A DNA stretch of 64,000 bases from an uncultured Bacteriovoracaceae bacterium (lineage in GTDB: Bacteria > Bdellovibrionota > UBA2394). Under the pieces are notes generated by a model. The model was not told where the DNA came from. It saw only the letters and a program-made list of their open reading frames with translations, and did no database searches. Both the position numbers and the translations under genes were made by a program. The stretch spans positions 25,188 to 89,187 of the forward strand of contig CAZRCG010000010.1 in NCBI GenBank assembly GCA_964598565.1, written 5' to 3'. Shown here piece after piece: positions 1-64,000 of this stretch. Numbering within the stretch: the stretch's first letter is position 1; the number at the start of each line of letters is the position of its first letter.

Positions 1-1358
1 ATATCTGTGCCGCCACTCTCCGTATTTGGCGTATTGGAGCCTCCACTTTCGGGATTACTCGTATCGGAGCTGCCATTTTCAGTTTCTGGCGTCTCCGCTT
101 CACCGGGCGCGTCCGAGTTGTCTGGCGTCTCCTCGTTACCTGTCTCCGTTTCACCGGACACTTCAGTATTAGAAGGCGACTCTGTCTCGGCTATGTCTGA
201 ATCGTTGGGGGGACTGCTCTCTGCATGTTCTGGCTGCGGAGTTTCTTCCTGCGGCGATTCTGTTTCAGTGTCGGCAGTGATGGGGCCGGTTGTCCCGCTC
301 TCTGGTGTTAGGTCAGGCGCTGGGACAGATTCGTTCTCTGACACCGGCTCAGATTCCGGTACGGAGCCACTCTCTGGCACGGACCCACCCTCTGCTTCTG
401 TTTCAGGCGTAGATTCCAAATCTGGCTCTGGTTCGGGTTCTGATTCAGGCACCGGCGCTGGTGGTGTGGGCGGACTCGGTATTGAAAGAGTCGCCGTATT
501 TGAAAATGAGTCACTTCGTGAAACATTGAAAGCACGAACGCGGTAGGTATAGGTCTGACCTTCTTCCACCGTTTTGTCTAAATAAAATACTTGATTGCTA
601 GGGGTGGTGGCCAGATCGGTGAAGGTTTCGGCGTCGGTGGAACGTTCAACAATAAATCCATCTTCCCCTAAGCTATTGTCTGTCCATGAGAGAAGAATCG
701 AACGTTTACTCGCCAGACGAATGCTCAAATCAGTGGGAGCAGGGGGCTCCTTAAACTGCTGCAGAATAAACTCTGCGACATAGTCGGCTGCTTCGGCATT
801 GTCGATTCCTAACAAGTAATCATAGCGTTTGGTGGTTTTGGCTTCCTCCAAAAGAGTCGACAGGGTGGCAGAATCATTCGTGGCGACCACAATCTCGCGA
901 ATCAGGCTCCAGTTTTTGTTATCTTTGAGAGCCTGCATGAGTTCAAGGTTAGGAATGGAATGGGTGGTCTTTACAAACTCACGAACCGCACTTTCGACAT
1001 AGAGAGGATTTTCAGTGGATAGCAACTCCACCAGCTCACGGCTGACAGCATTGAGAATTCGTGTTTTTCCGATGAGCTCGCTTGCTTGAACCCGAACCGA
1101 CGAATTGATGGCGGCATACAAGACCTTGTCAGCTTGAAGTACTGCTAAGAGAGATTGCCGAAGGTCCGCCCGCCACGACAGATCAAGATTGCTTTTTAGA
1201 ATACGAGTCAAATCATTGAGGCCACGTCTTACCACAGCCACGTCTTGTATATACGCGATACGGTCGATAGCTCGCCGAACTTGTGTTTCGCTGACCACAG
1301 CAGTTTGATTGGTAGATGTTTGACTATGAAGAACGTCGTCGAAAAAACTAATCGACAT
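1..1358 (-). CDS. Partial CDS whose 3' end lies beyond the window start. Secreted HEAT-like repeat / fibronectin-III-like protein with a long acidic S/T/P/E-rich low-complexity C-terminal region.
   Basis: Open reading frame on the minus strand from ATG (1358..1356) to the window edge. It was not in the ORF track because no stop falls inside the window. The translation reads MSISFFDDVL..., then LSWTDNSLGEDGFIVERS...YTYRVRAFN (FN3-like), then a PE/S/T-rich tail. An upstream in-frame TTG at about 1400 would add a signal-like LNLRLLVICLFAFA. Confidence 0.55.
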   Translation of the reverse strand, partial: MSISFFDDVLHSQTSTNQTAVVSETQVRRAIDRIAYIQDVAVVRRGLNDLTRILKSNLDLSWRADLRQSLLAVLQADKVLYAAINSSVRVQASELIGKTRILNAVSRELVELLSTENPLYVESAVREFVKTTHSIPNLELMQALKDNKNWSLIREIVVATNDSATLSTLLEEAKTTKRYDYLLGIDNAEAADYVAEFILQQFKEPPAPTDLSIRLASKRSILLSWTDNSLGEDGFIVERSTDAETFTDLATTPSNQVFYLDKTVEEGQTYTYRVRAFNVSRSDSFSNTATLSIPSPPTPPAPVPESEPEPEPDLESTPETEAEGGSVPESGSVPESEPVSENESVPAPDLTPESGTTGPITADTETESPQEETPQPEHAESSPPNDSDIAETESPSNTEVSGETETGNEETPDNSDAPGEAETPETENGSSDTSNPESGGSNTPNTESGGTD

Positions 1359-1502
1359 GGCGAATGCGAATAGACATATCACGAGCAATCGTAGATTCAA
1401 GAAAGACCCCTTCCAGGTACTTTTATAGCAATTTCAAAAGTTTAGAGCGACAGAATTTTATTGAGAACCTAGAGTCGAATCGCACACGTCGGCTCCCCCT
1501 TC

Positions 1503-1531
1503 TTGTCAAAGTAGCTACTGGGGGCTACAAT
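1503..1531 (+). promoter_or_regulatory. Sigma-70-like promoter (TTGTCA - 17 nt - TACAAT) for the toxin-antitoxin operon. The 8-bp palindrome GTAGCTAC lies in the spacer.
   Basis: -35 TTGTCA at 1503-1508, a 17-nt spacer, -10 TACAAT at 1526-1531. The ATG at 1539 is only 7 nt downstream, so the mRNA may be leaderless or have a very short leader. The palindrome GTAGCTAC at 1511-1518 could be an operator. Confidence 0.45.
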
Positions 1532-1538
1532 CAAAAAT

Positions 1539-1838
1539 ATGGAAAAGGTTAGAAGCGTGGGAGTTAAAGAGCTTAAGAATAAATTAAGCGAATATTTAGC
1601 TCAGGTGCGCTTAGGAACCAGAATCCTTGTAACAGACCGTAATGAGGTCATAGCGGAACTTCAAAGCGCTCATTTGCCTAGGCGCTCTATAGAAAAGGCT
1701 CTTCCACTTCTGCAATTGTGGGGTCACGAAGGCAAAGTGAAACCCTCTCGACGCGCTCTGTCTAAACTCGGCGTTTCTCCGCTAAAGATCTCGAAAAGGT
1801 TATCTCATGATTTGATAAGAGAGACACGTGGCGACTGA
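1539..1838 (+). CDS. Type II antitoxin, Phd/YefM-like (VapB-type)
   Basis: The N-terminus VGVKELKNKLSEYL is typical of Phd/YefM antitoxins. It overlaps the downstream PIN gene by 11 nt. Confidence 0.7.
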   Translation: MEKVRSVGVKELKNKLSEYLAQVRLGTRILVTDRNEVIAELQSAHLPRRSIEKALPLLQLWGHEGKVKPSRRALSKLGVSPLKISKRLSHDLIRETRGD

Positions 1839-2256
1839 TATTCTCTATTTAGAAACCTCCGCTTGGTTGACTTGGTTGTTAGGGGAGCCTGAAAGCCTTC
1901 GTTTGCAGAAAATTTTGGACAAGGCGGCTGCGATTCTCACGTCTCGTCTCACCCTGATTGAGTGCGAGAGAGCTCTGATAGTGGCTGAAGAAAGTGATAG
2001 AATTAGTCCGGCGGACCGGATGAAGGCTTTAGGGGTGTGTCACCAGAAGTCTTCAGAGTGGGTAATTATGGAAATTCATGAAGAGATAGCGCTTAGAGCG
2101 TCTCAAAGATTTCCCATTGAGCCGGTACGTTCGCTAGATGCCATCCATTTGGCGACGGCCCTTCAATTTCTTCAAGCGGAGCCGACCCTGAAGGTCGTGT
2201 CACTTGATAAGCGAATTCTATTAAATTTGACCCCTCTTGGGTTGAAGAGTGTGTAG
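1828..2256 (+). CDS. vapC: Type II toxin, PIN-domain VapC-like ribonuclease
   Basis: 142 aa. An N-terminal acidic residue is present in ILYLETSAW. The motif DAIHLATA is typical of PIN domains. Overlaps the antitoxin gene. Confidence 0.75.
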   Translation: MATDILYLETSAWLTWLLGEPESLRLQKILDKAAAILTSRLTLIECERALIVAEESDRISPADRMKALGVCHQKSSEWVIMEIHEEIALRASQRFPIEPVRSLDAIHLATALQFLQAEPTLKVVSLDKRILLNLTPLGLKSV

Positions 2257-2281
2257 GGAATCTAGCGTTCCCATCTCACCT

Positions 2282-3181
2282 TCAGGCTTTCGTGCGAATA
2301 AAACGTAGGCCTACCAAAATAAAGCCTGCGCCTACAAAGGCATTCCAAGGTGGAATCGACCCAAAAAAAAGAAAATCAAATAAAAGCGCCGTCACAGGCA
2401 GAAGATAGGCGATGGCGCCCGCTTTTACCGAGCCTATTCCCTTAATCAACTGAAAGTAGAGGTAGAATCCAATCGCACTAGGAACAAGGCCCAAATAGAC
2501 GAGATAGAGTATCGCATCCAAATTGTTAGCGAGGGTCTCTGTCGAGACGAGAGGTTCGACGGTAAAGCTTATGAGCCCAATGAAGAGCGCGCTTACGAGG
2601 TGCTGATGCAAAGTCATGGTGAAGAGGGGGATATGATTTTGGCTGGTCAGAACTTTATGGCTGAGGACATTGCCGATGGCGTAGCAAACGGCCATCGCTA
2701 AAATGGCGAGGCCGCCGAGAAGCTCTTGGTCTTTGAGAGGCAGAGTCAAATCGTTGGCAAACACAAATATGATACCCAAAAAACCCAGAATTAATCCCAC
2801 CACAAGTTCTCTTTCGAGGCGCTTGGCTCGAAGTGAGGAGATGGCGACTTGAAACAGAGCCGTCCAGAGGGGGACGGTTCCATTGAGAAGACCAGCCAGT
2901 CCTGGTGCAATAAACTGCTCTCCCCAAAATAGAAAGGCAAAGGGCAGGCCAATCATGATGAAGCCTAATGGCCATATGCGCGCCATAGCCTGTCGACTAA
3001 TGAGAAGAGATTCGCCGCGGTAGAGACAAATTAACGCCAGCGATAAAGACGCGAAGGCCAGTCGAACTGCGGCAGCAAAGATAGGCGGCAAAACTTCGAC
3101 AATATGACGGATGACAATAAATGAAGCGCCCCAAATCAGACTTAGGACAACAAAATAAAGGACGACCTTATTTTTTCTCAC
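2282..3181 (-). CDS. EamA/DMT-family transporter
   Basis: 299 aa with about 10 hydrophobic spans. The N-terminus VLSLIWGASFIVI resembles EamA family proteins. Confidence 0.8.
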   Translation of the reverse strand: MRKNKVVLYFVVLSLIWGASFIVIRHIVEVLPPIFAAAVRLAFASLSLALICLYRGESLLISRQAMARIWPLGFIMIGLPFAFLFWGEQFIAPGLAGLLNGTVPLWTALFQVAISSLRAKRLERELVVGLILGFLGIIFVFANDLTLPLKDQELLGGLAILAMAVCYAIGNVLSHKVLTSQNHIPLFTMTLHQHLVSALFIGLISFTVEPLVSTETLANNLDAILYLVYLGLVPSAIGFYLYFQLIKGIGSVKAGAIAYLLPVTALLFDFLFFGSIPPWNAFVGAGFILVGLRFIRTKA

Positions 3182-3190
3182 AATTTTTTC

Positions 3191-4165
3191 TCACCAGCCG
3201 AGAACGTAGGCGAAAATCAGAGGTGCGACAATGCTTGCATCCGACTCAATCACAAACTTAGGCGTCGCAACCCCGAGCTTACCCCACGTGATTTTCTCAT
3301 TGGGCACAGCTCCTGAATAAGATCCGTAGCTTGTGGTGGAATCCGAAATTTGACAAAAATACGACCACAAGGGAATGGAGCGCTCCTGCAAATCTTGACT
3401 GATCATAGGCACCACGCAAATGGGAAAGTCTCCGGCAATACCCCCTCCAATTTGAAAAAATCCGATACGAGTATTCGCCGATGTCTTTCGGTACCAATCG
3501 GCAAGCTTAATCATATAGTGAATGCCGCTTTTTATCGTGGTCACATGTTTGATTTCGCCTGTAATGCAGTGGCTGGCGAAAATATTACCTAGGGTAGAGT
3601 CTTCCCATCCGGGAACAAATAGAGGGAGGTTTTTCTCAGCAGCCGCCAGGAGCCATGAGTTCTTAGGATCAATTTGATACGAATCTTTCAAAACGCCACT
3701 CAATAAAATTTGGTAAATAAATTCGTGGGGCAGGTAGCTCTTTGCTTCATGGTCGGCCTTCTTCCATTCTTTCAACACAAATTGTTCGATGCGACGAATG
3801 GCTTCTTCTTCGGGAATGCAGGTATCTGTGACTCGATTGAGATGTCTCTCTAAAAGCTTTTCTTCATCGCTCGAGGTTAAATCTCGGTAATTAGGAATTC
3901 TCACGTAGTGTTCATGCGCCACCAAATTGAAGACGTCTTCTTCAAGATTGGCACCTGTACATGTGATAGCATGAACTTTTCCCTGTCGAATCATTTCAGC
4001 GAGGGAAATGCCTAGCTCCGCCGTACTCATAGCACCCGCCATCGTGACGAACATTTGGCCGCCAGAATCAACTAAGCTCTTGTAGGCCTCTGCTGCATCC
4101 ACCAGCGTAGCCGCGTTGAAATGTCGAAAATGGGTGGTGATGAAATCGCTAATAGGTTTGGCCAT
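3191..4165 (-). CDS. Deoxyhypusine synthase-like protein (DHS / homospermidine synthase-like family)
   Basis: Contains MFVTMAGAMSTAELG and AITCTGANLEEDVFN, which are DHS-like motifs. Start chosen at MAKPISDF (codon at 4165..4163). The longer 393-aa ORF would overlap the divergent HDOD gene. Confidence 0.7.
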   Translation of the reverse strand: MAKPISDFITTHFRHFNAATLVDAAEAYKSLVDSGGQMFVTMAGAMSTAELGISLAEMIRQGKVHAITCTGANLEEDVFNLVAHEHYVRIPNYRDLTSSDEEKLLERHLNRVTDTCIPEEEAIRRIEQFVLKEWKKADHEAKSYLPHEFIYQILLSGVLKDSYQIDPKNSWLLAAAEKNLPLFVPGWEDSTLGNIFASHCITGEIKHVTTIKSGIHYMIKLADWYRKTSANTRIGFFQIGGGIAGDFPICVVPMISQDLQERSIPLWSYFCQISDSTTSYGSYSGAVPNEKITWGKLGVATPKFVIESDASIVAPLIFAYVLGW

Positions 4166-4247
4166 GGCGCAAGCATAGAAAGTGATGGCGCAACGCACAA
4201 GCAGAAAACGATTTAGTGATAGAGGCCATCTCATGCCACAATGATCC

Positions 4248-5090
4248 ATGGCCCAAAAGAGCCTCATGGTCGAAGCCCTCGAAGCAATGGAGACAACGCG
4301 ATCCTCGATGGCGTTTATGGAGGCGCTACGAATTTTAAAATCGCCCAAGAGTAATGCTGAGACCGTGGCCAAGGCGATTGAGTTTGATCCTAAGTTAACG
4401 AGTCATCTTTTGCGTGAAGTGAATTCGCCGTTTTATGCTCTCACCAATAAGGTCGAAAAACTGGATCATGCTATTTCTTTGCTTGGGTTTGATCGCATTG
4501 AAGAGGTATTGAATAAGGCTGCCGAAAGTCAAATGTTTGAGCACTCGGACAAGTCTTACCGTGATATGTTAGCCTTTAGACGCCACGGCGCCGCGGTGGC
4601 CTGCATTGCCGAGAAGTTGGCCGAAGAACTTAAACTCGATAAGCCAGAAGAATTTTTTGAAGCCGGCATGATGCACGATATTGGCAAATATTTGTATCTT
4701 ACCAAGTTCACCAAAGACTTCGATAAGTTGGTGCGGGAAGTTCGAGAAACGGGCGAGCCCATGTACAAAGTCGAGCGCAAGTATTTGGGCACTGACCACG
4801 CCGAACTCGGCGAACTGATGGCTGAAGCTTGGGGACTTAGCGATACGGTGCGAGCCGCCGTACGCTATCACCACGAGATCTCCGACAAAGAGCGCGATCG
4901 ATTAACGACCCGAGAAGCGATGATCGTCGAGCTGGTATCGTATGCCAATTTGTTGTCTCACTCGAATCGATTCGGAGGCCCAAGGGAGGCTCCTGAGCCA
5001 CCCGCCATTTTGACTCACGATGATGTGAGCCGCTGTATCACTCTGGCTCAGAGTCGCTTTGAAGAGGTTTCTCGAGAGCTCGATTTGTAG
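4248..5090 (+). CDS. HDOD domain signalling protein
   Basis: The block DPKLTSHLLREVNSPFYAL and the later HD-type MMHDIGKYLYL...HHE match HDOD. An alternative start at M4308 is possible. Confidence 0.7.
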   Translation: MAQKSLMVEALEAMETTRSSMAFMEALRILKSPKSNAETVAKAIEFDPKLTSHLLREVNSPFYALTNKVEKLDHAISLLGFDRIEEVLNKAAESQMFEHSDKSYRDMLAFRRHGAAVACIAEKLAEELKLDKPEEFFEAGMMHDIGKYLYLTKFTKDFDKLVREVRETGEPMYKVERKYLGTDHAELGELMAEAWGLSDTVRAAVRYHHEISDKERDRLTTREAMIVELVSYANLLSHSNRFGGPREAPEPPAILTHDDVSRCITLAQSRFEEVSRELDL

Positions 5091-5197
5091 GGGTTCTTTG
5101 ATATCTTGAGAGGCATCAGGCAGTTCCTAAAGATCAGATCTCTTTTTGAAGTTTTACTACGACATTGACTTTTTACCTTGGGCGCGAACAATGAATT

Positions 5198-7477
5198 ATG
5201 ACGAGCGCATCCAGCCCCGATACCACAGCAGATCTTGTTCAAAAGACTTTCGAGAAACTTCAAAAGAATATCCCCGTGCTGCGAAAGCGATTGAACCGAG
5301 CACTGACCCTTTCGGAGAAACTCTTATTGGGGCATTTAGAAGATCCCGAAAATCAAGCTCTATCGCGAGGAGAGGCCACGCTTCGTCTCCGACCCGATCG
5401 AGTGGCGATGCAAGATGCCACGGCTCAGATGGCCATTCTTCAGTTCATGCAGTCGGGCATAGAACGCGTTCTGGTGCCATCGAGTGTTCACTGTGATCAT
5501 CTGATACAAGCGCATAAGGGCTCCTCAGCGGACACTGCAACAGCCGTAACAACCAATAAAGAAGTTTACGATTTTTTGGCATCGGCTTCGAGTAAGTATG
5601 GCATTGGATTTTGGGGTCCAGGGGCCGGAATTATTCATCAGGTCGTTCTTGAAAAATATGGTTTTCCTGGAGCGCTCATTATTGGAACCGACTCCCATAC
5701 CCCGAACGGCGGAGGTCTAGGCATGTTGGCGATTGGCGTCGGAGGGGCTGACGCTTCTGAGACAATGGCAGGCCTACCTTGGGAAGTTTTGCATCCCAAG
5801 GTTATTGGAATAAAACTTACGGGCAAATTAAATGGATGGACCTCGCCGAAGGATATCATTCTGAAGGTCTGTGAACTATTGACCGTGAAAGGCGGTACCA
5901 ACGCGATTGTGGAATATTTTGGGCCGGGGGCCGAAAGTATTTCGTGCACTGGCAAAGGGACGATCTGCAATATGGGCGCCGAACATGGTGCAACGACCAG
6001 CGTATTTCCGTTTGATGCCTCGATGGATCGTTATCTGAGAGCTACCGAGCGCGCCGCCATTGCAGACCTTGCGGCTCGTTACAGCGACTTGCTGAAGAAT
6101 GATCCCGATGTCGATCAAAATCCTGAGGCGTACTACGACAAGGTATTAGAAATTGATTTAAGTTCCTTAGAGCCCCATATTTGCGGGCCTCATACGCCTG
6201 ACTTAGCGCGGCCCATTTCGAAAATGAAAGATGATGTGCAGAGCCATAAATACCCCGACGATCTCAAGGCTGGCCTCATTGGGAGTTGTACCAATTCGTC
6301 GTATGAAGATATCGAACGAGTGATGCATGTGGCTCGACAAGCCTTAGCGGCTGGCATTAAGTCGTCGGTTCCGTTGCTCATCACGCCGGGTTCTGAGCAG
6401 GTTTTCGAAACCATTAAACGAGACGGCTTTATGTCGGTATTTGAAGAGATCGGCGCGACCGTTTTGGCGAATGCCTGTGGGCCTTGTATTGGCCAATGGA
6501 AGCGCGACGATATTGCCAAGGGAGAGACCAATTCAATTATCTCATCTTACAATCGAAATTTTCCGGCGCGTAACGATGGCAATGCTCAAACGCTCTCGTT
6601 CATTGCAAGCCCTGAGGTCGTGATGGCGCTGAGCCTAGCGGGCAAACTTTCGTTTAATCCGCTGACCGATGAACTGAACACTCAGGGTAAGTCGTTAAAG
6701 TTAGAGGGCCCTTCGGCGGCTCATGATATTCCTACCAAAGGCTTTGCCATTTCCTGGAAGGGCTACCAGGCCCCATCAGCATCGGGTGCAGGCGTATCTG
6801 TTGTGATTGATCCGAAGAGTGATCGCTTGGCTTTGTTACCACCTTTTGAAGCTTGGAATGGTAAGGACTTTGTGGAGCTTCCTATTTTGCTCAAAGCGCT
6901 CGGAAAATGTACCACCGATCATATTTCACCCGCCGGCCCCTGGCTTCGCTTTCGAGGCCATCTCGACCGAATTAGCGACAATATGTTTTTAGGGGCGGTG
7001 AATGCCTTTACCAAAGAGGTCGGCAAGGGAACCAACGTGGTCGGTGGAGACAAGGGTCAGCCGTTTTCAGTTACGGCACGCGATTACAAATCGAGGGGAA
7101 TTCGTTGGGCTGTCATTGGAGATGAGAATTATGGGGAAGGTAGTTCTCGGGAGCATGCTGCGATGGAACCTCGATATCTAGGATGTGCCTTTGTCATTGC
7201 TCGCAGTTTTGCTCGCATTCATGAAACCAATCTTAAGAAACAGGGGCTCCTGCCACTGATGTTTGAGGACCCTCAGTTTTATACTCAGATTGAGGAATTC
7301 GACCGAATTTCGTTGTCGGGGTTGGCTTCGCTGGCTCCCAAGTCGCTCGTTCAAGCGCAGCTCAAGAAACCTGATGGGAAGGTAGTGGATTTTAAGCTTA
7401 AGCACTCGATGACTGCCGAGCAAGTTCGTTGGTTTCAGGCGGGTTCTGCTCTGAATGCGGCTCGAGTGACGCTGTAA
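5198..7477 (+). CDS. acnA: Aconitate hydratase, mitochondrial-type (AcnA)
   Basis: 759 aa. The N-terminus KLQKNIPVLRKRLNRALTLSEK and the motifs SVHCDHLIQA, GTDSHTPNGGG and NACGPCIG are typical of mitochondrial-type aconitase. Confidence 0.9.
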   Translation: MTSASSPDTTADLVQKTFEKLQKNIPVLRKRLNRALTLSEKLLLGHLEDPENQALSRGEATLRLRPDRVAMQDATAQMAILQFMQSGIERVLVPSSVHCDHLIQAHKGSSADTATAVTTNKEVYDFLASASSKYGIGFWGPGAGIIHQVVLEKYGFPGALIIGTDSHTPNGGGLGMLAIGVGGADASETMAGLPWEVLHPKVIGIKLTGKLNGWTSPKDIILKVCELLTVKGGTNAIVEYFGPGAESISCTGKGTICNMGAEHGATTSVFPFDASMDRYLRATERAAIADLAARYSDLLKNDPDVDQNPEAYYDKVLEIDLSSLEPHICGPHTPDLARPISKMKDDVQSHKYPDDLKAGLIGSCTNSSYEDIERVMHVARQALAAGIKSSVPLLITPGSEQVFETIKRDGFMSVFEEIGATVLANACGPCIGQWKRDDIAKGETNSIISSYNRNFPARNDGNAQTLSFIASPEVVMALSLAGKLSFNPLTDELNTQGKSLKLEGPSAAHDIPTKGFAISWKGYQAPSASGAGVSVVIDPKSDRLALLPPFEAWNGKDFVELPILLKALGKCTTDHISPAGPWLRFRGHLDRISDNMFLGAVNAFTKEVGKGTNVVGGDKGQPFSVTARDYKSRGIRWAVIGDENYGEGSSREHAAMEPRYLGCAFVIARSFARIHETNLKKQGLLPLMFEDPQFYTQIEEFDRISLSGLASLAPKSLVQAQLKKPDGKVVDFKLKHSMTAEQVRWFQAGSALNAARVTL

Positions 7478-7480
7478 GAG

Positions 7481-8161
7481 ATGAGCTCGACTGCCTTGCC
7501 AGAGAGGACTTTACCCGATCGTCGCAAGATGCTGGAGGATGTTCGTAGTCTTGAGAGATCCAAAAAGGTCATTGCTCAGGGGGTTCCTGAGTTTAAATTG
7601 AAACTCGTCAGTTCGTATTCTCTGGGCGCCGGGCTCTTTGCCTGTCTGGTGATTTTTTGGTGGTGGAGAATGCGGCTGAAGAAACGTCGATTCCAAGAGG
7701 AGTCTCTCGATTTTTCGAGTCGTGCTTCTGAAGGTCTGACAAAGTCGCGTGCCAGCCAGGGAAGTCGATCTCGGTCAAGCTTGCAGGGTGGTTGGCAGGA
7801 TTCGACAGACAACCACGATGACCTTTCATCAAGCGCTAAAGATCGACCTGTCGAAGCTCTTAAAGATCTAAACCCGGAGCAGAAAGCTCTTTTACGTGAG
7901 CGAAGCGATCAGGTTTTTTCGGGTGTGAGCATGATTCAAGATGTTGAGGTGCTAAAGCGAAATAAGGCTCTCGAGCTGCAGGAATCAAGCTCTGTGGGCG
8001 ATAGTGATGACGTCTCTTCGGTCGACAAAGTATTATTTGAATCAGAGCTGTCTCCCGTGGTTGAGGAGCACGCGAGCGATGGACATTTTTCGAAGCTTTC
8101 GCTGTCGGGCGACTTTCTCTTTGACGAGGATGACCATAAGAAAAATAGCGATGATGGCTAG
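7481..8161 (+). CDS. Hypothetical single-pass membrane protein with an acidic C-terminal tail
   Basis: 226 aa starting 3 nt after acnA. One transmembrane helix (LGAGLFACLVIFWWW). The tail is rich in S, D and E. Confidence 0.45.
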   Translation: MSSTALPERTLPDRRKMLEDVRSLERSKKVIAQGVPEFKLKLVSSYSLGAGLFACLVIFWWWRMRLKKRRFQEESLDFSSRASEGLTKSRASQGSRSRSSLQGGWQDSTDNHDDLSSSAKDRPVEALKDLNPEQKALLRERSDQVFSGVSMIQDVEVLKRNKALELQESSSVGDSDDVSSVDKVLFESELSPVVEEHASDGHFSKLSLSGDFLFDEDDHKKNSDDG

Positions 8162-8228
8162 TCTGACAAACGACTAGGATGACTCCAGTCTGAGCCGCCT
8201 TACGACGAAGTATTACGATTTATTCGGG

Positions 8229-8897
8229 TTAAGGCACCAAATTGGTGAACTCAATGGTCATCGAATTTTTTAAACGAGGAGCCTGGCCATTGGTTTCTTG
8301 AGTGCCGAGCCCGCGTTCAAGGTGGGTATTCAGGGTATGTCCTGGGGGAGGATCTGAAGGGCCTTGGGCAGGGGCCAACATGGCATAACTAGCCTCAGCG
8401 CCGAATATTCTTCCCAGTATATTCCACAGTCGATCGCCGTCTAAATCGGCGAATACGGCTGCGAAAGCGTAGTCGGTATCAGGCCAGGTTGCAAAGGTCA
8501 CATGGTTGGGCGTCGTGCAAGCGCCCTCATCCCACATGCCAAAGCCGTAAACCTCGAATGAAAAATAAGTCGGTCCGGATACATAAAAACCCAGAGTTGA
8601 ATAGTTCGCGTTTGTAACAAAGGGCTTTTTGAGTGGGGAGGGGAAATCAGGACTGCGTGCTGCCAGTAAATAACAGGCGTTCAATGGGTCGCCATTGGCC
8701 GCGGTGCGAGGGCGCAGAAAAAACTCAATTTCCCGCCGTGTGAGATCGTTTAAAAGCAAGACTGCCTCAGCCATTTTGCTTCGCTGCGTGTAAGCCATAT
8801 AAGAGGGAAGGGCAATAGAGGCTATCACCCCCAATACCGCTATCACCATCATGAGCTCTAGAAGAGTAAAGCCTCTATCTTTTTGAAACAGTCGCAT
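8229..8897 (-). CDS. Type IV pilin-like (prepilin-type N-terminal methylation) protein with a large C-terminal domain. Paralog A.
   Basis: MRLFQKDRG|FTLLELMMVIAVLGVIA is a canonical prepilin cleavage and methylation motif. Start at the internal M (8897). Confidence 0.65.
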   Translation of the reverse strand: MRLFQKDRGFTLLELMMVIAVLGVIASIALPSYMAYTQRSKMAEAVLLLNDLTRREIEFFLRPRTAANGDPLNACYLLAARSPDFPSPLKKPFVTNANYSTLGFYVSGPTYFSFEVYGFGMWDEGACTTPNHVTFATWPDTDYAFAAVFADLDGDRLWNILGRIFGAEASYAMLAPAQGPSDPPPGHTLNTHLERGLGTQETNGQAPRLKNSMTIEFTNLVP

Positions 8898-8983
8898 CTG
8901 GCCATTATAACAGACCCTTTGGTGCAACAAGCTCTCCCATCAAAAAAAAACAATATTTACAGATGGTTCGCGGGCACAGCACC

Positions 8984-10243
8984 TTAGCGCTCTTGGTGTA
9001 GAACGCGTTTGGCGTAGCTGCTCTCGATCTCCTTTCGCAGGTTGCCGTCATGGTCATAGACCTGCCAGAGTTTCTCAATCGATTTTTTTAAATGGCTTGC
9101 GAGTGGATTTTTGAGCACGTCCAGACGGTAGAGTCGTTCAGTAACGTAGAGAGATGTGAGAAGGTCAGCGACCAGCTCTGTATCTTGTAGGCCATGTTTG
9201 GCATTGTGGAGGGCCAGTTGAATGTCAATTACGAAGTTACTGAGAAAGGGAATATCATCGCGAGCATCTAATTCTTGCCAATTGATGACGCCATTTTTTT
9301 TCTCGAAAAGATTGTAGAGAGAGGCAATCTCGGCAGGTTTTAAGCGGCCTCCTTGGCCTTTCGAAAAACTGGTTCGGTCTACTTCAGCTAAAAACCAGCT
9401 CACCTCTTTCTTTAGAAGACCCGAAAAGGCCTGGCTAAAAGTTCCCACAAAAAATCCGATGATTGCGGTATGGCCTAGATATTTTAAACTGCGAAGGGCT
9501 ATCCCAGGCCATCGCCTTTTCACTCTATGAAAGCGGCCTCGGCGAGCGGAGCTTTCGGTAGGGTGCCAATTTTGATCGACGATCTCAACTACATCATCAA
9601 TGCGAACTTCGGCATAGCCATTTGCTATCCTTTCCTTCAGCAGAGCGGATTTCTCGTCAGCCGAGGCGTTTGGCCGACTTCGATCGATTTGCTTGGTTAG
9701 GCGTCGAATGAATCGTTCGTGTCTTCCAAACGCTGGTCCAAAACTGGAGGGAAGATAGTACTGATTTTCAGGGTCGGCCTCAGATCCTTCGGCGGAGCTC
9801 GGGTCTAAGCCCATTATTGATTCAGCAAAGCCAATTTCAACTCGCTCTAGAGCGGCGTCTCGTTCTTCAGCCGTCATCTTGCCTATGCGATAGATGAGAT
9901 GAATATAGCGGACCACTCGCTGGTGCGCTTTTCGCACATCCGCGACTGAGGGCTTAGGAAACACGGGAAGGATAGGACCTCCATCCTTCATCTTGGGTTC
10001 CACTTTAGGTGGCAAAAGATGGGGGGCATAGAGGGGCTGATCACCCGCTTCGGGGAGCGGATTTTTTCGCGATAGAGGAGAAATGATAAAATCTGCCGTA
10101 CCAGAAGCCATCGATCGAATCACTGAGGAGAGTCGACTCAGCGCGCCACGGCATGGGGTGGGACCTTGATGAGCTTGGAGAGATTGAGACAGAATGAACG
10201 AAAACCCAAAAATCAAGAAAGTGGACGTAAGGCGTAATTTCAA
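8984..10243 (-). CDS. Hypothetical secreted protein
   Basis: 419 aa with an N-terminal signal peptide (MKLRLTSTFLIFGFSFILSQSLQA). No recognisable domain. Confidence 0.55.
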   Translation of the reverse strand: MKLRLTSTFLIFGFSFILSQSLQAHQGPTPCRGALSRLSSVIRSMASGTADFIISPLSRKNPLPEAGDQPLYAPHLLPPKVEPKMKDGGPILPVFPKPSVADVRKAHQRVVRYIHLIYRIGKMTAEERDAALERVEIGFAESIMGLDPSSAEGSEADPENQYYLPSSFGPAFGRHERFIRRLTKQIDRSRPNASADEKSALLKERIANGYAEVRIDDVVEIVDQNWHPTESSARRGRFHRVKRRWPGIALRSLKYLGHTAIIGFFVGTFSQAFSGLLKKEVSWFLAEVDRTSFSKGQGGRLKPAEIASLYNLFEKKNGVINWQELDARDDIPFLSNFVIDIQLALHNAKHGLQDTELVADLLTSLYVTERLYRLDVLKNPLASHLKKSIEKLWQVYDHDGNLRKEIESSYAKRVLHQER

Positions 10244-10416
10244 TTCTTTTACTATTCCTCCAAAACGAATTCGATCATTATCAAAAATTAGTTTCGATAC
10301 CTAGCGAAAGTTCGTCCCAAGCTCACTTATTATTTTGATGAATCTTTGCTCGACAGCAGAAACACCTTGCGCTCGCTTTCAACGCGCTGCAATACTTGGT
10401 GTTGTAAGGGGGGAAA

Positions 10417-11286
10417 ATGGGGATGAAATTATCTCATATTAGTAATTGTATCGTGGAGCACGCTCGAGGGGGCGTCTCAAAAAAGAGCATAAAAAATAGC
10501 GTGCTAGCAGGCACGGTTTGCTTTTTGGGTCTTGGTTTGGCTTCAATAGTTGAAGCGGCGCCTGGGCAAAATCGCATACTGAGCCGTCTAGAAGCCAACG
10601 AGGTTCTGACTACCAAGACGGGGTCGGCCTTCGTAGTTCAGGGACTTGCAAATAAGGAATTTGAAAAGGTGGCAGTCGCTTTGTCGGATTTGACAAAGTT
10701 GCCTTCCGTCTTTCAACAAATTGCGTTTGCGCGTCCTTATAAGAATAAAGATGGACGTCAGTTTCTCTATTTAAAGACACGAGGCTTGATGGATGGCATG
10801 GGTCTCTTGATGGAGGTTCGTTCGGCAGAAGCAACAGCCTTTGTAAACGCGCGAGAGCTTATGGTCAGTGGAGAGATCTATAAAAAGCGAGATATTGGTA
10901 AAGATGCCGATTTAGCGAGTGACGAAAGCCAGTTGCAACTCAAACGAGAAATGGATGAGGCTTCTAAAGCGGGTGAAGGCATGAGAGATATCGGTATTCT
11001 TCGAGGGATTACTCTTGAAGGGCCATTGAATCCTGTCATGCAACTTCCAAACGTGCGCTTTACAATCAACTTAGGAGTGGCGCCGTATACGTATATTCCG
11101 CCAGCGACCTCTGGGGCTTCGTCACAACGAAAAACCTATATGGTTGTCAAAGTAGCGGTCGGCAACCAGGTGGCTTCTGAGTTCATTGGGGACTATCGAG
11201 GTTTTGGTGAACAACGCCTTACCGTGGCCTCGATGCTAGGTCAAAAAGTGCTCGAGTCACTTCGAGAGCGTCTGGAAAAGCTCTAA
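10417..11286 (+). CDS. Hypothetical secreted protein
   Basis: 289 aa. RBS-like AAGGGGGGA upstream. A hydrophobic segment VLAGTVCFLGLGLASIVEAA lies near the N-terminus. Confidence 0.5.
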   Translation: MGMKLSHISNCIVEHARGGVSKKSIKNSVLAGTVCFLGLGLASIVEAAPGQNRILSRLEANEVLTTKTGSAFVVQGLANKEFEKVAVALSDLTKLPSVFQQIAFARPYKNKDGRQFLYLKTRGLMDGMGLLMEVRSAEATAFVNARELMVSGEIYKKRDIGKDADLASDESQLQLKREMDEASKAGEGMRDIGILRGITLEGPLNPVMQLPNVRFTINLGVAPYTYIPPATSGASSQRKTYMVVKVAVGNQVASEFIGDYRGFGEQRLTVASMLGQKVLESLRERLEKL

Positions 11287-11319
11287 GTCACAAGTTTATT
11301 ACAATTTAGGAGGGGAAAA

Positions 11320-13194
11320 ATGAAAACAAGGGCTTTAAGTCTCAGTGTTTTAGGACTGGCAGTGACCATGGCGGCTTGCTCCAGTAGTGATTATCATATG
11401 TCATCAGGAGGGCCTCAACTGCCTTCGGTAGATGAGATTGTAGAAACCAAGTTGAATGCAGCGATTCATCCCACAGAAAATTATTTTCTGGGGCAGGTGG
11501 TTGTGGAAACGACGACCGAAGATGAATTGGCGCCTGTTCTCAGTAATTTGGCGGTCCAAGGCATTAAAGCGTCGGCGTTAGACCTCGTTCCGAATCGTCC
11601 AATTTATCTCTTGAAGATCGAGTCGACTCAAAGTGTTCCAGAGGTTGTGAAGGCGTTGCGAGCAGATACTCGGCGGGTTGTTATGGCGGAAACTAACAAT
11701 AAGATTAGTGCTTCGTCGATTCGTGCAAATGACCCTCTCGTATCCACTCAGTGGGCGCTTGATAATTACGGTCAAGAGGCGCCAGATGCTTTAGCCGGTA
11801 AAGTGGGAGCGGATATCTCTCTGGATACTGTGAATGCCGAAGGTAGTCACGATGTCGTAGTTGGAGTTATCGATACGGGTATTGATTATTTTCATGAAGA
11901 TCTTGCGATCACGGAAGAGATCAACGGTGTTACTCGATTGGTCGCTGGTAGCAATATTTGGACGAATCCTGAAGAGATTCCAAATAATGGCATCAACGAC
12001 GACAACAATGGGGATGCGCGCCATGGTGTCATGTATGTCGACGATTACTATGGGTACAACTTCGTCAATAAAACGGGCGATCCCATGGATAATCATGGTC
12101 ACGGAACTCATGTCGCCGGTGTTATTGGGGCTCTGCGAAATAATTTCAAAGGCATTGTAGGAATCAACCAAAAGGTTTCTTTGATGGGTCTGAAATTTCT
12201 TTCAGCCGAAGGTGGTGGAAGTGATTGGGATGCTGTTTTGGCCATTTACTATGCCATCGATATGAAGAAACGATTTCCTAACAAGAAATTCATTTTGTCT
12301 AATTCATGGGGTTCGTCAGGACGAGATTCGATCGACGGAGATCGAACCGATAAATTATTGAGAGCCTTTCGTGAAGCGTCTAAAAACGATATTCTGTCGG
12401 TGGCGGCCGCCGGAAACGAAGCGCTTTCGAATCGTTTCTTTGCATCGTATCCATCGAATTATGCGAAGCGTTTGAAGAGCTTTATTTCAGTCGCGGCTTC
12501 GAACAATCTCGACCAGCTTGCCGATTTTTCGTCGTATGGTTTTGGAATGGTTCAAATCGCGGCGCCCGGTGTTTTGATTCAGAGTACGGTACCCGCCGCA
12601 CTTTATGAGACACCTTATGCAGCTTGGAGTGGTACCTCTATGGCGACTCCTCAAGTATCTGGGGCTGCAGCCTTAGTTTGGGGTGAGAATCCTGAGCTGA
12701 CTGCTGCCGAAGTCCAAGACAGGCTTTTAATTACCGTCGATGTTCTTCCTCAATTGCACGGTGTTGTGTCTACGGGGGGCCGTCTCAATGTGAAACGTGC
12801 TCTTGAGAACGATATCAATATGAGTATTTTGCCTGTTCTTCAAGATGTACCATACGTGACGGAACCGCCTAGACCATCGTCGGATGCTTCTTACGACTTG
12901 CTAACTTCTGTCGCTTATTCGGGGGCTCAACAGCTTTCGGTATGCTTCTCAAAAATTAATTTGGCTCCGGATTTTGATTGGATTGAAATCTTAGACGAGA
13001 ATTATCGAGTCAAAGATGTCATTTCAGGAGTTTTCTCCAACCAAATCTTGGGAGATGACGACGAAGATATAACCGTCGATCTTTGTTCGGCGCCTGTTCT
13101 CGGCGAGAAATTGATCATTCGTCTTTACGCCTCAAGCAGTCCTACCGACATCAAAGGCTATGTGACGACCTCTCTCAAGGTATTGGCGAAATGA
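11320..13194 (+). CDS. S8 subtilisin-family serine peptidase, lipoprotein
   Basis: Lipobox LAVTMAAC. Catalytic motifs VIDTGIDY (Asp), HGTHVAG (His) and GTSMATPQVSGAAALV (Ser). RBS AGGAGGGG upstream. Confidence 0.85.
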   Translation: MKTRALSLSVLGLAVTMAACSSSDYHMSSGGPQLPSVDEIVETKLNAAIHPTENYFLGQVVVETTTEDELAPVLSNLAVQGIKASALDLVPNRPIYLLKIESTQSVPEVVKALRADTRRVVMAETNNKISASSIRANDPLVSTQWALDNYGQEAPDALAGKVGADISLDTVNAEGSHDVVVGVIDTGIDYFHEDLAITEEINGVTRLVAGSNIWTNPEEIPNNGINDDNNGDARHGVMYVDDYYGYNFVNKTGDPMDNHGHGTHVAGVIGALRNNFKGIVGINQKVSLMGLKFLSAEGGGSDWDAVLAIYYAIDMKKRFPNKKFILSNSWGSSGRDSIDGDRTDKLLRAFREASKNDILSVAAAGNEALSNRFFASYPSNYAKRLKSFISVAASNNLDQLADFSSYGFGMVQIAAPGVLIQSTVPAALYETPYAAWSGTSMATPQVSGAAALVWGENPELTAAEVQDRLLITVDVLPQLHGVVSTGGRLNVKRALENDINMSILPVLQDVPYVTEPPRPSSDASYDLLTSVAYSGAQQLSVCFSKINLAPDFDWIEILDENYRVKDVISGVFSNQILGDDDEDITVDLCSAPVLGEKLIIRLYASSSPTDIKGYVTTSLKVLAK

Positions 13195-13217
13195 GAGCTC
13201 AAGAAAGGAATTTGACC

Positions 13218-14300
13218 ATGAATAAAACAAGATATGGATTAACTTTAGGTATTGTAGTTTTGGCGCTGTCGGCTTGCCGACCCGCTCAGAAAGATCCGCC
13301 TATGAATTGGAATCAGAATCGACTCGATGTAAGTGTGAGCGATCGAGAGATTTCTCCTGAGAATCCTTTGGCCGTTATTGGGGCGCCGGAGCTTTGGAAA
13401 AAAACAACAGGTAAGTATGCCGACAATCGTCGCATTCGCATTGGCATGGTCGGCACGGGCATTGACTATACGAACCCTGATTTGAGAGAAGCCCTAGCTT
13501 TCAATTTAGGGGAAATGTCTGATTCGGCACGCACCAATGGTGTCGATGATGACGGAAATGGCTATGCCGACGATGTTTTTGGCTACGATTTCTACTCGGG
13601 AGATGGTTTGCCTTACGATTGGAATGGCCATGACACCTACACCGCAGGTCTCATCGCTGCTTCAGGTCGAAAGAACGCCAATGTGTTTGGAGTGGCTCCC
13701 AATGCGGAGTTGGTCGTCGCTCGATATTTGGGTCCTGATGGTCGCAAAACAAGAACGACGGGGCTCGATGCTGCCGAGGCACTTTATTACGTGGTTCAAA
13801 GTGGCGCCAAAGTCGTTTACTTCAACTGGCCTCAGGGTGGATTTGATTCGTTATCGACGCCCTTGATTGTTGAAGCCATAAGAGATGGTGGTAAGGCGAA
13901 TATTCTTTTCGTCGTGCCGGCAGGAAATTCAGGCAATCAAGTGAAGCCTGCATTTCTTACAGCCATCGGCGAACTTAAGAATGTCATCATCGTCGCCGGT
14001 CTAGATTTGAATGGACGCATCAAAGCCACATCGAATTCGGGGCGTTTTCTTGCAGAACTCGCCGCACCTTCGATGGGCTCAGTATCGTTTTTGCCAGGAT
14101 CTCTGGAGTCGCGTGATCTAGAGACCACTTCAGTGGCGGCTGCTTATGTTACAGGAGCGGCAGCCTTGCTTGCCACGTTGCCTGGCTTTGGAAGTGTTGA
14201 GAAAATTCGAGAGCATCTCTTGAAGGCAGCGGCTTCTAACAGAAGCCCTGAGCCACTCGATGTATTGTCGGGAGGTTCGCTGTATTTAGGTTCGCTCTAA
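13218..14300 (+). CDS. S8 subtilisin-like paralog, lipoprotein. The catalytic triad appears degenerate, so this is a possible pseudo-protease.
   Basis: Lipobox LALSAC. The homologous blocks are MVGTGIDY (D to G at the Asp position), NGHDTYTAG and TTSVAAAYVTGAAALL. Start at ATG 13218, after RBS AAGGAA. Confidence 0.65.
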   Translation: MNKTRYGLTLGIVVLALSACRPAQKDPPMNWNQNRLDVSVSDREISPENPLAVIGAPELWKKTTGKYADNRRIRIGMVGTGIDYTNPDLREALAFNLGEMSDSARTNGVDDDGNGYADDVFGYDFYSGDGLPYDWNGHDTYTAGLIAASGRKNANVFGVAPNAELVVARYLGPDGRKTRTTGLDAAEALYYVVQSGAKVVYFNWPQGGFDSLSTPLIVEAIRDGGKANILFVVPAGNSGNQVKPAFLTAIGELKNVIIVAGLDLNGRIKATSNSGRFLAELAAPSMGSVSFLPGSLESRDLETTSVAAAYVTGAAALLATLPGFGSVEKIREHLLKAAASNRSPEPLDVLSGGSLYLGSL

Positions 14301-14332
14301 GACGGGTTTAAATATCTTTTTATGAGATAATA

Positions 14333-14367
14333 AATGCGGGGTTCTTGACAGCCCCGCATTTTTTTCT
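14333..14367 (+). terminator. Rho-independent terminator
   Basis: AATGCGGGG - TTCTTGACAG - CCCCGCATT followed by TTTTTTT, immediately after the S8 paralog. Confidence 0.7.
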
Positions 14368-14457
14368 ACACGCTACTTCCACGACAAAATACCTTCGTCA
14401 ACACGATAGCATGCTTGTCGCCTTACCATTGTTGATTTGAGTTACAATAGGGGTGAG

Positions 14458-15246
14458 ATGGCGGGTAATCGCATAATGACGGGCAGAGTTTCAATACTGA
14501 GCTCAATATCCATTTTCTTGAGGAATCGGCATACTCGAGCGATTACTTTAGTAGAGTCAATGGTAGCTCTTGTGGTTGTATCGATTTTGTCGTCGGTGGC
14601 TTTTGTCGGTTACGAGTACGCGCTCATACGTGCAAGAACAGCCGAAGTTGCCGTGATGGTGGATTCCATTAAAAATGCTGAGATCGAGTTTTTCCTGAAA
14701 CCGCGCATAACGCCTGGAGGATCGCTATATCGACCCTGTTTTCTCTTTGCGGGGCTCACTCCTGAAGTCGTTACGAATCAGAAGAGGCCATGGATAGACT
14801 CTCAGGGTGGCTTTCGGCGGCTTGGTGTCTCTTCTGCGAACGATGTCTACTTTTCGTATGGCGTAACAGCGATTTCAGATTCGGCTGTTTTGCCAGGATA
14901 CTGTTTAACAGATGCTGAGGGTTCTCCACACTACGGTTCTATGATTGATGGCAATCCTCTTTTATTTCCCATCACGGCGGCGAACATCGTGGCTCTAGGT
15001 GATTTAGATGGCGACGGACTTCCATCGGCCGTGGCGAGCACCCTTTCTAGCCATATCTATGCGGCAGTAGGGCCGTTGCCAAGCCAGGGCTGCGGAGGCG
15101 CTCTCTATGACGGAGCCAGCACGTATCTTGCTGCGACTGTGGGAATTTCTAACCCCGAATGCCAAGACGTCATCTCGAGCTTTCGCGTGGGTCTTCTACT
15201 GTTAGACTCAGATACACCAGGTGCCACTGCGCTGATGGTCGAGTAA
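14458..15246 (+). CDS. Type IV pilin-like protein, paralog B. Same family as 8229-8897.
   Basis: RA|ITLVESMVALVVVSIL has a pilin-like N-terminal helix with the conserved Glu at +5. It shares the EIEFFL(K/R)PR block and a (A/G)DLDGD(R/G)L motif with paralog A. Start at ATG 14458 with RBS GGGGTG. TTG 14437 is an alternative start. Confidence 0.55.
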   Translation: MAGNRIMTGRVSILSSISIFLRNRHTRAITLVESMVALVVVSILSSVAFVGYEYALIRARTAEVAVMVDSIKNAEIEFFLKPRITPGGSLYRPCFLFAGLTPEVVTNQKRPWIDSQGGFRRLGVSSANDVYFSYGVTAISDSAVLPGYCLTDAEGSPHYGSMIDGNPLLFPITAANIVALGDLDGDGLPSAVASTLSSHIYAAVGPLPSQGCGGALYDGASTYLAATVGISNPECQDVISSFRVGLLLLDSDTPGATALMVE

Positions 15247-15467
15247 TTGGAAGACGCATTCTCAATATAAGAACTTCGATTCATAATATGGCTCTATTAC
15301 TCCGCCTTTAGTGCTTTGGCGACAGGGCCAATATGCTAAATAGTCCATGATTCACAAAACACATGATTCTTAGTTCTCTCTTCGGTTAGTCTGTGAGTGA
15401 AGCGCTGGTCGTCGGTCGTTTTGTCTCGATGCGGCGAAGGGTCTTTTTTTGAGGGGGAGGATATTCT

Positions 15468-17378
15468 GTGGTGCAGGGTCGACGGGGTCGAATGGGTTTG
15501 CTCGCCTTGATGGCGTTTGCGGTGGAGTATGTTTTCATTTGGGGTGCATTATCTGGCAACCCCATCAGTCTACAAAATCCAGAGTCAGTGGGCGATCGCC
15601 ACCTACGTTTGAAAGAGCAACGTCACCCGATTCATTGGCGATGGCAGGGTCGCCCCTATGCGTGGTCTGCAGAAAGCTCTGCTATGGGGTTAAGAGAGAG
15701 TTGGGGCAAGCCATTTCTTAGCCTTTCTGCCTCGAATTCTATGATCGATATCGATCGACAGCTCAGGGAATTTATGAGCGAGAATGCCTCCGTATTTAAA
15801 GGCTTTGGTGAGAACGAGGTGAGCCGTCTGCAGCTCTCGTTCGATCGCACACGTTTTAGCGGTTCTCTCAAAACGATCACCTATGAGCAGACCCTCATGA
15901 CGTCAGAAGGGCGCTTAGCCCTAGATGGTTTCTATATTACGTTTCGTTTTCGCCACGATCGTTTGATGAGCCTTTCATCGTCGTTGATTCCTCATTCTAG
16001 CGAGGTTCTGTTACCCTTGTTAGAGCCTGCCCTCGATGAGTCTGAAGCAATTCATATTGTTCTCGAAGACGCCCAGTTGCGGGACCATCAAGATTCTCTA
16101 CAAGGAAGCGTCACGCAGAATCTGAAATGGGTGCTGAACGATCAAAGCCGACCCGAGCTGATTTCTGTTTACCAGATCGCCATAGAGAGACCTCATTTTC
16201 CAGGTCACTTGCTGTTCGAAGTGAATGCATCGACAGGGCATATCGAGGAGATTCGCTCCAATCTTCATTTTGGCGGACTCGCCATGGGTGACTATTATGA
16301 GCGAGGTCCGGGCCTCTTGGTTCGAGGGGCGCTTTCTGAAGCGACGGTGCGAAGCACAAACGGCGTGACGCTGACACAGAACGATGGCTTATTCGATTGG
16401 AATGGGGAGCCGGGCAGGTTGGAGCTTCAGGGACCACGCGCTCGTATTTTGGGATGGGATTCTCAGCCGGTCTCGATTGCAATTTCTCCGTCAGGAGAGA
16501 CGCTCTTCGATTCGCAAAACCATCTCTCTGATGTAATGGCATTCGTTCATATTGGGCGTGTGAACGAGTTTGTGCGACAGCGCTTCCGAGCTCTTCCCAG
16601 AAAAAGTCTAAGAGCGTCGGGAGGCATGGAAGATTTTCTGTCGGTGCCGCTTACCGTTCGCACTACCCATTCCAAGTCGTTACTCAAATCGTGTAATGCC
16701 TGGTATGACCCGACAGAGCGAAGCCTCAACTTTCTGGCAGGGCACAAAAAATGCCACCATAGCGCCTGGTTTTCCGATATCATTTATCATGAGTGGGGGC
16801 ATGCGCTCGATGATGCTATGGGAGGTATCCATGATCGTGTTTTCTCTGAAGCGGTCGGAGATATTCTATCGATGTTGATGACGGGCGACTCTCGAATTGC
16901 ACCCGGTTATTTGAAGGGCGAGCCATCCATTCGCGATCTAAAAAGTTTGAGGGTCTTTCCTAGAGATCGACATACGAATCCTCATATCGAAGGTTTAATA
17001 TTGGGCGGCGCATGGTACGAATTTTTTATACGAATGGAACAACGGTATGGACGTGAACTCGCTCGAGAAAAAGTCGCCGATCTATTTATCAAGCATCTAC
17101 TTTCGGTGGAGGACTATCGCGAAAGTTACCGCGCTGCCCTTGTGCTCGATGATGACGATGCGAATCTTGAGAATTGCACGCCTCACTATTGTTATTTCAA
17201 TCAAGCATTTTCTCGTCGAGGTTTAGCAGGCGCCGATGCGCGTTGCGGGCTCGTGGCGACTTCGACCCTGCCCACCGTGTCGACCCTGTCAAACTCTGTG
17301 TCGACTTCTGTCGGTGGTGCTTCGACGATGGAGTCGCCGGCGTGTGGCCCGACGACGATTCTTGATTCTCGATCTTGA
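15468..17378 (+). CDS. Secreted zinc metallopeptidase, M4/M36-like (HEXXH plus EAxxD)
   Basis: GTG start preceded by a strong RBS GAGGGGGAGG. Signal-like N-terminus. Motifs YHEWGHALDD and FSEAVGDILS correspond to the thermolysin-type HExxH and EA(I/V)xD. Confidence 0.7.
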   Translation: MVQGRRGRMGLLALMAFAVEYVFIWGALSGNPISLQNPESVGDRHLRLKEQRHPIHWRWQGRPYAWSAESSAMGLRESWGKPFLSLSASNSMIDIDRQLREFMSENASVFKGFGENEVSRLQLSFDRTRFSGSLKTITYEQTLMTSEGRLALDGFYITFRFRHDRLMSLSSSLIPHSSEVLLPLLEPALDESEAIHIVLEDAQLRDHQDSLQGSVTQNLKWVLNDQSRPELISVYQIAIERPHFPGHLLFEVNASTGHIEEIRSNLHFGGLAMGDYYERGPGLLVRGALSEATVRSTNGVTLTQNDGLFDWNGEPGRLELQGPRARILGWDSQPVSIAISPSGETLFDSQNHLSDVMAFVHIGRVNEFVRQRFRALPRKSLRASGGMEDFLSVPLTVRTTHSKSLLKSCNAWYDPTERSLNFLAGHKKCHHSAWFSDIIYHEWGHALDDAMGGIHDRVFSEAVGDILSMLMTGDSRIAPGYLKGEPSIRDLKSLRVFPRDRHTNPHIEGLILGGAWYEFFIRMEQRYGRELAREKVADLFIKHLLSVEDYRESYRAALVLDDDDANLENCTPHYCYFNQAFSRRGLAGADARCGLVATSTLPTVSTLSNSVSTSVGGASTMESPACGPTTILDSRS

Positions 17379-17410
17379 TTGGGAGGACTAAAGCTCGATA
17401 CCGTAGTTGA

Positions 17411-18085
17411 GTGGAAACAGTGAGTTTTTTGAGAAGTACCTTGGGTCGAAAGATGGTGATGGCCCTAACAGGCCTGGCTCTTAGTCTTTTTTTGTTTACG
17501 CATGTCGCGGGTAATCTATTGGTCCTGGTCGATACGGCGAAATTCAACGAGTATGCGTGGGCGCTGGAGAATTTGGGGCCCTTGCTTTGGGCAGCTGAAA
17601 TCGGGCTCATCGCTCTTGTCGTGGGGCATCTTGTGATGGCCGTTCAAGTGACGCGACGAAATCGAAGCGCTCGCCCTGAAGTCTATTACAAGCGAGAATC
17701 GAGTGGTCGAAGTCGTCGCAGTCTAGGATCTTCGACGATGGCTCTGTCGGGGGTCTTAATTCTTGTTTTCATTGTTTATCATATCACTCACTTCAAATAC
17801 GGCGAAACTGCGATGCTGGAACATCAAGGTAAGCCCATGCGAGATTTGGCGGGGCTTGTGGTGGCAGAATTTTCCGATATTAGTGAAGTGCTCATTTATA
17901 CCGTAGCGCTGGTGGCGATCGGCCTGCATCTTCGCCATGGTTTTCGATCGCTCTTTGATACCTTAGGCGTGGCAAGCGCTCGCTTTGAACGCTGCTTTAA
18001 AGGCTTTTCAGAAATTTATGTCATAACTGTAGTGGCCGGCTTTATTGCGATTCCTTGGGCCATCTATTTAGGAGTAGGCCGATGA
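17411..18085 (+). CDS. sdhC: Succinate dehydrogenase cytochrome b558 subunit
   Basis: About 220 aa, five hydrophobic helices with conserved His residues. Directly precedes sdhA and sdhB. An alternative start at M 17453 is possible. Confidence 0.75.
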
Positions 18086-19995
18086 ATCTTGATTCGAAAG
18101 TTCCAGGGGGAGATCTCGCTTCTAAATGGACTCGACACAAAGAAGATCTAAAACTTGTGAATCCTGCCAACCGTCGAAAGCATCCTATTATAGTGGTGGG
18201 CACTGGCTTGGCAGGTGCCTCGGCGGCTGCATCGCTCGGCGAATTAGGTTATCCAGTGCGTGCTTTTTTTTATCACGAGAGCCCCAGACGTGCTCATAGT
18301 ATCGCAGCCCAAGGTGGTATTAATGCCGCTAAGAACTATCAAAACGATGGGGACTCGGTGCACCGCCTATTTTACGACACAATCAAGGGAGGTGATTATC
18401 GCGCGCGCGAGGCGAATGTCCATCGCCTCGCCGAGGTGAGTGCCAATATTATCGATCAGTGCGTGGCGCAGGGAGTTCCTTTTGCACGCGAGTACGGCGG
18501 CCAATTGGCCAATCGCTCGTTTGGCGGAACACAAGTATCTCGTACATTTTATGCACGAGGCCAGACGGGTCAGCAACTTTTGTTGGGTGCTTACGGCTCA
18601 CTCATGCGCCAGGTGAATTTGGGCTCGGTGACTCTGTTTCCTCGGCGCGAGATGATGGATCTGGTCGTGGTGAACGGCCAAGCGCGAGGCATCATTACTC
18701 GTAATTTGGTCACGGGAGAGCTTGAAATCCATCATGCGCATGCGGTGGTGCTCGCAACCGGCGGTTATTCGAATGTCTTTTATCTATCGACCAATGCGAT
18801 GAATTCAAATGTCACGGCCATCTGGCGTGCTTACAAACGCGGTGCAGGCCTGGCCAATCCTTGCTATACTCAGATTCATCCGACATGCATTCCGGTTTCT
18901 GGAGACTATCAGTCGAAATTGACATTGATGAGTGAGAGCCTTCGAAACGATGGACGCGTATGGGTGCCAAAGGCAGCGGGCGACACGCGCAAGGCAAAAG
19001 ATATTCCTGAGAGCGAAAGAGATTATTTTTTGGAGAGACGCTATCCAAGTTTCGGAAATTTGGTTCCTCGAGATGTCGCTTCGAGGGCGGCGAAGTCGGT
19101 ATGTGATGAGGGCCGTGGCGTAGGCGCGTCTCGTCAGGCCGTCTTCTTAGATTTTTCAGACGCGATTAAGCGTCTTGGGCAGCAGGCGATCGCTGATAAA
19201 TACGGAAATCTTTTTGAGATGTATCAGAAGATTACGGATGAAAATCCCTATGAAACTCCGATGAGAATTTATCCCGCGCCTCATTATACGATGGGAGGTT
19301 TGTGGGTAGACTACAATTTGATGTCGACCATTCCGGGCCTTTTCGTGGCGGGAGAAGCAAATTTTTCCGATCACGGCGCAAACCGTTTGGGTGCTAGTGC
19401 CTTGATGCAGGGACTAGCCGATGGTTATTTTATTTTGCCTTATACGTTGGCGCACTATATCGCAGGGCAGTCGTTTTCTCCGGTAACCGGCTCGGAGCCT
19501 GCATTTATCGACGCTCGAAAAGAGAGTCAGGCGAAGATCGATCGATTTTTTGCCGTCCAAGGTAAAGTGCCGGCTAACGAATTTCATCGACGCCTTGGGC
19601 GTCGCGTATGGGATGCGATTGGGATGGCTCGATCAAAGGTGGGATTAGAAAAAGTAATCGGTGAGATTCAAGAGCTACGCAGTGAGTTTTGGTCTCGATT
19701 GGCGATGCCGGGCGCAGCATCGACGCTCAATCCCGAATTAGAATTGGCCGGGCGAGTATCGGATTTTCTGGAGTTTGCCGAAGTAATGGCGATGGATGCT
19801 CTAACTCGTGAAGAGTCGTGTGGGGGTCACTTTCGAGAAGAATTCCAAAATAACGAAGGCGAAGCAAAACGAGATGATGAATCGTTTTCTCACGTCGCCG
19901 TATGGGAATATCAAGGGGACCAAAAACGTCCCGTTCGGCACAAAGAAGAATTATCGTTCGAAGCGGTCAAGATGAGTCAGCGAAGTTACAAGTGA
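18082..19995 (+). CDS. sdhA: Succinate dehydrogenase / fumarate reductase flavoprotein subunit
   Basis: FAD-binding [23 protein letters not shown]-like [13 protein letters not shown], and a Bacillus-type long form. Start taken at MNLDSK, overlapping the sdhC stop. Confidence 0.9.
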
Positions 19996-20008
19996 CAGAG
20001 GAGCGACT

Positions 20009-20773
20009 ATGAAGGTCATTTTAAAAGTATGGCGGCAGCGAAATTCTGAAAGCGCGGGGGCTTTCGTGATGTATGAGCGAGAGGCCGTATCTCCTGATAT
20101 GTCTTTTTTAGAGATGTTGGACGTGCTGAACGAGGAGCTTGTAAAAAAGGGAGAAGAGCCGGTCGCTTTTGATCATGACTGTCGCGAAGGCATTTGTGGA
20201 ACCTGCGGCATGATGATCAACGGATTGCCCCATGGCGGCCAACCGGCCACGACCGCCTGTCAGTTGCATATGCGTCATTTTAGCGAAGGCGATTTGATCG
20301 TCATTGAACCCTTTCGAGCCAAGGCATTTCCTGTACTAAAAGATCTCTGTGTCGATAGAAGTTCTTTCGATCGTGTTATTAAAGCCGGGGGTTATACATC
20401 GGTGAATACGGGGTCGGCGCCAGAGGCCAATGCCATTTTAGTTTCTAAAGAGACGGCCGAGCAGGCCTTTGATCATGCGGCGTGTATTGGATGCGGGGCT
20501 TGTGTCGCAACGTGTAAGAATGCGTCGGCGATGTTGTTTGTGAGTGCGAAGGTATCTCAAATGGCTCTCTTACCACAGGGGCATCCTGAGAGAGGTCGCC
20601 GGGTTGTTTCGATGGTTGCCGCTATGGATCAAGAAGGCTTTGGGGCCTGCACAAACGAAGCAGAATGTTCGGCGATTTGTCCGAAATCCATTCCCTTTAC
20701 GTCGATTACGCGTTTAAATCGAGAGTATATAAGAGCGGTCGTTACAGGAAGCAACGTGGCTGCCAAAGATTGA
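20009..20773 (+). CDS. sdhB: Succinate dehydrogenase iron-sulfur subunit
   Basis: [15 protein letters not shown] and [11 protein letters not shown] cysteine clusters. RBS GAGGAG upstream. Confidence 0.9.
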
Positions 20774-20785
20774 GATAGCAATGTT

Positions 20786-22252
20786 ATGTCTTCTTTTTCG
20801 ATAGAAGAAAAACTTAGGTGGTATGAACATTTTTTGAATCTGAGTCGAAAGATGCAGGACGAGTCGCTGCAGTCGGTCTGCCGCTATTTGATGGACGATG
20901 CTATTGAAGCCGCTCGAGCCGAAACAGGTTATTTTCTCACGGTTGATTCTCAAGGCAAATTTAAGATCATTTACGCTCGAACAGGCGGTCGAGACGATAT
21001 TGCTAGAGCCGACCAACATTTTTCAGAGAGTATTGTTCGCCGAGCGGTCGAACTCCAATCACCGGTGATTATTGACGATGCCTTGGCGCATCCTGAATTT
21101 CGTGAGGCGAAATCAGTCATTGCCGGTAATCTTAAATCAGTCTTAGCGGTGCCCTTCTTTTATAACAAAAAGCTCGTGGGTTTGGTGTATTTAGAAAATA
21201 GAAATCAGACTCAGTATTTTGCCCCAGATCTTCTCGAGTTGTTGAATGTTTTTTCAAGTCATGCCGCTGTACTACTGTATACCAAAATGAATGAGGCTCC
21301 AGCCTCGTCGACGGCTCTGGCCGTAGAAAGTTTGCAGTCTAAGAATACTCGTATGCAGAAGGTACTGCAGATGGTTGAAATGGCCGCGCAATCTGATTCA
21401 TCGGTTTTGATTTTGGGCGAAACGGGCACGGGCAAAGAAGTTTTGGCTAACCATCTTCATCGTCTCAGTAAACGAGCCTCCAAGCCGTTTGTTCCCATTA
21501 ACTGCTCGGCGATTCCCGATACTCTCATCGAAAGTGAGCTTTTTGGTTACAAGAAGGGGGCCTTCACGGGCGCCGCAGGCGATCGCGATGGCTTGCTGCG
21601 AAAGGCCGATTTAGGCACTGTCTTTCTCGATGAGATCGGAGATTTGCAGCTTCATATGCAGGTCAAGCTTCTGCGCGTGATTCAAGAAAAAAGATTTACT
21701 CGTCTTGGCTCTACGGTCGAAGAGGGTAGTGACTTTCGCTTGATTTCGGCAACTCATCAGCCGCTTGATGAGCAGATTCAAAAAGGCTTTTTTAGGCAGG
21801 ATCTTTTCTTCAGAATCAATACCATCACCGTGGAGCTGCCGCCTCTGCGAGAGCGACTAGAAGATTTAATGGACCTAGCTCAAACATTTATTGAAGAGAC
21901 GGCGGCTGAAACGAATCGCTCTATAAAAGGATGTGACGAAAGCGCCCGTCTGAAGCTCTTAGACTTTGATTGGCCAGGAAATATACGGCAGCTAAAGAAT
22001 GCGATTCAGCGAGCGTCGGCGCTCGTGCCTTCCGATCAAAAAAATTATATCTTTCGGGGGGACGATTTTGCCTTTCTCACGACCAAAGTGCAGGCGTTGG
22101 ATCTTCCCTCCCTCCAAGATGCTAAAGATGAATTCATTCGAAACTACGTGAAGAAGGCCATTCTGATTCATAAGGGAAATAAATCCAAAGCGGCGAAAGC
22201 CCTGGGCGTTGACCCCAAGACGCTCTATCGCCATTTACTTGAAGATAAGTAG
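20786..22252 (+). CDS. Sigma-54-dependent transcriptional regulator with an N-terminal GAF domain
   Basis: GAF-like N-terminus. Motifs GETGTGKE, ESELFGYKKGAFTGA and GNIRQLKN. C-terminal Fis-type HTH. Confidence 0.85.
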   Translation: MSSFSIEEKLRWYEHFLNLSRKMQDESLQSVCRYLMDDAIEAARAETGYFLTVDSQGKFKIIYARTGGRDDIARADQHFSESIVRRAVELQSPVIIDDALAHPEFREAKSVIAGNLKSVLAVPFFYNKKLVGLVYLENRNQTQYFAPDLLELLNVFSSHAAVLLYTKMNEAPASSTALAVESLQSKNTRMQKVLQMVEMAAQSDSSVLILGETGTGKEVLANHLHRLSKRASKPFVPINCSAIPDTLIESELFGYKKGAFTGAAGDRDGLLRKADLGTVFLDEIGDLQLHMQVKLLRVIQEKRFTRLGSTVEEGSDFRLISATHQPLDEQIQKGFFRQDLFFRINTITVELPPLRERLEDLMDLAQTFIEETAAETNRSIKGCDESARLKLLDFDWPGNIRQLKNAIQRASALVPSDQKNYIFRGDDFAFLTTKVQALDLPSLQDAKDEFIRNYVKKAILIHKGNKSKAAKALGVDPKTLYRHLLEDK

Positions 22253-22272
22253 ATCGGCTTACGGTGTCGTAA

Positions 22273-22619
22273 CGCTTTATAAGCGGGCCAAGGCAGGTAG
22301 GAAAAACAACCCTAGCAAAGCAGTGGTTAGCGTCTCAAAAAGGAGCTTACTTTAGCTGGGACCTTGAGACTGATAGAGATCGGCTCTTATCGAGAAAATT
22401 TCCCGACGAAGAAGCCGTCGTTTTGGATGGAATTCATAAATATCCTCGATGGAAAAGATAGCTGAAAGGAATCTACGATCACTCGCAAGGTTTTCAGACG
22501 ATACTTGTGATGGGCAGTGCAAGACTTGAGATCTATGAAAAAGGGGCCGACAGTCTCTTTGGTCGATATAATTTGCTGCGTTGGCCACCCCAATGTCGTA
22601 CTCTCGGCGATTCATGACT
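22273..22619 (+). pseudogene. Decayed remnant of an AAA_14/DUF4143-family ATPase gene. It is 5'-truncated, frameshifted and 3'-truncated.
   Basis: Frame 1 reads RFISGPRQVGKTTLSKQWL...VVLDGIHKYPRWKR*, a Walker A plus a degenerate ifiDEiQ..P.W box. After a frameshift near 22460 it reads LKGIYDHSQGFQTILVMGSARLEIYEKGADSLFGRYNLLRWPP..*, resembling the TGSs...L.GR...l.Plsf box. No start codon, and the C-terminal DUF4143 part is missing. Confidence 0.55.
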
Positions 22620-22736
22620 CGGCCTACCTTGTATTGCGTAATTACGAAATACACTCTTCAGGTTTGTGCAAGTGTAGCAAAATGACGCCGTGCCCCATTG
22701 CTCCTTTGCCTTCCGTAGGCGTAAAATGAAAGAAGC

Positions 22737-23420
22737 GTGAATTCTGAGCTCTCACTTGTGCCTCTCTTTAACGGAGAAGATTTGATTCGGTTCGTAACGG
22801 CGGTTTTGGTTGCCCTCGTCTGTGGATTTGTCATTGGTATTGAACGCGAGAGTAAGGGCAAGCCGGCAGGCTTACGCACCTTAGTATTAATTTCGATAGG
22901 TTCCTGTCTCTTTTGTCAGGCTTCTCACTTGGTGGCCCTGAAGACGGGCGATCCTGGCAGAATTGCGGCTCAAATTGTGACCGGGATTGGCTTTCTGGGA
23001 GCGGGCGCCATTCTTCAGAAATCTCAGCAGGGCTATATTGCCGGATTAACCACCGCGGCGAGTATTTGGGTGACTGCCGCCATCGGCATGTTGGCAGGAC
23101 TTGGTTATTATATATTTGCGTTGGTCGGGGTTTCGTTGGTGGTATTGGCGCTGCGGCTCTTGGCGCAATTAGAGGGCTTTCTCTTTTACGACAACAATAT
23201 TGAAGTACGACGAATTCTTTATGAATCGAATTTCGGCAAAACGAAGTGGGAGCTTATCGGGCAGTTAGAAGAGAATCTCATTCGGCCCGACGAATATGTA
23301 TTTCTCGCGGGAGTGCACGGGCGACCGTGCCTCGAGCTTCGGTTCAATCACAAAAACAGAAATCATCGTTCATTTTTGGCTCAGGTCGCGGGATCTAATC
23401 AAATTCTTGAGATCGTCTAG
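22737..23420 (+). CDS. mgtC: MgtC/SapB family membrane protein
   Basis: VIGIERESKGKPAGLRT plus hydrophobic helices. GTG start. A C-terminal ACT-like domain. Confidence 0.75.
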   Translation: MNSELSLVPLFNGEDLIRFVTAVLVALVCGFVIGIERESKGKPAGLRTLVLISIGSCLFCQASHLVALKTGDPGRIAAQIVTGIGFLGAGAILQKSQQGYIAGLTTAASIWVTAAIGMLAGLGYYIFALVGVSLVVLALRLLAQLEGFLFYDNNIEVRRILYESNFGKTKWELIGQLEENLIRPDEYVFLAGVHGRPCLELRFNHKNRNHRSFLAQVAGSNQILEIV

Positions 23421-23443
23421 TCTTTCTGTAAGTCTTAGCTTTC

Positions 23444-24280
23444 ATGCGCCAAGTTTTGATTACAGGAAGCTCGAGTGGTTTTGGTCATGATTTAGTGGGG
23501 CTCTTTCTTCGGCGGGGTTATCGGGTGATCGCCACACTGAGAAATGCCTCAAGCCGCCGAGATATTTTTTCAAATGAACTTTCGAAATATCCAGACAAAC
23601 TCCTCATTCGAGAACTTGATGTGACGCGTGCCGTGGATCGGCAGGCGCTGGTGAAAGAATTTGGCGAGCTTGATATTCTCATCAATAATGCGGGCTTTGG
23701 TCTTTACGGCGCCTTCGAAGATATGTCGGAAACTCAAATTCGAGACCAGTTTGAGGTTAATTTTTTTTCTGTCTTAAATCTGACTCATGATTTCTTGCCT
23801 GCCCTGAAAAAGCGGTCTGGCCGCGTTATCGTTTTGTCGTCGGCGGCGGGCTATATTGGCGTCCCTTTTGGCTCCCTTTATGGAGCGTCGAAGTTTGCCC
23901 TCGAAGGATGGGCGGAATCACTATGGTATGAGCTGAAGACGCAAGGAATTCATATCACTCTTGTCGAGCCGGGCCAGTTTCGTACGTCCTTTTCTCAGAA
24001 CATGAAATATGCCGAACATTTTAGTGATCCCTTTTCGCCGTATTTTAAAATGTCGAAGGCCTTCAAGCAGTTTCGTGAAGATCGAAGTCAAAAAAGAGGT
24101 GTGCCGAGCGATAAGGTGCTCAAGACCATTTTGTCCGTCGCCGAAATGCCGTGGCCTCCGCTTCGACTGCGCTGCGGTACGGATGCTCGTCTCGGGTTTT
24201 GGTTGAAGTGGCTTCTGCCCGAGCGTCTCTTTTTAGGTCTACTCAAAAGCGTATTTTCGAAGGTCTATCTGGGAAAATAA
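23444..24280 (+). CDS. SDR-family oxidoreductase
   Basis: ITGSSSGFG (the TGxxxGxG motif), NNAG, and YGASK (the YxxxK motif). Confidence 0.85.
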   Translation: MRQVLITGSSSGFGHDLVGLFLRRGYRVIATLRNASSRRDIFSNELSKYPDKLLIRELDVTRAVDRQALVKEFGELDILINNAGFGLYGAFEDMSETQIRDQFEVNFFSVLNLTHDFLPALKKRSGRVIVLSSAAGYIGVPFGSLYGASKFALEGWAESLWYELKTQGIHITLVEPGQFRTSFSQNMKYAEHFSDPFSPYFKMSKAFKQFREDRSQKRGVPSDKVLKTILSVAEMPWPPLRLRCGTDARLGFWLKWLLPERLFLGLLKSVFSKVYLGK

Positions 24281-24334
24281 CGACCGCGCCTGCAGGGTGC
24301 GGCTGCTCAATGATATGTGAGCACCAAAATGTCA

Positions 24335-26341
24335 CTACTTTCGTAGGTAAGTATATCCCCTCATGACTCGCTCGAAGAAATCGACAAGTTCCACGCCGTC
24401 TCGAGGTTTGATGGCGCCTTCTCGCACCCGATCTTCAATCGCTGTTTGCACGCGTTTGGATAGATCTGCGGGAATGAATTGATTTTCTTCCAAGACCGAG
24501 CTGATGGTGTCTCCAGGTATCACTTCTTGAATATAAAAATCTTCAGGGTCATCGTCGTCGCAAAAAACATGCACCTCGTTTACGCGACCAAATAAATTGT
24601 GCATATCGCCCATGATATCTTGATAGGCACCTGTCAGAAAAATACCAAGATAGTAGGGTTTGCCGTTAAGCTGATGTAACCAAAGGCCTGTATCGAATGG
24701 GGCTTGGCGAGCAATGAATCGATCGATTACTCCATCACTATCGCATGTAATGTCGACTAGATTGCAGGCTTTACGAGGGGCTTCGAGCATGCGGTGAATC
24801 GGTACGATGGGAAAGAGTTGATCAAAGGCCCAGTGATCTGGCGCGCTCTGAAATACTGAAAAATTGACCAAATACTGGCTCTTCGACTGTTGAGTAATAT
24901 CGTCTAGGTCTGCGGATTGTCGTTTTAAGCGTTTGCGATTTTTAAAAATCCAGGTTTGAATTTCTCGCACCAGATCTTCGGCAAATGAGCGTTCTTTCAG
25001 GGTGATTAGACCCAGCTTAAATCGACTTAAGGCTTCTTCATTTTTGGCGAGGGCCTCATGAAAATTGCTTAAAGCATTTTTCGGACTAATCTCGACAAGA
25101 AGTTGCCAGATCTCTTTGGCAAATTCGGAGTCTTGAAGGGCCTCAGGAAAAGATGTGAGCGGCTTACCCAGCGGGGCATTGCTGCCAATGACATTCATGA
25201 TAAGACACGAATGATGGGCCGTGATGGCGCGGCCCGACTCAGATACCAGCGTGGGATGTGGCTCATGCTGTTCATCACAAATCTGTTGAATTGTCGAAGC
25301 GACATTCGAAATATAATCTTCAAGAGAATAATTAATGGAATAGTCAGAGTTTGATTGTGAACCATCGTAGTCCACTCCAAGCCCACCACCGATATCGACA
25401 AATTTTAGAGGCACTCCAATTTTACGAATATTGACGTAGAAGCGAGCAGCTTCCATGGTGGCCTCGCGAATGGCTCGAATATCGGGGACTTGGGATCCAA
25501 TATGAAAATGAACCAGAGTCAACGCGGACATGAGGTTCGCCTCTTTCAAACGTTCGATGGCTTCAAGAACTTCGGTGGGGGAGAGCCCGAATTTAGCATG
25601 ATCGCCGCCGCTATCTTGCCATTTTCCAGACCCCTTGCTGGAGAGCTTACAACGAATGCCTAGTAGAGGCGTAATGCCCGTTTGCTTTACTAAGTGGATG
25701 ATCGAATCGATTTCAGAGGGTTGTTCGATGACGATAATAATTTTGCGACCCAGCTGATTTCCTAAAAGAGCGAGTCGAAGATAGTCGGTGTCTTTGTAGC
25801 CGTTACAGATGGTGAGAGCTTCTTTATTTACATTGTACGCAAGAACGATTTGAAGTTCGGCTTTACTGCCACACTCGAGCCCATAGTGAAACGGCGAGCC
25901 TGCATCTAAAATTTCTTCGATTACTTCTCGAAGCTGGTTCACCTTGATGGGATAAACACCCCGATAGGGTGCTTGATAATTCAAATCGGATAAGACTTTA
26001 TTGAAGACGGTATTGAGCTTTGTCACTCGATCTCGCAGAATATCTTGAAAACGAATGATGCACGGAAGATCAATCGCCTTCTTTTTCAATTCTTCTACAA
26101 TATCGATAACTTCGATACTTGGCCCGCCGTCTCCTTGGGGCAGCATGGTGATATTGCCCATATCGTTGACCGAAAAATAACCATTGCCCCACCCATCAAT
26201 ATTATAAAACGAGATCGCATCATCTTTTGTCCACTTGCGAGGAGCTTTAAGAGGATCAACTTCACTGAGTGTCTCTGGAGCCACCGTTTCTGCGTGGGGG
26301 ATCACAGGACTCGGATCGCCTAATAGATTCTGTTCCACCAC
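24335..26341 (-). CDS. speA: Biosynthetic arginine decarboxylase
   Basis: 668 aa. The N-terminal region WTKDDAISFYNIDGWGNGYFSVN, the YPIKVN block and the PLP-fold decarboxylase architecture are typical of SpeA. Confidence 0.9.
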   Translation of the reverse strand: MVEQNLLGDPSPVIPHAETVAPETLSEVDPLKAPRKWTKDDAISFYNIDGWGNGYFSVNDMGNITMLPQGDGGPSIEVIDIVEELKKKAIDLPCIIRFQDILRDRVTKLNTVFNKVLSDLNYQAPYRGVYPIKVNQLREVIEEILDAGSPFHYGLECGSKAELQIVLAYNVNKEALTICNGYKDTDYLRLALLGNQLGRKIIIVIEQPSEIDSIIHLVKQTGITPLLGIRCKLSSKGSGKWQDSGGDHAKFGLSPTEVLEAIERLKEANLMSALTLVHFHIGSQVPDIRAIREATMEAARFYVNIRKIGVPLKFVDIGGGLGVDYDGSQSNSDYSINYSLEDYISNVASTIQQICDEQHEPHPTLVSESGRAITAHHSCLIMNVIGSNAPLGKPLTSFPEALQDSEFAKEIWQLLVEISPKNALSNFHEALAKNEEALSRFKLGLITLKERSFAEDLVREIQTWIFKNRKRLKRQSADLDDITQQSKSQYLVNFSVFQSAPDHWAFDQLFPIVPIHRMLEAPRKACNLVDITCDSDGVIDRFIARQAPFDTGLWLHQLNGKPYYLGIFLTGAYQDIMGDMHNLFGRVNEVHVFCDDDDPEDFYIQEVIPGDTISSVLEENQFIPADLSKRVQTAIEDRVREGAIKPRDGVELVDFFERVMRGYTYLRK

Positions 26342-26347
26342 GGCACC

Positions 26348-28072
26348 TTAGCGCAACGCAGTGCTTTCGGGCAACGGGGATGAGTTAATAAGATGGATCC
26401 ATTCTTCTGCCGCGATGAGCGTTTGGTCGAGACTGCCGATGGAAAAGCGACCGTGAAAGTCAGCCCAAGCGGGATGGGCCAAAGTCTGACGTCTAAACGG
26501 CGCGAAGCGTCTCGTTTCGAGAACAATGGGCGCTACACGGGGCCCAGCGGCTATCATAAGGGCCTCGGGTAAGTCGGTTGCTCGTTGATTGTGACTCAAG
26601 TTAGATAAAAGAATATCGGGTTTGACACCGTCGCGCTGTGGGCTGACGCCATCAATGCCATAATACTGAAACGTGGTAAGCATCGGGGCTGACTGAGCCC
26701 ACCCGTCGACAACTTGTCTTTGACCAATGCCTTTGCCGTAAGTTTTAGAACCTATAAGAATGGCCCGCTCGAGAGACTGAAGACTATAGGCTAAAATCTC
26801 AGAAGCCGAGGCCGACTGGTCATCGATCAATACAATAAGTGGATTCTGAGTACGAGTGACGAGCCGAGTGTCTTTGGGAGCTGAGATGGGATGACTTATA
26901 CCAGGAGTTGAGAAATGGGATTCGTCTACGACTTCAGCTGTTATAAGATCTAGGCTCTGACGAGAGCGAAACTTACCGAGAGGTGACTGACCCACAAAGA
27001 GGCGAGCGATCAGAACCATCTCGAAGACGCTACCCCCAGGATTGCCCTGCAAATCCAATATAATGGGTTGTTTGTCATCGATGGATTCCAAAACTTTCGA
27101 CACCCCTAGAGCGGCTCCGTGGTCAAATCCGGTGAGTGCGATATAGGTATGAGATGCCTTTATCTGCGCAAACACCAAAGACATTTTTTGAGATGCACTT
27201 TCTAATAAGACGTCTTTGAACTCTGTGCCGCGAAGTACTCTCGCTAAAATATAAGGCTGGTAAACTGCTTTGATGGCCTTAGTTAGTTTTCGAAAATCTT
27301 TCGGATTTTGCCCCCACTCATCGAGGCTAATGACGGGCGGTGGGCTTCTAAGATCTTTGAACGGAAAACTCATGCCGACGATTTTATCGCCACGTATCAG
27401 CGGGCTCTCGGGTAGGCTCAGCGTCACCAAAAAAGCGAATGAGTTCTTTGAACTAGGCTCACGGACAACTCGATAACGGAAGCCATACGAAAAGTTCTCT
27501 GTACCGATACGAGAGTCTGATAAATCTAAATGGCTGAATGAGTCCATCGACCGCAGCAAAGTATCAATATATTCATGATAGATGGTGGGATAGGGATCAT
27601 AACGATTGTAGGGTTTACTCAGGTCATCGACACCAGAGTCTAACGGCTCTAAATCCGATACCGTCTCACTGACGAATTGATCGATCTCCTTTAAGAGGGT
27701 GCACGATTCGAAGGTGCTTACGAAGGTCTGTTGAGTGCTTTCGAGATGTAGTTCGGAAAGTCGTTTTTGGGCAGAGCTCACGTTTTTTGGATGAGTCGCA
27801 GCATAAACAGGTGCGATCTTAGAGAACCACTGATGACGGTCTTCGAGAATTTGCAAAAGAGTATCTTGATGAGAGGGTTCAAGCTCGTGTTCGCGGCGCC
27901 ACAAATGATTGCTAAAAAATATTCGAGCTAATTGTTTTGTGGAATGGCAAAGAGTGGCTTCAAGGGTTGCGTCAAACGTACGCGACTCGGGTGACGATGA
28001 ATTACACGCCGATAGAGAAGCGAGCAATCCTGCCAGAATGCTGGTGAACATGAAGCGAGATCTGGCGACCAT
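26348..28072 (-). CDS. S41-family (C-terminal processing) peptidase, lipoprotein
   Basis: LDLQGNPGGSV corresponds to the S41 DLRxNxGG motif. Lipobox LASLSAC. Start taken at MVARSRF. Confidence 0.7.
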   Translation of the reverse strand: MVARSRFMFTSILAGLLASLSACNSSSPESRTFDATLEATLCHSTKQLARIFFSNHLWRREHELEPSHQDTLLQILEDRHQWFSKIAPVYAATHPKNVSSAQKRLSELHLESTQQTFVSTFESCTLLKEIDQFVSETVSDLEPLDSGVDDLSKPYNRYDPYPTIYHEYIDTLLRSMDSFSHLDLSDSRIGTENFSYGFRYRVVREPSSKNSFAFLVTLSLPESPLIRGDKIVGMSFPFKDLRSPPPVISLDEWGQNPKDFRKLTKAIKAVYQPYILARVLRGTEFKDVLLESASQKMSLVFAQIKASHTYIALTGFDHGAALGVSKVLESIDDKQPIILDLQGNPGGSVFEMVLIARLFVGQSPLGKFRSRQSLDLITAEVVDESHFSTPGISHPISAPKDTRLVTRTQNPLIVLIDDQSASASEILAYSLQSLERAILIGSKTYGKGIGQRQVVDGWAQSAPMLTTFQYYGIDGVSPQRDGVKPDILLSNLSHNQRATDLPEALMIAAGPRVAPIVLETRRFAPFRRQTLAHPAWADFHGRFSIGSLDQTLIAAEEWIHLINSSPLPESTALR

Positions 28073-28103
28073 GACTTGAGGAAAGACTATCAAGGGGCTC
28101 CTT

Positions 28104-28961
28104 TTAGCATTCTTGATGATTCTTCGAAAGGTCTGCGCACAAATGACGGACCACTACCGAATAGATCGGAAATCGCCTTTTAATCCACGGATTTTCTTGG
28201 AATTTTTCAATATAATAGGTGGGCATCGCGGTAGACCACTTTGTGGGCACTGTATCTTCCAGTAGCTTCAGAGATAGGTCCAGCTCTTCCTGCCCCTGAT
28301 GAAATAAGACGATGCTCGAGGTAGACGAAAAAAGCTTTCGATAAAATGCCCTAGGATCAAAGGCCTTGAGCGAGAGACCATCCCGGCGATGAAGGTCTTC
28401 GACAATATAAGGAAAGAGGCAAAAAACGAGATCCCATCTTTCTTCGTCATGAGATACGCGAGAGATTTCTCTATTCCAAGGCTCCCAATATTGGCGATGG
28501 TCGAGCCAATTACCTTGAAAAACCGACACTCGAGAATGCGCCTGCCATTGTTGAGCGAGACTGGCGTGGTAGTGAGCCGCATCTCCTCGTCGAAAGCCAT
28601 TCCAATACATAGCGTCCAAACCTGTTTCGAGAGATTCTAGCTCAAAAGAGCCTGAAATTTTCGAGCTGAGCAGTCGACCAAGAGCCATCGCGTAGGGAAA
28701 GTGACGTGAGCCAATGTCGAGCGCGCGGTAGGGAGCGCTGGTTTTGAAAAAATTTTCAGGCCACTTCATAGTATCGAATATCCAAGCATACAGAAGCGCC
28801 GTTCTTAAATGGGGCTCGCTTACCTGTCGGGCGAAGTGATATGGAAAGAGCAACTGCTGCCGAACAAGATCTTCATCGGTATTCGATTCGTGATATCCTG
28901 AGCGAAGGCGAGGCATAAAACGACGAAGTTGAATTGAAATATCGTTCCACGAAGGGATCAT
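28104..28961 (-). CDS. Hypothetical protein, upstream gene of the S41-speA transcription unit
   Basis: 285 aa with no clear domain. A weak Rossmann-like ALDIGSRHF segment. Ends 10 nt before the S41 peptidase start. Confidence 0.45.
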   Translation of the reverse strand: MIPSWNDISIQLRRFMPRLRSGYHESNTDEDLVRQQLLFPYHFARQVSEPHLRTALLYAWIFDTMKWPENFFKTSAPYRALDIGSRHFPYAMALGRLLSSKISGSFELESLETGLDAMYWNGFRRGDAAHYHASLAQQWQAHSRVSVFQGNWLDHRQYWEPWNREISRVSHDEERWDLVFCLFPYIVEDLHRRDGLSLKAFDPRAFYRKLFSSTSSIVLFHQGQEELDLSLKLLEDTVPTKWSTAMPTYYIEKFQENPWIKRRFPIYSVVVRHLCADLSKNHQEC

Positions 28962-29005
28962 TTTTTCACTTTGACCGAAACACCATCTTCGGTTCTCTTA
29001 AAGAT

Positions 29006-30278
<1,273 letters not shown>

Positions 30279-30404
30279 TCATAAAATTTCGTTGCGAGTG
30301 GGCTCAGAACGCGAAGCGACCCAAGCGCCAACGTTGGCATGGGGCATGCACTCTCAAGGCCATGAGAGGGGGCCCCGGCGGCCGGACACCCCTATAGAGG
30401 CTTT

Positions 30405-31457
30405 ATGAACACTTTGATGCGCAAAACACGAAACCTAGAGTCTGCAAATATTGCAGAGATAAGTCGGCAGGGTGATATAAATCGTACCAAGTCGAGGGTC
30501 TTACTGTCGGAACTTCAGCACTTTCATTGGAGCGGTACCGTGGAGCTGAGATCGGGTGAACGTCTCAAACGTCTTCATCTGGTGAAGGGCAGGGTGGTTC
30601 GAATTCAGTCCAATCTCTCCTCAGAACTCTATGGATCTATTTTAGAGACTCATCTCGCTGTACCCCGAGCCGATCTTGACGAAGCCCTTCGTCTTCAGCG
30701 TGAACTCTTTCCCAATATGAAAGTTGGGGATATTCTGAAAAATCATCTGTCAGAACGTCGACCTAAGTTGACTGAGCTACTCTCTGACGAGGGTTTGAAG
30801 CTTGCCGAGCGTCTGCAGTTTGTGAATAGCTTGATTCAGGCGCTTACCTGGGTGAGCGGATCATTTCTTTTAAATCCCGCCAAAGCAAAAGAAGCGGGTG
30901 ATTCGGCCCTATGTTCCATCGATATTTCGGAGGCCTTAAATGACTTGCTCGATTTTCAGACTCGAGAGTCGTTGGCCGTTTTTTCATCTCTCCCTCTATG
31001 GCCTGAGCAGGTGGGACAGGTCGCACTGAGCCGCTATGCCTTGTGGAATATCTTGGCGAGCCTTCGAACTCGATCGCTTAGTGGAGTGTTATTGATTCGA
31101 AAAGATCAGAAACTCTACGAGATTGTTGTGAAGCAGGGTTTGCCTATGATTCTGTATGAAGGGACCTTTGCGAAACCTAGACAATCGATTGTTGTGCGGC
31201 ACGCTGGGCAAGACCACGAAGAGTTTTTTCAAGATCAAATATTTCACCTTTTAAGTTTTACGACGGGATCAGCCTACTTTCGTTCGTTCGATAGTTCATC
31301 CGGTGGTGGTGCGGTGGTGCCGGCTTCCATGGAGATCGTCGAATCCACGGCCATTTTACCTGAGGCCGAACTGAGTATTGACGAAGTATCAAGCGTACAA
31401 GGGCTTGTGCCCCAGTGGCGAAAGAATCTTCTTCGATTATTCTCCTGGCGACGTTAA
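30405..31457 (+). CDS. Hypothetical protein, possibly with an N-terminal DUF4388-like domain
   Basis: 350 aa. An N-terminal GDI..sr..LsELq....sGtvel..g...k.l.l.~G.vv pattern. No catalytic motifs seen. Confidence 0.4.
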   Translation: MNTLMRKTRNLESANIAEISRQGDINRTKSRVLLSELQHFHWSGTVELRSGERLKRLHLVKGRVVRIQSNLSSELYGSILETHLAVPRADLDEALRLQRELFPNMKVGDILKNHLSERRPKLTELLSDEGLKLAERLQFVNSLIQALTWVSGSFLLNPAKAKEAGDSALCSIDISEALNDLLDFQTRESLAVFSSLPLWPEQVGQVALSRYALWNILASLRTRSLSGVLLIRKDQKLYEIVVKQGLPMILYEGTFAKPRQSIVVRHAGQDHEEFFQDQIFHLLSFTTGSAYFRSFDSSSGGGAVVPASMEIVESTAILPEAELSIDEVSSVQGLVPQWRKNLLRLFSWRR

Positions 31458-32411
31458 ACCTTTATGCTTTGAGCGGTAGGGTGCAGCCATAAAACGAGCA
31501 TTGGCTTTCATATAGTCTCTCAATTTTTCCAAGACTCGAGCTTCAATCTGTCGTACTCGCTCTCTGGTGATGGAATAGGTCTCGCCAATTTCTTGAAGCG
31601 TTTTTGGGCTTTCCGCTCTCAAACGTTCTCGAAATATGAGCAGTTCTTTACCTGCCAACGAGCGTTCAAAAGTATTCAGTCGTTCAATGAACTCGCCGCG
31701 AATTTCTCGATCAGCGAGAGCATCATCGATATCTTGCGAGGGATCTCGCAAGATCTGGAGTAGGGAATTTCCTTCAGAAGAGTCGCTTTGCAGGGGGGAA
31801 TTTAATGAGACATCTCGTCCTGACAAGCGCTGGGACATCTCGACGACTTCTCTTTCTTTGACCTGAAGTCGGTCAGCCAGCAACTTGGGTTCTGGGCTCA
31901 ATCCTTGCGCCTCAAGTCGATTTTTCTCTTTCTGAAGTCGATAAAATAATGAGCGCTGCGCTTTGGTGGTGCCTACCTTAACGAGCGAGAAATTTTTCAG
32001 AACGAAGGCCCGTATATAAGCCTTGATCCAATAGCTGGCGTACGACGAAAGTTTGGCACCTTTCTCAGGATCAAATTCTTTAACCGCTTGAAGCAAGCCG
32101 ACATTGCCCTCTTGAATAAGATCGAGAAGATGAATGCCAGTTCGAGAATATTCGTAAGCAATTTTTACAACGAGCCTAAGATTGGCCAGTATGAGAATTT
32201 TGGCTTTCTGAGGGTCGTGATCAACGAGGTACCCTTCGGCGATCTCGCGCTCTTTTTCAGGGCTGAGCAGGGGATAGTCTTTGATGCTTTGAAGGTAGAG
32301 CTGAAGGGCTTCTGTTTTAGACGGAACGATGGCGCTAGGCGCTAAAGGCACTGGAAAAGCAGAGTCGGCCTTCGATGTTTCCGTGCTGACTTTCTTCGAC
32401 CGCGGCGCCAT
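31437..32411 (-). CDS. rpoH: RNA polymerase sigma-32 factor RpoH
   Basis: DLIQEGNVGLLQAVKEFDPEKGAKLSSYASYWIKAYIRAFVLKNFSLVKVGTTKAQRSLFYRLQKEK is near-collinear with the E. coli RpoH region 2 plus the RpoH box (QRKLFFNLR). About 25-aa N-terminal extension. Confidence 0.85.
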   Translation of the reverse strand: MAPRSKKVSTETSKADSAFPVPLAPSAIVPSKTEALQLYLQSIKDYPLLSPEKEREIAEGYLVDHDPQKAKILILANLRLVVKIAYEYSRTGIHLLDLIQEGNVGLLQAVKEFDPEKGAKLSSYASYWIKAYIRAFVLKNFSLVKVGTTKAQRSLFYRLQKEKNRLEAQGLSPEPKLLADRLQVKEREVVEMSQRLSGRDVSLNSPLQSDSSEGNSLLQILRDPSQDIDDALADREIRGEFIERLNTFERSLAGKELLIFRERLRAESPKTLQEIGETYSITRERVRQIEARVLEKLRDYMKANARFMAAPYRSKHKGLTSPGE

Positions 32412-32420
32412 GATAAAAAC

Positions 32421-33110
32421 CTACCTTGCAGCAGCCTGCTGAGCAAGATATCGGCTTATCGATTGTTCTCTCTCGGCTGGCGATGGCCAGGTGGCGAGAA
32501 GCGACGGCCCTAGCATGGACAATCCAGCCCACCACGAGCCGCCTATTCTGTTCTGTGTCGTTTCCTTAAGTCGCTCAATAACGGTTTGCCACGCTGCAGC
32601 ATCCCCGAGTGCTAATACCGTCTCGCGGTCACTTGCTCGAATCTGTGGTTTAAAAAAAAGCCGTTCGAGGGGGGAGGAATAAAAATCGACAAAGCCCAGC
32701 CACAACAAAAGAGCCTCCTGCTCGCGAGTGGTCAAACCCTGCCAAACATAAGAGCACGCGTAAACATAAAAGTTCTTGCCTCGTCTTAATCCAACAATAT
32801 CGGCTCCCGTAGAATTGGCACCCGTTCTGTCGCTGCCGACCATGGCTCCTACAGTGCTCGCATCAGTCCTAACGCTGCCGCCCATCGTGGCACCCATAGC
32901 ATTAGCATCCTTCCTGCTGCTGCCGCCCATCGTGGCCGATGTATTCTTAAAAAAATAGAGATTCACATGGTATCGAAATCGGGCCTCGAATCGAAGGCTC
33001 GCCTCACCGGCCGAAGAGGTCGCGCCTTCAGAGCGCAGCTGAAGTAATAAAATGATGATCGAGGGCGCAAACCAAAGTGCCGCGAGCAGCGCTACTATGA
33101 GCCAAAGCAT
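32421..33110 (-). CDS. Hypothetical membrane-anchored protein with internal 14-15-aa repeats, co-transcribed upstream of rpoH
   Basis: N-terminal TM MLWLIVALLAALWFAPSIIILLL. Repeats ATMGGSSRKDANAMG / ATMGGSVRTDASTVG / AMVGSDRTGANSTG. Its stop lies 9 nt before the rpoH start. Confidence 0.55.
   Translation of the reverse strand: MLWLIVALLAALWFAPSIIILLLQLRSEGATSSAGEASLRFEARFRYHVNLYFFKNTSATMGGSSRKDANAMGATMGGSVRTDASTVGAMVGSDRTGANSTGADIVGLRRGKNFYVYACSYVWQGLTTREQEALLLWLGFVDFYSSPLERLFFKPQIRASDRETVLALGDAAAWQTVIERLKETTQNRIGGSWWAGLSMLGPSLLATWPSPAEREQSISRYLAQQAAAR
32820..32940. repeat. Imperfect tandem repeat, about 42-nt period, inside the CDS 32421-33110
   Basis: CGCTGCCGCCCATCGTGGC is repeated at 32871-32889 and 32913-32931. 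Related flanking copies encode the peptide repeats. Confidence 0.5.
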
Positions 33111-33184
33111 AAGCGTATCTTTGATGGCTTTTCGTTAAATGGCAAGACTTGGGGTATCTTTCACGGGAGGTGGACCACCCCAGC

Positions 33185-34213
33185 TTAGAGCGTAACGTAG
33201 ATCTCTATTTTTTTTGGGCCGTAAAACTGAATCGCCATCAAGCGATTGTGTTCAGAACACAGCACCCTCATATTATCTGTATCGGTTTTGCCCCCTGCCG
33301 CCAACGGCTTGCAATGTTCAAACTCCAACCTGAAGCGACTCTCACATCGACGATGGCTCAGCCGATCTTTATATTCACATCGACCTCCCGCTCGTTCCCA
33401 CACAGTATGTCGAATCGCCTTTGGTATATAGCGGGATTGGGATTGAATCTGGGATTGGGGCTGAGAGAGAGCTACTTGCTGAGAGGTTGAAGCACGCCCT
33501 ATCTGGGACGGGGGTGCCTCTTGATTGCCGGCGTAAGTTTCGCCCGTCGTGACTGCGGCCGGAAAAGGTGAATTTTGAGGAAATGGCTCTCTGGATGCCT
33601 TATAACTGACCTCATCTTCAGATTTACGTTTCACCGTATTCTTGTCTTTGGCCTCCTTAAGCAAGCGCTTTACTCCCGCTTCAAAAACCTCCGACAGGGC
33701 GATAGATTTTATGGCCCTTAGCTCATCCAATAAATCACTGACCTCTTTCGATACTACAAACTTTAGTTCTCGAAGTTCAGCGGATAGGAGTCTCTCTTTA
33801 TCTTTAGGTTTCTCAACAGGCTGTTCACTCTGCGCCACCAAAACCACTTCCACTTCTCGTTTCGATTTATGCTTACACTGAGCAATGAGCTTGCTGGTTT
33901 TCTCTGATTGCCATTTGGTTGGGCTGACTTTTGATTCTTGATAAAGAAAGCGATTGATCTGAGCTGCCGTAGTCATCGAAAGCTCACCCTCTTCGATATG
34001 TTTTTTTACTTCAGGCGCTTTCTTAAGGAGGCGCATGGCGTGAATGCGTTCTGAGGCTTGCGACTCACTATAGTGGAGTTCTTTGACCACAAACTCCCAC
34101 AGTGAACTGTAAGCTCTCACGCTGTAGAGCCTTCTTGATTCCACTTCGGCCTGGTTCTTATATACGTTGACATCGTAGAGGTGTGTTAGAAGCGAAGCGT
34201 CGAAGCATCTCAT
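33185..34213 (-). CDS. HNH endonuclease with an N-terminal DUF222-like domain (13E12-repeat-type HNH protein)
   Basis: C-terminal RHTVWERAGGRCEY...HRRCESRFRLEFEHCKPLAAGGKTDTDNMRVLCSEHNR is a classic HNH motif. The N-terminus SLWEFVVKELHYSESQASERIHAMRLL resembles DUF222. Start uncertain (M34213, or upstream to 34285). Confidence 0.65.
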   Translation of the reverse strand: MRCFDASLLTHLYDVNVYKNQAEVESRRLYSVRAYSSLWEFVVKELHYSESQASERIHAMRLLKKAPEVKKHIEEGELSMTTAAQINRFLYQESKVSPTKWQSEKTSKLIAQCKHKSKREVEVVLVAQSEQPVEKPKDKERLLSAELRELKFVVSKEVSDLLDELRAIKSIALSEVFEAGVKRLLKEAKDKNTVKRKSEDEVSYKASREPFPQNSPFPAAVTTGETYAGNQEAPPSQIGRASTSQQVALSQPQSQIQSQSRYIPKAIRHTVWERAGGRCEYKDRLSHRRCESRFRLEFEHCKPLAAGGKTDTDNMRVLCSEHNRLMAIQFYGPKKIEIYVTL

Positions 34214-34390
34214 TGCGGTAGCCCTCGCTCGCAGTATTGCGGCGCAATATCTCATTTTCATCAGCCCTCGTCCTGAGCATCTCACTACAGCCGCCCGCGC
34301 CCTCCGAATAATCTCATTCCTTCTTCAGCCTCTCTCGTGTCTGAATTGTTACCAAACGGTTCACGAACAATCTCATTCCTTCTTCGGCCT
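34204..34390. repeat. Cluster of degenerate direct repeats (core AATCTCATTCCTTCTTC(A/G)GCC, sub-core ATCTCAT) in the 5' region of the HNH gene
   Basis: Near-identical 24-mers at 34307-34330 and 34367-34390. Weaker copies at 34246-34262 and 34204-34214. Spacing is about 60 nt. Confidence 0.45.
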
Positions 34391-34861
34391 GACTCGCTCT
34401 CGTTCGAGCATCTCGTATAAGGCCTGGCATTCTTCTCGCCATAGGCTGGCCCTCCAACGGTGAGTAAAGAGCTCAGCCCAATGCGGATTCTCACTGAGAG
34501 GATTCTCAAGAATATCAGCCTCTAGAAGATTGAGACGCTCGACTAGAAGGGCCTGCAAGCTATTATCGGTCGTTGATGGAGTCAGATTCTTTCTGCAGTA
34601 TGAAATTAGGCGAAGACAGCGTTCGTCATCGAGTCGTTCATTCCATTCAAAGAGTTCATCCCAGTCGTACCAGTGATAGTTGCGTTTGGCGTTCTCTGCA
34701 AGATCAGGCGAAGGCTCTTGCCTGGTGGTGATTTGAAACTCCAGAAGGCGGCGCTGTCTTGAGTCTTGGTAGCGGCAATCAAAGTCGGTTCGAATGGCCG
34801 TCGCTACCAATTCGAGCCGTTCCAAAAAAAATGATGGAATGAATGAGAGGGCCAGTTCCAT
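34373..34861 (-). CDS. Hypothetical protein coupled to the AAA ATPase
   Basis: 162 aa starting 5 nt after the AAA gene stop. W/E-rich (WYDWDELFEWNERLDDE). No known domain recognised. Confidence 0.5.
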   Translation of the reverse strand: MELALSFIPSFFLERLELVATAIRTDFDCRYQDSRQRRLLEFQITTRQEPSPDLAENAKRNYHWYDWDELFEWNERLDDERCLRLISYCRKNLTPSTTDNSLQALLVERLNLLEADILENPLSENPHWAELFTHRWRASLWREECQALYEMLERERVRPKKE

Positions 34862-34866
34862 GGTGT

Positions 34867-36363
34867 TTAGGTCCGCGACGCCTTAACCGCGCGGGTATCG
34901 GCCCAACGCTTAATCTCTTTGATTTGCTCTGCCATCGTCGTCGCTAAAGGCACCATGCGCCCAGCAGCTTTAAAAAGATCTTCCATCGCGAGAGGGCGCT
35001 TATTATCTTTGTAAGCGAGTACGAGTCCAGACACGACCACCTGTTCACACTCGGCTCCGTTGAAGTTGTTCGTGGCCTTTGAAAGCTCCACCAAATTGAA
35101 CTTCGAAGTGTCGAGGTCTCTCTTCTTAAGATGAACACTAAAAATCTGCTGTCGCTCTTTCTCAGAAGGAAGATCAACAAAAAAGATTTCGTCGAAGCGC
35201 CCTTTTCTTAGAAGCTCGGGCGGCAGACGATTAATTTCGTTGGCCGTGGCCGCCACGAAGACAGGCGTGGTATGCTCTTGCAGCCACGTAAGAAACGAGG
35301 AAAAGATACGCGCTGTTACGCCTTTGTCGCCTTGATCATATCCGGCGACTCCCTTTTCAATTTCTTCCAACCAAAGAATGGCGGGTGATACCGCTTCAAT
35401 TTGTTGGATGGCCCTACGAAAACTCTCTTCAGGAGTTCCAAGAACGCCACCATACAATCGATTCATATCAAGCTTGTAGAGAGGTAGGTCCCATGACGCC
35501 GCAATGGCTTGGGTGCAAAGGCTTTTTCCGCAACCGCTAATCCCCGTCATGAGAATACCTTTTGGCATTCTAAGACCTGCCGCTTGAGCTTCTTTTGAAA
35601 AAAAGTCTGATCGATCGCGAAGCCAATCTTTGAGGTTCTCGAGCCCTCCGATATCTTCCAGATCATACTTCGTCGGAACAAATTCTAAAACGCCATCGCG
35701 GCGAATAATGCGAGATTTCTCTTCAAAGATCGTCAACAGCGCGTCGCTCGTCAGTTCGCTCTTGCCGACGAGCATCTTTTGAAAAATGAGCTTGGCTTCA
35801 TCGAGTGTTAGGCCCAAGGCGCCCTTCAGCAATTTCATACGCTGTTCTTCGTTTAGCTGCACCTTCAACTTAGGCAGCGATTTAAGTACGCTTTCAAAAA
35901 TCGTTTGTAAATCACTCTCATCTGGCAGAGAAAACTCCACCGTAATCAGTTCCTTCATCAAGTCGTCTGGAATTTCGGCTCTTGGTGAAATAAGAAAGAG
36001 GGTTTTGAATTTATTCTTATTGAGTTGAAAGACATCACGAATCAAGCGCTTGAGCAGAGACATGGGTGCTAGAGACCATGAAAAATCTTTCACCACAAAG
36101 AGCTGGGGTGTTGGGTCGTTGAGAAATTTTTCGAGAGCTTCTTCAAGAGGTACTTTTTTTCCGTCTCCAAACCCTCTCGTTTGTGACCAAACAGAAAATC
36201 CTACCGGTTGACTGAAGCCCGACTGCGATAGTTTCTTAAGAGCTTGTTCGACGCGCTCTTCTTCCCAGCTTTCAATCCAGACGAGGGGATACTTCGAGGC
36301 CACGAGCCGCTTGATTTCGTCATAGCTATTTCTTCGGAACGATTTTAGTTCGAGCTTCGCCAT
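34867..36363 (-). CDS. Classic-clade AAA+ ATPase with an about 250-aa N-terminal domain (Ycf46-like family)
   Basis: Walker A GISGCGKS, Walker B ILWLEEIEK, and second region of homology ATANEINRLPPELLRKGRFDEIFFVDLP. Confidence 0.8.
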   Translation of the reverse strand: MAKLELKSFRRNSYDEIKRLVASKYPLVWIESWEEERVEQALKKLSQSGFSQPVGFSVWSQTRGFGDGKKVPLEEALEKFLNDPTPQLFVVKDFSWSLAPMSLLKRLIRDVFQLNKNKFKTLFLISPRAEIPDDLMKELITVEFSLPDESDLQTIFESVLKSLPKLKVQLNEEQRMKLLKGALGLTLDEAKLIFQKMLVGKSELTSDALLTIFEEKSRIIRRDGVLEFVPTKYDLEDIGGLENLKDWLRDRSDFFSKEAQAAGLRMPKGILMTGISGCGKSLCTQAIAASWDLPLYKLDMNRLYGGVLGTPEESFRRAIQQIEAVSPAILWLEEIEKGVAGYDQGDKGVTARIFSSFLTWLQEHTTPVFVAATANEINRLPPELLRKGRFDEIFFVDLPSEKERQQIFSVHLKKRDLDTSKFNLVELSKATNNFNGAECEQVVVSGLVLAYKDNKRPLAMEDLFKAAGRMVPLATTMAEQIKEIKRWADTRAVKASRT

Positions 36364-36401
36364 GGATCTCTCCCGTAGCGAGGTCCTCCCCTGAGGAGCC
36401 T

Positions 36402-37142
36402 CTAGTTGTAGAGTCTCTTCGAATCGCTTTTAACGACTCTCAGTCGTTTTCGCATTCGTTGATAACGCCACTTGTCTAAACTGTTTTTAATCCACTGAAG
36501 CCCACTTTTACCGCGGCCTGATGGAGGTCGACGTGCCAGCACATAGCCCACCACAGCGCCCGATAAATGAGCGATGGTCGATATAGCCGATGTCTGACCT
36601 GGAGCTTGTGCACTCCACAGAGCGTAAAATTCGATGGCCACCATGATATATGCAAAATATTTCATTTTCATCGGAAAGACAAAAAAGAACAAAACCACTT
36701 GGTGTGGCATGACAACCGATACGCCCATGATACAGGCGAAGACAATGCCAGAGGCTCCGATCGTGGGGAGTCGATAGGTATCGGCATCGATTAATCCAAA
36801 GAGGCAAACGCAGAGACCTGTCAGAAGACCCGACCACAGACAAAACGATCGAAAGCGTGAAGTCCCCCAAAGATCTTGTAACATACTTCCGAACATCCAC
36901 AGGCCCAGAGCATTAAACAATAAATGCATCAGACCGCCATGAAGAAAAACCCAGGTGATCAATTGCCATACGGCCCCTTGAAAAACTAAAGAGGGGTTTA
37001 AGCCAAAAGTTTCAAGAAACCATCGGTACGACTGGGGTTCCGCCCAAGGGCCACCTTGAAGAGCCTGTTGAATGAGAAAGACAATGCTGCAGGCAATGGT
37101 AAACCCTTTGATAAGACCACGAAAGCGAGGAAGATACATCAT
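36402..37142 (-). CDS. Rhomboid-family intramembrane serine protease
   Basis: 6-7 TM helices. GASGIVFA (Ser) and HLSGAVVGY (His) are the rhomboid catalytic dyad motifs. Confidence 0.8.
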   Translation of the reverse strand: MMYLPRFRGLIKGFTIACSIVFLIQQALQGGPWAEPQSYRWFLETFGLNPSLVFQGAVWQLITWVFLHGGLMHLLFNALGLWMFGSMLQDLWGTSRFRSFCLWSGLLTGLCVCLFGLIDADTYRLPTIGASGIVFACIMGVSVVMPHQVVLFFFVFPMKMKYFAYIMVAIEFYALWSAQAPGQTSAISTIAHLSGAVVGYVLARRPPSGRGKSGLQWIKNSLDKWRYQRMRKRLRVVKSDSKRLYN

Positions 37143-39037
37143 GGGCGCTTTAATCCTTCTATAAAGCTTTTATCGTGACTACCTGAAAGAAGCGAGGCTT
37201 CATCTTCAAGAGAGGTCTGGCGTAACATTTCTAAGATTTCATTCGCATTAATGAATCGGTCGTCCGGCTTTTTTTGAAGACATTTTAATATGATGATTTC
37301 CATTAATTCTGGAATATCCGATTTGATCGAACGAGGCGAGGGAGGAGGCGTATGAAGATGATGATAGCCTGGATTTTCCATAGGAAAAGGTACTTGACCT
37401 GTGAGCATCTCAAAAAGGCATACGCCAAATGAGTAAATATCGGTTCGATGATCAATAGGAGCCCCTTCGACTTGTTCCGGTGACATAAAATAGGGCGTAC
37501 CTCCAATAATTGACTGCTCTGAATGGAGTTGATTCACAACCCGTGCCAATCCAAAATCCATGAGTTTTATAATCTTTGAATCGGTCAGCATCATGTTATT
37601 GGTGGTGATATCTCGATGAATCACCTTTTTTGAGTGGGCATAGGCCAGCGCTTTGAGAACTTGCTTTGCGAGAATGGTCGTGGTCGAAAGTCGAAAATGG
37701 CCCTTTTTCTTCAGTAACTCTCGGATGGTTTTTCCTTCAATAAACTCCATCGATATATAGTAGTTGCCGTCTTCAATGCCAGCGTCGAAGACGGTGACAA
37801 TATGAAGATGGTTGAGAGCGGCTAAACTTTTAGCTTCTCGCAGAAATGTTTCCACTATTTTTTCGTCATGCTTAAAATGGGAATTTAGAATTTTCAACGC
37901 GACCTCTCGGCCTAAGATTCGATCGCGTGATCGATAGACAATCCCCATGCCTCCGCGGCCAATTTCTTCAATGCGCTCATATCGATGCCGGCCACGATCT
38001 TGCTGACTGAAGGCGGGAAAGCCCTCTTTTCGTTCGCGCGTCTTGTTCGCTTTCTTCACGTGCTCTTTGAGTCGAACAAGGTGAGTGCTGACCTGTTTAA
38101 AAAGGGGGTTTTCTCCAGCGATGCGTTCAAAAAGTTTTAGAGCGTCTTCGCTGCGATGGGATTTTTCAAACGAAAGGCCGAGGTAGTATAAAATATTTAA
38201 AATGGTATCGTCGACGATGGCGTCGGGGTCTTCGCACCAGTGGTCATAGGCCTTCTGTAGATGTTGAGCCGCCTTCTTGAAGTTTCGTTTCTTCATGAAA
38301 GCTTTGCCGAGAACGAGTTTGGCATTCTGAAACTGAGGGTCTTGCGCACCCACCCGCTCCAGAAGATCGATCGCTTGATTCATATGTCCTGACTTTAAAA
38401 GTGAAAGAGAAGCTTGGTAGGGATCATCATGTTTTAAGTGAAAGTCGAAGTCATTATTTTCGGACGACGTAAGTAAAGCGTTTTTAATCGAGGTCGGGGT
38501 AAAAAGTCGAAACTGAATTTCAGGATAGGTCTTCTGAAGTTCTTCATAGAGAGTGACATTCTGTTCGTAAGCCTCTCGATGCACCAAGACACTTGAGAGA
38601 CTTCGGGTCTCTTCAAGATACGATTTAAGCTCTTCAAGCTGACCGAAGAGCTGAGGAACCGACTCGCTCAAAAGATGAAGCGCCTTGCGGCGCTCTTCTT
38701 TCGGATCCACTAAGCCCCATCGTTCCCCTTGAGCTTCGATTTCCGATTTCAAAGAAGTCAAAAGAAGCTCGAAGTGGGCGAGGCTAATTTTATAACCAGA
38801 AAGAAATGTCCAACGCTTTCGCTTTTTAAGATCTTCTAGTTCGCTCTCACTTGTTTGATCCACAAAGGCGAAACTTAGAATTCCAATATGGGGATCCAGT
38901 CGCAGTGGCAAGATCCGATTGCGCGTGCAAAAATCAAGAGAGAGGCTTTCGACCAAATCTCGTGGAATTTTGATCTGCGATAGATCTTCGAGTGTCAGCT
39001 CAGGCGCGACACCTAGCGATAGTACAGACTGACCCAA
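37139..39037 (-). CDS. Ser/Thr protein kinase with an N-terminal T2SSE_N/MshEN-like domain and TPR repeats
   Basis: C-terminal Hanks kinase: GRGGMGIVY, VALKIL, HRDITTNNMML, DFGLAR, GTPYFMSPE. The N-terminus LEDLSQIKIPRDLVESLSLDFCTRNRILPLRLDPHIGILSFAFVD is MshEN-like. Central TPR-like repeats. Overlaps the rhomboid gene by 4 nt. Confidence 0.85.
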   Translation of the reverse strand: MGQSVLSLGVAPELTLEDLSQIKIPRDLVESLSLDFCTRNRILPLRLDPHIGILSFAFVDQTSESELEDLKKRKRWTFLSGYKISLAHFELLLTSLKSEIEAQGERWGLVDPKEERRKALHLLSESVPQLFGQLEELKSYLEETRSLSSVLVHREAYEQNVTLYEELQKTYPEIQFRLFTPTSIKNALLTSSENNDFDFHLKHDDPYQASLSLLKSGHMNQAIDLLERVGAQDPQFQNAKLVLGKAFMKKRNFKKAAQHLQKAYDHWCEDPDAIVDDTILNILYYLGLSFEKSHRSEDALKLFERIAGENPLFKQVSTHLVRLKEHVKKANKTRERKEGFPAFSQQDRGRHRYERIEEIGRGGMGIVYRSRDRILGREVALKILNSHFKHDEKIVETFLREAKSLAALNHLHIVTVFDAGIEDGNYYISMEFIEGKTIRELLKKKGHFRLSTTTILAKQVLKALAYAHSKKVIHRDITTNNMMLTDSKIIKLMDFGLARVVNQLHSEQSIIGGTPYFMSPEQVEGAPIDHRTDIYSFGVCLFEMLTGQVPFPMENPGYHHLHTPPPSPRSIKSDIPELMEIIILKCLQKKPDDRFINANEILEMLRQTSLEDEASLLSGSHDKSFIEGLKRP

Positions 39038-39123
39038 AGGAACCCCCCAAAGCCTATTATAGGCGAAAAGAACGCTGGTGCAGTGCGTCGAGCCAAGATG
39101 GTCTCGTTAACGACTTGGCCAAA

Positions 39124-39852
39124 ATGATAGGTCTAAACAATGGAGGTTTGCTTGAAAGGCCTTGTTTGGGTGATAATGGAGTTTCGATGTCCCAAGCCTT
39201 TAAACTTCTCGTATCCCCTTCGTTACAAGAACTCTATGGCCCGGCTCTGCGTGAGGCAGGACTTCAGTTTGAATCGGTCGATAGGCTTGCCGCCGGCTTT
39301 TCAGATCAAGCGGATGCCGCCTTTTTAGACTTGCGGCCCATGGAGGCGCGAAAGGGTTTACCGGACTTAGGCGATAAAGTTCCTGTCATGACCCTCGTGT
39401 CAGAGTCGACATCACGCAGTGACTTAAAAGAACTGAAGCAAAAGGGGGCGCGCCATTTAGTGGCGGAGAATACGCCGGCTTCAGAGCTAATTGTTCGTCT
39501 TATGGCCCTTTTGCAAGAAGTCCGGGATACTCAAACAGGTGAATTTCGTAGCGGCAAGCGAGTTTGGTTTCAACAAGAAGCCGAACTTACGGTATTTGAC
39601 CAGGTTCATCGCGCGTGGACGACGACGCTCAGTGAAACGGGTATTTTTGTACGTACCGGTCTAAGTTTTCCTCTCTATTCGACGGTGCAGTTGAAGTTCC
39701 AGCTTTTGGGAGAGTCGAGCCCTTTTGTCTGCCACGGCGTGATTGTTCGGCAAGAAGTCGAGGGTCCCATACGCGGACTCGGCATTATGTTTCAAAACTT
39801 GTCGGGAGAACAGATTCGCCGCCTAGAAAGTTTTCTTGAGCTATGTCGCTAA
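39124..39852 (+). CDS. Degenerate receiver (REC-like) domain fused to a PilZ domain protein
   Basis: The REC-like portion (AFLDLRPMEA with the DxxMP Asp, PVMTLVSES, K...HLVAENTP) lacks the N-terminal DD pocket. The C-terminal PilZ has RSGKR...DQVHRAWTTTLSETGIFVRT. Start at ATG 39124. Confidence 0.55.
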   Translation: MIGLNNGGLLERPCLGDNGVSMSQAFKLLVSPSLQELYGPALREAGLQFESVDRLAAGFSDQADAAFLDLRPMEARKGLPDLGDKVPVMTLVSESTSRSDLKELKQKGARHLVAENTPASELIVRLMALLQEVRDTQTGEFRSGKRVWFQQEAELTVFDQVHRAWTTTLSETGIFVRTGLSFPLYSTVQLKFQLLGESSPFVCHGVIVRQEVEGPIRGLGIMFQNLSGEQIRRLESFLELCR

Positions 39853-40127
39853 AGTCTTTTATCGCATTACTGGCTCTAGTATGTGGTGCTCTGGGCGGCT
39901 CCATTTATTTCTCTAAACAAGGATTTCAAGATTTTTCTAAGCTTAAGAATTTAATTGCCGATACCGAAGCTACGGTAGGTCGAATTGAAAAAGAGAATCA
40001 GATGTTACGCCAGCGACTTACTCTTTTACAGACACGTCGTCGTGATATGGCCGAACGAGAGTTGCGAGAGATTCTTGGCTGGGTGAAAGCTGAGGAACTT
40101 GTTTATCTTGAGTCCACTCGAAAGTAG
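39843..40127 (+). CDS. FtsB/DivIC-like septum-formation initiator family protein
   Basis: 94 aa with an N-terminal TM (FIALLALVCGALGGSIYF) and then a coiled coil (IEKENQMLRQRLTLLQ). Overlaps the PilZ gene end by 10 nt. Confidence 0.45.
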   Translation: MSLKSFIALLALVCGALGGSIYFSKQGFQDFSKLKNLIADTEATVGRIEKENQMLRQRLTLLQTRRRDMAERELREILGWVKAEELVYLESTRK

Positions 40128-40135
40128 AATGAGGC

Positions 40136-41311
40136 ATGAAAATTGGTGCCGGCTTTAGCCGAGAGAAAACGCCTCAAGCTGCGCTTCAAGAGGCTTATCG
40201 AAAAAGCTTGCAGAAAATTGGGGCTACGAAGGCCGACTGCGCTCTTGTTTTTTATTCGTATGATTTTGGCTTAGATTCGACCGCACTCGGGGCAGCCGCC
40301 AAGAAAGTATTTCGAGATACTCGTCATATTGGAACCTCGTCATGGGCCGCTTGGTTTCAGAGAGACGGGTTTGAAGCAGAAACGGGATTATTGGTTGTTT
40401 CGTTAAAGGACATTCAAAACTTTGAGTTCTTTAAAGTACACAGTCTGAAAGAGAAGGCCGAACTTTGGGTATCGGAACTGTCACGACAGATGGTGGATAA
40501 GGGCTTTGCACAGCCAGGAGTTTCAAAAAGTCTTCTGTTTTGTATTGTGGACTCTCTGTGCTTTTCAAGTGGATCAGGTTTTTCTGCCTTGGAGAGACAA
40601 TTTCCTGGCATGCAAGTCTGTGGAATGGGCGCTAGCTACTCTGTGCCGCAGGTAACACTTCTCATGGATGGCGAAGTTCATTTTAATTCAATGGTAGCGA
40701 TTGGCCTTCGCGAGGCTGATGCTTGGGTTGGCATAGCGCAAAATATTCAGGGCGAACAGAAACCCATTGAGATTAACCGAATGTCCGAGAATTTGGTTAT
40801 TGAGATCGATCATAAGCCCGCGTTTTACCGACTGTGTGAACATCTCATGGCGCAAGATGATCTGCCCATGATGGCCCCCGACGAATTTCGTAAACATATG
40901 GGAGATCTCTACATCGTCGAGGTGCCCCGAGTGCAGCCCAAGCGCACACGTACGGTGGGTGAGATTTATCAAGCGGTATCGTTGCTGGGAAGCGAAATGA
41001 CCACGGGTATGGTGGCTGTGGCACAAGAGCTCGACTTTAACCGAGAGCATTATTTGGGTCAGAAGAAAGTCGTCTACGCCGAAGAATCGCTGCGCCAAGT
41101 TCTAGAAGAAATTCGTCTTAAAATTGAAAACCCTCGTTTGTTGATTGTTGCAGCTTCGGCCTCACGAATGCGCGAAAAAGAGCGAAAAATCGATGATCAT
41201 TCTCTCATTCGATCGCTCTTTCCTCATACCGAGCTTTTATTTCTGGCTTCGCAAGGCGAGTATTTAGGGGGCGGCAACTCATTCGCAGCGCTTGTGATTG
41301 CATTTCCTTAA
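40136..41311 (+). CDS. FIST-domain (FIST_N + FIST_C) signalling protein
   Basis: 391 aa. An N-terminal FIST-like pattern (AALQEAYRKSLQKIGATKADCALVFYSYDF) and a C-terminal FIST_C-like region. Called by eye only. Confidence 0.45.
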   Translation: MKIGAGFSREKTPQAALQEAYRKSLQKIGATKADCALVFYSYDFGLDSTALGAAAKKVFRDTRHIGTSSWAAWFQRDGFEAETGLLVVSLKDIQNFEFFKVHSLKEKAELWVSELSRQMVDKGFAQPGVSKSLLFCIVDSLCFSSGSGFSALERQFPGMQVCGMGASYSVPQVTLLMDGEVHFNSMVAIGLREADAWVGIAQNIQGEQKPIEINRMSENLVIEIDHKPAFYRLCEHLMAQDDLPMMAPDEFRKHMGDLYIVEVPRVQPKRTRTVGEIYQAVSLLGSEMTTGMVAVAQELDFNREHYLGQKKVVYAEESLRQVLEEIRLKIENPRLLIVAASASRMREKERKIDDHSLIRSLFPHTELLFLASQGEYLGGGNSFAALVIAFP

Positions 41312-41377
41312 GGCAAGCCTTAGCAGAGCCGAACATGATATATTAGGCCGTTAATAAAGTAGTATGGATGACTCTTT

Positions 41378-43114
41378 TCACTCGCTATCTTGATATTTGA
41401 TTTCTAGGCCTGCCTCGGTCTTATGGGCGCTATGGAGCCATCCGGATTCTCGAATGACATCGAGCGGTTGTTGCGAGAGATTTCGCAAGATGATTTTCTG
41501 GCCCCGGCGTTTCAAAGTTTCAAAGCAATTTTCCAACGCGACCATGCCTGTAATATCCATGACAGGAACGTCTCGAAAATCGAAAATCACTCCATGCAGC
41601 GCTCGATCGACACGTTCTAAAGTGGTGATCGCTTTTTGAGCCGCTCCAAAGAATAGAGGCCCCGCAATGCGGTAGACGACGAAGTGAGGGTCGTCGTTCG
41701 TGACATCGGTTAGCGACGGGGTTTCTAGTTCATGGGATGAGAAATCAGCCATTCGTTTAATAAAGAGAAGCGCTGCAATCACAATACCCGTTGTGACTCC
41801 TACGATCATATCGAACACAATAGTGAGCACAAAACAGGTGAGCAGGATCGTCTTATCGCTGCGCGGAGCGGAACGCAAAATGCGCTTGAACTGCTTCACT
41901 TCAAACATATGGATGGCCACGACCACAAGAAGGGCGGCCAACGATGCCATTGGCACATACGACATGGCAGGGGCTAAGCTTAAAACAATCACTAAAATAA
42001 AGATGGCATGGATCATCGCCGAGAGCGGTGATCGCGCTCCGTAACGAATATTAGTAGCTGTACGAGACAGGCCTCCCACCGCTGCGATGCCACCAAATAA
42101 GGGACTAATAATATTACCAATGCCAAGCGCGGTGAGTTCGGTATTGGGGTCATGACGGGTTTTTCCGAGTCCATCGGCAACGACGGCTGATAAGAGACTT
42201 TCTATAGCGCCCAAGATCGCAATTGAGAGGGCTGGCAACATCAAGGCTTCAATGAGTTTGAAGTTAGAATGCCAGTCACTTCCAAATATCATCGCCTGGG
42301 AGTGATCGCCCACGGGTCCGTCAAAGTTCCAGGGCCAAGTGAAACTAGGCAGGCTTTGAGGAATGCCTACATAAAAGCCATCATCGGTGGGATAACCAAA
42401 GCGACTTCGAAGTGTTGCAACGTCGAAGTTGGGAAACAGGTGACGCAGCCACAAAGTACCCAGGGTCATGGCGACCATCACTACCAAAGGCGCCGGAATT
42501 TTTCGGCTCCATCCTAATGTCCATTGAGCCGCCTTCGTGCTTTGAAAGAGTAACAATAGACCAAGCGTTGTCAGCCCCACGCTGAGCTCGGTTGTGGAGA
42601 AACCAGGGAGAGCTCCTCCCAGAGCAAGGGCACGGCCGATGAACGACTCAGGCATCGACTCAATGGAGAGTCCAAAAAAATCCTTTAACTGCAAAATAGT
42701 AATGACTACGGCAATGCCAGAGGTGAAGCCCGTTGTTACGGGATAGGGAATATAATAGACAAGTTGTCCGAGCCCGGTGAGGCCCATGATGACCAACATA
42801 ATGCCGGCCATGAGGCCCGCTACCAATAGTCCCGCCACTCCAAACTGATGGACAATGGGCACGAGTATTACAAGAAATGCCGCCGTGGGCCCAGTGACCT
42901 GAAAGCGAGAGCCGCCCAAAAGAGGCACGAAAAATCCCGCGATAATCGCCGTGGTGATGCCATGATGGGGAGGCACGTCGATCGCTATGGCAAGTGCCAT
43001 AGCCAGCGGAAGAGCTACCAGACCGACAATTAATCCCGAAAAAAAATCGGCTCTCAAATCGCTAAGGCTATAGCCTTCCTTAAAGCGATCACGCAGAGCT
43101 GACGCTAGTCTCAT
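41378..43114 (-). CDS. SulP-family anion permease with a C-terminal STAS domain
   Basis: 578 aa. N-terminal sulfate-transporter motifs DLRADFFSGLIVGLVALPLAMALAIA with many TM helices. C-terminal STAS (VVYRIAGPLFFGAAQK). Confidence 0.85.
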   Translation of the reverse strand: MRLASALRDRFKEGYSLSDLRADFFSGLIVGLVALPLAMALAIAIDVPPHHGITTAIIAGFFVPLLGGSRFQVTGPTAAFLVILVPIVHQFGVAGLLVAGLMAGIMLVIMGLTGLGQLVYYIPYPVTTGFTSGIAVVITILQLKDFFGLSIESMPESFIGRALALGGALPGFSTTELSVGLTTLGLLLLFQSTKAAQWTLGWSRKIPAPLVVMVAMTLGTLWLRHLFPNFDVATLRSRFGYPTDDGFYVGIPQSLPSFTWPWNFDGPVGDHSQAMIFGSDWHSNFKLIEALMLPALSIAILGAIESLLSAVVADGLGKTRHDPNTELTALGIGNIISPLFGGIAAVGGLSRTATNIRYGARSPLSAMIHAIFILVIVLSLAPAMSYVPMASLAALLVVVAIHMFEVKQFKRILRSAPRSDKTILLTCFVLTIVFDMIVGVTTGIVIAALLFIKRMADFSSHELETPSLTDVTNDDPHFVVYRIAGPLFFGAAQKAITTLERVDRALHGVIFDFRDVPVMDITGMVALENCFETLKRRGQKIILRNLSQQPLDVIRESGWLHSAHKTEAGLEIKYQDSE

Positions 43115-43134
43115 GAGACATGCTGAAACTAATG

Positions 43135-44277
43135 CTAAGCAGTCGCAAGCGTTTTCAGAGGAGTCCCAGAAGACGCCGCCGAGGCTACCGCGGGGGCTTT
43201 CACCGTCTTAATTTCTATCAAGGCTTGCTTGCGTAAGGCATCGATAAAAACCAAAGAGGCCGCGCCCACAACACCCGCTTCCACGAAGTTGTTGTTCTTA
43301 ATAAGGGTCGTCGAAAGAATACGCAATTTATTGTGTCGCGCTACATAAGAGCGCTCCATGGTAATTTGAATCATCTTTCGGCTGAAGGCCTTCCATGCAT
43401 GCGTTAGGCCACCGGCAAAACAGATGGCTTGAGGATCAAGCGTATTGACCACATTGGCGAGCATGATACCGAGTGCATTCCCCATATCGTCAAAAACTTT
43501 ATCGACCACTTCAAATTCTGAAAACTTGGGCCCTCGCTTCCACAGTTCGTAAAGCTCTTCGGGATTGGTGGCCGTAATAGACGGATATTTCTCACGCAAA
43601 TCTTTTAAAATATGACTCAAGCCAGACGACGAGGCAAAAAGCTCGACCGAACCACGGTTTCCTGTTGATTCAGGAGCGCCTTGAGGGTCGACCGTAATAT
43701 GTCCAATCTCACCGGCCATACCCATGCTGCCATGGAAAATATCGCCATTTAAATAAAGAGCGCCGCCAACGCCGGTACCCAGTGTGACGTACACAAAATG
43801 GTCGTATGATTTACAGGCACCGAAAAGCTTTTCTCCGAGAGCCGATGCATTCGCATCGTTATCAAGAAGAACGGGAAACTTAATGCGTTTCTTCAGTTTT
43901 TCATGCACGGCAAATCTCTTCCAATCAGGAAACTGAGGCGACTGAATGACAAGACCTTTTTTCAAATGAAGAATACCCGGAATTCCAAAGCCCACGCCGA
44001 GTAAATCGCGATTTGGCTCGCACCCTTGAGGGGGATTTTTAAGCAGTTCGTCGACCAAGGCGGCCATACGATTTAAAACTTTATCTTTGCCTTCTGAAAC
44101 TTTGGTTTCCCATTTAATGGGGTCAAAAAGCTGGCCTTTGGTATTAATCCAGGCCCCTCGCATGCTTTCGCCGCCCAAATCGACGCCTATAGCCCATCCC
44201 TGAAGTTGACCCAGTTTCGGTGCGAGTTCCGAAACGGTCTTGTTAATAAGAACCGTTGATTTCTTTGATTCACTCAT
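43135..44277 (-). CDS. ROK-family sugar kinase (glucokinase-like)
   Basis: LGVGFGIPGIL, DNDANASALGE and the MGMAGEIGH Zn-motif region, with a C-terminal extension. Confidence 0.8.
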   Translation of the reverse strand: MSESKKSTVLINKTVSELAPKLGQLQGWAIGVDLGGESMRGAWINTKGQLFDPIKWETKVSEGKDKVLNRMAALVDELLKNPPQGCEPNRDLLGVGFGIPGILHLKKGLVIQSPQFPDWKRFAVHEKLKKRIKFPVLLDNDANASALGEKLFGACKSYDHFVYVTLGTGVGGALYLNGDIFHGSMGMAGEIGHITVDPQGAPESTGNRGSVELFASSSGLSHILKDLREKYPSITATNPEELYELWKRGPKFSEFEVVDKVFDDMGNALGIMLANVVNTLDPQAICFAGGLTHAWKAFSRKMIQITMERSYVARHNKLRILSTTLIKNNNFVEAGVVGAASLVFIDALRKQALIEIKTVKAPAVASAASSGTPLKTLATA

Positions 44278-44420
44278 AAGTCTAAACCTTTCCTCCGTTC
44301 TGTCCTACCACAGGATGCTCAGAAGCCGTTGCAAAATTTTGATCTTTTTGGCGGCAGAGGGCAGCTCCTAGAGCTTGGGATAATGCCGAGACTTCATTAT
44401 GATAGGTCAGTGGGCGCAGA

Positions 44421-45092
44421 ATGACCCTTAATGAACTCAATGTCTATCTCGATGGAATTCTATCGCTTTCGCCCGACTCCGACGATACACGCTGGCAGTT
44501 GGCAGAGCTCTACGACCCATCGTTTACGCTTGTAGACCTCTTGCGAGAGCTCCATATTATTTATGGCTGGTCGGACTCTACTGTCTATGCGGCAAAAGTT
44601 TGGTTTAGCCTATCTTATGCCGATTTGGCCCAAATTTATAGCTTGGACGAGAAATCGATCTCTCAAATCATGCGCTCGGAAAGAATGAGGGGCTTGCCTC
44701 CTTACCGGCCTCAGACCACCACCTCGGCCGGCGCTTTATCGTGTTTTATGGTGGATCAGCTTTTAAGCCCGTTTATCGATTTAGAAATTCAAGAGTCGTC
44801 CGTTCGAGGGGCGGTGCAAGAGCATCTGGCGGGCTGCGATGCATGCTCGGGGCGGCTCGCCTTCATTCGTCAGTTAGACGCGGTCAAATGGAAAGAGCGA
44901 AAGGCCTTTAAGCCGTTTTCGTACCAAGAATGGGAGGCTCTGCAGCAGCTGGTCAAAGAGAGAGACCGTTTTGAGCGGGGTCAGTGGAGCGTGCTCGCGG
45001 GCCTCATTTTTATGACATTGGGCTTTGCGATTTGGTTTTTGGCATCGAGTCCTGCCGAGCTCCCTAATATTTACGAGATGCGAGCTCGATGA
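44421..45092 (+). CDS. Putative anti-sigma factor (zf-HC2 / ZAS-like zinc finger plus a C-terminal TM). The N-terminal region resembles sigma-70 region 4.
   Basis: HLAGCDACSGR (H-x3-C-x2-C). TM VLAGLIFMTLGFAIWFLA. The N-terminus LSYADLAQIYSLDEKSISQIMRSERMRGL resembles an ECF sigma region 4 HTH. No adjacent sigma gene. Confidence 0.5.
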   Translation: MTLNELNVYLDGILSLSPDSDDTRWQLAELYDPSFTLVDLLRELHIIYGWSDSTVYAAKVWFSLSYADLAQIYSLDEKSISQIMRSERMRGLPPYRPQTTTSAGALSCFMVDQLLSPFIDLEIQESSVRGAVQEHLAGCDACSGRLAFIRQLDAVKWKERKAFKPFSYQEWEALQQLVKERDRFERGQWSVLAGLIFMTLGFAIWFLASSPAELPNIYEMRAR

Positions 45093-45128
45093 TTTACGTC
45101 GCCGCTGCGCCCAGAGTATTCTCGTAAG

Positions 45129-46154
45129 ATGGCATCAGCACTCATCAAAGTTCCTGGTTTGAAGCGAGGAGACTGCGTGGCGGTAATTCGCCCTTCAAGC
45201 CGACTCGATCAGAAGCTTTATGAAGAAAGCATCGAACATTTAAGAGCGCTCGATTTGTGCGTCGTACGCTACGATGAGTTGCATCGATCACGAGCGAAGG
45301 CCGATTCTTTCTTTTCGGCCGACGATGCAGGGCGATCGCGAGAGTTTGACTGGGCCATGAGGGAGCCGGGTATTCGCGCGGTTTTGGCGGCGCGAGGGGG
45401 CTACGGTATTCAGCGGACTCTTCAGTTTTTTTCGACGCCCCAAGAACTTCGACGGATAAAAAAGCAGTGGTTACCCAAAATCGTGGTGGGCTACTCTGAT
45501 TTTACTTTTGCCCATCAGTGGATTCAAAACCAATTGGGCTGGATCACCTTTCATGGGCCTCTCGTTGGGATGATTCCCAAGAAGTCCTTGCAGGGGTTGG
45601 TGAGGGAGCTGATGTCTCTGCCTAGCACAAAATGTTCTTGGTCAATTAAGTCTCATCAAGTTCTGAAGAAGGGGAGTCTAAAAGGAAGAGGGACTATATC
45701 AGGTGCCCAAGCGATTAATGGCAAAGCGACAATGTTTGGCGCCCAAGGGCCGTCGTCGGAGGCTCAGGGGCGCCTGGTGGGGGGGAATCTCTCGCTCCTT
45801 CAGACCTCGGGCTGGGCGGCTCTGCCCAAGGTGCCCATGATTTTAGCCATCGAAGATGTGAACGAGCCGTTTTATAAATTGGATCGTTTTCTTATGAATC
45901 TTTGGTACGCGGGCTATGCCCCCTTCATAAAAGGAATTTTGCTTGGCAGCTTTCATAAATGTGGCCTGGCTGATGGGCGAACATTTGGCTGGAGCCGAGT
46001 TGTAGAGACCATGCGATGTCTCACGCGAGGTCCCATCATCGGGCCCCTTGATTTTGGTCACGGTCTGGCGAAACAGCGACTTCTGCCTTTGGGTGTACGC
46101 GTAAAGCTGCGCCCGTCATCGATCGACTTTGTAGATCCTTGGATTGGTCGATGA
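45129..46154 (+). CDS. ldcA: LD-carboxypeptidase (S66 family, muramoyltetrapeptide carboxypeptidase)
   Basis: The block GDCVAVIRPSS...AARGGYG and a later Ser/His/Glu-type S66 architecture. 341 aa. Confidence 0.75.
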   Translation: MASALIKVPGLKRGDCVAVIRPSSRLDQKLYEESIEHLRALDLCVVRYDELHRSRAKADSFFSADDAGRSREFDWAMREPGIRAVLAARGGYGIQRTLQFFSTPQELRRIKKQWLPKIVVGYSDFTFAHQWIQNQLGWITFHGPLVGMIPKKSLQGLVRELMSLPSTKCSWSIKSHQVLKKGSLKGRGTISGAQAINGKATMFGAQGPSSEAQGRLVGGNLSLLQTSGWAALPKVPMILAIEDVNEPFYKLDRFLMNLWYAGYAPFIKGILLGSFHKCGLADGRTFGWSRVVETMRCLTRGPIIGPLDFGHGLAKQRLLPLGVRVKLRPSSIDFVDPWIGR

Positions 46155-47293
46155 AGAACGCTTGGAGAAGGTCTTTTTCTCAAGTATTGCAGGCGGCCAT
46201 TCGAAAGCAGGCGGCCCCTGGCTTTCAATGTATTGTGGGCTGGAAAGATAAGACCCTGGGAGTCTTTTGCGAAGGGGTCGAAGATTTTAAGCACCATCGC
46301 GCTGTGCGACCCAATACTTGGTTTGATCTCGCCTCGCTTACAAAGATTCTTTGCACGGTCGATCTTTTGATGATGGCGAGGCAGAGCGGTAAGTTTACAT
46401 CGTTAGACGCGAACCTTCGTCCATGGTTTCCTTTTTTTAAATCTGAATTGAGGCATCGCACCCTGCAAGAGCTTCTTACTCATCGCGCCGGTCTAGAGGC
46501 GATATTTCGAGATAGTGAGCGAAGTGAAGCACAGCTTCCCACTCGAGCAGACCGTCTCCATTATTTTTTGAGGCGCATGGATGAAACTTATGACGCTAGA
46601 GGTGTGGGGCGCGAGGTTTACTCCGATATTGGTTTCATGATTTTGGGTTCCCTTTTAGAACAAATGGCGGGACGAAACTTAAGCCATCAGTTCAAGTGGG
46701 CGGAGCTCTCATTTAATCCCAGTGTACCTCGTTTGGGAGGACTAGGTATTTTTTTTGGCGGTCGAAGTATCGCCAGTGAGCTTACGTTGGAAAAAGATCA
46801 AGCTCAACTACCGTGGCTCACGGGCACGGTTCAAGATCCGCGAGCGCAGTGGTTAATGGGTGAGGCCGGTCATGCGGGCCTTTTTGGTACGGGCCAGGGT
46901 GTGGAATGGTGGGCCCAGGAGTTTTATCGTGCGTACTGGGGCAAGAGTGGGCGCTTAAGTGACAAGGTGGCGCGAGAGTTTGTGGACTTTGAATCTCTCT
47001 ATAAAGCGCGAATGGTAGAGCCGCGACGATTCTTAAATGGATTCGATACACCGGACAACAGTGGCTCGCAGGCTGGTCGTTATTTTGGGTCAGAGACTAT
47101 TGGGCATCTTGGATATTCGGGCGCGAGTTTTTGGATGGACTTGGCGACCGGAGCGCGCGTCATTTTATTGTGCCATCGTTTTCAGCCGGGTCTTGAACCT
47201 GATACCTTACGCCGCATGCGACCTGAGATTCATAACTGGCTTCATGAGAATGTCTTTTTTAAGTTAAAAGATTCGTTATCATGGGAACTATGA
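46139..47293 (+). CDS. Serine hydrolase of the beta-lactamase/PBP family (AmpH-like)
   Basis: SxxK motif FDLASLTK, YSD-like VYSDIGFMILG, and a later HLGYSGASFWMD (KTG-box-like region). Overlaps the ldcA stop by 16 nt. Confidence 0.7.
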   Translation: MDWSMKNAWRRSFSQVLQAAIRKQAAPGFQCIVGWKDKTLGVFCEGVEDFKHHRAVRPNTWFDLASLTKILCTVDLLMMARQSGKFTSLDANLRPWFPFFKSELRHRTLQELLTHRAGLEAIFRDSERSEAQLPTRADRLHYFLRRMDETYDARGVGREVYSDIGFMILGSLLEQMAGRNLSHQFKWAELSFNPSVPRLGGLGIFFGGRSIASELTLEKDQAQLPWLTGTVQDPRAQWLMGEAGHAGLFGTGQGVEWWAQEFYRAYWGKSGRLSDKVAREFVDFESLYKARMVEPRRFLNGFDTPDNSGSQAGRYFGSETIGHLGYSGASFWMDLATGARVILLCHRFQPGLEPDTLRRMRPEIHNWLHENVFFKLKDSLSWEL

Positions 47294-48768
47294 ACGACGC
47301 GCCTCATTCTTCTAATTCTCAGGACAACGTCGAGAGGTTAGCGCAGCCAACCGCATCGAAGCGGCCGATTCCTGCACCGGGATCCCGTATTTATTTTTTA
47401 GCTATTTGTGGAACTGGCATGAGTGCTCTGGCGAGTTTACTAAAGCAAAAGGGCTACCATGTGGCGGGAGCGGACATTGCGGCCTATCCTCCAGTGGGAG
47501 ATTTTCTAAAGGCGCAGGCGATTCAAGTCGATCTGGGTTTCGATTTATCTAAGATGATCGCGTTTGATCCTCACTATGTGGTAATTGGTAATTTTATTCG
47601 AAAAGACAACGAACTGGCACGCTATGTTTTAGAGAATCATATTCCGTATGGCTCCTTTCCGAGCACCTTAGAAGACTTTTTTTTGGAACAGACTCGCAAT
47701 TTTGTAGTGGTGGGTACTCATGGCAAGTCGACCACCACCGCCGCGCTGGCCTACTGTCTGGATGAGGCTGGCAAAAATCCCTCATTTTTGGTGGGCGGAA
47801 TTCCTCTCAATTTTCCTGACGGCTCTCGATTTGGAGAAGGCTCTGATTTTGTGATTGAAGGAGATGAATACGATACGGCTTTTTTTGATAAAGAATCAAA
47901 GTTTCTGCACTATCAACCGCATATTGCCCTGATGATGTCCTTAGAGTGGGACCATGCCGATATTTTTCCTACTCCTGCAGCCATGGAGCAAATGTTTCGC
48001 AAGTTTTTGGCGATCGTTCGTGACACTATTTATTATTGTAAAGACTGGCCTCGAATCGAAGAGCTTCTTCGTGAAGAGAGTCCGAAGGCTCGCGCTGTGT
48101 CTTTCGGTTTTAGTACTGAAAGCGATATTCGAATTGAAGATTTCACTCAGGGAGCTGAAGGTATGCGGTGGCGGTTGGGCTCCCAGGTTTTGGAGTCTCC
48201 ACTGACGGGTCGCTTCAATGCCCAGAATTTAACGGCAGCCTATTTAGCGGCTCGTCATGTCGGGGTCGATGAGGCCACCTTGAGTCGAGCTCTCAAAAAC
48301 TTCAAGGCGCTCAGACGACGCCAAGAAATTCGCGGCGAAATTGGTGAACATTTAGTGATTGATGATTTTGCTCATCATCCGACGGCCGTCGAAGAAGTTT
48401 TGTTGGGTATGCGAGCAAAGTATCCACGTCATCGCCTCGTAGTATTTTTTGAAGCTCGATCCAATACGTCGCGGCGCGCTTTGCTTCAAAAGCGCTACAA
48501 TGAATGCTTTCAAGAAGCCGACCGAGTGCTTTTGGCGCCCGTTTTTAAAGTAGAAGCTTTGCCTGAGAATGATCGTCTCAATATTTCAGAAATTATTGAG
48601 ACTCTTGCCAGCAAAGGTAAGGTTGCCATCGGACCTTTGTCAGTCGATGAGATGATGAGCGATGCGCAGAGCGAATCAAAGAAGGGGCCCTGCGTTTTTC
48701 TTGTTCTGTCGAACGGAGCCTTCGATGGACTACATGAAAAGTTGCTTTCTGCCCTAAAAAAGGTCTAG
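47281..48768 (+). CDS. mpl: UDP-N-acetylmuramate:L-alanyl-gamma-D-glutamyl-meso-DAP ligase (murein peptide ligase)
   Basis: IYFLAICGTGMSALASLL (Mur ligase N-terminus), VVGTHGKSTTTA (P-loop) and a Mur-ligase C-terminal domain. Overlaps the upstream gene by 13 nt. Confidence 0.8.
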   Translation: MGTMNDAPHSSNSQDNVERLAQPTASKRPIPAPGSRIYFLAICGTGMSALASLLKQKGYHVAGADIAAYPPVGDFLKAQAIQVDLGFDLSKMIAFDPHYVVIGNFIRKDNELARYVLENHIPYGSFPSTLEDFFLEQTRNFVVVGTHGKSTTTAALAYCLDEAGKNPSFLVGGIPLNFPDGSRFGEGSDFVIEGDEYDTAFFDKESKFLHYQPHIALMMSLEWDHADIFPTPAAMEQMFRKFLAIVRDTIYYCKDWPRIEELLREESPKARAVSFGFSTESDIRIEDFTQGAEGMRWRLGSQVLESPLTGRFNAQNLTAAYLAARHVGVDEATLSRALKNFKALRRRQEIRGEIGEHLVIDDFAHHPTAVEEVLLGMRAKYPRHRLVVFFEARSNTSRRALLQKRYNECFQEADRVLLAPVFKVEALPENDRLNISEIIETLASKGKVAIGPLSVDEMMSDAQSESKKGPCVFLVLSNGAFDGLHEKLLSALKKV

Positions 48769-48777
48769 ATTTTCGAC

Positions 48778-49317
48778 ATGAAAACTCTTATTTCGTTCTG
48801 CTTTTCTCTCTGTGTTATCGGTTTATCTACTGAAGTTTCTGCGCGTGATCTTACGTATAAATTTGGTGCAGGCTGGCGTCAGTCGTCCACGACGGCTCAC
48901 GTCAACAAGGCCGGGACAGCTTTTGAAGCTCGGCAACTGAATGGACTTGAAGTGTCTTATGGTGTGGCACGCGATCTGCATTTGGGTGGATTCTTCGGTT
49001 TCTTAGGTAATTTTGATTTTGCGATGGCCGGTCCAAAGTTTCGCTACGAGCTTCATCGACTTATCGATCGCGACGCCGCCGCTTGGAAACACCTTCACCT
49101 GTTTACAGAGGTTGCCTTTTTGGCGAAATTTGGTTCAGAAGCTAAATCGGGAATTTGTCTTCACGCTCCTTATCTCGGAATTGAGATTTATCCTTTAGCC
49201 GATGCTCGATTCGCCATCACAACTGCTGCGGGTCTCGTTATTGATTTTGTAGAAGAGAATCGCGTGGGCTTTACGCAAGGCCTTCTTGGGGATATCGGGA
49301 TCAAGTATTATTTTTAG
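48778..49317 (+). CDS. Small outer-membrane beta-barrel protein
   Basis: Signal peptide, alternating hydrophobic beta-strand pattern, C-terminal YYF. Confidence 0.55.
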   Translation: MKTLISFCFSLCVIGLSTEVSARDLTYKFGAGWRQSSTTAHVNKAGTAFEARQLNGLEVSYGVARDLHLGGFFGFLGNFDFAMAGPKFRYELHRLIDRDAAAWKHLHLFTEVAFLAKFGSEAKSGICLHAPYLGIEIYPLADARFAITTAAGLVIDFVEENRVGFTQGLLGDIGIKYYF

Positions 49318-49439
49318 CCGCTGTATATTCCTTTCCTTATAGTTCTCTCCTTTGCTGAATCTTAACGAGGCGTAACACGCAATGTGTTGACACGCTGAAT
49401 CACTATCAGATTCGATAGTTGTGTGGAGGCGAGGGGAAG

Positions 49440-50555
49440 ATGAGGGGATTCCGCACAACCTTTTTATTTGGGGCAATCATTGGGTGGGGCTATGAGCCTC
49501 TACTGGCTGATACGATCGTTCTAAGCGATTTTCATGGTACAATCGTAGAGTCGAGTCGAGAGCGCTTAGGAGCCTTTCAAGCACGTTTTAAATTATTTCG
49601 GGTCGATTTTCGAGCCAATACACTTCAGGCACCCGCGACGGGTCCCGCCGAGGTATGGGTTACTCAGGCTGAACTAAAAGAAATGGAGATGTATCTCGCC
49701 AAGGGGAATAACCGCCCTGGCTCTCTCAATCGCCGGTTTAAATTAGAAGATGGTCGTGAGATTATTCCGGGCGAATATTATGTGACGTTAGATTCGTTTG
49801 GCGATTTTCTCGACTCTACCGACGGACAGAATCCACTGATTCGACAATGGCTTGAGGCAGAGAGTCGAAAAAAGCAAATCGAGAAACATATTACTCATGA
49901 AAAGGGTTCCCGCTCGAAAGTGGTGTCTCATATTCAAGGTCGGGCTTTCGAGGTGATGCAGTACCGGTTGTCTACCCCAGAGCTAGCCCAGAGTTTTGGT
50001 ATCTTAACGGCGTCAGGTTATTCGCGTGAAGTATGGATGGAGTTCTTTCGATTCCTTCATAAGAAGAGGCTGATAAAAAATCTTCCGAACGAAGATTATA
50101 TATTCAGTGTGGCGCAGAGAGATTTTGATATTTATGACTTAGCGGGTAATTCTGCAAGCCAGAAGATTCAAGTTCTTGAAGAAGTGATTCGGCAATTAAG
50201 ACGAGTGCCGCTGAAAGAGTCCGACAATCAAACCAATTTAGATGCCGACGGCGATGCTCGTTTGCATACCGTGATGGTTCTTGAAGATCATGCCGGTGTT
50301 ATGGAGCTGATTTGGGCTCGTCTCAGAGCGCTCGTTCAGGGTCGTATTGTTCCTGTAAAAATTGTTTTAGTGCACGCGGGTGATGATGAAATTGTGGCGG
50401 CCAGTGGTCGTCCCCGCGTGGTGGTCATTCGAGGTGACGGTACATGGCGCGAGCCCACTGAGACGGAGTGGACAGAGTGGTTTCCGGCGAAGTCTGGCTT
50501 GAGAGATTGTGGATCACTCGTTGCTCGGATGGCGTCACAGGGTGTCTCAATGTGA
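49440..50555 (+). CDS. Hypothetical secreted protein
   Basis: Start at M8 (MRGFRTTFLFGAIIGWG) after RBS GGAGGCGAGGGG. No recognisable domain. Confidence 0.5.
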   Translation: MRGFRTTFLFGAIIGWGYEPLLADTIVLSDFHGTIVESSRERLGAFQARFKLFRVDFRANTLQAPATGPAEVWVTQAELKEMEMYLAKGNNRPGSLNRRFKLEDGREIIPGEYYVTLDSFGDFLDSTDGQNPLIRQWLEAESRKKQIEKHITHEKGSRSKVVSHIQGRAFEVMQYRLSTPELAQSFGILTASGYSREVWMEFFRFLHKKRLIKNLPNEDYIFSVAQRDFDIYDLAGNSASQKIQVLEEVIRQLRRVPLKESDNQTNLDADGDARLHTVMVLEDHAGVMELIWARLRALVQGRIVPVKIVLVHAGDDEIVAASGRPRVVVIRGDGTWREPTETEWTEWFPAKSGLRDCGSLVARMASQGVSM

Positions 50556-50584
50556 TTTGAGAGGCAAAAAGAGGGAGGGGATGT

Positions 50585-52885
50585 ATGAACAGTGGGTATC
50601 ATTGTAGGGGTCGTCTTCGTGGGCTCTTGAATTCGTTTCAACCGTTTCAAAATATCTTCGCGAGTTTTTCTCTCTTCGTTTTCGTCGCCGTCATGGGAAT
50701 GAATTTTCTATCAACTCCTGTGGAGGCCGCGGCGAAAAAGATGGCTAAATCCAAATGTGCGGTGAAGGTCGCCACACTTACTCCCAAGGCCACGTCTCAA
50801 GCCGTCAACAGTTCTCAGTCGGTCGACCCGAAAGTGCTTGAACGCATAGGCAAAAAGGCAGCTCAGTATTTTCGAGAGCGACTTCGGTGGCCTGAAGCCG
50901 AAGAGTTAGCCTTGCTAGCCGTTGTTTCTGAGGAAGAGCTGGAAGACTATCGAGATATTCTGTCGAGCCCTGAGAAGGTAGCCGATCTCTATGGCAAGTC
51001 TCATATCGATACCACCCGCAGCGCCTTCATTCGCACGTATTCGCGGCTTTTGCGGTCTCTCACGCGTACGCCCTCGTTGGAAGAAGTGATTCGTGAAATG
51101 GCGCTCGAGCGACAGGTGGAGGTTTCGTCGCTAGAAGGGGCTTTGCTGTTTGGCGAAGGCAAACTGTTTTCGAGTCTTGATCACCTCAAAGAGATGACAC
51201 GCGTTAAATATCCCAAGTCATTTCGAGGAGCAATTGATACGAGCGTCTTCAATGAAGAGCGTCTGCAACGAACCATCGCCGCTCTAGAGACGAGGCAACG
51301 ATTCATAGTGACCACTGCAGTCGCAGGAAGTCCGGTGAATAGGGATTATTTGGAATCTTTGCTTCGTTATGCAGAAATGAATGACGCCGATATTATCGTG
51401 ATTCCGGCAAATTTTATGACGGACGGTTTGGACCCCGTGCTGCTAAATCATCCAAGAATTCATGTTTTGACTCATACCATTGAACTTAGCCCTTGGCTGG
51501 CTATCAGCAAAATTAAGTTGATGGCGAAACAGATCGAACCTTTAACGGGGCTTGATAGATTGGCGCGACATAATCAGACATTGATTGTAGGAAGCCCGAA
51601 GCTCCATTCTAGAACGATTCCTTCAGAAGAAAACATGTTCACTCCCAAGCGACTTTTTACTACCGGCGGTATTACAGACCCTGACTACAATGGTGAAAAA
51701 TATATTCAAGGGCGAACCGATGAGATTGCCCTCCATGACCACCGCTTAGGCGCTCTGATCTTGGAACGAACGTTTGGTGGAAACAATATTATCAAGCTCG
51801 GCCGGGCGGGCACCTTCCATATGAGACATATTGAGTTTATTCCAGAAAAAAAGGGCTTTATGGATTTGAACAGTTTCTATACTCCCACGGCAGTCATAAC
51901 GAAGCGACTTGAAGCCCTCGTGTTGGGAGATATTCATGTGGGCGACACAGATCAAAAGCTCTTGAACTCTCTGCGTGACTTGATCAAGAAAGTTCGACCT
52001 AAACGAGTGGTCATTCACGATTTATTCAACGGTCACTCCGTATCTCATCATGATCGTACTAAATTTGTGAGCTTGGCGCAGAAAGCACAACAGGGAGAAC
52101 TAAATCTTGCGCACGAGTTATCTCAGGTGGCCGCGTTTATCAATGCTCTGTTGAGCGTCGACCCTGATCTGTCGATTGTAATCGTGCCATCGAATCACGA
52201 TTTTTGGTTGCATCGCTATCTCCAAGAAGGGCGCTTTATGACCGATCCCAACAATGCGAAGCTGGCGATCGAATTAGCAAGAGTATTCTTAAACGGCCAA
52301 GACCCATTGGAGTATGCGCTCAAATCAGGATATCAACCTTATACCAATCGGGATGCACGAACGCAGCATACCAATCGAGACGGCTTAATTGGTTCTGGCG
52401 GAATTGATGAGCCTCAGAGAGTAGTGTTCTTAAAGCCTGGCATTGGTTATCGCGTCGGTGAACTCGAAGATCGTAAGGTCTTGCTGGGCCACCACGGCCA
52501 TGTGGGAGCCAATGGCGGAAAAGCCTCTCTCAAGACCTTGCAAAAAGGCGCAGACAGAGCGGTATTTGGTCATACGCATACCGATGGTCGTTTGAATGGT
52601 ACGGTGAATATCGGAACCTTCACGAAGTTGAAATTGGCCTACAATTCTGAAGGCATCTCAAGCTGGGTTCAATCAGCCGCTCTTGTCGGACCCTATGGTG
52701 AGATTCAATCCATTCAGTTCAAAGATGGGGAATGGTTTTCAGGCGCTGAAATGGAGAATGAGACCACAAAAACGAAGCCCTTCTTTATGCCAGATTATCC
52801 GAAGGTTATTCCCAACAAATCGACGAGTTTCGAAACTGGGCAGCTCGGTCACACGGGCCAAATTGATCAGTGGGGAGGCCATTGA
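50585..52885 (+). CDS. Large secreted protein with a C-terminal calcineurin-like metallophosphoesterase domain and an uncharacterised about 400-aa N-terminal region
   Basis: RBS GAGGGAGGGG. Signal-like FASFSLFVFVAVMGMNFLSTPVEA. Metallophosphoesterase motifs GDIHVGD, VVIHDLFNGH, PSNHDFW, GHHGH, GHTHTDG. Confidence 0.65.
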   Translation: MNSGYHCRGRLRGLLNSFQPFQNIFASFSLFVFVAVMGMNFLSTPVEAAAKKMAKSKCAVKVATLTPKATSQAVNSSQSVDPKVLERIGKKAAQYFRERLRWPEAEELALLAVVSEEELEDYRDILSSPEKVADLYGKSHIDTTRSAFIRTYSRLLRSLTRTPSLEEVIREMALERQVEVSSLEGALLFGEGKLFSSLDHLKEMTRVKYPKSFRGAIDTSVFNEERLQRTIAALETRQRFIVTTAVAGSPVNRDYLESLLRYAEMNDADIIVIPANFMTDGLDPVLLNHPRIHVLTHTIELSPWLAISKIKLMAKQIEPLTGLDRLARHNQTLIVGSPKLHSRTIPSEENMFTPKRLFTTGGITDPDYNGEKYIQGRTDEIALHDHRLGALILERTFGGNNIIKLGRAGTFHMRHIEFIPEKKGFMDLNSFYTPTAVITKRLEALVLGDIHVGDTDQKLLNSLRDLIKKVRPKRVVIHDLFNGHSVSHHDRTKFVSLAQKAQQGELNLAHELSQVAAFINALLSVDPDLSIVIVPSNHDFWLHRYLQEGRFMTDPNNAKLAIELARVFLNGQDPLEYALKSGYQPYTNRDARTQHTNRDGLIGSGGIDEPQRVVFLKPGIGYRVGELEDRKVLLGHHGHVGANGGKASLKTLQKGADRAVFGHTHTDGRLNGTVNIGTFTKLKLAYNSEGISSWVQSAALVGPYGEIQSIQFKDGEWFSGAEMENETTKTKPFFMPDYPKVIPNKSTSFETGQLGHTGQIDQWGGH

Positions 52886-52940
52886 AATTGTGCTGGGCAT
52901 TGCAATAGTCGTTCAAGCTCCTCAAAGCACTAGTGGTCGA

Positions 52941-53678
52941 CTAGTAACGAGGTCCGCGGGGTCGTTCTCTCAGATCGCTTAAAAGGCGTTGGCGGTATTG
53001 TTCGGCCACTTGATTTCTTTCCCTTTGCAGACAAATTTTTTGCTCTTTGTCACCCACAAATGTTTGAAGGATTCGTTTGTGAGGATTGGCAACTGGCGCA
53101 ACGGCTAAATAGCATAGTGGCAGCTTGGTGGCTTGCGCCATAGCGTTCATGGCTCGAGCAAACTGAGCGACTCGCTTATTTTGACTCTTGTCGGTGGTCA
53201 CGATGAAGTGGAAGGCCAAAAGACTAAGGGCATCGATTCGATTGCGAAGCTGAGACATTGTCTCGCTTGTAGAGTCTAGATTTTCACTAAGAATGCGTCG
53301 AGTCTTAGCCAGAATCTTAGGTTGCACGACCGAAAGGGCTAACATCAAGCCCATCTGTTCTTCCTCGGCTCTAGATTTATAGGTTACCTTTTGAAGTTGA
53401 TCCTTCATATTAGACCATTCTGCTGAGGCTAAATACCCCTCGACATCATCGATGCTCGCCATTTCTGAAATAGCTTGCGAATGGCGCAAGGCGGGGGTGA
53501 TGATGGCATTAAACCTTGCAGCAGTCCAAGGGCCTGGGCGAGTCACGGTTGTAGGGAGTGGCCCGTCGCTCGGACGTCCAAATCGATCGCGGGCGTTATC
53601 TTCAATGGCGAAGGCCGTTTGGACGCTGGCGACACTCACCATTAAGGCAGAAAGAGATGCGATTGTTAAATAACCCAT
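52941..53678 (-). CDS. Hypothetical secreted protein
   Basis: Start at MGYLTIASLSALMVSVASVQTAFA (signal peptide) with RBS AAGGGGGT. Confidence 0.5.
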   Translation of the reverse strand: MGYLTIASLSALMVSVASVQTAFAIEDNARDRFGRPSDGPLPTTVTRPGPWTAARFNAIITPALRHSQAISEMASIDDVEGYLASAEWSNMKDQLQKVTYKSRAEEEQMGLMLALSVVQPKILAKTRRILSENLDSTSETMSQLRNRIDALSLLAFHFIVTTDKSQNKRVAQFARAMNAMAQATKLPLCYLAVAPVANPHKRILQTFVGDKEQKICLQRERNQVAEQYRQRLLSDLRERPRGPRY

Positions 53679-53820
53679 AAAAACCCCCTTAAAATTAATA
53701 TCAAACTTCCTAATATCAAACTTCAATAGTTTGAAAAATCCCATTAACAAAGAAGGCCCTACCCTAATCCAGGATTAAGAACTTCGCAAGGGGGCCCGAT
53801 TCGAGATACTTCTAAGCCAT

Positions 53821-55743
53821 ATGAACTTGCTCCAGGTGCAGAATGCCAGCAAAAGCTTTGCCTCTAAGACTCTGTTTGAGAACGCCAGTTTTTCAGTAAA
53901 CGGGGGGGAGCATATCGGGGTCATCGGCCCCAATGGCGCTGGCAAGACCTCGCTGTTTAAAGCTCTGGTGGGGGAGCTTGAGCTGGATGCCGGTGAGATC
54001 ATTCGGTCGCGAGAACTGCGCATCGGTTATCTTCGTCAACACGATACCTGGGACGATCAGCAATCGGTCGAAGAGTTTTTAGCCGCAGATTCACGGATGC
54101 CGCTTTGGGATTTGAGAAAATTGGGCCTAGGGCTAGGTCTCAGCGATGAGCGATTTTCGGCGCCCATTCACTCTTTGAGCGGCGGTTACCGAATGCGGGT
54201 CAAGCTTTTGCATTTGTTGGCGCAAGAGCCCAATCTCATGATGCTGGATGAGCCGACAAACTATTTAGATTTAGAAACTCTCTTAGTTTTGGAGCGATTT
54301 CTTCAAGACTTTCAAGGCGCCTTTCTTCTCATTTCTCACGATCGTGAATTTCTCAGACGGACGACCGATCATATTCTTGAGATTGAAGCGGGAGATTTTG
54401 TTAAATTTCCAGGAACTATCGACGACTATTTTGAAGAAAAGGCTCTGCTTCGAGAACAAATTGAAAAGCAGGCGCTGGGCCAGGCCGCGCGGCGCAAACA
54501 AATCTTAGATTTTGCGGCACGCTTCGGCGCCAAAGCTACTAAAGCGCGGCAAGTTCAGAGTCGTCTGAAGCTCCTTAATAAAATGGAGAGTATCGAACTA
54601 AAGCCGCTGCCCTTGGCGGCGAAAATTCGAATTCCGCCACCGACGCCCACTGGTCGCATTGCCTTTGAAATTCGCGATGCCGATATGGGGTATGGAGATA
54701 AGACGATTTTATCGAAGGTGGAGTGGCTGGCTGAAAAAGGCGATCGCATTGGCGTGGTAGGCTACAACGGCGTTGGTAAATCGACCTTTTTAAAGTCGAT
54801 TGCCCGCGAAATACCTTTGCTTCACGGCGAAGTAAAAGAGGGCTACCAGGTGACGTCAGCTTTTTATGCTCAACATGTGTCGGAGCGTTTGAAGCCGAAC
54901 GATACTATTTTTCAGGCACTTGACTCGGCGGCGTTTCCTATGACTCGACCGCAAGAGATTTTAGATTTGGCCGGCTCCTTGCTTTTTTCGGGAGACGATG
55001 TGAAGAAAAAGATTTCGGTTCTCTCTGGGGGAGAGAAGGCCCGAGTCGCTTTGGGGCAAATTCTTTTAAAACGGGCGCCACTTCTTATTTTAGATGAGCC
55101 AACGAATCATCTCGATTTTTTTACGGTGGAAGCCCTGACCCAGGCGCTCGAAACTTATACGGGCACGCTGATATTTGTAAGTCACGATCGGGGCTTTGTG
55201 CGCCGAGTGGCCACAAAAATATTGGAAGTGCGATCGGGGCGTTTGAATTCGTATCTTGGCACTTACGATGACTATGTGTGGATGGTTCAGCAAAAACAGA
55301 TGAGAGGTGATACGGAGCCTGAAGCCTCGACCGTTGAAACCAGAAGACCTCCTAAAGACGGAGAGGCGTCGTCAGGAGTTTCGGTAGGGGATTCCGCCGC
55401 ATCAACAAAGTCGCAAGCGACTATGGCAGTGTCGCCTATCAAGATAACTCGGTCGGCGTTGCCGCCTGAGATTAGAGAGCGTCTTAAACAGCTCGAGGCC
55501 GATAAGCGAAATCACGATAAACGAATTCAAGATCTCGATAAAAAGGTAAAGGTGCTGACACAGCGTATGGAGGAGCAATCCCAAAAGCTCACGACTCTAT
55601 CGGGAGCCGATGCTAGTCAAATAGCGCGAGAGATGGCGGCCGCCCAAAAGAAGATTCAAGAACTTGAGAACGAGATTTTAACTGCCATGGAAGAAAAAGA
55701 GACTGCCACGGCCGAGGTGGAGCGCCTTAAGTCGACCGATTAA
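53821..55743 (+). CDS. ABC-F family ATPase (EttA/Uup-like, two ABC cassettes plus a C-terminal coiled coil)
   Basis: Two Walker A motifs (GPNGAGKTS, GYNGVGKST) and two signature motifs (LSGGYRMR, LSGGEKARV). Acidic coiled-coil tail. Confidence 0.85.
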   Translation: MNLLQVQNASKSFASKTLFENASFSVNGGEHIGVIGPNGAGKTSLFKALVGELELDAGEIIRSRELRIGYLRQHDTWDDQQSVEEFLAADSRMPLWDLRKLGLGLGLSDERFSAPIHSLSGGYRMRVKLLHLLAQEPNLMMLDEPTNYLDLETLLVLERFLQDFQGAFLLISHDREFLRRTTDHILEIEAGDFVKFPGTIDDYFEEKALLREQIEKQALGQAARRKQILDFAARFGAKATKARQVQSRLKLLNKMESIELKPLPLAAKIRIPPPTPTGRIAFEIRDADMGYGDKTILSKVEWLAEKGDRIGVVGYNGVGKSTFLKSIAREIPLLHGEVKEGYQVTSAFYAQHVSERLKPNDTIFQALDSAAFPMTRPQEILDLAGSLLFSGDDVKKKISVLSGGEKARVALGQILLKRAPLLILDEPTNHLDFFTVEALTQALETYTGTLIFVSHDRGFVRRVATKILEVRSGRLNSYLGTYDDYVWMVQQKQMRGDTEPEASTVETRRPPKDGEASSGVSVGDSAASTKSQATMAVSPIKITRSALPPEIRERLKQLEADKRNHDKRIQDLDKKVKVLTQRMEEQSQKLTTLSGADASQIAREMAAAQKKIQELENEILTAMEEKETATAEVERLKSTD

Positions 55744-55756
55744 ATAGGCCAAAGGA

Positions 55757-56794
55757 GTGTCGATGTCGACATCGTCGTTTTATGAATTAACAACCGACCA
55801 TGTGCTTGAAGCTGTTGAGCGTTCGCTCTATCGGCGAGACGCAGGGTGTCGAGCCACTGGATCGGTGATGGCGCTCAATAGTCTGGAAAATCGAGTCTAT
55901 CAGATGGATTTTGAAGATGGTCTGAAAGTGGTCACTAAATTCTATCGGCCCAATCGCTGGTCGCTAGAACAGATTCGAGAAGAACATCTTTATTTAACTA
56001 AGTTGGCTCAGGCCGAAGTGCCTGTGGTATGCCCGATGGTTCTTCCGCAGGGTATTTCTGTGCCAGACAATTGGCTAGAGGCTGGGTTGCGGGAGCCCAC
56101 AATTGCCCAGTCTCAAGAGGGTATTTTGTTTGCGGTCTTTCCGATGGTGAAGGGCCGACTACTTGATGAATTGGGCGAGTCTCATCTGCAAACTTTGGGT
56201 CGCTATGTGGCTCGAATTCATCGCGTCGGCGAAACCATGGGTCCTTCGCTTCGACACCGCATTGATCCTGAAACCTTTGGCTATCAGCCGCTCGATTATT
56301 TGTTGGACTCCGATTTTTTTGAGACCGACGCCTTGGCCCAGCAGTACGAGTCGACCGTAGAAGATTTATTGGCGCTGATTGAGCCCATGTTTGAAGGGCA
56401 AAAGATGATTAGGGTGCATGGGGATTGTCATTTGGGTAATACACTCTGGCAAGGCGAGGCACCTTTCTTTTTAGATTTTGACGATTGCTGTCTAGCGCCG
56501 GCGGTTCAAGATATTTGGATGATTGTTCGAGGTCGTGACGAACGAGCTAAAAAAGATCGAGACGCTTTGGTACGAAGTTATGAGCAGATGAATGAGTTTG
56601 ACGATGAAGAACTTCGCCTTATTGAGCCATTGCGAGCTCTTCGTATTATTCATTATAGCGCTTGGATTGCACAGCGCTGGGAAGATCCCTCGTTCGAAAA
56701 AGCGTTTCCCGATTTTGGTACAGCACGTTACTGGCAAGATGAAATGTCAGAGCTGTCGCATATTTTTTCAAGCCTAAGTCGAGGGGATACTTAA
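55757..56794 (+). CDS. srkA: Stress-response Ser/Thr kinase SrkA/YihE family
   Basis: KFYRPNRWSLEQIREEH and the HGDCHLGNTLWQ / DFDD catalytic segment are typical of YihE/RdoA. Confidence 0.8.
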   Translation: MSMSTSSFYELTTDHVLEAVERSLYRRDAGCRATGSVMALNSLENRVYQMDFEDGLKVVTKFYRPNRWSLEQIREEHLYLTKLAQAEVPVVCPMVLPQGISVPDNWLEAGLREPTIAQSQEGILFAVFPMVKGRLLDELGESHLQTLGRYVARIHRVGETMGPSLRHRIDPETFGYQPLDYLLDSDFFETDALAQQYESTVEDLLALIEPMFEGQKMIRVHGDCHLGNTLWQGEAPFFLDFDDCCLAPAVQDIWMIVRGRDERAKKDRDALVRSYEQMNEFDDEELRLIEPLRALRIIHYSAWIAQRWEDPSFEKAFPDFGTARYWQDEMSELSHIFSSLSRGDT

Positions 56795-56795
56795 G

Positions 56796-56811
56796 GCCCA
56801 TCCGGATGGGC
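56796..56811. terminator. Palindromic hairpin between convergent srkA and shc, a candidate bidirectional terminator
   Basis: GGCCCATCC|GGATGGGC is a perfect inverted repeat lying exactly between the two stop codons. No strong T-run. Confidence 0.4.
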
Positions 56812-56813
56812 TA

Positions 56814-58856
56814 TTAGAGTCGGTCCCTACGAGATTTAGAATCGGTCTCTAGAATTCGCTTGAGTCTTCCAGTCGCAATGAGAGGAAAATAATGGCGATA
56901 CCCTTCGTAGCGCAAATAAAAATGCTGAGGAAAGCCTGTGCCGGTAAATTCAGGTTCGCTAAGGCCGTTGTCGGTCCAGCGGCTTTCAAGATAGTTAACC
57001 CCTCGCATCATCGCGCTGAGGGTGGTCTCATCTAGCGGAAATATGGAGAGGCCGAGAAGGGCCCACGCGGTTTGGCTGGGTGTTGAGTTCCAGCGGCTGA
57101 TTTGAGTGTTCGGAATATACGAATCACAGCCTTCACCCCAACCGCCATCGTCGTTTTGACGTAGAAGAAGAAATTTGAGAGCCCGTTGCAAATAGGGTGC
57201 TTGGGCTGGTTCACCTACCGAGCGTAAACCTACGAGCGCCGCCGATGTTCCGTAGATTAGGTTCACGCCCCAACGCCCAAACCACGAGCCATCCGGTCTC
57301 TGCACGCGCTTCAGATAGCGAACGGCCCGTCTCACAGGGAGCGAATGTGATAAACCGAGCTCGGCAAAACATTCAAGTACATGGCCTGTCACATCAGGAT
57401 TCGATGGATCAATCAGCGATTTCATATCGGCAAAGGGAATGCGATTCAGAATCGTCTGGTTGTTGTCGCGATCGAAAGTACCAAAGCCCCCATCGGAGCC
57501 TTGCATCCCCATCATCCACGCTAAAGCGGGTTGTAATTCTTTGGTGGTCATTCCTAGACGGTGCAGCACCATCGTGACCACGCAGGTATCATCAATATCG
57601 GGATACTGTGAGTTAAAATATTGAAAACTCCAGGCCGCTGTTGGCGTATTCTTTTTTATCTTCGCTTTGGTAAACCAATCGCCTTTGAGAGTGCTGCGAC
57701 TCTCCCAAAGAAAAGTCTTGATGGTTTGTAGACGCGTATCATTGGGCGATACGCCAGATTCGAGCATGCCAAGAGCTCCAAGCGCTGAGTCCCAGATGGG
57801 CGACACACAACTTTGCAGAATGGCAATGTCGGAATTTTCCGCAGACTCCAATACCTCAATACTGTCGCTGATTCCGCGCGTAAACCGATTCAAAGCGGCT
57901 AAGCCCTTTTGAATCGGTGTGGCCGTCAGAGGCATTCCTAGAGCATGTAGAGCCATGATTGAATTGAGCATCGGGGGTTGAATGCCACCCCAATCGCCGC
58001 TCTCTTCTTGGTGACTCAAAATCCATTGTTTAGCTCTCTCTACACAAAACGCGCGTAGAGGCTTGAGGGGAATCTTTGATTCGTAGACGGCCACGCCCAA
58101 ACTGAGCGCTTTAAATACCTGTTCCCAGTTGATGAAGGGCCAATCCCATTTGCTGGTTTTAATAATCCAGCTGTGATCCGCTTCTTGAGCTTCTAAATAG
58201 TCGGTGGCAACTTTGTCGGAGGGCGACAGAAATAGCTCATCCACGTCAAAGTCGAGAGACTTTATTTTTTGTAGATGAAATAAAATCGTTAGAGGAACAA
58301 TGGTCACGCGCGACCAGTACGAAAATTCCAAAATATGAAAGGGCAGTCCGCGAGGGGCCAACATGATCTCAGGAGGAATCATGGGAATGCCTTCGAAAGG
58401 ATATAGGCCAAAATGCGCCAACCATATTTTGGTAAATACACGAGCCTGTCGAATGCCACCTTGCGATAAAATATAGTCTTTGGCTTTCACGAGTGCAGAG
58501 TGGTTGGCAGGGTAACCCGCCAGCCTCAGGGCAAAGTAGGCTTCGATAGACGTGCTTAAATTGCCCGGGCCATTGTAGTGCAAATTCCATGAGCCATCAT
58601 TCGACTGGCGGCTCAAGATGCCCTTTGCAAGGCGCTGCATAAGAACGCCGTCGTCAAGATCGAGCCAACGCAAAAACATTATATACTCGGCATTCATTGT
58701 AATATTGTCGTCGAGTGGAAAATGCCAGTGGCCCTGTTTATTGAGCTTCGTCCACAGTAGATCTTGAAGATTGTTAGAGAGTGTCTCTAACGGATCACGA
58801 AAATGCGTGACAGAAAGAGGCTTTCGTAGACTGTTATCGAGACGAGAGCTCATCAT
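56814..58856 (-). CDS. shc: Squalene-hopene cyclase
   Basis: DxDDTA motif (PDIDDTCVV). Multiple QW repeats (DGSW, QRPDGSWFGRWG, QNDDGGWGE). Start chosen at the internal M (MMSSRLD), since the longer ORF overlaps the upstream region. Confidence 0.8.
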   Translation of the reverse strand: MMSSRLDNSLRKPLSVTHFRDPLETLSNNLQDLLWTKLNKQGHWHFPLDDNITMNAEYIMFLRWLDLDDGVLMQRLAKGILSRQSNDGSWNLHYNGPGNLSTSIEAYFALRLAGYPANHSALVKAKDYILSQGGIRQARVFTKIWLAHFGLYPFEGIPMIPPEIMLAPRGLPFHILEFSYWSRVTIVPLTILFHLQKIKSLDFDVDELFLSPSDKVATDYLEAQEADHSWIIKTSKWDWPFINWEQVFKALSLGVAVYESKIPLKPLRAFCVERAKQWILSHQEESGDWGGIQPPMLNSIMALHALGMPLTATPIQKGLAALNRFTRGISDSIEVLESAENSDIAILQSCVSPIWDSALGALGMLESGVSPNDTRLQTIKTFLWESRSTLKGDWFTKAKIKKNTPTAAWSFQYFNSQYPDIDDTCVVTMVLHRLGMTTKELQPALAWMMGMQGSDGGFGTFDRDNNQTILNRIPFADMKSLIDPSNPDVTGHVLECFAELGLSHSLPVRRAVRYLKRVQRPDGSWFGRWGVNLIYGTSAALVGLRSVGEPAQAPYLQRALKFLLLRQNDDGGWGEGCDSYIPNTQISRWNSTPSQTAWALLGLSIFPLDETTLSAMMRGVNYLESRWTDNGLSEPEFTGTGFPQHFYLRYEGYRHYFPLIATGRLKRILETDSKSRRDRL

Positions 58857-59010
58857 GGATATCAGCTTGCTACTGTATTTTGAGGTGCTTAGGAAGTCCA
58901 TTAAGAAGAGTTTCACGACGTGTCGTAAGGGCTCCAATCAGGGGGGCCTTGCTTCAATTGCCGTCGATAAATGATTTTGGTATGAGCCCAGGCTGGGTTA
59001 GCTTATTGTT

Positions 59011-59865
59011 GTGACCGAAAAATCAATTCCTTATGTAAAAATGCATGGTTGCCACAACGACTACTTATTTGTGGACAATCGCGAGGGGCGATGGAGCGCG
59101 ATCGACTGGCCAAGTCTATCGCGACGTTATTCGAACCGAAGCAGCGGCATAGGCTCTGATGGTATTATTGTGGTGGATGCTCCAAAGAATGAGAAGGCGA
59201 GCGCCTTCATGAGGGTCTTCAATGCCGATGGGTCGGAGGCCAAGATGTGTGGCAACGGTATTCGCTGCGTTGCCAAACTGCTTCATGAATGGAATGGGCC
59301 ACGCGATGAGTGGATCATTGAAACGCCCTCGGGTTTAAGGACTTGCTCGATAAAAGATTCGACGAATGCCGAGCGCTTCATTGTCGAAGTGAATATGGGG
59401 CGAGCCTCATTTTTACCATCATCCATTCCGGTATTGTTCGACGATATGATGGTGCTCAACGAAGAATTTGACGTGCTTGACCGAACCTTTCACATTTCGT
59501 GCGTTTCGGTGGGTAATCCGCACTGTGTTATTCGGGTGGATAACTTAGAGGCCTTTCCGGTTGAGAAATACGGACCCCTTATCGAAAAGCATGAGGTTTT
59601 TCCCGAAGGTGTGAACGTTGAGTTTATCGAGATAAAAGGAGGCGAGGTCTACCAGCGCACATGGGAGCGCGGCAGCGGCGAAACCCAAGCCTGTGGGTCG
59701 GGGGCGACCGCCGTGGGCATCGTCTTGATGCTTGCCAAAGAATTTCGTAGTGAAGTGAAAGTTCATTTAAAAGGGGGCGATTTGGTCATCAATTGGGATG
59801 GTCTGCGTGAAGCGTGGATGACCGGCGAGGCTGTGACGGAATCTCGCGGAACAATGATGGTATGA
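59011..59865 (+). CDS. dapF: Diaminopimelate epimerase
   Basis: YVKMHGCHNDYLFVD and two catalytic Cys (CGNGIRC, ACGSGATA). Confidence 0.9.
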   Translation: MTEKSIPYVKMHGCHNDYLFVDNREGRWSAIDWPSLSRRYSNRSSGIGSDGIIVVDAPKNEKASAFMRVFNADGSEAKMCGNGIRCVAKLLHEWNGPRDEWIIETPSGLRTCSIKDSTNAERFIVEVNMGRASFLPSSIPVLFDDMMVLNEEFDVLDRTFHISCVSVGNPHCVIRVDNLEAFPVEKYGPLIEKHEVFPEGVNVEFIEIKGGEVYQRTWERGSGETQACGSGATAVGIVLMLAKEFRSEVKVHLKGGDLVINWDGLREAWMTGEAVTESRGTMMV

Positions 59866-59905
59866 GATCTGGCCTGGCGAAATCTTTCGCGGTAATTTAT
59901 GGGCT

Positions 59906-60190
59906 ATGAATTACGATCACAACGAATCGAACCAAGGATCTCAAAGCGAATCAGACCTGCGTGCTGAACTAGAGCGGCTGAAGGCTGAAAATGAAAGTCT
60001 CAAGCAAGCTCGACCGGTTCGCGGCGTGCTTTCTATGAAAGTCAGTGAAAAAGGGGCGCTTTCTGTTTACGGATTGGGCCGTTTTCCCGTCACCTTGTAC
60101 AAAGAGCAGTGGATAAAGCTTTTGGGTATGACGGACGAAATTCGCGAGTTTATCAAGACCAACGAATCTCGACTGAAAACCAAAGACTGA
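59906..60190 (+). CDS. Hypothetical small protein (coiled-coil N-terminus)
   Basis: 94 aa, LRAELERLKAENESLKQ then GALSVYGLGRFPVTLYKEQWIKLL. No confident family. Confidence 0.4.
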   Translation: MNYDHNESNQGSQSESDLRAELERLKAENESLKQARPVRGVLSMKVSEKGALSVYGLGRFPVTLYKEQWIKLLGMTDEIREFIKTNESRLKTKD

Positions 60191-60251
60191 CGCCTTTGTG
60201 AGCGGATACCCGTGAACTGATTCCCTCGATTTTATTTGAAGTTTGTCTAAG

Positions 60252-60467
60252 TTAATGAGAGGCCGTATCGCTTGAGGTGAGAGATTCGGCAGACGTAAAG
60301 TCGTAGTCTGCTTCAGAGCCAAGGGCTTTAAGGTATTGCTCACGCTCTTGCTTAGTCATAAATCCGTGCTGAATTTTCTTCTCCATCAGGCGAAGATCGT
60401 ATTTAGTTTCTTCGGCTGTGTGAGACAGAATTACCTGAGTTCCTGAAGGACTTGATGTTTTTCCCAT
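60252..60467 (-). CDS. Hypothetical small protein
   Basis: About 71 aa from the internal M. Weak support. Confidence 0.25.
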   Translation of the reverse strand: MGKTSSPSGTQVILSHTAEETKYDLRLMEKKIQHGFMTKQEREQYLKALGSEADYDFTSAESLTSSDTASH

Positions 60468-60512
60468 GCAAGATGATTTGCCTCTGGATGACAATAAGGT
60501 CAAGATTTCTTT

Positions 60513-62237
60513 ATGAAATCAAGTGCTTCGAATTCAAAAGAAAGTGACAGCTTTTCGCTCGCCCTGTTTAATGGCTACCTTTTAGAGAACCAGATTTTGC
60601 CCTATCCTAAGCCCGATAGCACCTCTTGGGACCAAATTACAGACCTCGTCGATCGTTTTTCAGGCGATGTGGACTCTAAGAAAATTGATGAGGAGTCCAA
60701 AATTCCTCCAGAGTTGATTGATTCGATGAAGCAGATGGGCCTCTTTGGCATGATTATTCCCGAAGAATTTGGCGGCTTTGGGCTCGGGCAAACAGGCTAT
60801 TCAAAGGTGATGGAAAAGATGGTGCAGGTGGACCCTTCGCTTACCATTACTCTGGGTGCTCACCAATCGATTGGGCTTAAGGGGCTTCTTATTTTTGGTA
60901 CGGATAAACAAAAAAAGACTTATTTACCTCGTTTGGCCACTGGCGAGATGGTGGCGGCGTTTGCGCTCACCGAGCCTACGAGTGGAAGTGACGCTCAATC
61001 GATCAAGACCAAGGCCAAACTATCGAGTGATGGAAACCACTATATTCTGAATGGATCGAAACTGTGGATTACTAATGGAGGCCTTGCCGACTATTTCACC
61101 GTATTTGCCAAGGTCGATGTCATCCAAGATGGTGAGACCAAAGAAAAGGTAACGGCGTTCATCGTCGAGCGCTCAATGGGTGTTAAAAGTCTTGGTGAAG
61201 AGCACAAGCTTGGTATCAAGGGGTCGTCAACGGTTCAACTTGTTTTAGAAGATGTGAAGGTGCCCGCTGAAAATATTTTGGGCGAGGTTGGTAAGGGCTT
61301 CAAGGTAGCCATGAATATTTTAAATAGCGGACGTCTGGGATTGGCGGCTGGTTGCGTGGGGGGGAGTAAGTTCATGTTGCGAGAAGCGGTGAAATATGCC
61401 GTGGAACGCAAGCAATTCGATCGCCGGCTCTGTGACTTTAAGATGCTCAAAGCCTATATCGCTCAAATGGAAGTGACGACCTATGTGCTTGAGAGCATGG
61501 TCTATCTGACCACCGATTGGGTGGATAGAGGAGTCAGCGACTACTCCATGGAGTCGGCCATTTGCAAAGTGTTTGGATCTGAAACTCTCTGGGACAATGT
61601 GAATCGCTCCCTCCAGATTGCGGGCGGTAACGGATATATGAAAGATTATCCCTTTGAGCGTTCGCTGCGTGACTCGAGAATCAATCTTATTTTTGAGGGC
61701 ACCAACGAGATACTCCGACTCTTTATTTCACTGACGGGGCTTCAAGCGGTAGCGTATCAGCTGAAAGGCACTCAGGCTGCCGTGCAACAACTTTATGCAG
61801 AACCCATCAAGGGATTTGGGGCTTTTTACGACTATGCGACGAAGCGGCTACGTCAGAAATTTTCGCCTGAGATGGCAAAAAAATTACATCCTCTTTTGGC
61901 GCCTCAAATAAAACATTTGGGACTTTCAATTGCCGCACTTTCAGAATCTGCGGAGATGGTCGTTAAGAAATATAAGAAGGACGTCGTAGAAGAGCAGCAT
62001 GATTTGCGGAGAATTGCAGATATTACGATTGATTGCTTTGCGATGGCATCGGTGCTGGCGCGTGTGACTTCAGAAATCGAAGCTAAGGGCCAAGACGAAA
62101 CATTGCATGAGCGTCAGATCGCGGCTGTTTTTTGTTCTGAGGCGCGTCGACGAGTTCGAACCAATGCGCGGGGGCTTGAGACCAATAAAGATAAAGCCCT
62201 CGATGCAATTTGTGATCGCGTTGTGAAGCGCTCTTAG
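60513..62237 (+). CDS. Acyl-CoA dehydrogenase, long form with a C-terminal extension (VLCAD/ACAD9-like)
   Basis: ACAD motifs FALTEPTSGSD, LNGSKLWITNGG, and the Glu region IFEGTNEI. About 180-aa C-terminal extension. Confidence 0.85.
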   Translation: MKSSASNSKESDSFSLALFNGYLLENQILPYPKPDSTSWDQITDLVDRFSGDVDSKKIDEESKIPPELIDSMKQMGLFGMIIPEEFGGFGLGQTGYSKVMEKMVQVDPSLTITLGAHQSIGLKGLLIFGTDKQKKTYLPRLATGEMVAAFALTEPTSGSDAQSIKTKAKLSSDGNHYILNGSKLWITNGGLADYFTVFAKVDVIQDGETKEKVTAFIVERSMGVKSLGEEHKLGIKGSSTVQLVLEDVKVPAENILGEVGKGFKVAMNILNSGRLGLAAGCVGGSKFMLREAVKYAVERKQFDRRLCDFKMLKAYIAQMEVTTYVLESMVYLTTDWVDRGVSDYSMESAICKVFGSETLWDNVNRSLQIAGGNGYMKDYPFERSLRDSRINLIFEGTNEILRLFISLTGLQAVAYQLKGTQAAVQQLYAEPIKGFGAFYDYATKRLRQKFSPEMAKKLHPLLAPQIKHLGLSIAALSESAEMVVKKYKKDVVEEQHDLRRIADITIDCFAMASVLARVTSEIEAKGQDETLHERQIAAVFCSEARRRVRTNARGLETNKDKALDAICDRVVKRS

Positions 62238-62314
62238 AGCCCCGACAACAAAATCACGTTTTTGGCGGGCTCCTTGTTTCACAAGGGATATCCGTTGCAG
62301 CTTCGGACGCTCTC

Positions 62315-63508
62315 TTACCGTGTCGCAAAATAAACAGGGCTCAAATACGTATTGTTAAAATCAAGATAAGCTCGATCTAATTTTTCCTGAAGGTTTTGAA
62401 TCCATACTTGAGGGTCATCAGGGTAAGCTCGGCCAATTTTGTGAAAGATGCGGGGTTCGGAGTCATTCACATCAGTCCAAAAAATGGCCTTTTCTCGTGC
62501 GTCGTTAATCAGTTTACTGAGCTTTTCCATGCGAGCATTGAACGTTTGTACAATCTGTTGATGGTCGGCGAGAGCGGCGTTTCGATGAGAGGTCGTCAGC
62601 TGACGAAGAGTATGAGCTCGTTCATTGGCCAGGTTCATCTGATGCCAATCGAGTGACCTTATCGTTTGAGAAATTTGCATTCCCAGAGCATCAACTTGAT
62701 CGAGAAGAGCGTGGGTTTCTTTCCAGTTCTCAAGAGCACTGCGGAGGGTCATCTGAGCATAGTCCTGAGTCACAGAGTCATCAGAATTCAATCGACGCTG
62801 CAAGTCAGCATTGGGCTTTGCCTCCACAAAGCTTCGACTCAAATATTTTTGATTGGGCTCTAGCCAAATATGCATCAAGCCCGCTCGTCTTTGGCTCTCT
62901 TTGAGAAGACTCATATAGCGCCTCACCGAAGCGCTAAGATTTTGAATTAAAGCGTCTTGATTCTGTGTGGAGACTTGTGGCGGTACCGGTGAATGTGTCG
63001 GTGCCGCCGTTGGCGTGGGAATATATGCAGGTCGTGATACGACAGGTGCTGCAGTAGTTGTTGGGGTAGTGACTGCAACAGGGGCGGACGTTATCGATAC
63101 TTGAATAATAGGCCTCGGTTGACGAGATGATATTAGTGATGGCGCTGACATGGGTACGGCAGCTCGATGCATAATTCTATCTATCTGAACCGAAAAACTG
63201 GGAGTGGCTGTGGGAGAACATATCTCGATGGGCTTATGTCGCTGAGGAATGATCAGGGACTCAGCTCTCGGCGATAAAAAACGTTTCTTTGCAGGACTTT
63301 GTTTAAGTTGTTCACTCTGAATTCTAGTGTCAGAAGATTTCTCTGATCGGACGCTTTTTTCTACAGAATCTTTCTGCCGATCTCTTTTCTTAAGCTGTCC
63401 GTGAAAGAGCTTTCCTAGCCAGGTCTTTCGCTCTCGTTTTGGCTCTCTATCAGACGAAGCCATGACTGGACCTAAACAAATCTGGCAGCCCAGAGCAGCC
63501 ATCATGGT
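62315..63508 (-). CDS. Hypothetical protein (possible lipoprotein) with a Pro/Thr-rich linker
   Basis: Start taken at MMAALGCQ (lipobox-like). Central PT-rich region. The ORF is open upstream to 63628. Confidence 0.4.
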   Translation of the reverse strand, partial: TMMAALGCQICLGPVMASSDREPKRERKTWLGKLFHGQLKKRDRQKDSVEKSVRSEKSSDTRIQSEQLKQSPAKKRFLSPRAESLIIPQRHKPIEICSPTATPSFSVQIDRIMHRAAVPMSAPSLISSRQPRPIIQVSITSAPVAVTTPTTTAAPVVSRPAYIPTPTAAPTHSPVPPQVSTQNQDALIQNLSASVRRYMSLLKESQRRAGLMHIWLEPNQKYLSRSFVEAKPNADLQRRLNSDDSVTQDYAQMTLRSALENWKETHALLDQVDALGMQISQTIRSLDWHQMNLANERAHTLRQLTTSHRNAALADHQQIVQTFNARMEKLSKLINDAREKAIFWTDVNDSEPRIFHKIGRAYPDDPQVWIQNLQEKLDRAYLDFNNTYLSPVYFATR

Positions 63509-63781
63509 TATGAGGCCTATGGGTCGGAGTGATCGAGGCGATGGTACTGCAGTGGCCGTAATCGCAAAGTTTGTACTGAGGGACTTTGGCTCCACGATCG
63601 AACGGCTCAATGTAGGATTGTATGCCATACCCTCAATGGCTGCAGGATCTATGCCAAACTATCTCCTGGAAATGCCTAACTATCTCCTTGGAATCACAAA
63701 GATTCTGAATTTTATGATGTAGATTTTGGTGTAGATTTTGGACACACCTGGGACATTTTTGTTACTGGGGGAGTTCATTCC

Positions 63782-64000
63782 TTACTCCGACTTTACTGCT
63801 TCGGCGACCGGCGCCAAGATGGAGTTCCGCCAAAGCTCGTATACACCTGACTCCAAAAGAAATTGACGGGTAATAGTGACTGAATCCGAGACATTGCTCA
63901 TAAGCTTTCGAATGGCGTCTTGCTGTAGCTGAAGAAGCCGTGCCTTTTCAAGACGAGATGCCAACGGATGCGATAACCAATTATAAAGTAGGAGTCGCAG
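63782..64000 (-). CDS. Partial CDS (3' end only). Hypothetical.
   Basis: The frame is open to the window edge. The ORF-track start is only a TTG. Confidence 0.3.
   Translation of the reverse strand: MRLLLYNWLSHPLASRLEKARLLQLQQDAIRKLMSNVSDSVTITRQFLLESGVYELWRNSILAPVAEAVKSE

Follow-up and report, generated by a model that had tools for sequence, protein, structure and literature searches.

Do seven consecutive genes on one strand, the last of them a sigma-32-type gene, act together, and if so, in what? The question arises from a locus in the 64,000 nt stretch of DNA that was analysed (the window). A sequence-only reading had described a seven-gene array on the minus strand, and ORF listing and domain searches bear out its coordinates, gaps and domain content: the ORFs run from 37139-39037 down to 31437-32411, with intergenic gaps of -4, 38, 5, 87, 74 and 9 nt (Table 1). 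Co-directionality is common in the window, where 11 plus strand ORFs in a row, each 200 aa or longer, lie at 10417-24280. We suggest that the array is a real operon-like cluster restricted to one clade, with a function predicted from sequence, and consider it moderately interesting.

Table 1. Array genes and neighbouring features, by position in the window.
Feature	Position	Strand	Remarks
Ser/Thr kinase	37139-39037	-	632 aa, first array gene, TTG start
Rhomboid intramembrane serine protease	36402-37142	-	246 aa
Ycf46/Cdc48-like single-domain AAA+ ATPase	34867-36363	-	498 aa
p162, small helical-bundle protein	34373-34861	-	162 aa
HNH endonuclease gene	33185-34285	-	366 aa ORF
p229, N-terminally membrane-anchored protein	32421-33110	-	229 aa
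Repeats within p229	32802-32930	-	3 x 42-45 nt, imperfect
Sigma-32-family (RpoH-like) sigma factor	31437-32411	-	324 aa, last array gene
Candidate promoter, array head	39053-39058	-	perfect TATAAT
PilZ-domain gene and DivIC-like gene	38992-40127	+	divergent from kinase
PATAN (PatA_N) domain gene	30405-31457	+	convergent with sigma gene

The kinase combines TPR repeats with an MshEN/T2SSE_N-like region at the N-terminus and a Hanks kinase domain at the C-terminus (Pfam matches Pkinase 4.8e-53, MshEN 4.3e-8 and TPR_19 2e-8). The VALK, HRD and DFG motifs are readable in its translation; the c-di-GMP-binding RLGxx motif of MshEN was not found there. A hydropathy scan gave no TM segment, indicating a soluble protein. 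Its stop is overlapped by 4 nt by the start of the rhomboid gene, which encodes the rhomboid core only (Pfam E 3.9e-26), with several hydrophobic segments and a basic, arginine-rich C-terminal tail. Residues H68, H73, N77, the serine of the GASG motif (S131) and H192 are invariant across eight orthologues; judged by these residues the protease is catalytically intact, and it is predicted to be active. By hydropathy, the rhomboid and p229 are the sole membrane proteins among the array products.

The AAA+ ATPase (Pfam AAA, E 3.2e-22) is predicted to be soluble, and its N-terminal domain, some 220 aa long, is conserved. Neither the Walker A motif GCGKS nor the arginine-finger region RKGRFDE varies. 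We found 7896 homologues, with 40-44% identity in Armatimonadota, Cyanobacteria and others; the family occurs in many phyla, where it is highly conserved, single-copy-like and without the array neighbours. JGI names its relatives SpoVK/Ycf46/Vps4. The best solved relatives are the D2 domains of Cdc48/p97/VAT, matching residues 222-455 only (E ~2e-42). Directly behind the ATPase at every clade locus lies p162, an orphan protein with no Pfam or NCBIfam match, whose family has only 35 cluster representatives among 1.84 billion proteins and occurs only where the array occurs. The proposal that p162 is a dedicated small partner of the ATPase thus agrees with its distribution.

The order of six genes, without the HNH gene, is kept in six further clade genomes (loci L082/83, L084, L086, L087, L088 and L092). 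Most gaps there are -23 to +24 nt, with starts and stops overlapping or nearly abutting. Orthologues of p162 are 21-30% identical and those of p229 16-25%, so the gene order has outlived substantial sequence divergence. A lack of shared neighbours among relatives, which the sequence-only reading had offered as grounds for abandoning the idea, is therefore not what this clade presents, as far as six genes are concerned. In the submitters' labels the clade members are Bacteriovoracaceae, Deltaproteobacteria or Bradymonadales MAGs, and the nearest out-groups carry the names Oligoflexia or Bdellovibrionota; the uncultured clade carrying the cluster is probably Bdellovibrio-related.

The array appears to be composite. 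The trio of kinase, rhomboid and ATPase is kept in all seven clade genomes (ATPase 66-100% identical, kinase 53-58%), and persists together with the divergent PilZ and DivIC-like genes in the more distant locus L090 (ATPase 55%, kinase 40% over 655 aa), whose other flanks differ. The two genes after the ATPase in L090 are unrelated to p162 and p229, which makes the trio and the p162/p229 half separable; no sigma gene is reached before the end of the contig. Only in the seven-genome clade are p162, p229 and the sigma gene kept at the array, tightly spaced or overlapping. Just beyond the clade (ATPase 51-54%) a small PilZ gene precedes that of the ATPase, and genes for a kinase, a rhomboid or a sigma factor are missing from the neighbourhood.

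At the head of the array a TATAAT is followed by a G-run and then by the kinase's TTG start, an arrangement conserved in five of the six aligned orthologous upstream regions, with an invariant TTnGCCAA further upstream. No terminator-like sites were found in the gaps between array genes, in a scan that performed at chance level for promoters and terminators alike (10 vs 8.5 and 12 vs 12.5).

Could such an arrangement persist with no shared function? The genes may have been inherited side by side in a region that rearranges slowly, possibly co-transcribed, with an internal promoter of its own for the sigma-32 gene and the other products in unrelated jobs. The conserved block extends well past the seven genes on both sides. 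The PilZ and DivIC-like genes adjoin the kinase in all clade loci, the PATAN gene overlaps the 3' end of the sigma gene by 21 nt here and by 11-84 nt across all seven loci, and FIST and mdh are likewise conserved. As the flanking genes are conserved too, the array is no better conserved within the clade than its surroundings, and ordinary background synteny therefore stays a live rival. It also fits the runs of same-strand genes common in the window, the disintegration of the array at ATPase identities of 55% or lower, and the absence of the array neighbours at 79 ATPase loci and 80 rhomboid-anchored loci of other lineages. However, the overlapping or near-abutting starts and stops are kept in seven genomes despite the divergence of p162 and p229, the flanks have gained and lost several genes whereas the array changes at one slot only, and the order kinase-rhomboid-ATPase survives in L090 amid different other flanks. 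We regard shared descent without shared function as possible, if on balance unlikely.

Our main reading, with a probability of roughly 0.5, is a composite, clade-restricted, operon-like cluster whose products would be coupled to membrane proteostasis and to the sigma factor. Its structural part, an older trio joined by three genes that exist or are placed here only in this clade, at tight spacing behind a conserved TATAAT, is very probable from the genome comparison. Its mechanistic part, in which the products jointly handle membrane proteostasis and couple it to the sigma-32-like factor, is decidedly tentative, and as a specific mechanism quite unlikely. The array genes would be co-transcribed from the kinase promoter, and the kinase would supply the input signal. 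Membrane-anchored substrates would be clipped by the rhomboid and extracted by the AAA+ unfoldase, for which p162 may serve as a clade-specific adaptor; p229 is the obvious candidate substrate. The state of the membrane would thereby be coupled to how much of the co-expressed sigma-32-like factor is present or how active it is.

That the last gene is rpoH, as had been proposed, stands at the level of the family. The product passes the sigma-32 subfamily model NF005143 (277 bits vs cut-off 241) and carries an RpoH-box-like QRSLFYRL, which reads QR[STA]LFY[RK]L in all seven orthologues, but does not reach the cut-off of the RpoH equivalog TIGR02392 (279.6 < 323.1 bits). It is 64-67% identical within the clade. 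A search of the window for sigma-32-type promoters gave none.

Here 9 nt separate the p229 gene from the sigma gene downstream of it, and in all clade loci the two overlap or p229 lies 6-15 nt upstream. Its product has a single, strong hydrophobic segment at the N-terminus (residues 1-27, Kyte-Doolittle maximum 2.72), followed in sequence by basic residues; the C-terminal domain of the protein is conserved (W..L..E.EALL.W, DRD, GLSxLGPSLL). With a pLDDT of 47.6, the AF2 model is of no use. The repeats encode units of the type MGGS..R.DA.., and the copies are 69-76% identical to the reference copy. None of the six orthologues has the repeat block; on this comparison it is a strain-specific insertion gained in this genome. 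Of the repeat-containing membrane protein that had been described, the repeats and the membrane anchor are real, but the repeats are not a general feature of the family.

The first idea of the sequence-only reading, a likeness to regulated intramembrane proteolysis, would in its strict form make p229 an anchored anti-sigma-32 whose anchor the rhomboid cuts, releasing the sigma factor, with the ATPase and p162 removing or unfolding the p229 fragment and the kinase gating the step. The anchor of p229, its closeness to the sigma gene and the intact catalytic residues of the rhomboid would suit this, as would the orientation: by the positive-inside rule the C-terminus of p229 would lie in the cytoplasm, as is usual for rhomboid substrates. 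However, Pfam, NCBIfam and PDB searches, profile searches included, gave no match for p229 and detected no anti-sigma domain. The anchor is kept in five of six aligned orthologues and in L092, but is broken by Arg-Glu in four orthologues and is missing in L086, where Arg-Pro-Tyr-Glu interrupts it. The repeats stressed in that reading are strain-specific, and there is no sigma gene within 10 kb of rhomboid relatives outside the clade. The usual order is also sigma gene then anti-sigma gene, the reverse of what is seen here, and we know of no anti-sigma factor for sigma-32-type factors. We consider release of the sigma factor by this route improbable.

Several known systems resemble parts of the array. 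Control of sigma-32 in E. coli involves FtsH, DnaK/J and membrane targeting, with regulators that are not encoded with rpoH. It shares with the reading proposed for the array a sigma-32-family factor governed with the membrane and an AAA+ enzyme; there, however, FtsH is a membrane protease, and neither a rhomboid nor a kinase is known to take part, nor is a dedicated membrane partner. In regulated intramembrane proteolysis of the Sigma-E/RseA/DegS/RseP type (reviewed in PMC10202637) a membrane-anchored protein is likewise encoded beside an alternative sigma factor, with an intramembrane protease gene. The array differs in that its protease is a rhomboid (S54) and not a site-2 metalloprotease (M50), its sigma factor is sigma-32-like (group 3) and not ECF, p229 has no detectable anti-sigma domain and is encoded ahead of the sigma gene, and the array includes a kinase and a soluble AAA+ but no site-1 protease.

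A bacterial precedent for a rhomboid paired with an AAA+ enzyme in quality control of membrane proteins is YqgP-FtsH of Bacillus subtilis (PMC7231995). The array ATPase, in contrast, is soluble and single-domain, without the transmembrane and M41 protease parts of FtsH; the array rhomboid lacks the extra cytosolic and extracellular domains of YqgP, and its pairing with the ATPase is suggested by gene order alone. In eukaryotic ERAD, Derlin/RHBDL4 rhomboid-family proteins recruit Cdc48/p97 (PMC5389986), so that here too a rhomboid-fold membrane protein stands beside a Cdc48-like unfoldase. The tail of the array rhomboid loosely resembles the VBM consensus EhRRRRLxhh. Such basic tails are common to 68 distant relatives without an AAA neighbour and are thus no evidence of docking. 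The N-domain of the array ATPase has no detectable similarity to that of p97, and no ubiquitin system accompanies the array. Full-length identity of about 40% links the ATPase to Ycf46 of cyanobacteria and plastids (cyanobacterial loci L059, L068, L072 and L079), but none of the other-lineage loci among 80 sampled ATPase loci has the array neighbours. Ycf46 is mentioned in 41 papers, for the most part in lists of plastid genes.

The HNH gene had been counted as an array member, which the relatives contradict. In L084, L086, L087, L088 and L092 nothing lies between p162 and p229, and in L082/L083 an unrelated gene, methyltransferase-like in L082, occupies this slot; no counterpart of the HNH gene was found in about 170 fetched loci. 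By this distribution the gene is a one-genome insertion outside the conserved array. Its Pfam match barely passes (21.5 vs 21.4 bits cut-off, E 2.6e-4), with a weak DUF222 match alongside; 12 PHROG families match it, ten of them annotated HNH endonuclease (best 1.4e-7). This free-standing HNH gene is most likely a selfish element.

With the HNH gene confined to one of seven clade genomes, the other proposal, an anti-phage system of ATPase and nuclease, possibly with the kinase, inside a housekeeping operon, falls. PADLOC gave weak IetA matches for the ATPase (2.5e-19) and strong but generic kinase-domain matches to PD-T4-6 and mad6, and the phage protein family phrog_8638 matches the ATPase over its full length. 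However, the ATPase reaches 57 bits where the IteA cut-off is 510, an IetS-type partner is absent, and the spread of a conserved, single-copy-like ATPase across phyla is at odds with defence. The region has no compositional anomaly, and no mobile-element genes adjoin it in the window. We find a defence role hardly credible.

It should be noted that the NCBI record of the HNH product is 342 aa long and starts at 34213, so that the gap to p162 is 159 nt and not 87. The insertion leaves gaps of 159 and 74 nt, and may interrupt co-transcription in this genome.

The array comprises seven minus-strand genes encoding, in order, a Ser/Thr kinase, a rhomboid protease, a Ycf46-like AAA+ ATPase, a 162-aa protein (p162), an HNH endonuclease, a 229-aa protein (p229) and a sigma-32-family factor. 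The ORF list places all seven genes at the same coordinates as the sequence-only reading, with intergenic gaps, from the kinase to the sigma gene, of -4, 38, 5, 87, 74 and 9 nt. The HNH product at NCBI is 342 aa long and starts at 34213, which gives a p162-HNH gap of 159 nt instead of 87 nt. Pfam and NCBIfam agree with the domain content read earlier (MshEN, TPR, Pkinase, Rhomboid, AAA and sigma, with HNH marginal). Based on hydropathy, the array encodes only two membrane proteins, namely the rhomboid and p229 (at residues 1-27). Seven genes on the same strand are not unusual by themselves, as the window also holds a plus-strand run of 11 genes.

Coordinates of the array genes and of features at comparison loci (loci are named by their L numbers)
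Feature	Locus	Coordinates	Strand	Source
Kinase	window	37139-39037	-	ORF list
Rhomboid	window	36402-37142	-	ORF list
AAA+ ATPase	window	34867-36363	-	ORF list
p162	window	34373-34861	-	ORF list
HNH	window	33185-34285	-	ORF list
p229	window	32421-33110	-	ORF list
Sigma factor	window	31437-32411	-	ORF list
Three-gene block	L084	102-5990		
Three-gene block	L086	332-6178		
Three-gene block	L087	407-6224		
Three-gene block	L088	443-6215		
Three-gene block	L092	324-6188		
Out-group PilZ gene	L001	9542-9949		
Out-group PilZ gene	L089	9646-10014		
Out-group PilZ gene	L091	9607-9975		
Out-group PilZ gene	L093	794-1168		
Out-group PilZ gene	L094	189-560		

The ATPase served as the anchor for comparison, and contigs were looked up for twelve of its homologues, P0001 being the window's own (locus L081). 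Homologues of the ATPase number in the thousands, with a clear step in identity that separates P0001-P0045, at 65% or more, from all others, at 55% or less. The in-clade sample consists of six different genomes (loci L082/83, L084, L086, L087, L088 and L092), the ATPases of which are 66-76% identical to that of the window. All six encode the kinase, the rhomboid, the ATPase, a protein of 160-172 aa, another of 178-198 aa and a sigma-70-family factor in the same order, and the orthology of each conserved member is backed by tblastn and HMM searches. Gaps in the clade are mostly -23 to +24 nt, and several start/stop overlaps are preserved. Identity in the clade is 21-30% for p162 and 16-25% for p229, against 66-77% for the ATPase and 64-67% for the sigma factor. 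The proposed conservation of gene order thus holds for six genes within the clade; the HNH gene is absent from the relatives, and the array is not kept beyond the clade. We conclude that the cluster is real and conserved, that its gene arrangement has not been described before and is limited in phylogenetic range, and that its function can only be inferred.

Genes on both sides of the array are conserved in the clade too, with FIST, PilZ and DivIC upstream and a convergent PATAN-domain gene and mdh downstream. The array could therefore owe its conservation to a region that rearranges slowly as a whole, but the flanks have seen several gains and losses (a block of three genes that separates FIST from DivIC, and differing genes past the PATAN gene), while the array itself has changed at one slot only and has kept its tight reading-frame coupling. 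We regard these points as suggestive, not as proof. The three-gene block is found in five relatives and is lacking in the window and L082; its products are a kinase/response-regulator protein of about 850 aa and two proteins that carry no annotation (about 480 and 590 aa).

Outside the clade, the more distant locus L090 (ATPase identity 55%) still has the divergent PilZ/DivIC genes, kinase, rhomboid and ATPase together, and its other flanks differ. Its kinase is a full-length orthologue (40% over 655 aa). Its ATPase gene is followed by two genes with no relationship to p162 or p229, after which the contig ends. We did not find a kinase, rhomboid, p162, p229 or sigma gene within 10 kb of the ATPase at L001, L089, L091, L093 or L094 (ATPase identity 51-54%). 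In all five of these out-group loci, a small PilZ-domain gene lies directly 5' of the ATPase gene and abuts or, often, overlaps its start; the product is 122-124 aa in the four loci with called genes. In the window's clade, by contrast, the PilZ gene is longer and is transcribed divergently from the kinase gene. The conserved PilZ-AAA pair hints that this ATPase family may be under cyclic-di-GMP control.

A GTDB scan with the ATPase profile gave at least 80 loci, those listed being mostly from other phyla, and served as a negative control, not as a sample of the clade. At the tblastn threshold used, the array neighbours were absent from the 79 other-lineage loci among the 80 matches listed, except for three scattered kinase-domain matches and one sigma-70-family match (34%, L057), none of which adjoins the ATPase gene. 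Likewise, no such AAA or sigma neighbour occurred at 80 metagenome loci selected through their rhomboid relatives (32-42% identity). Based on the conservation within the clade and its limits in L090 and other lineages, the cluster is layered: the kinase-rhomboid-ATPase trio is older, p162, p229 and the sigma gene are a younger extension specific to the clade, and the HNH gene is an insertion specific to the strain.

The HNH protein matches 12 PHROG families, 10 of them annotated as HNH endonuclease, and has no counterpart in any clade relative. Four relatives (L084, L086, L087 and L092) have a closed slot between p162 and p229, and L088 has a 257-nt spacer there. In L082/L083 the slot holds an unrelated gene for a 317-aa protein (L082:11997-12950) with a GCGTG SAM-methyltransferase-like motif. 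The HNH gene therefore represents an insertion particular to this strain, in the sole variable position of the array, and the p162/p229 junction, occupied by different genes in the window and in L082/L083, is a recurrent insertion site. Searches for a plasmid relative of the HNH gene, or for a paralogue within the window, gave no hits. The last 33 nt of p162 (34364-34396) recur 59 nt downstream at 34305-34337 with 88% identity, and the stretch from p162 to the HNH start has five copies of an ATGAGAT-type motif, one of them reading GTGAGAT (region 34204-34396). The HNH insertion may have left these repeats and motifs as a scar, or may have used them as its target.

In the ATPase, G277, C278, G279, K280, S281, E334, E336, R386 and R389 (Walker and arginine-finger residues) are all invariant. 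It is about 40% identical over its full length to cyanobacterial loci, and JGI names its relatives SpoVK/Ycf46/Vps4. Walker A/B, the SRH arginines and the full-length homology place it in the classical-clade AAA+/Ycf46 group. The nearest solved structures are the D2 domains of Cdc48/p97/VAT, which cover residues 222-455 only. The N-domain, about 220 aa long, is conserved throughout the family, and no solved relative of it was found. A full-length match to phrog_8638 (E 2e-125) indicates that some phages encode Ycf46-type ATPases.

The sequence-only reading had offered an ATPase plus nuclease defence module as one possibility. We reject anti-phage defence because the HNH nuclease is not conserved, the ATPase is widespread and far below the IteA cut-off (57 bits to NF042959, cut-off 510), and the PADLOC matches of the kinase are at the level of generic kinase domains. 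The PADLOC IetA score of the ATPase (68 bits) is likewise at the generic AAA level. The IetAS/IteA system requires a protease partner besides an ATPase above cut-off, and no IetS-like protease was found in the array.

The kinase (Pkinase 180.7 bits) has the motifs of a Hanks-type Ser/Thr kinase, namely EVALK with the catalytic Lys, HRDITTNN and DFGLAR. Its MshEN match covers profile positions 4-60 of 90 (33.5 bits). The c-di-GMP-binding motif of MshEN, reportedly described by Wang et al. in 2016, is said to span 24 residues, RLGxx(L/V/I)(L/V/I)xxG(L/V/I)(L/V/I)... A regular-expression search did not find this motif in any of the seven kinase orthologues, and we therefore reject cyclic-di-GMP binding by the MshEN region.

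The rhomboid scores 92.4 bits in Pfam (cut-off 22.6) and carries the S54 catalytic features (the Ser of GxSG, a His in the last core helix and H..H...N in TM2); S131 (GASG), H192, H68, H73 and N77 are invariant in eight orthologues, and the protease is predicted to be active. Its basic C-terminal tail (36402-36480), W-x-x-R-x-R-K-K-(F/L)-x-V, recurs in 68 metagenome relatives at 32-42% identity (among L095-L174), and as judged from these sequences is a conserved trait of a widespread rhomboid subfamily. We set aside the Arg-rich tail as a p97-type docking motif, since these 68 rhomboids share it without having an AAA neighbour.

The HMM searches proposed for p162 and p229 gave no match in Pfam, NCBIfam, PADLOC or PHROGs. 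Word-based homologue searches with either protein returned only the query itself or two close fragments, and scanning metagenomes with p162 motifs as the anchor gave no relative. A profile search among 1.84 billion representative proteins gave only 35 relatives of p162, all free-standing and 145-197 aa long, a scarcity in keeping with the narrow distribution of the array. The predicted model of p162 is a six-helix bundle (pLDDT 78.7) with generic structural neighbours only.

For p229, a single-sequence AF2 model was discarded (pLDDT 47.6). Its C-terminal domain has conserved motifs, yet p229 and its orthologues matched nothing in Pfam, NCBIfam or PDB, not even in profile searches that allowed E values up to 10, and an anti-sigma domain of the RseA-RseP type was not found in p229. 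The repeats noted in p229 are real (three of 42-45 nt at 32802-32930) and strain-specific, being absent from all six orthologues. One orthologue lacks the hydrophobic anchor. The predicted topology of p229 is plausible for regulated intramembrane proteolysis, and p229 is plausibly coupled to the sigma gene in translation.

The best models for the sigma factor are of RpoH, RpoS and RpoD types. It scores 277 bits to NF005143, the sigma-32 subfamily (cut-off 241), and 279.6 bits to TIGR02392, the RpoH equivalog (cut-off 323.1). The window's protein has an RpoH-box-like QRSLFYRLQ, and all seven orthologues share the pattern QR[STA]LFY[RK]L. The RpoH box consensus is Q(R/K)(K/R)LFFNLR, and about five of the nine positions of QRSLFYRLQ are identical to this consensus. 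The use of the box as a sigma-32 criterion reportedly originates with Nakahigashi in 1995. It serves as such a criterion in PMC3464611. Consensus scans found no sigma-32 promoter in the 64-kb window, a result that is uninformative on the regulon of the sigma factor.

The earlier interpretation as a whole is partly supported. The most economical reading is that of a clade-specific operon in which a sigma-32-type factor is co-expressed with proteins for membrane proteostasis and signalling. Control of sigma-32 by rhomboid-based regulated intramembrane proteolysis is a possible reading, but nothing marks p229 as an anti-sigma factor. The RseA-RseP module needs an M50 site-2 protease and an ECF sigma factor, whereas the array has a rhomboid and an RpoH/RpoS/RpoD-like sigma factor. 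Cooperation between rhomboids and AAA+ proteins has precedents in YqgP-FtsH of Bacillus subtilis (PMC7231995) and in eukaryotic ERAD (PMC5389986). In the former, the AAA partner is the membrane-bound protease FtsH, which binds the rhomboid, whereas the array ATPase has no hydrophobic segment (hydropathy). The FtsH models TIGR01241 and NF008004 are each far below cut-off, match the ATPase part only and stop short of the peptidase part.

We speculate that p229 may be a new type of membrane-anchored regulator, an anti-sigma factor or tether, of the sigma-32-family factor. The neighbouring rhomboid would cleave p229, the Ycf46-like ATPase with p162 as adaptor would extract it, and the Ser/Thr kinase would govern the whole pathway. 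We give such a rhomboid/AAA+ pathway, controlling the sigma factor via p229 under the kinase, a probability of roughly one in ten. If true, it would be the first pathway in which rhomboid-dependent intramembrane proteolysis controls a sigma factor in bacteria, and would give a bacterial Ycf46-type ATPase its first assigned function. If the cluster acts as one unit, it would tie rhomboids, Ycf46-type AAA+ ATPases and eukaryote-like Ser/Thr kinases, all poorly understood, to a heat-shock-type sigma factor, and would offer p229 and p162 as a testable substrate or partner for each player. If synteny alone explains the conservation, a smaller but real value would remain in two orphan families, a selfish-gene slot and the PilZ-Ycf46 pairing in neighbouring lineages.

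Promoter and terminator scans of the window gave hits at chance level, an Rfam scan and a tRNA scan gave no matches, and no conserved promoter was detected ahead of p229. Upstream of the kinase there is a perfect TATAAT (39053-39058), followed by a G-run and a TTG start, and this arrangement is kept in five of the six aligned upstream regions. The TTG start itself is kept in five of seven kinase orthologues. The divergent kinase/PilZ spacer also holds an invariant TTnGCCAA (about 39097-39104), which lies some 35 nt upstream of the TATAAT in the window and about 45-70 nt further upstream in the relatives. In all seven clade loci, the sigma gene at the other end of the array shares its 3' end with the convergent PATAN-domain gene; the overlap is 21 nt in the window (31437-31457) and ranges from 11 to 84 nt in the clade. 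This overlap could give transcriptional interference or antisense effects.

Follow-up and report, generated by a model that had tools for sequence, protein, structure and literature searches.

The window, by which we mean the whole 64-kb stretch of DNA analysed here, contains a single gene of an HNH nuclease family, located on the minus strand at 33185-34213. Its reading frame is uninterrupted and ends with a TAA stop codon at 33185-33187, while three candidate start codons are available, namely ATG 34213, ATG 34255 and GTG 34285. Initiation at ATG 34213 yields a product of 342 aa, which is identical to the protein P0001 of an NCBI-derived collection, and initiation at GTG 34285 yields 366 aa. 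The open reading frame proposed in the first-pass annotation of this DNA is thus real, both peptides quoted there (SLWEFVVKELHYSE and ERIHAMRLL) are found in its product, and the statement that there is one copy of the gene holds for the 64-kb window.

The gene lies in a compact array. In the order of transcription this array comprises a PilZ gene on the opposite strand, a Ser/Thr kinase gene, a rhomboid protease gene, the gene of an AAA+ ATPase of the Ycf46/SpoVK type (34867-36363, minus strand), orf162 (34373-34861, minus strand), the HNH gene, hyp229 (32421-33110, minus strand) and the gene of an RpoH-like sigma factor at 31437-32411 (NF005143, 277 bits with a cutoff of 241). Beyond the sigma gene follow a convergent DUF4388/PatA_N gene and then the malate dehydrogenase gene. 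The minus-strand rpoH-like gene and the plus-strand DUF4388/PatA_N gene overlap by 21 nt at their 3' ends (31437-31457), and the spacing in relatives is similarly tight or overlapping. ORF and domain calls therefore bore out the earlier description of an HNH gene located between an AAA-ATPase module and an rpoH-like gene in a tight array on the same strand.

Both direct neighbours of the HNH gene belong to this array. Upstream, orf162, which belongs to no Pfam family, adjoins the ATPase gene in every orthologous array. Downstream, hyp229 precedes the rpoH-like sigma gene and was aligned with its orthologs by multiple alignment and tblastn; a hydrophobic stretch at its N-terminus lines up with theirs, and conservation in the C-terminal half is strong enough for detection by tblastn. 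At 32780-32945 hyp229 carries a window-specific insertion of about 44 aa, which consists of three repeats of about 15 aa each (TMGGSSRKDANAMGA / TMGGSVRTDASTVGA / MVGSDRTGANSTGA) and is missing in six orthologs. The GC content of hyp229 (0.536) is the highest of the local genes. A scan of 32300-35000 with Rfam revealed nothing meaningful, and promoter and terminator matches were no more numerous than in shuffled sequence.

The C-terminal part of the protein (33185-33436, minus strand) is an HNH nuclease domain of the beta-beta-alpha-metal type which has a Cys3-His zinc site and ends in a short helix, as supported by Pfam and PHROG matches, invariant alignment columns and fold matches of a homolog model. 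The Pfam HNH model (PF01844) gave 21.5 bits, which is barely above its gathering cutoff of 21.4, and HNH families of PHROG matched down to an E value of 1.6e-7. Moreover, the residues C303, C314, H324, N338, C343, H346 and N347, all of which are invariant across 17 homologs, are kept in the window protein; they include the three cysteines and the histidine that serve as zinc ligands as well as the catalytic His and Asn residues. The canonical HNH nuclease recognized earlier at the C-terminus was hence confirmed. The domain is preceded by a low-complexity linker (33437-33601, minus strand) which is predicted to be disordered and varies in length across the family according to the alignment. Within this linker a GGGATT hexanucleotide microsatellite of 4.5 units (33433-33459, encoding QSQIQSQS) forms a tract of potentially variable length.

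Upstream of the linker, the retained part of a helical N-terminal domain is encoded at 33602-34150 on the minus strand; profile matches, alignment and a structure model describe it as DUF222-like with a ParB-HTH-like stretch. The ParB-HTH match is faint (E 0.019). DUF222 (PF02720) reached 16.9 bits on the window protein (E 0.004), which is below the cutoff of 24.4, and this match spans aa 55-146 against positions 32-124 of the 306 model positions. Similar matches at E<=0.05 occurred in six of 17 family members, where the N-terminal ~120 residues always aligned with model positions ~10-125, and one distant member, P0228, cleared the cutoff with 25.7 bits. As judged from these profile comparisons, the N-domain of the window protein is remotely related to the first third of DUF222 and is not a bona fide member of the Pfam family. 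The DUF222 assignment made earlier thus stood in so far as a weak similarity recurs at the level of the family, and fell short in that the window protein scores below the cutoff and matches the first third of the model only. Accordingly, the suggested search against both families was positive for HNH and stayed below the threshold for DUF222.

An AlphaFold2 model of P0002, the closest full-length relative, had a pLDDT of 80.9 and showed three parts: an all-helical N-domain with a small beta-hairpin (residues 31-239), a disordered linker (243-308; pLDDT <50) and the HNH domain (317-401). Foldseek searches of PDB and BFVD and profile searches of PDB sequences matched the HNH part alone, with EcoKMcrA, ScoMcrA, the Gme HNH nickase and phage HNH proteins among the structures found. 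Neither Foldseek against PDB and BFVD nor the profile search of PDB sequences returned a solved relative of the N-domain.

We compared the locus with seven orthologous arrays (L017/L018; L019, GCA_017302715.1; L021; L022, GCA_964601045.1; L023, GCA_964622975.1; L024, GCA_964611175.1; and L026). The order rhomboid protease, AAA ATPase, orf16x, hyp18x, sigma factor and PatA_N gene was found in all seven, as were the PilZ and kinase genes upstream, and mdh lies downstream in each of them except L024, where the contig ends just past the PatA_N gene. In six of the seven (L019, L021, L022, L023, L024 and L026) orf16x is directly followed by hyp18x, and wherever both genes were called they overlap or lie no more than 13 nt apart. 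For L026, the closest ortholog with 77% identity in the ATPase, the tblastn matches are placed such that an additional gene would not fit in between. In the remaining array, which represents a related metagenomic lineage, this slot is taken by an unrelated gene of 317 aa that shows a weak signature of class-I SAM methyltransferases (L017:9997-10950, L018:10009-10950). None of the seven arrays contains the HNH gene. Since six sites are empty, with abutting or overlapping flanking genes, and one is occupied by an unrelated gene, we interpret the segment at 33111-34372 (minus strand, ~1.26 kb) as an insertion. Comparison of the arrays thus shows one HNH copy that was inserted between orf162 and hyp229 in a conserved core array running from PilZ through kinase, rhomboid protease, ATPase, orf16x, hyp18x and rpoH to mdh. 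It looks as if the slot between orf16x and hyp18x is a recurrent insertion point which has been used at least twice. These empty sites, together with the mildly atypical codon usage described below, agree with the earlier suggestion of a horizontally acquired insertion.

With regard to base composition, the comparison with the flanks that had been suggested gave a divided answer. Of 40 long ORFs the HNH gene has the third least host-like codon usage, with a value about 2 SD lower than the mean, which weakly supports a foreign origin. On the other hand, its GC (0.473) and GC3 (0.478) are the same as those of the flanks, which points either to an old insertion or to a donor of similar composition.

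The 5' end of the gene differs from that of its relatives. All relatives open with a conserved helix of the consensus LSxxELLxxTxxxxxxEKxATLxLLxxLxEV, whereas the family homology of the window protein starts abruptly at AEVESRRLY (nt 34150), and the family profile aligns P0001 at positions 28-304 only. The first ~27 profile positions, corresponding to ~55 residues in the closest relatives, are replaced by a non-family head of the frame (34151-34285, minus strand) which contains the starts ATG 34213, ATG 34255 and GTG 34285. A low-stringency tblastn search detected no frameshifted relic of the missing N-terminus upstream in any frame, and the native upstream region of the family is absent as well. 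Instead, a ~30-nt core that stems from the 3' end of orf162 (GGCYGAAGAAGGAATGAGAT...) is present four times as direct, degenerate repeats, which make up the 200 nt leading from orf162 to the family-homologous part (34197-34396, minus strand). Tandem Repeats Finder missed these degenerate repeats, which were established by motif counts: four of the five AATGAGAT octamers of the window fall within 171 nt at this junction, and a junction 21-mer occurs twice with 0.01 occurrences expected. Furthermore, a 10-nt match (CAGGCCGAAG) joins the end of orf162 to the exact start point of the family homology. The window copy is therefore devoid of the family's upstream region and of the ~27-55 initial codons, and its 5' end consists of tandem duplicates of the orf162 stop/start junction.

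These duplicates form a chain of overlapping stop and start codons. The TGA stop codon of orf162 overlaps ATG 34376, which opens a mini-ORF of 20 codons; the TGA of this mini-ORF overlaps ATG 34317 of a second one of 10 codons, whose TAG in turn overlaps GTG 34285 of the 366-aa HNH frame. The in-frame codons ATG 34255 and ATG 34213 derive from later repeat copies. We infer that the junction arose by microhomology-mediated repair after a break and that the resulting chain now provides translational coupling. An independent Logan assembly, L025 (SRR15237806_46223), is 100% identical to window positions 44363-33357 and thereby covers the 5' junction, which is therefore not an artefact of binning or assembly. 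The L025 contig stops inside the HNH-coding part; this could reflect further copies of the gene, which would break the assembly graph, or low coverage.

An HNH gene with this embedding could also be an ancestral member of the array with a housekeeping role tied to rpoH that was repeatedly lost in relatives. Its GC and GC3, being the same as those of the flanks, its operon-like position and the possible translational coupling fit such a history. Nevertheless, we consider it improbable, because the gene is missing from all seven other arrays including the closest one, the flanking genes abut or overlap in the empty sites and leave no scar, family members elsewhere occupy unrelated contexts, and the junction carries duplicated flank sequence as is typical of rearrangement. 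We therefore regard the HNH gene as a dispensable gene inserted into the conserved surroundings of a heat-shock sigma gene.

The position downstream of the ATPase gene had led to the proposal of a domesticated, Septu-like nuclease partner. We considered this reading for two-gene systems of the PtuA/PtuB as well as of the Iet kind, in which the HNH protein would act as the nuclease effector and would have been taken into the operon. Like PtuA and PtuB in Septu, the ATPase and HNH genes lie on one strand within 1.5 kb in a tight array. The ATPase also resembles IetA models, a similarity that is generic in both cases (68 bits in PADLOC; 57 bits for IteA of NCBIfam, cutoff 510). However, the ATPase belongs to PF00004 and hence to another class than PtuA, which is of the ABC/AAA_15/21 type, and PADLOC gave no match to PtuA or PtuB. 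In addition, the orthologous arrays keep the ATPase (72-77% identity) and lack the HNH gene. ATPase homologs are numerous (7,865 at E<=1e-60; 65-77% identity for the orthologs), and a metagenome scan with the ATPase retrieved one further close ortholog (L026) besides 79 loci with paralogs or homologs of ~40% identity. None of these 80 AAA-homolog loci contains the HNH gene, and conversely none of 16 other HNH-family loci has any of the window neighbours, including the ATPase, nearby. The lack of co-occurrence together with the PADLOC and NCBIfam results led us to reject the partner reading in both of its forms: Septu for the reasons just given, and Iet (IetA ATPase plus IetS protease) on account of the IteA score, the lack of an adjacent S8 protease and the position of the ATPase as a syntenic core gene. 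The HNH protein itself had no significant PADLOC match either (best E 0.0012 over 25 residues), so the suggested search with a defence-finding tool returned nothing beyond the generic IetA similarity. These comparisons point to no functional link between the HNH gene and the ATPase, and a two-gene system of this kind has hardly any probability left. The ATPase is rather a core gene of the array, and genes of a rhomboid protease and a Ser/Thr kinase adjoin it in all relatives. It matches the phage family phrog_8638 over its full length (E 2e-125), yet it is a syntenic core gene. For the window, removing the false lead of an ATPase and HNH defence pair has little further consequence.

More can be learned from the family to which the HNH gene belongs. 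A word-indexed search found 34 relatives of the window protein. The closest one is 73% identical over the retained length of the window protein, two relatives with 64-65% identity, which are encoded on the same 415-kb contig, share 88% identity between them, and the others range from 27 to 42%. A scan of a genome collection with an alignment of six sequences as the query returned distant relatives only (26-48% identity). With a family-profile HMM we obtained 7,408 cluster representatives at E<=1e-30, spread across phyla; among the best 150 of them nearly all are 290-450 aa long, and the matches of most span almost the entire profile. The architecture of helical N-domain, linker and HNH domain is therefore very common. 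The named hosts of the relatives are Bdellovibrio, Bdellovibrionota, Oligoflexia and Bacteriovoracaceae MAGs as well as one Spirochaetia and one Krumholzibacteriia MAG, which contradicts the label "actinobacterial-type" that had been attached to the gene.

Several genomes contain more than one member. Four genomes have two to three copies each; three genomes harbour three copies or fragments each (L001/L003/L011, L005/L010/L016 and L008/L009/L013), and P0003 and P0004 are two family copies of one genome. Within a genome the DNA similarity of the copies amounts to 74-93% and is confined to the ORF and 150-280 bp upstream of it, ending at the stop codon. Decayed copies are found as well, one with an internal deletion (L010) and three in the form of fragments (L011, L016 and L013:6856-7199). 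The analogy with the mycobacterial 13E12 family that had been drawn earlier thus holds for behaviour, as the relatives are multi-copy repeats of a single gene. In one Bdellovibrionales MAG, two of three copies (L008:8502-9434 and L013:8537-9460) have an alpha/beta-hydrolase gene on the opposite strand ~420-500 nt upstream, and L013 holds the additional partial copy at 6856-7199; the shared neighbour and the extra copy hint at segmental duplication alongside the spread of single genes. Three family genes from different MAGs carry the palindrome CCATACA-N3-TGTATGG 10-25 nt upstream of the start codon (L002:~9950-9975, L004:~9950-9975 and, slightly degenerate, L006:~3520-3545). The palindrome may be an operator or a site of autoregulation; the truncated copy in the window lacks it.

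The genomic context of the family is unspecific. At ten inspected family loci the neighbours are unrelated ordinary or housekeeping genes, which encode an FGE-sulfatase-like enzyme, a deaminase, a methyltransferase, FliD, a formamidase, a LysR regulator, alpha/beta hydrolases, a sigma-54 activator, BioY and a thioesterase; no integrase, transposase, defence gene or prophage was seen beside them. No family members were found on viral contigs.

These contexts also bear on the reading of the HNH protein as a stand-alone defence nuclease of the McrA or type IV restriction kind, whose N-domain would recognize foreign or modified DNA to be cut by the HNH domain and which would have been acquired horizontally into the variable slot. 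The McrA enzymes share the domain order, with an N-terminal DNA-binding and a C-terminal HNH domain, and provide the nearest solved folds: EcoKMcrA (6ghc), ScoMcrA (5zmm) and the Gme HNH nickase were the best PDB matches of the HNH part with probabilities of 0.87-0.97, albeit at weak E values of 0.1-0.4 (0.1 for the McrA fold match), and the equally weak profile match to McrA reached ~1e-3. A patchy distribution with presence or absence at the orf16x/hyp18x slot would suit a defence gene, too. By contrast, the N-domain is unrelated to that of the McrA enzymes and matched no solved structure in fold or profile searches, modified-DNA readers included, and PADLOC reported no significant hit. The ten loci have housekeeping neighbours and no defence-island context, a restriction gene would not usually be present as several paralogs, some of them decayed, in one genome, and the putative DNA-binding domain of the window copy is incomplete. 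Taken together, a defence nuclease of this kind seems unlikely.

The explanation that we favour, with a probability of roughly 60%, is a stand-alone HNH gene of a selfish type, REP13E12-like or homing-type, which inserted into the conserved array and was truncated at its 5' end afterwards. According to this model the N-domain would bind a specific DNA site where the HNH domain nicks or cuts, after which repair would spread the gene, together with the short stretch upstream of it, to further sites or to other genomes. Since we identified neither a cleavage site nor a target-site duplication, terminal repeats or a co-conversion tract, this mobility mechanism of site-specific cleavage and repair-mediated copying is an inference. 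In the window copy, the native promoter region and a portion of the putative DNA-binding domain are gone, and any remaining expression would rely on operon read-through and translational coupling. Most probably this copy is a relic in decay whose catalytic domain is still intact. The gene could still be functional, given an uninterrupted ORF of 342 codons and 73% identity to the closest relative, and the intact catalytic domain makes a residual activity possible.

A more far-reaching view, which we put forward as doubtful, is that DUF222-like HNH single-gene units are widespread, so far unrecognized autonomous mobile elements of one gene in Bdellovibrionota and neighbouring phyla and as such a counterpart of REP13E12. 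If this were true, the window copy would record an insertion followed by a break repair that tandemly duplicated the stop/start junction of the host. The repair would have coupled a truncated nuclease translationally into the operon of AAA ATPase, orf162 and rpoH, possibly as a first step of domestication. Independent of this view, the pair of a filled and a clean empty site could serve to test homing by these nucleases.

Among the closest known systems, two remain to be compared with the window gene. Free-standing homing endonuclease genes such as mobE of phage T4, an HNH gene (PMC2790892, PMC2988022), likewise are stand-alone ORFs located between conserved genes and present or absent in otherwise collinear genomes. 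The window gene shows the same pattern, with six empty sites and one that holds a different gene, and the unit of its family also comprises the gene and its own short upstream region. In contrast to the phage genes, the family is bacterial-chromosomal with no member found on viral contigs, and its N-domain is unrelated to the DNA-binding modules known from homing endonucleases.

The second comparison concerns REP13E12, described for mycobacteria as multi-copy single-gene repeats of ~1-1.4 kb (PMC10589994, citing Gordon et al. 1999), and the DUF222-HNH fusions (PF02720 plus PF01844) that have been noted in an earlier study (PMC3592412). The window gene resembles them in its helical N-domain followed by a C-terminal HNH domain, in the weak but consistent similarity to the first ~125 positions of DUF222, and in relatives that occur in multiple copies per genome as single-gene repeats of ~1-1.4 kb. 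It differs from them in that the N-domain of its family has ~200 aa instead of ~300 aa and scores below the Pfam cutoff in the window protein, in that the hosts are Bdellovibrionota- and Oligoflexia-type MAGs and not Actinobacteria, and in that the window copy is single in 64 kb and truncated at its 5' end. The DUF222-like/HNH architecture, best known from Mycobacterium, hence has a very large, multi-copy and patchily distributed relative outside Actinobacteria. The window gene is a further member of this known and very common kind of gene, and what sets it apart, besides the clean contrast of filled and empty sites, is its unusual rebuilt 5' junction.
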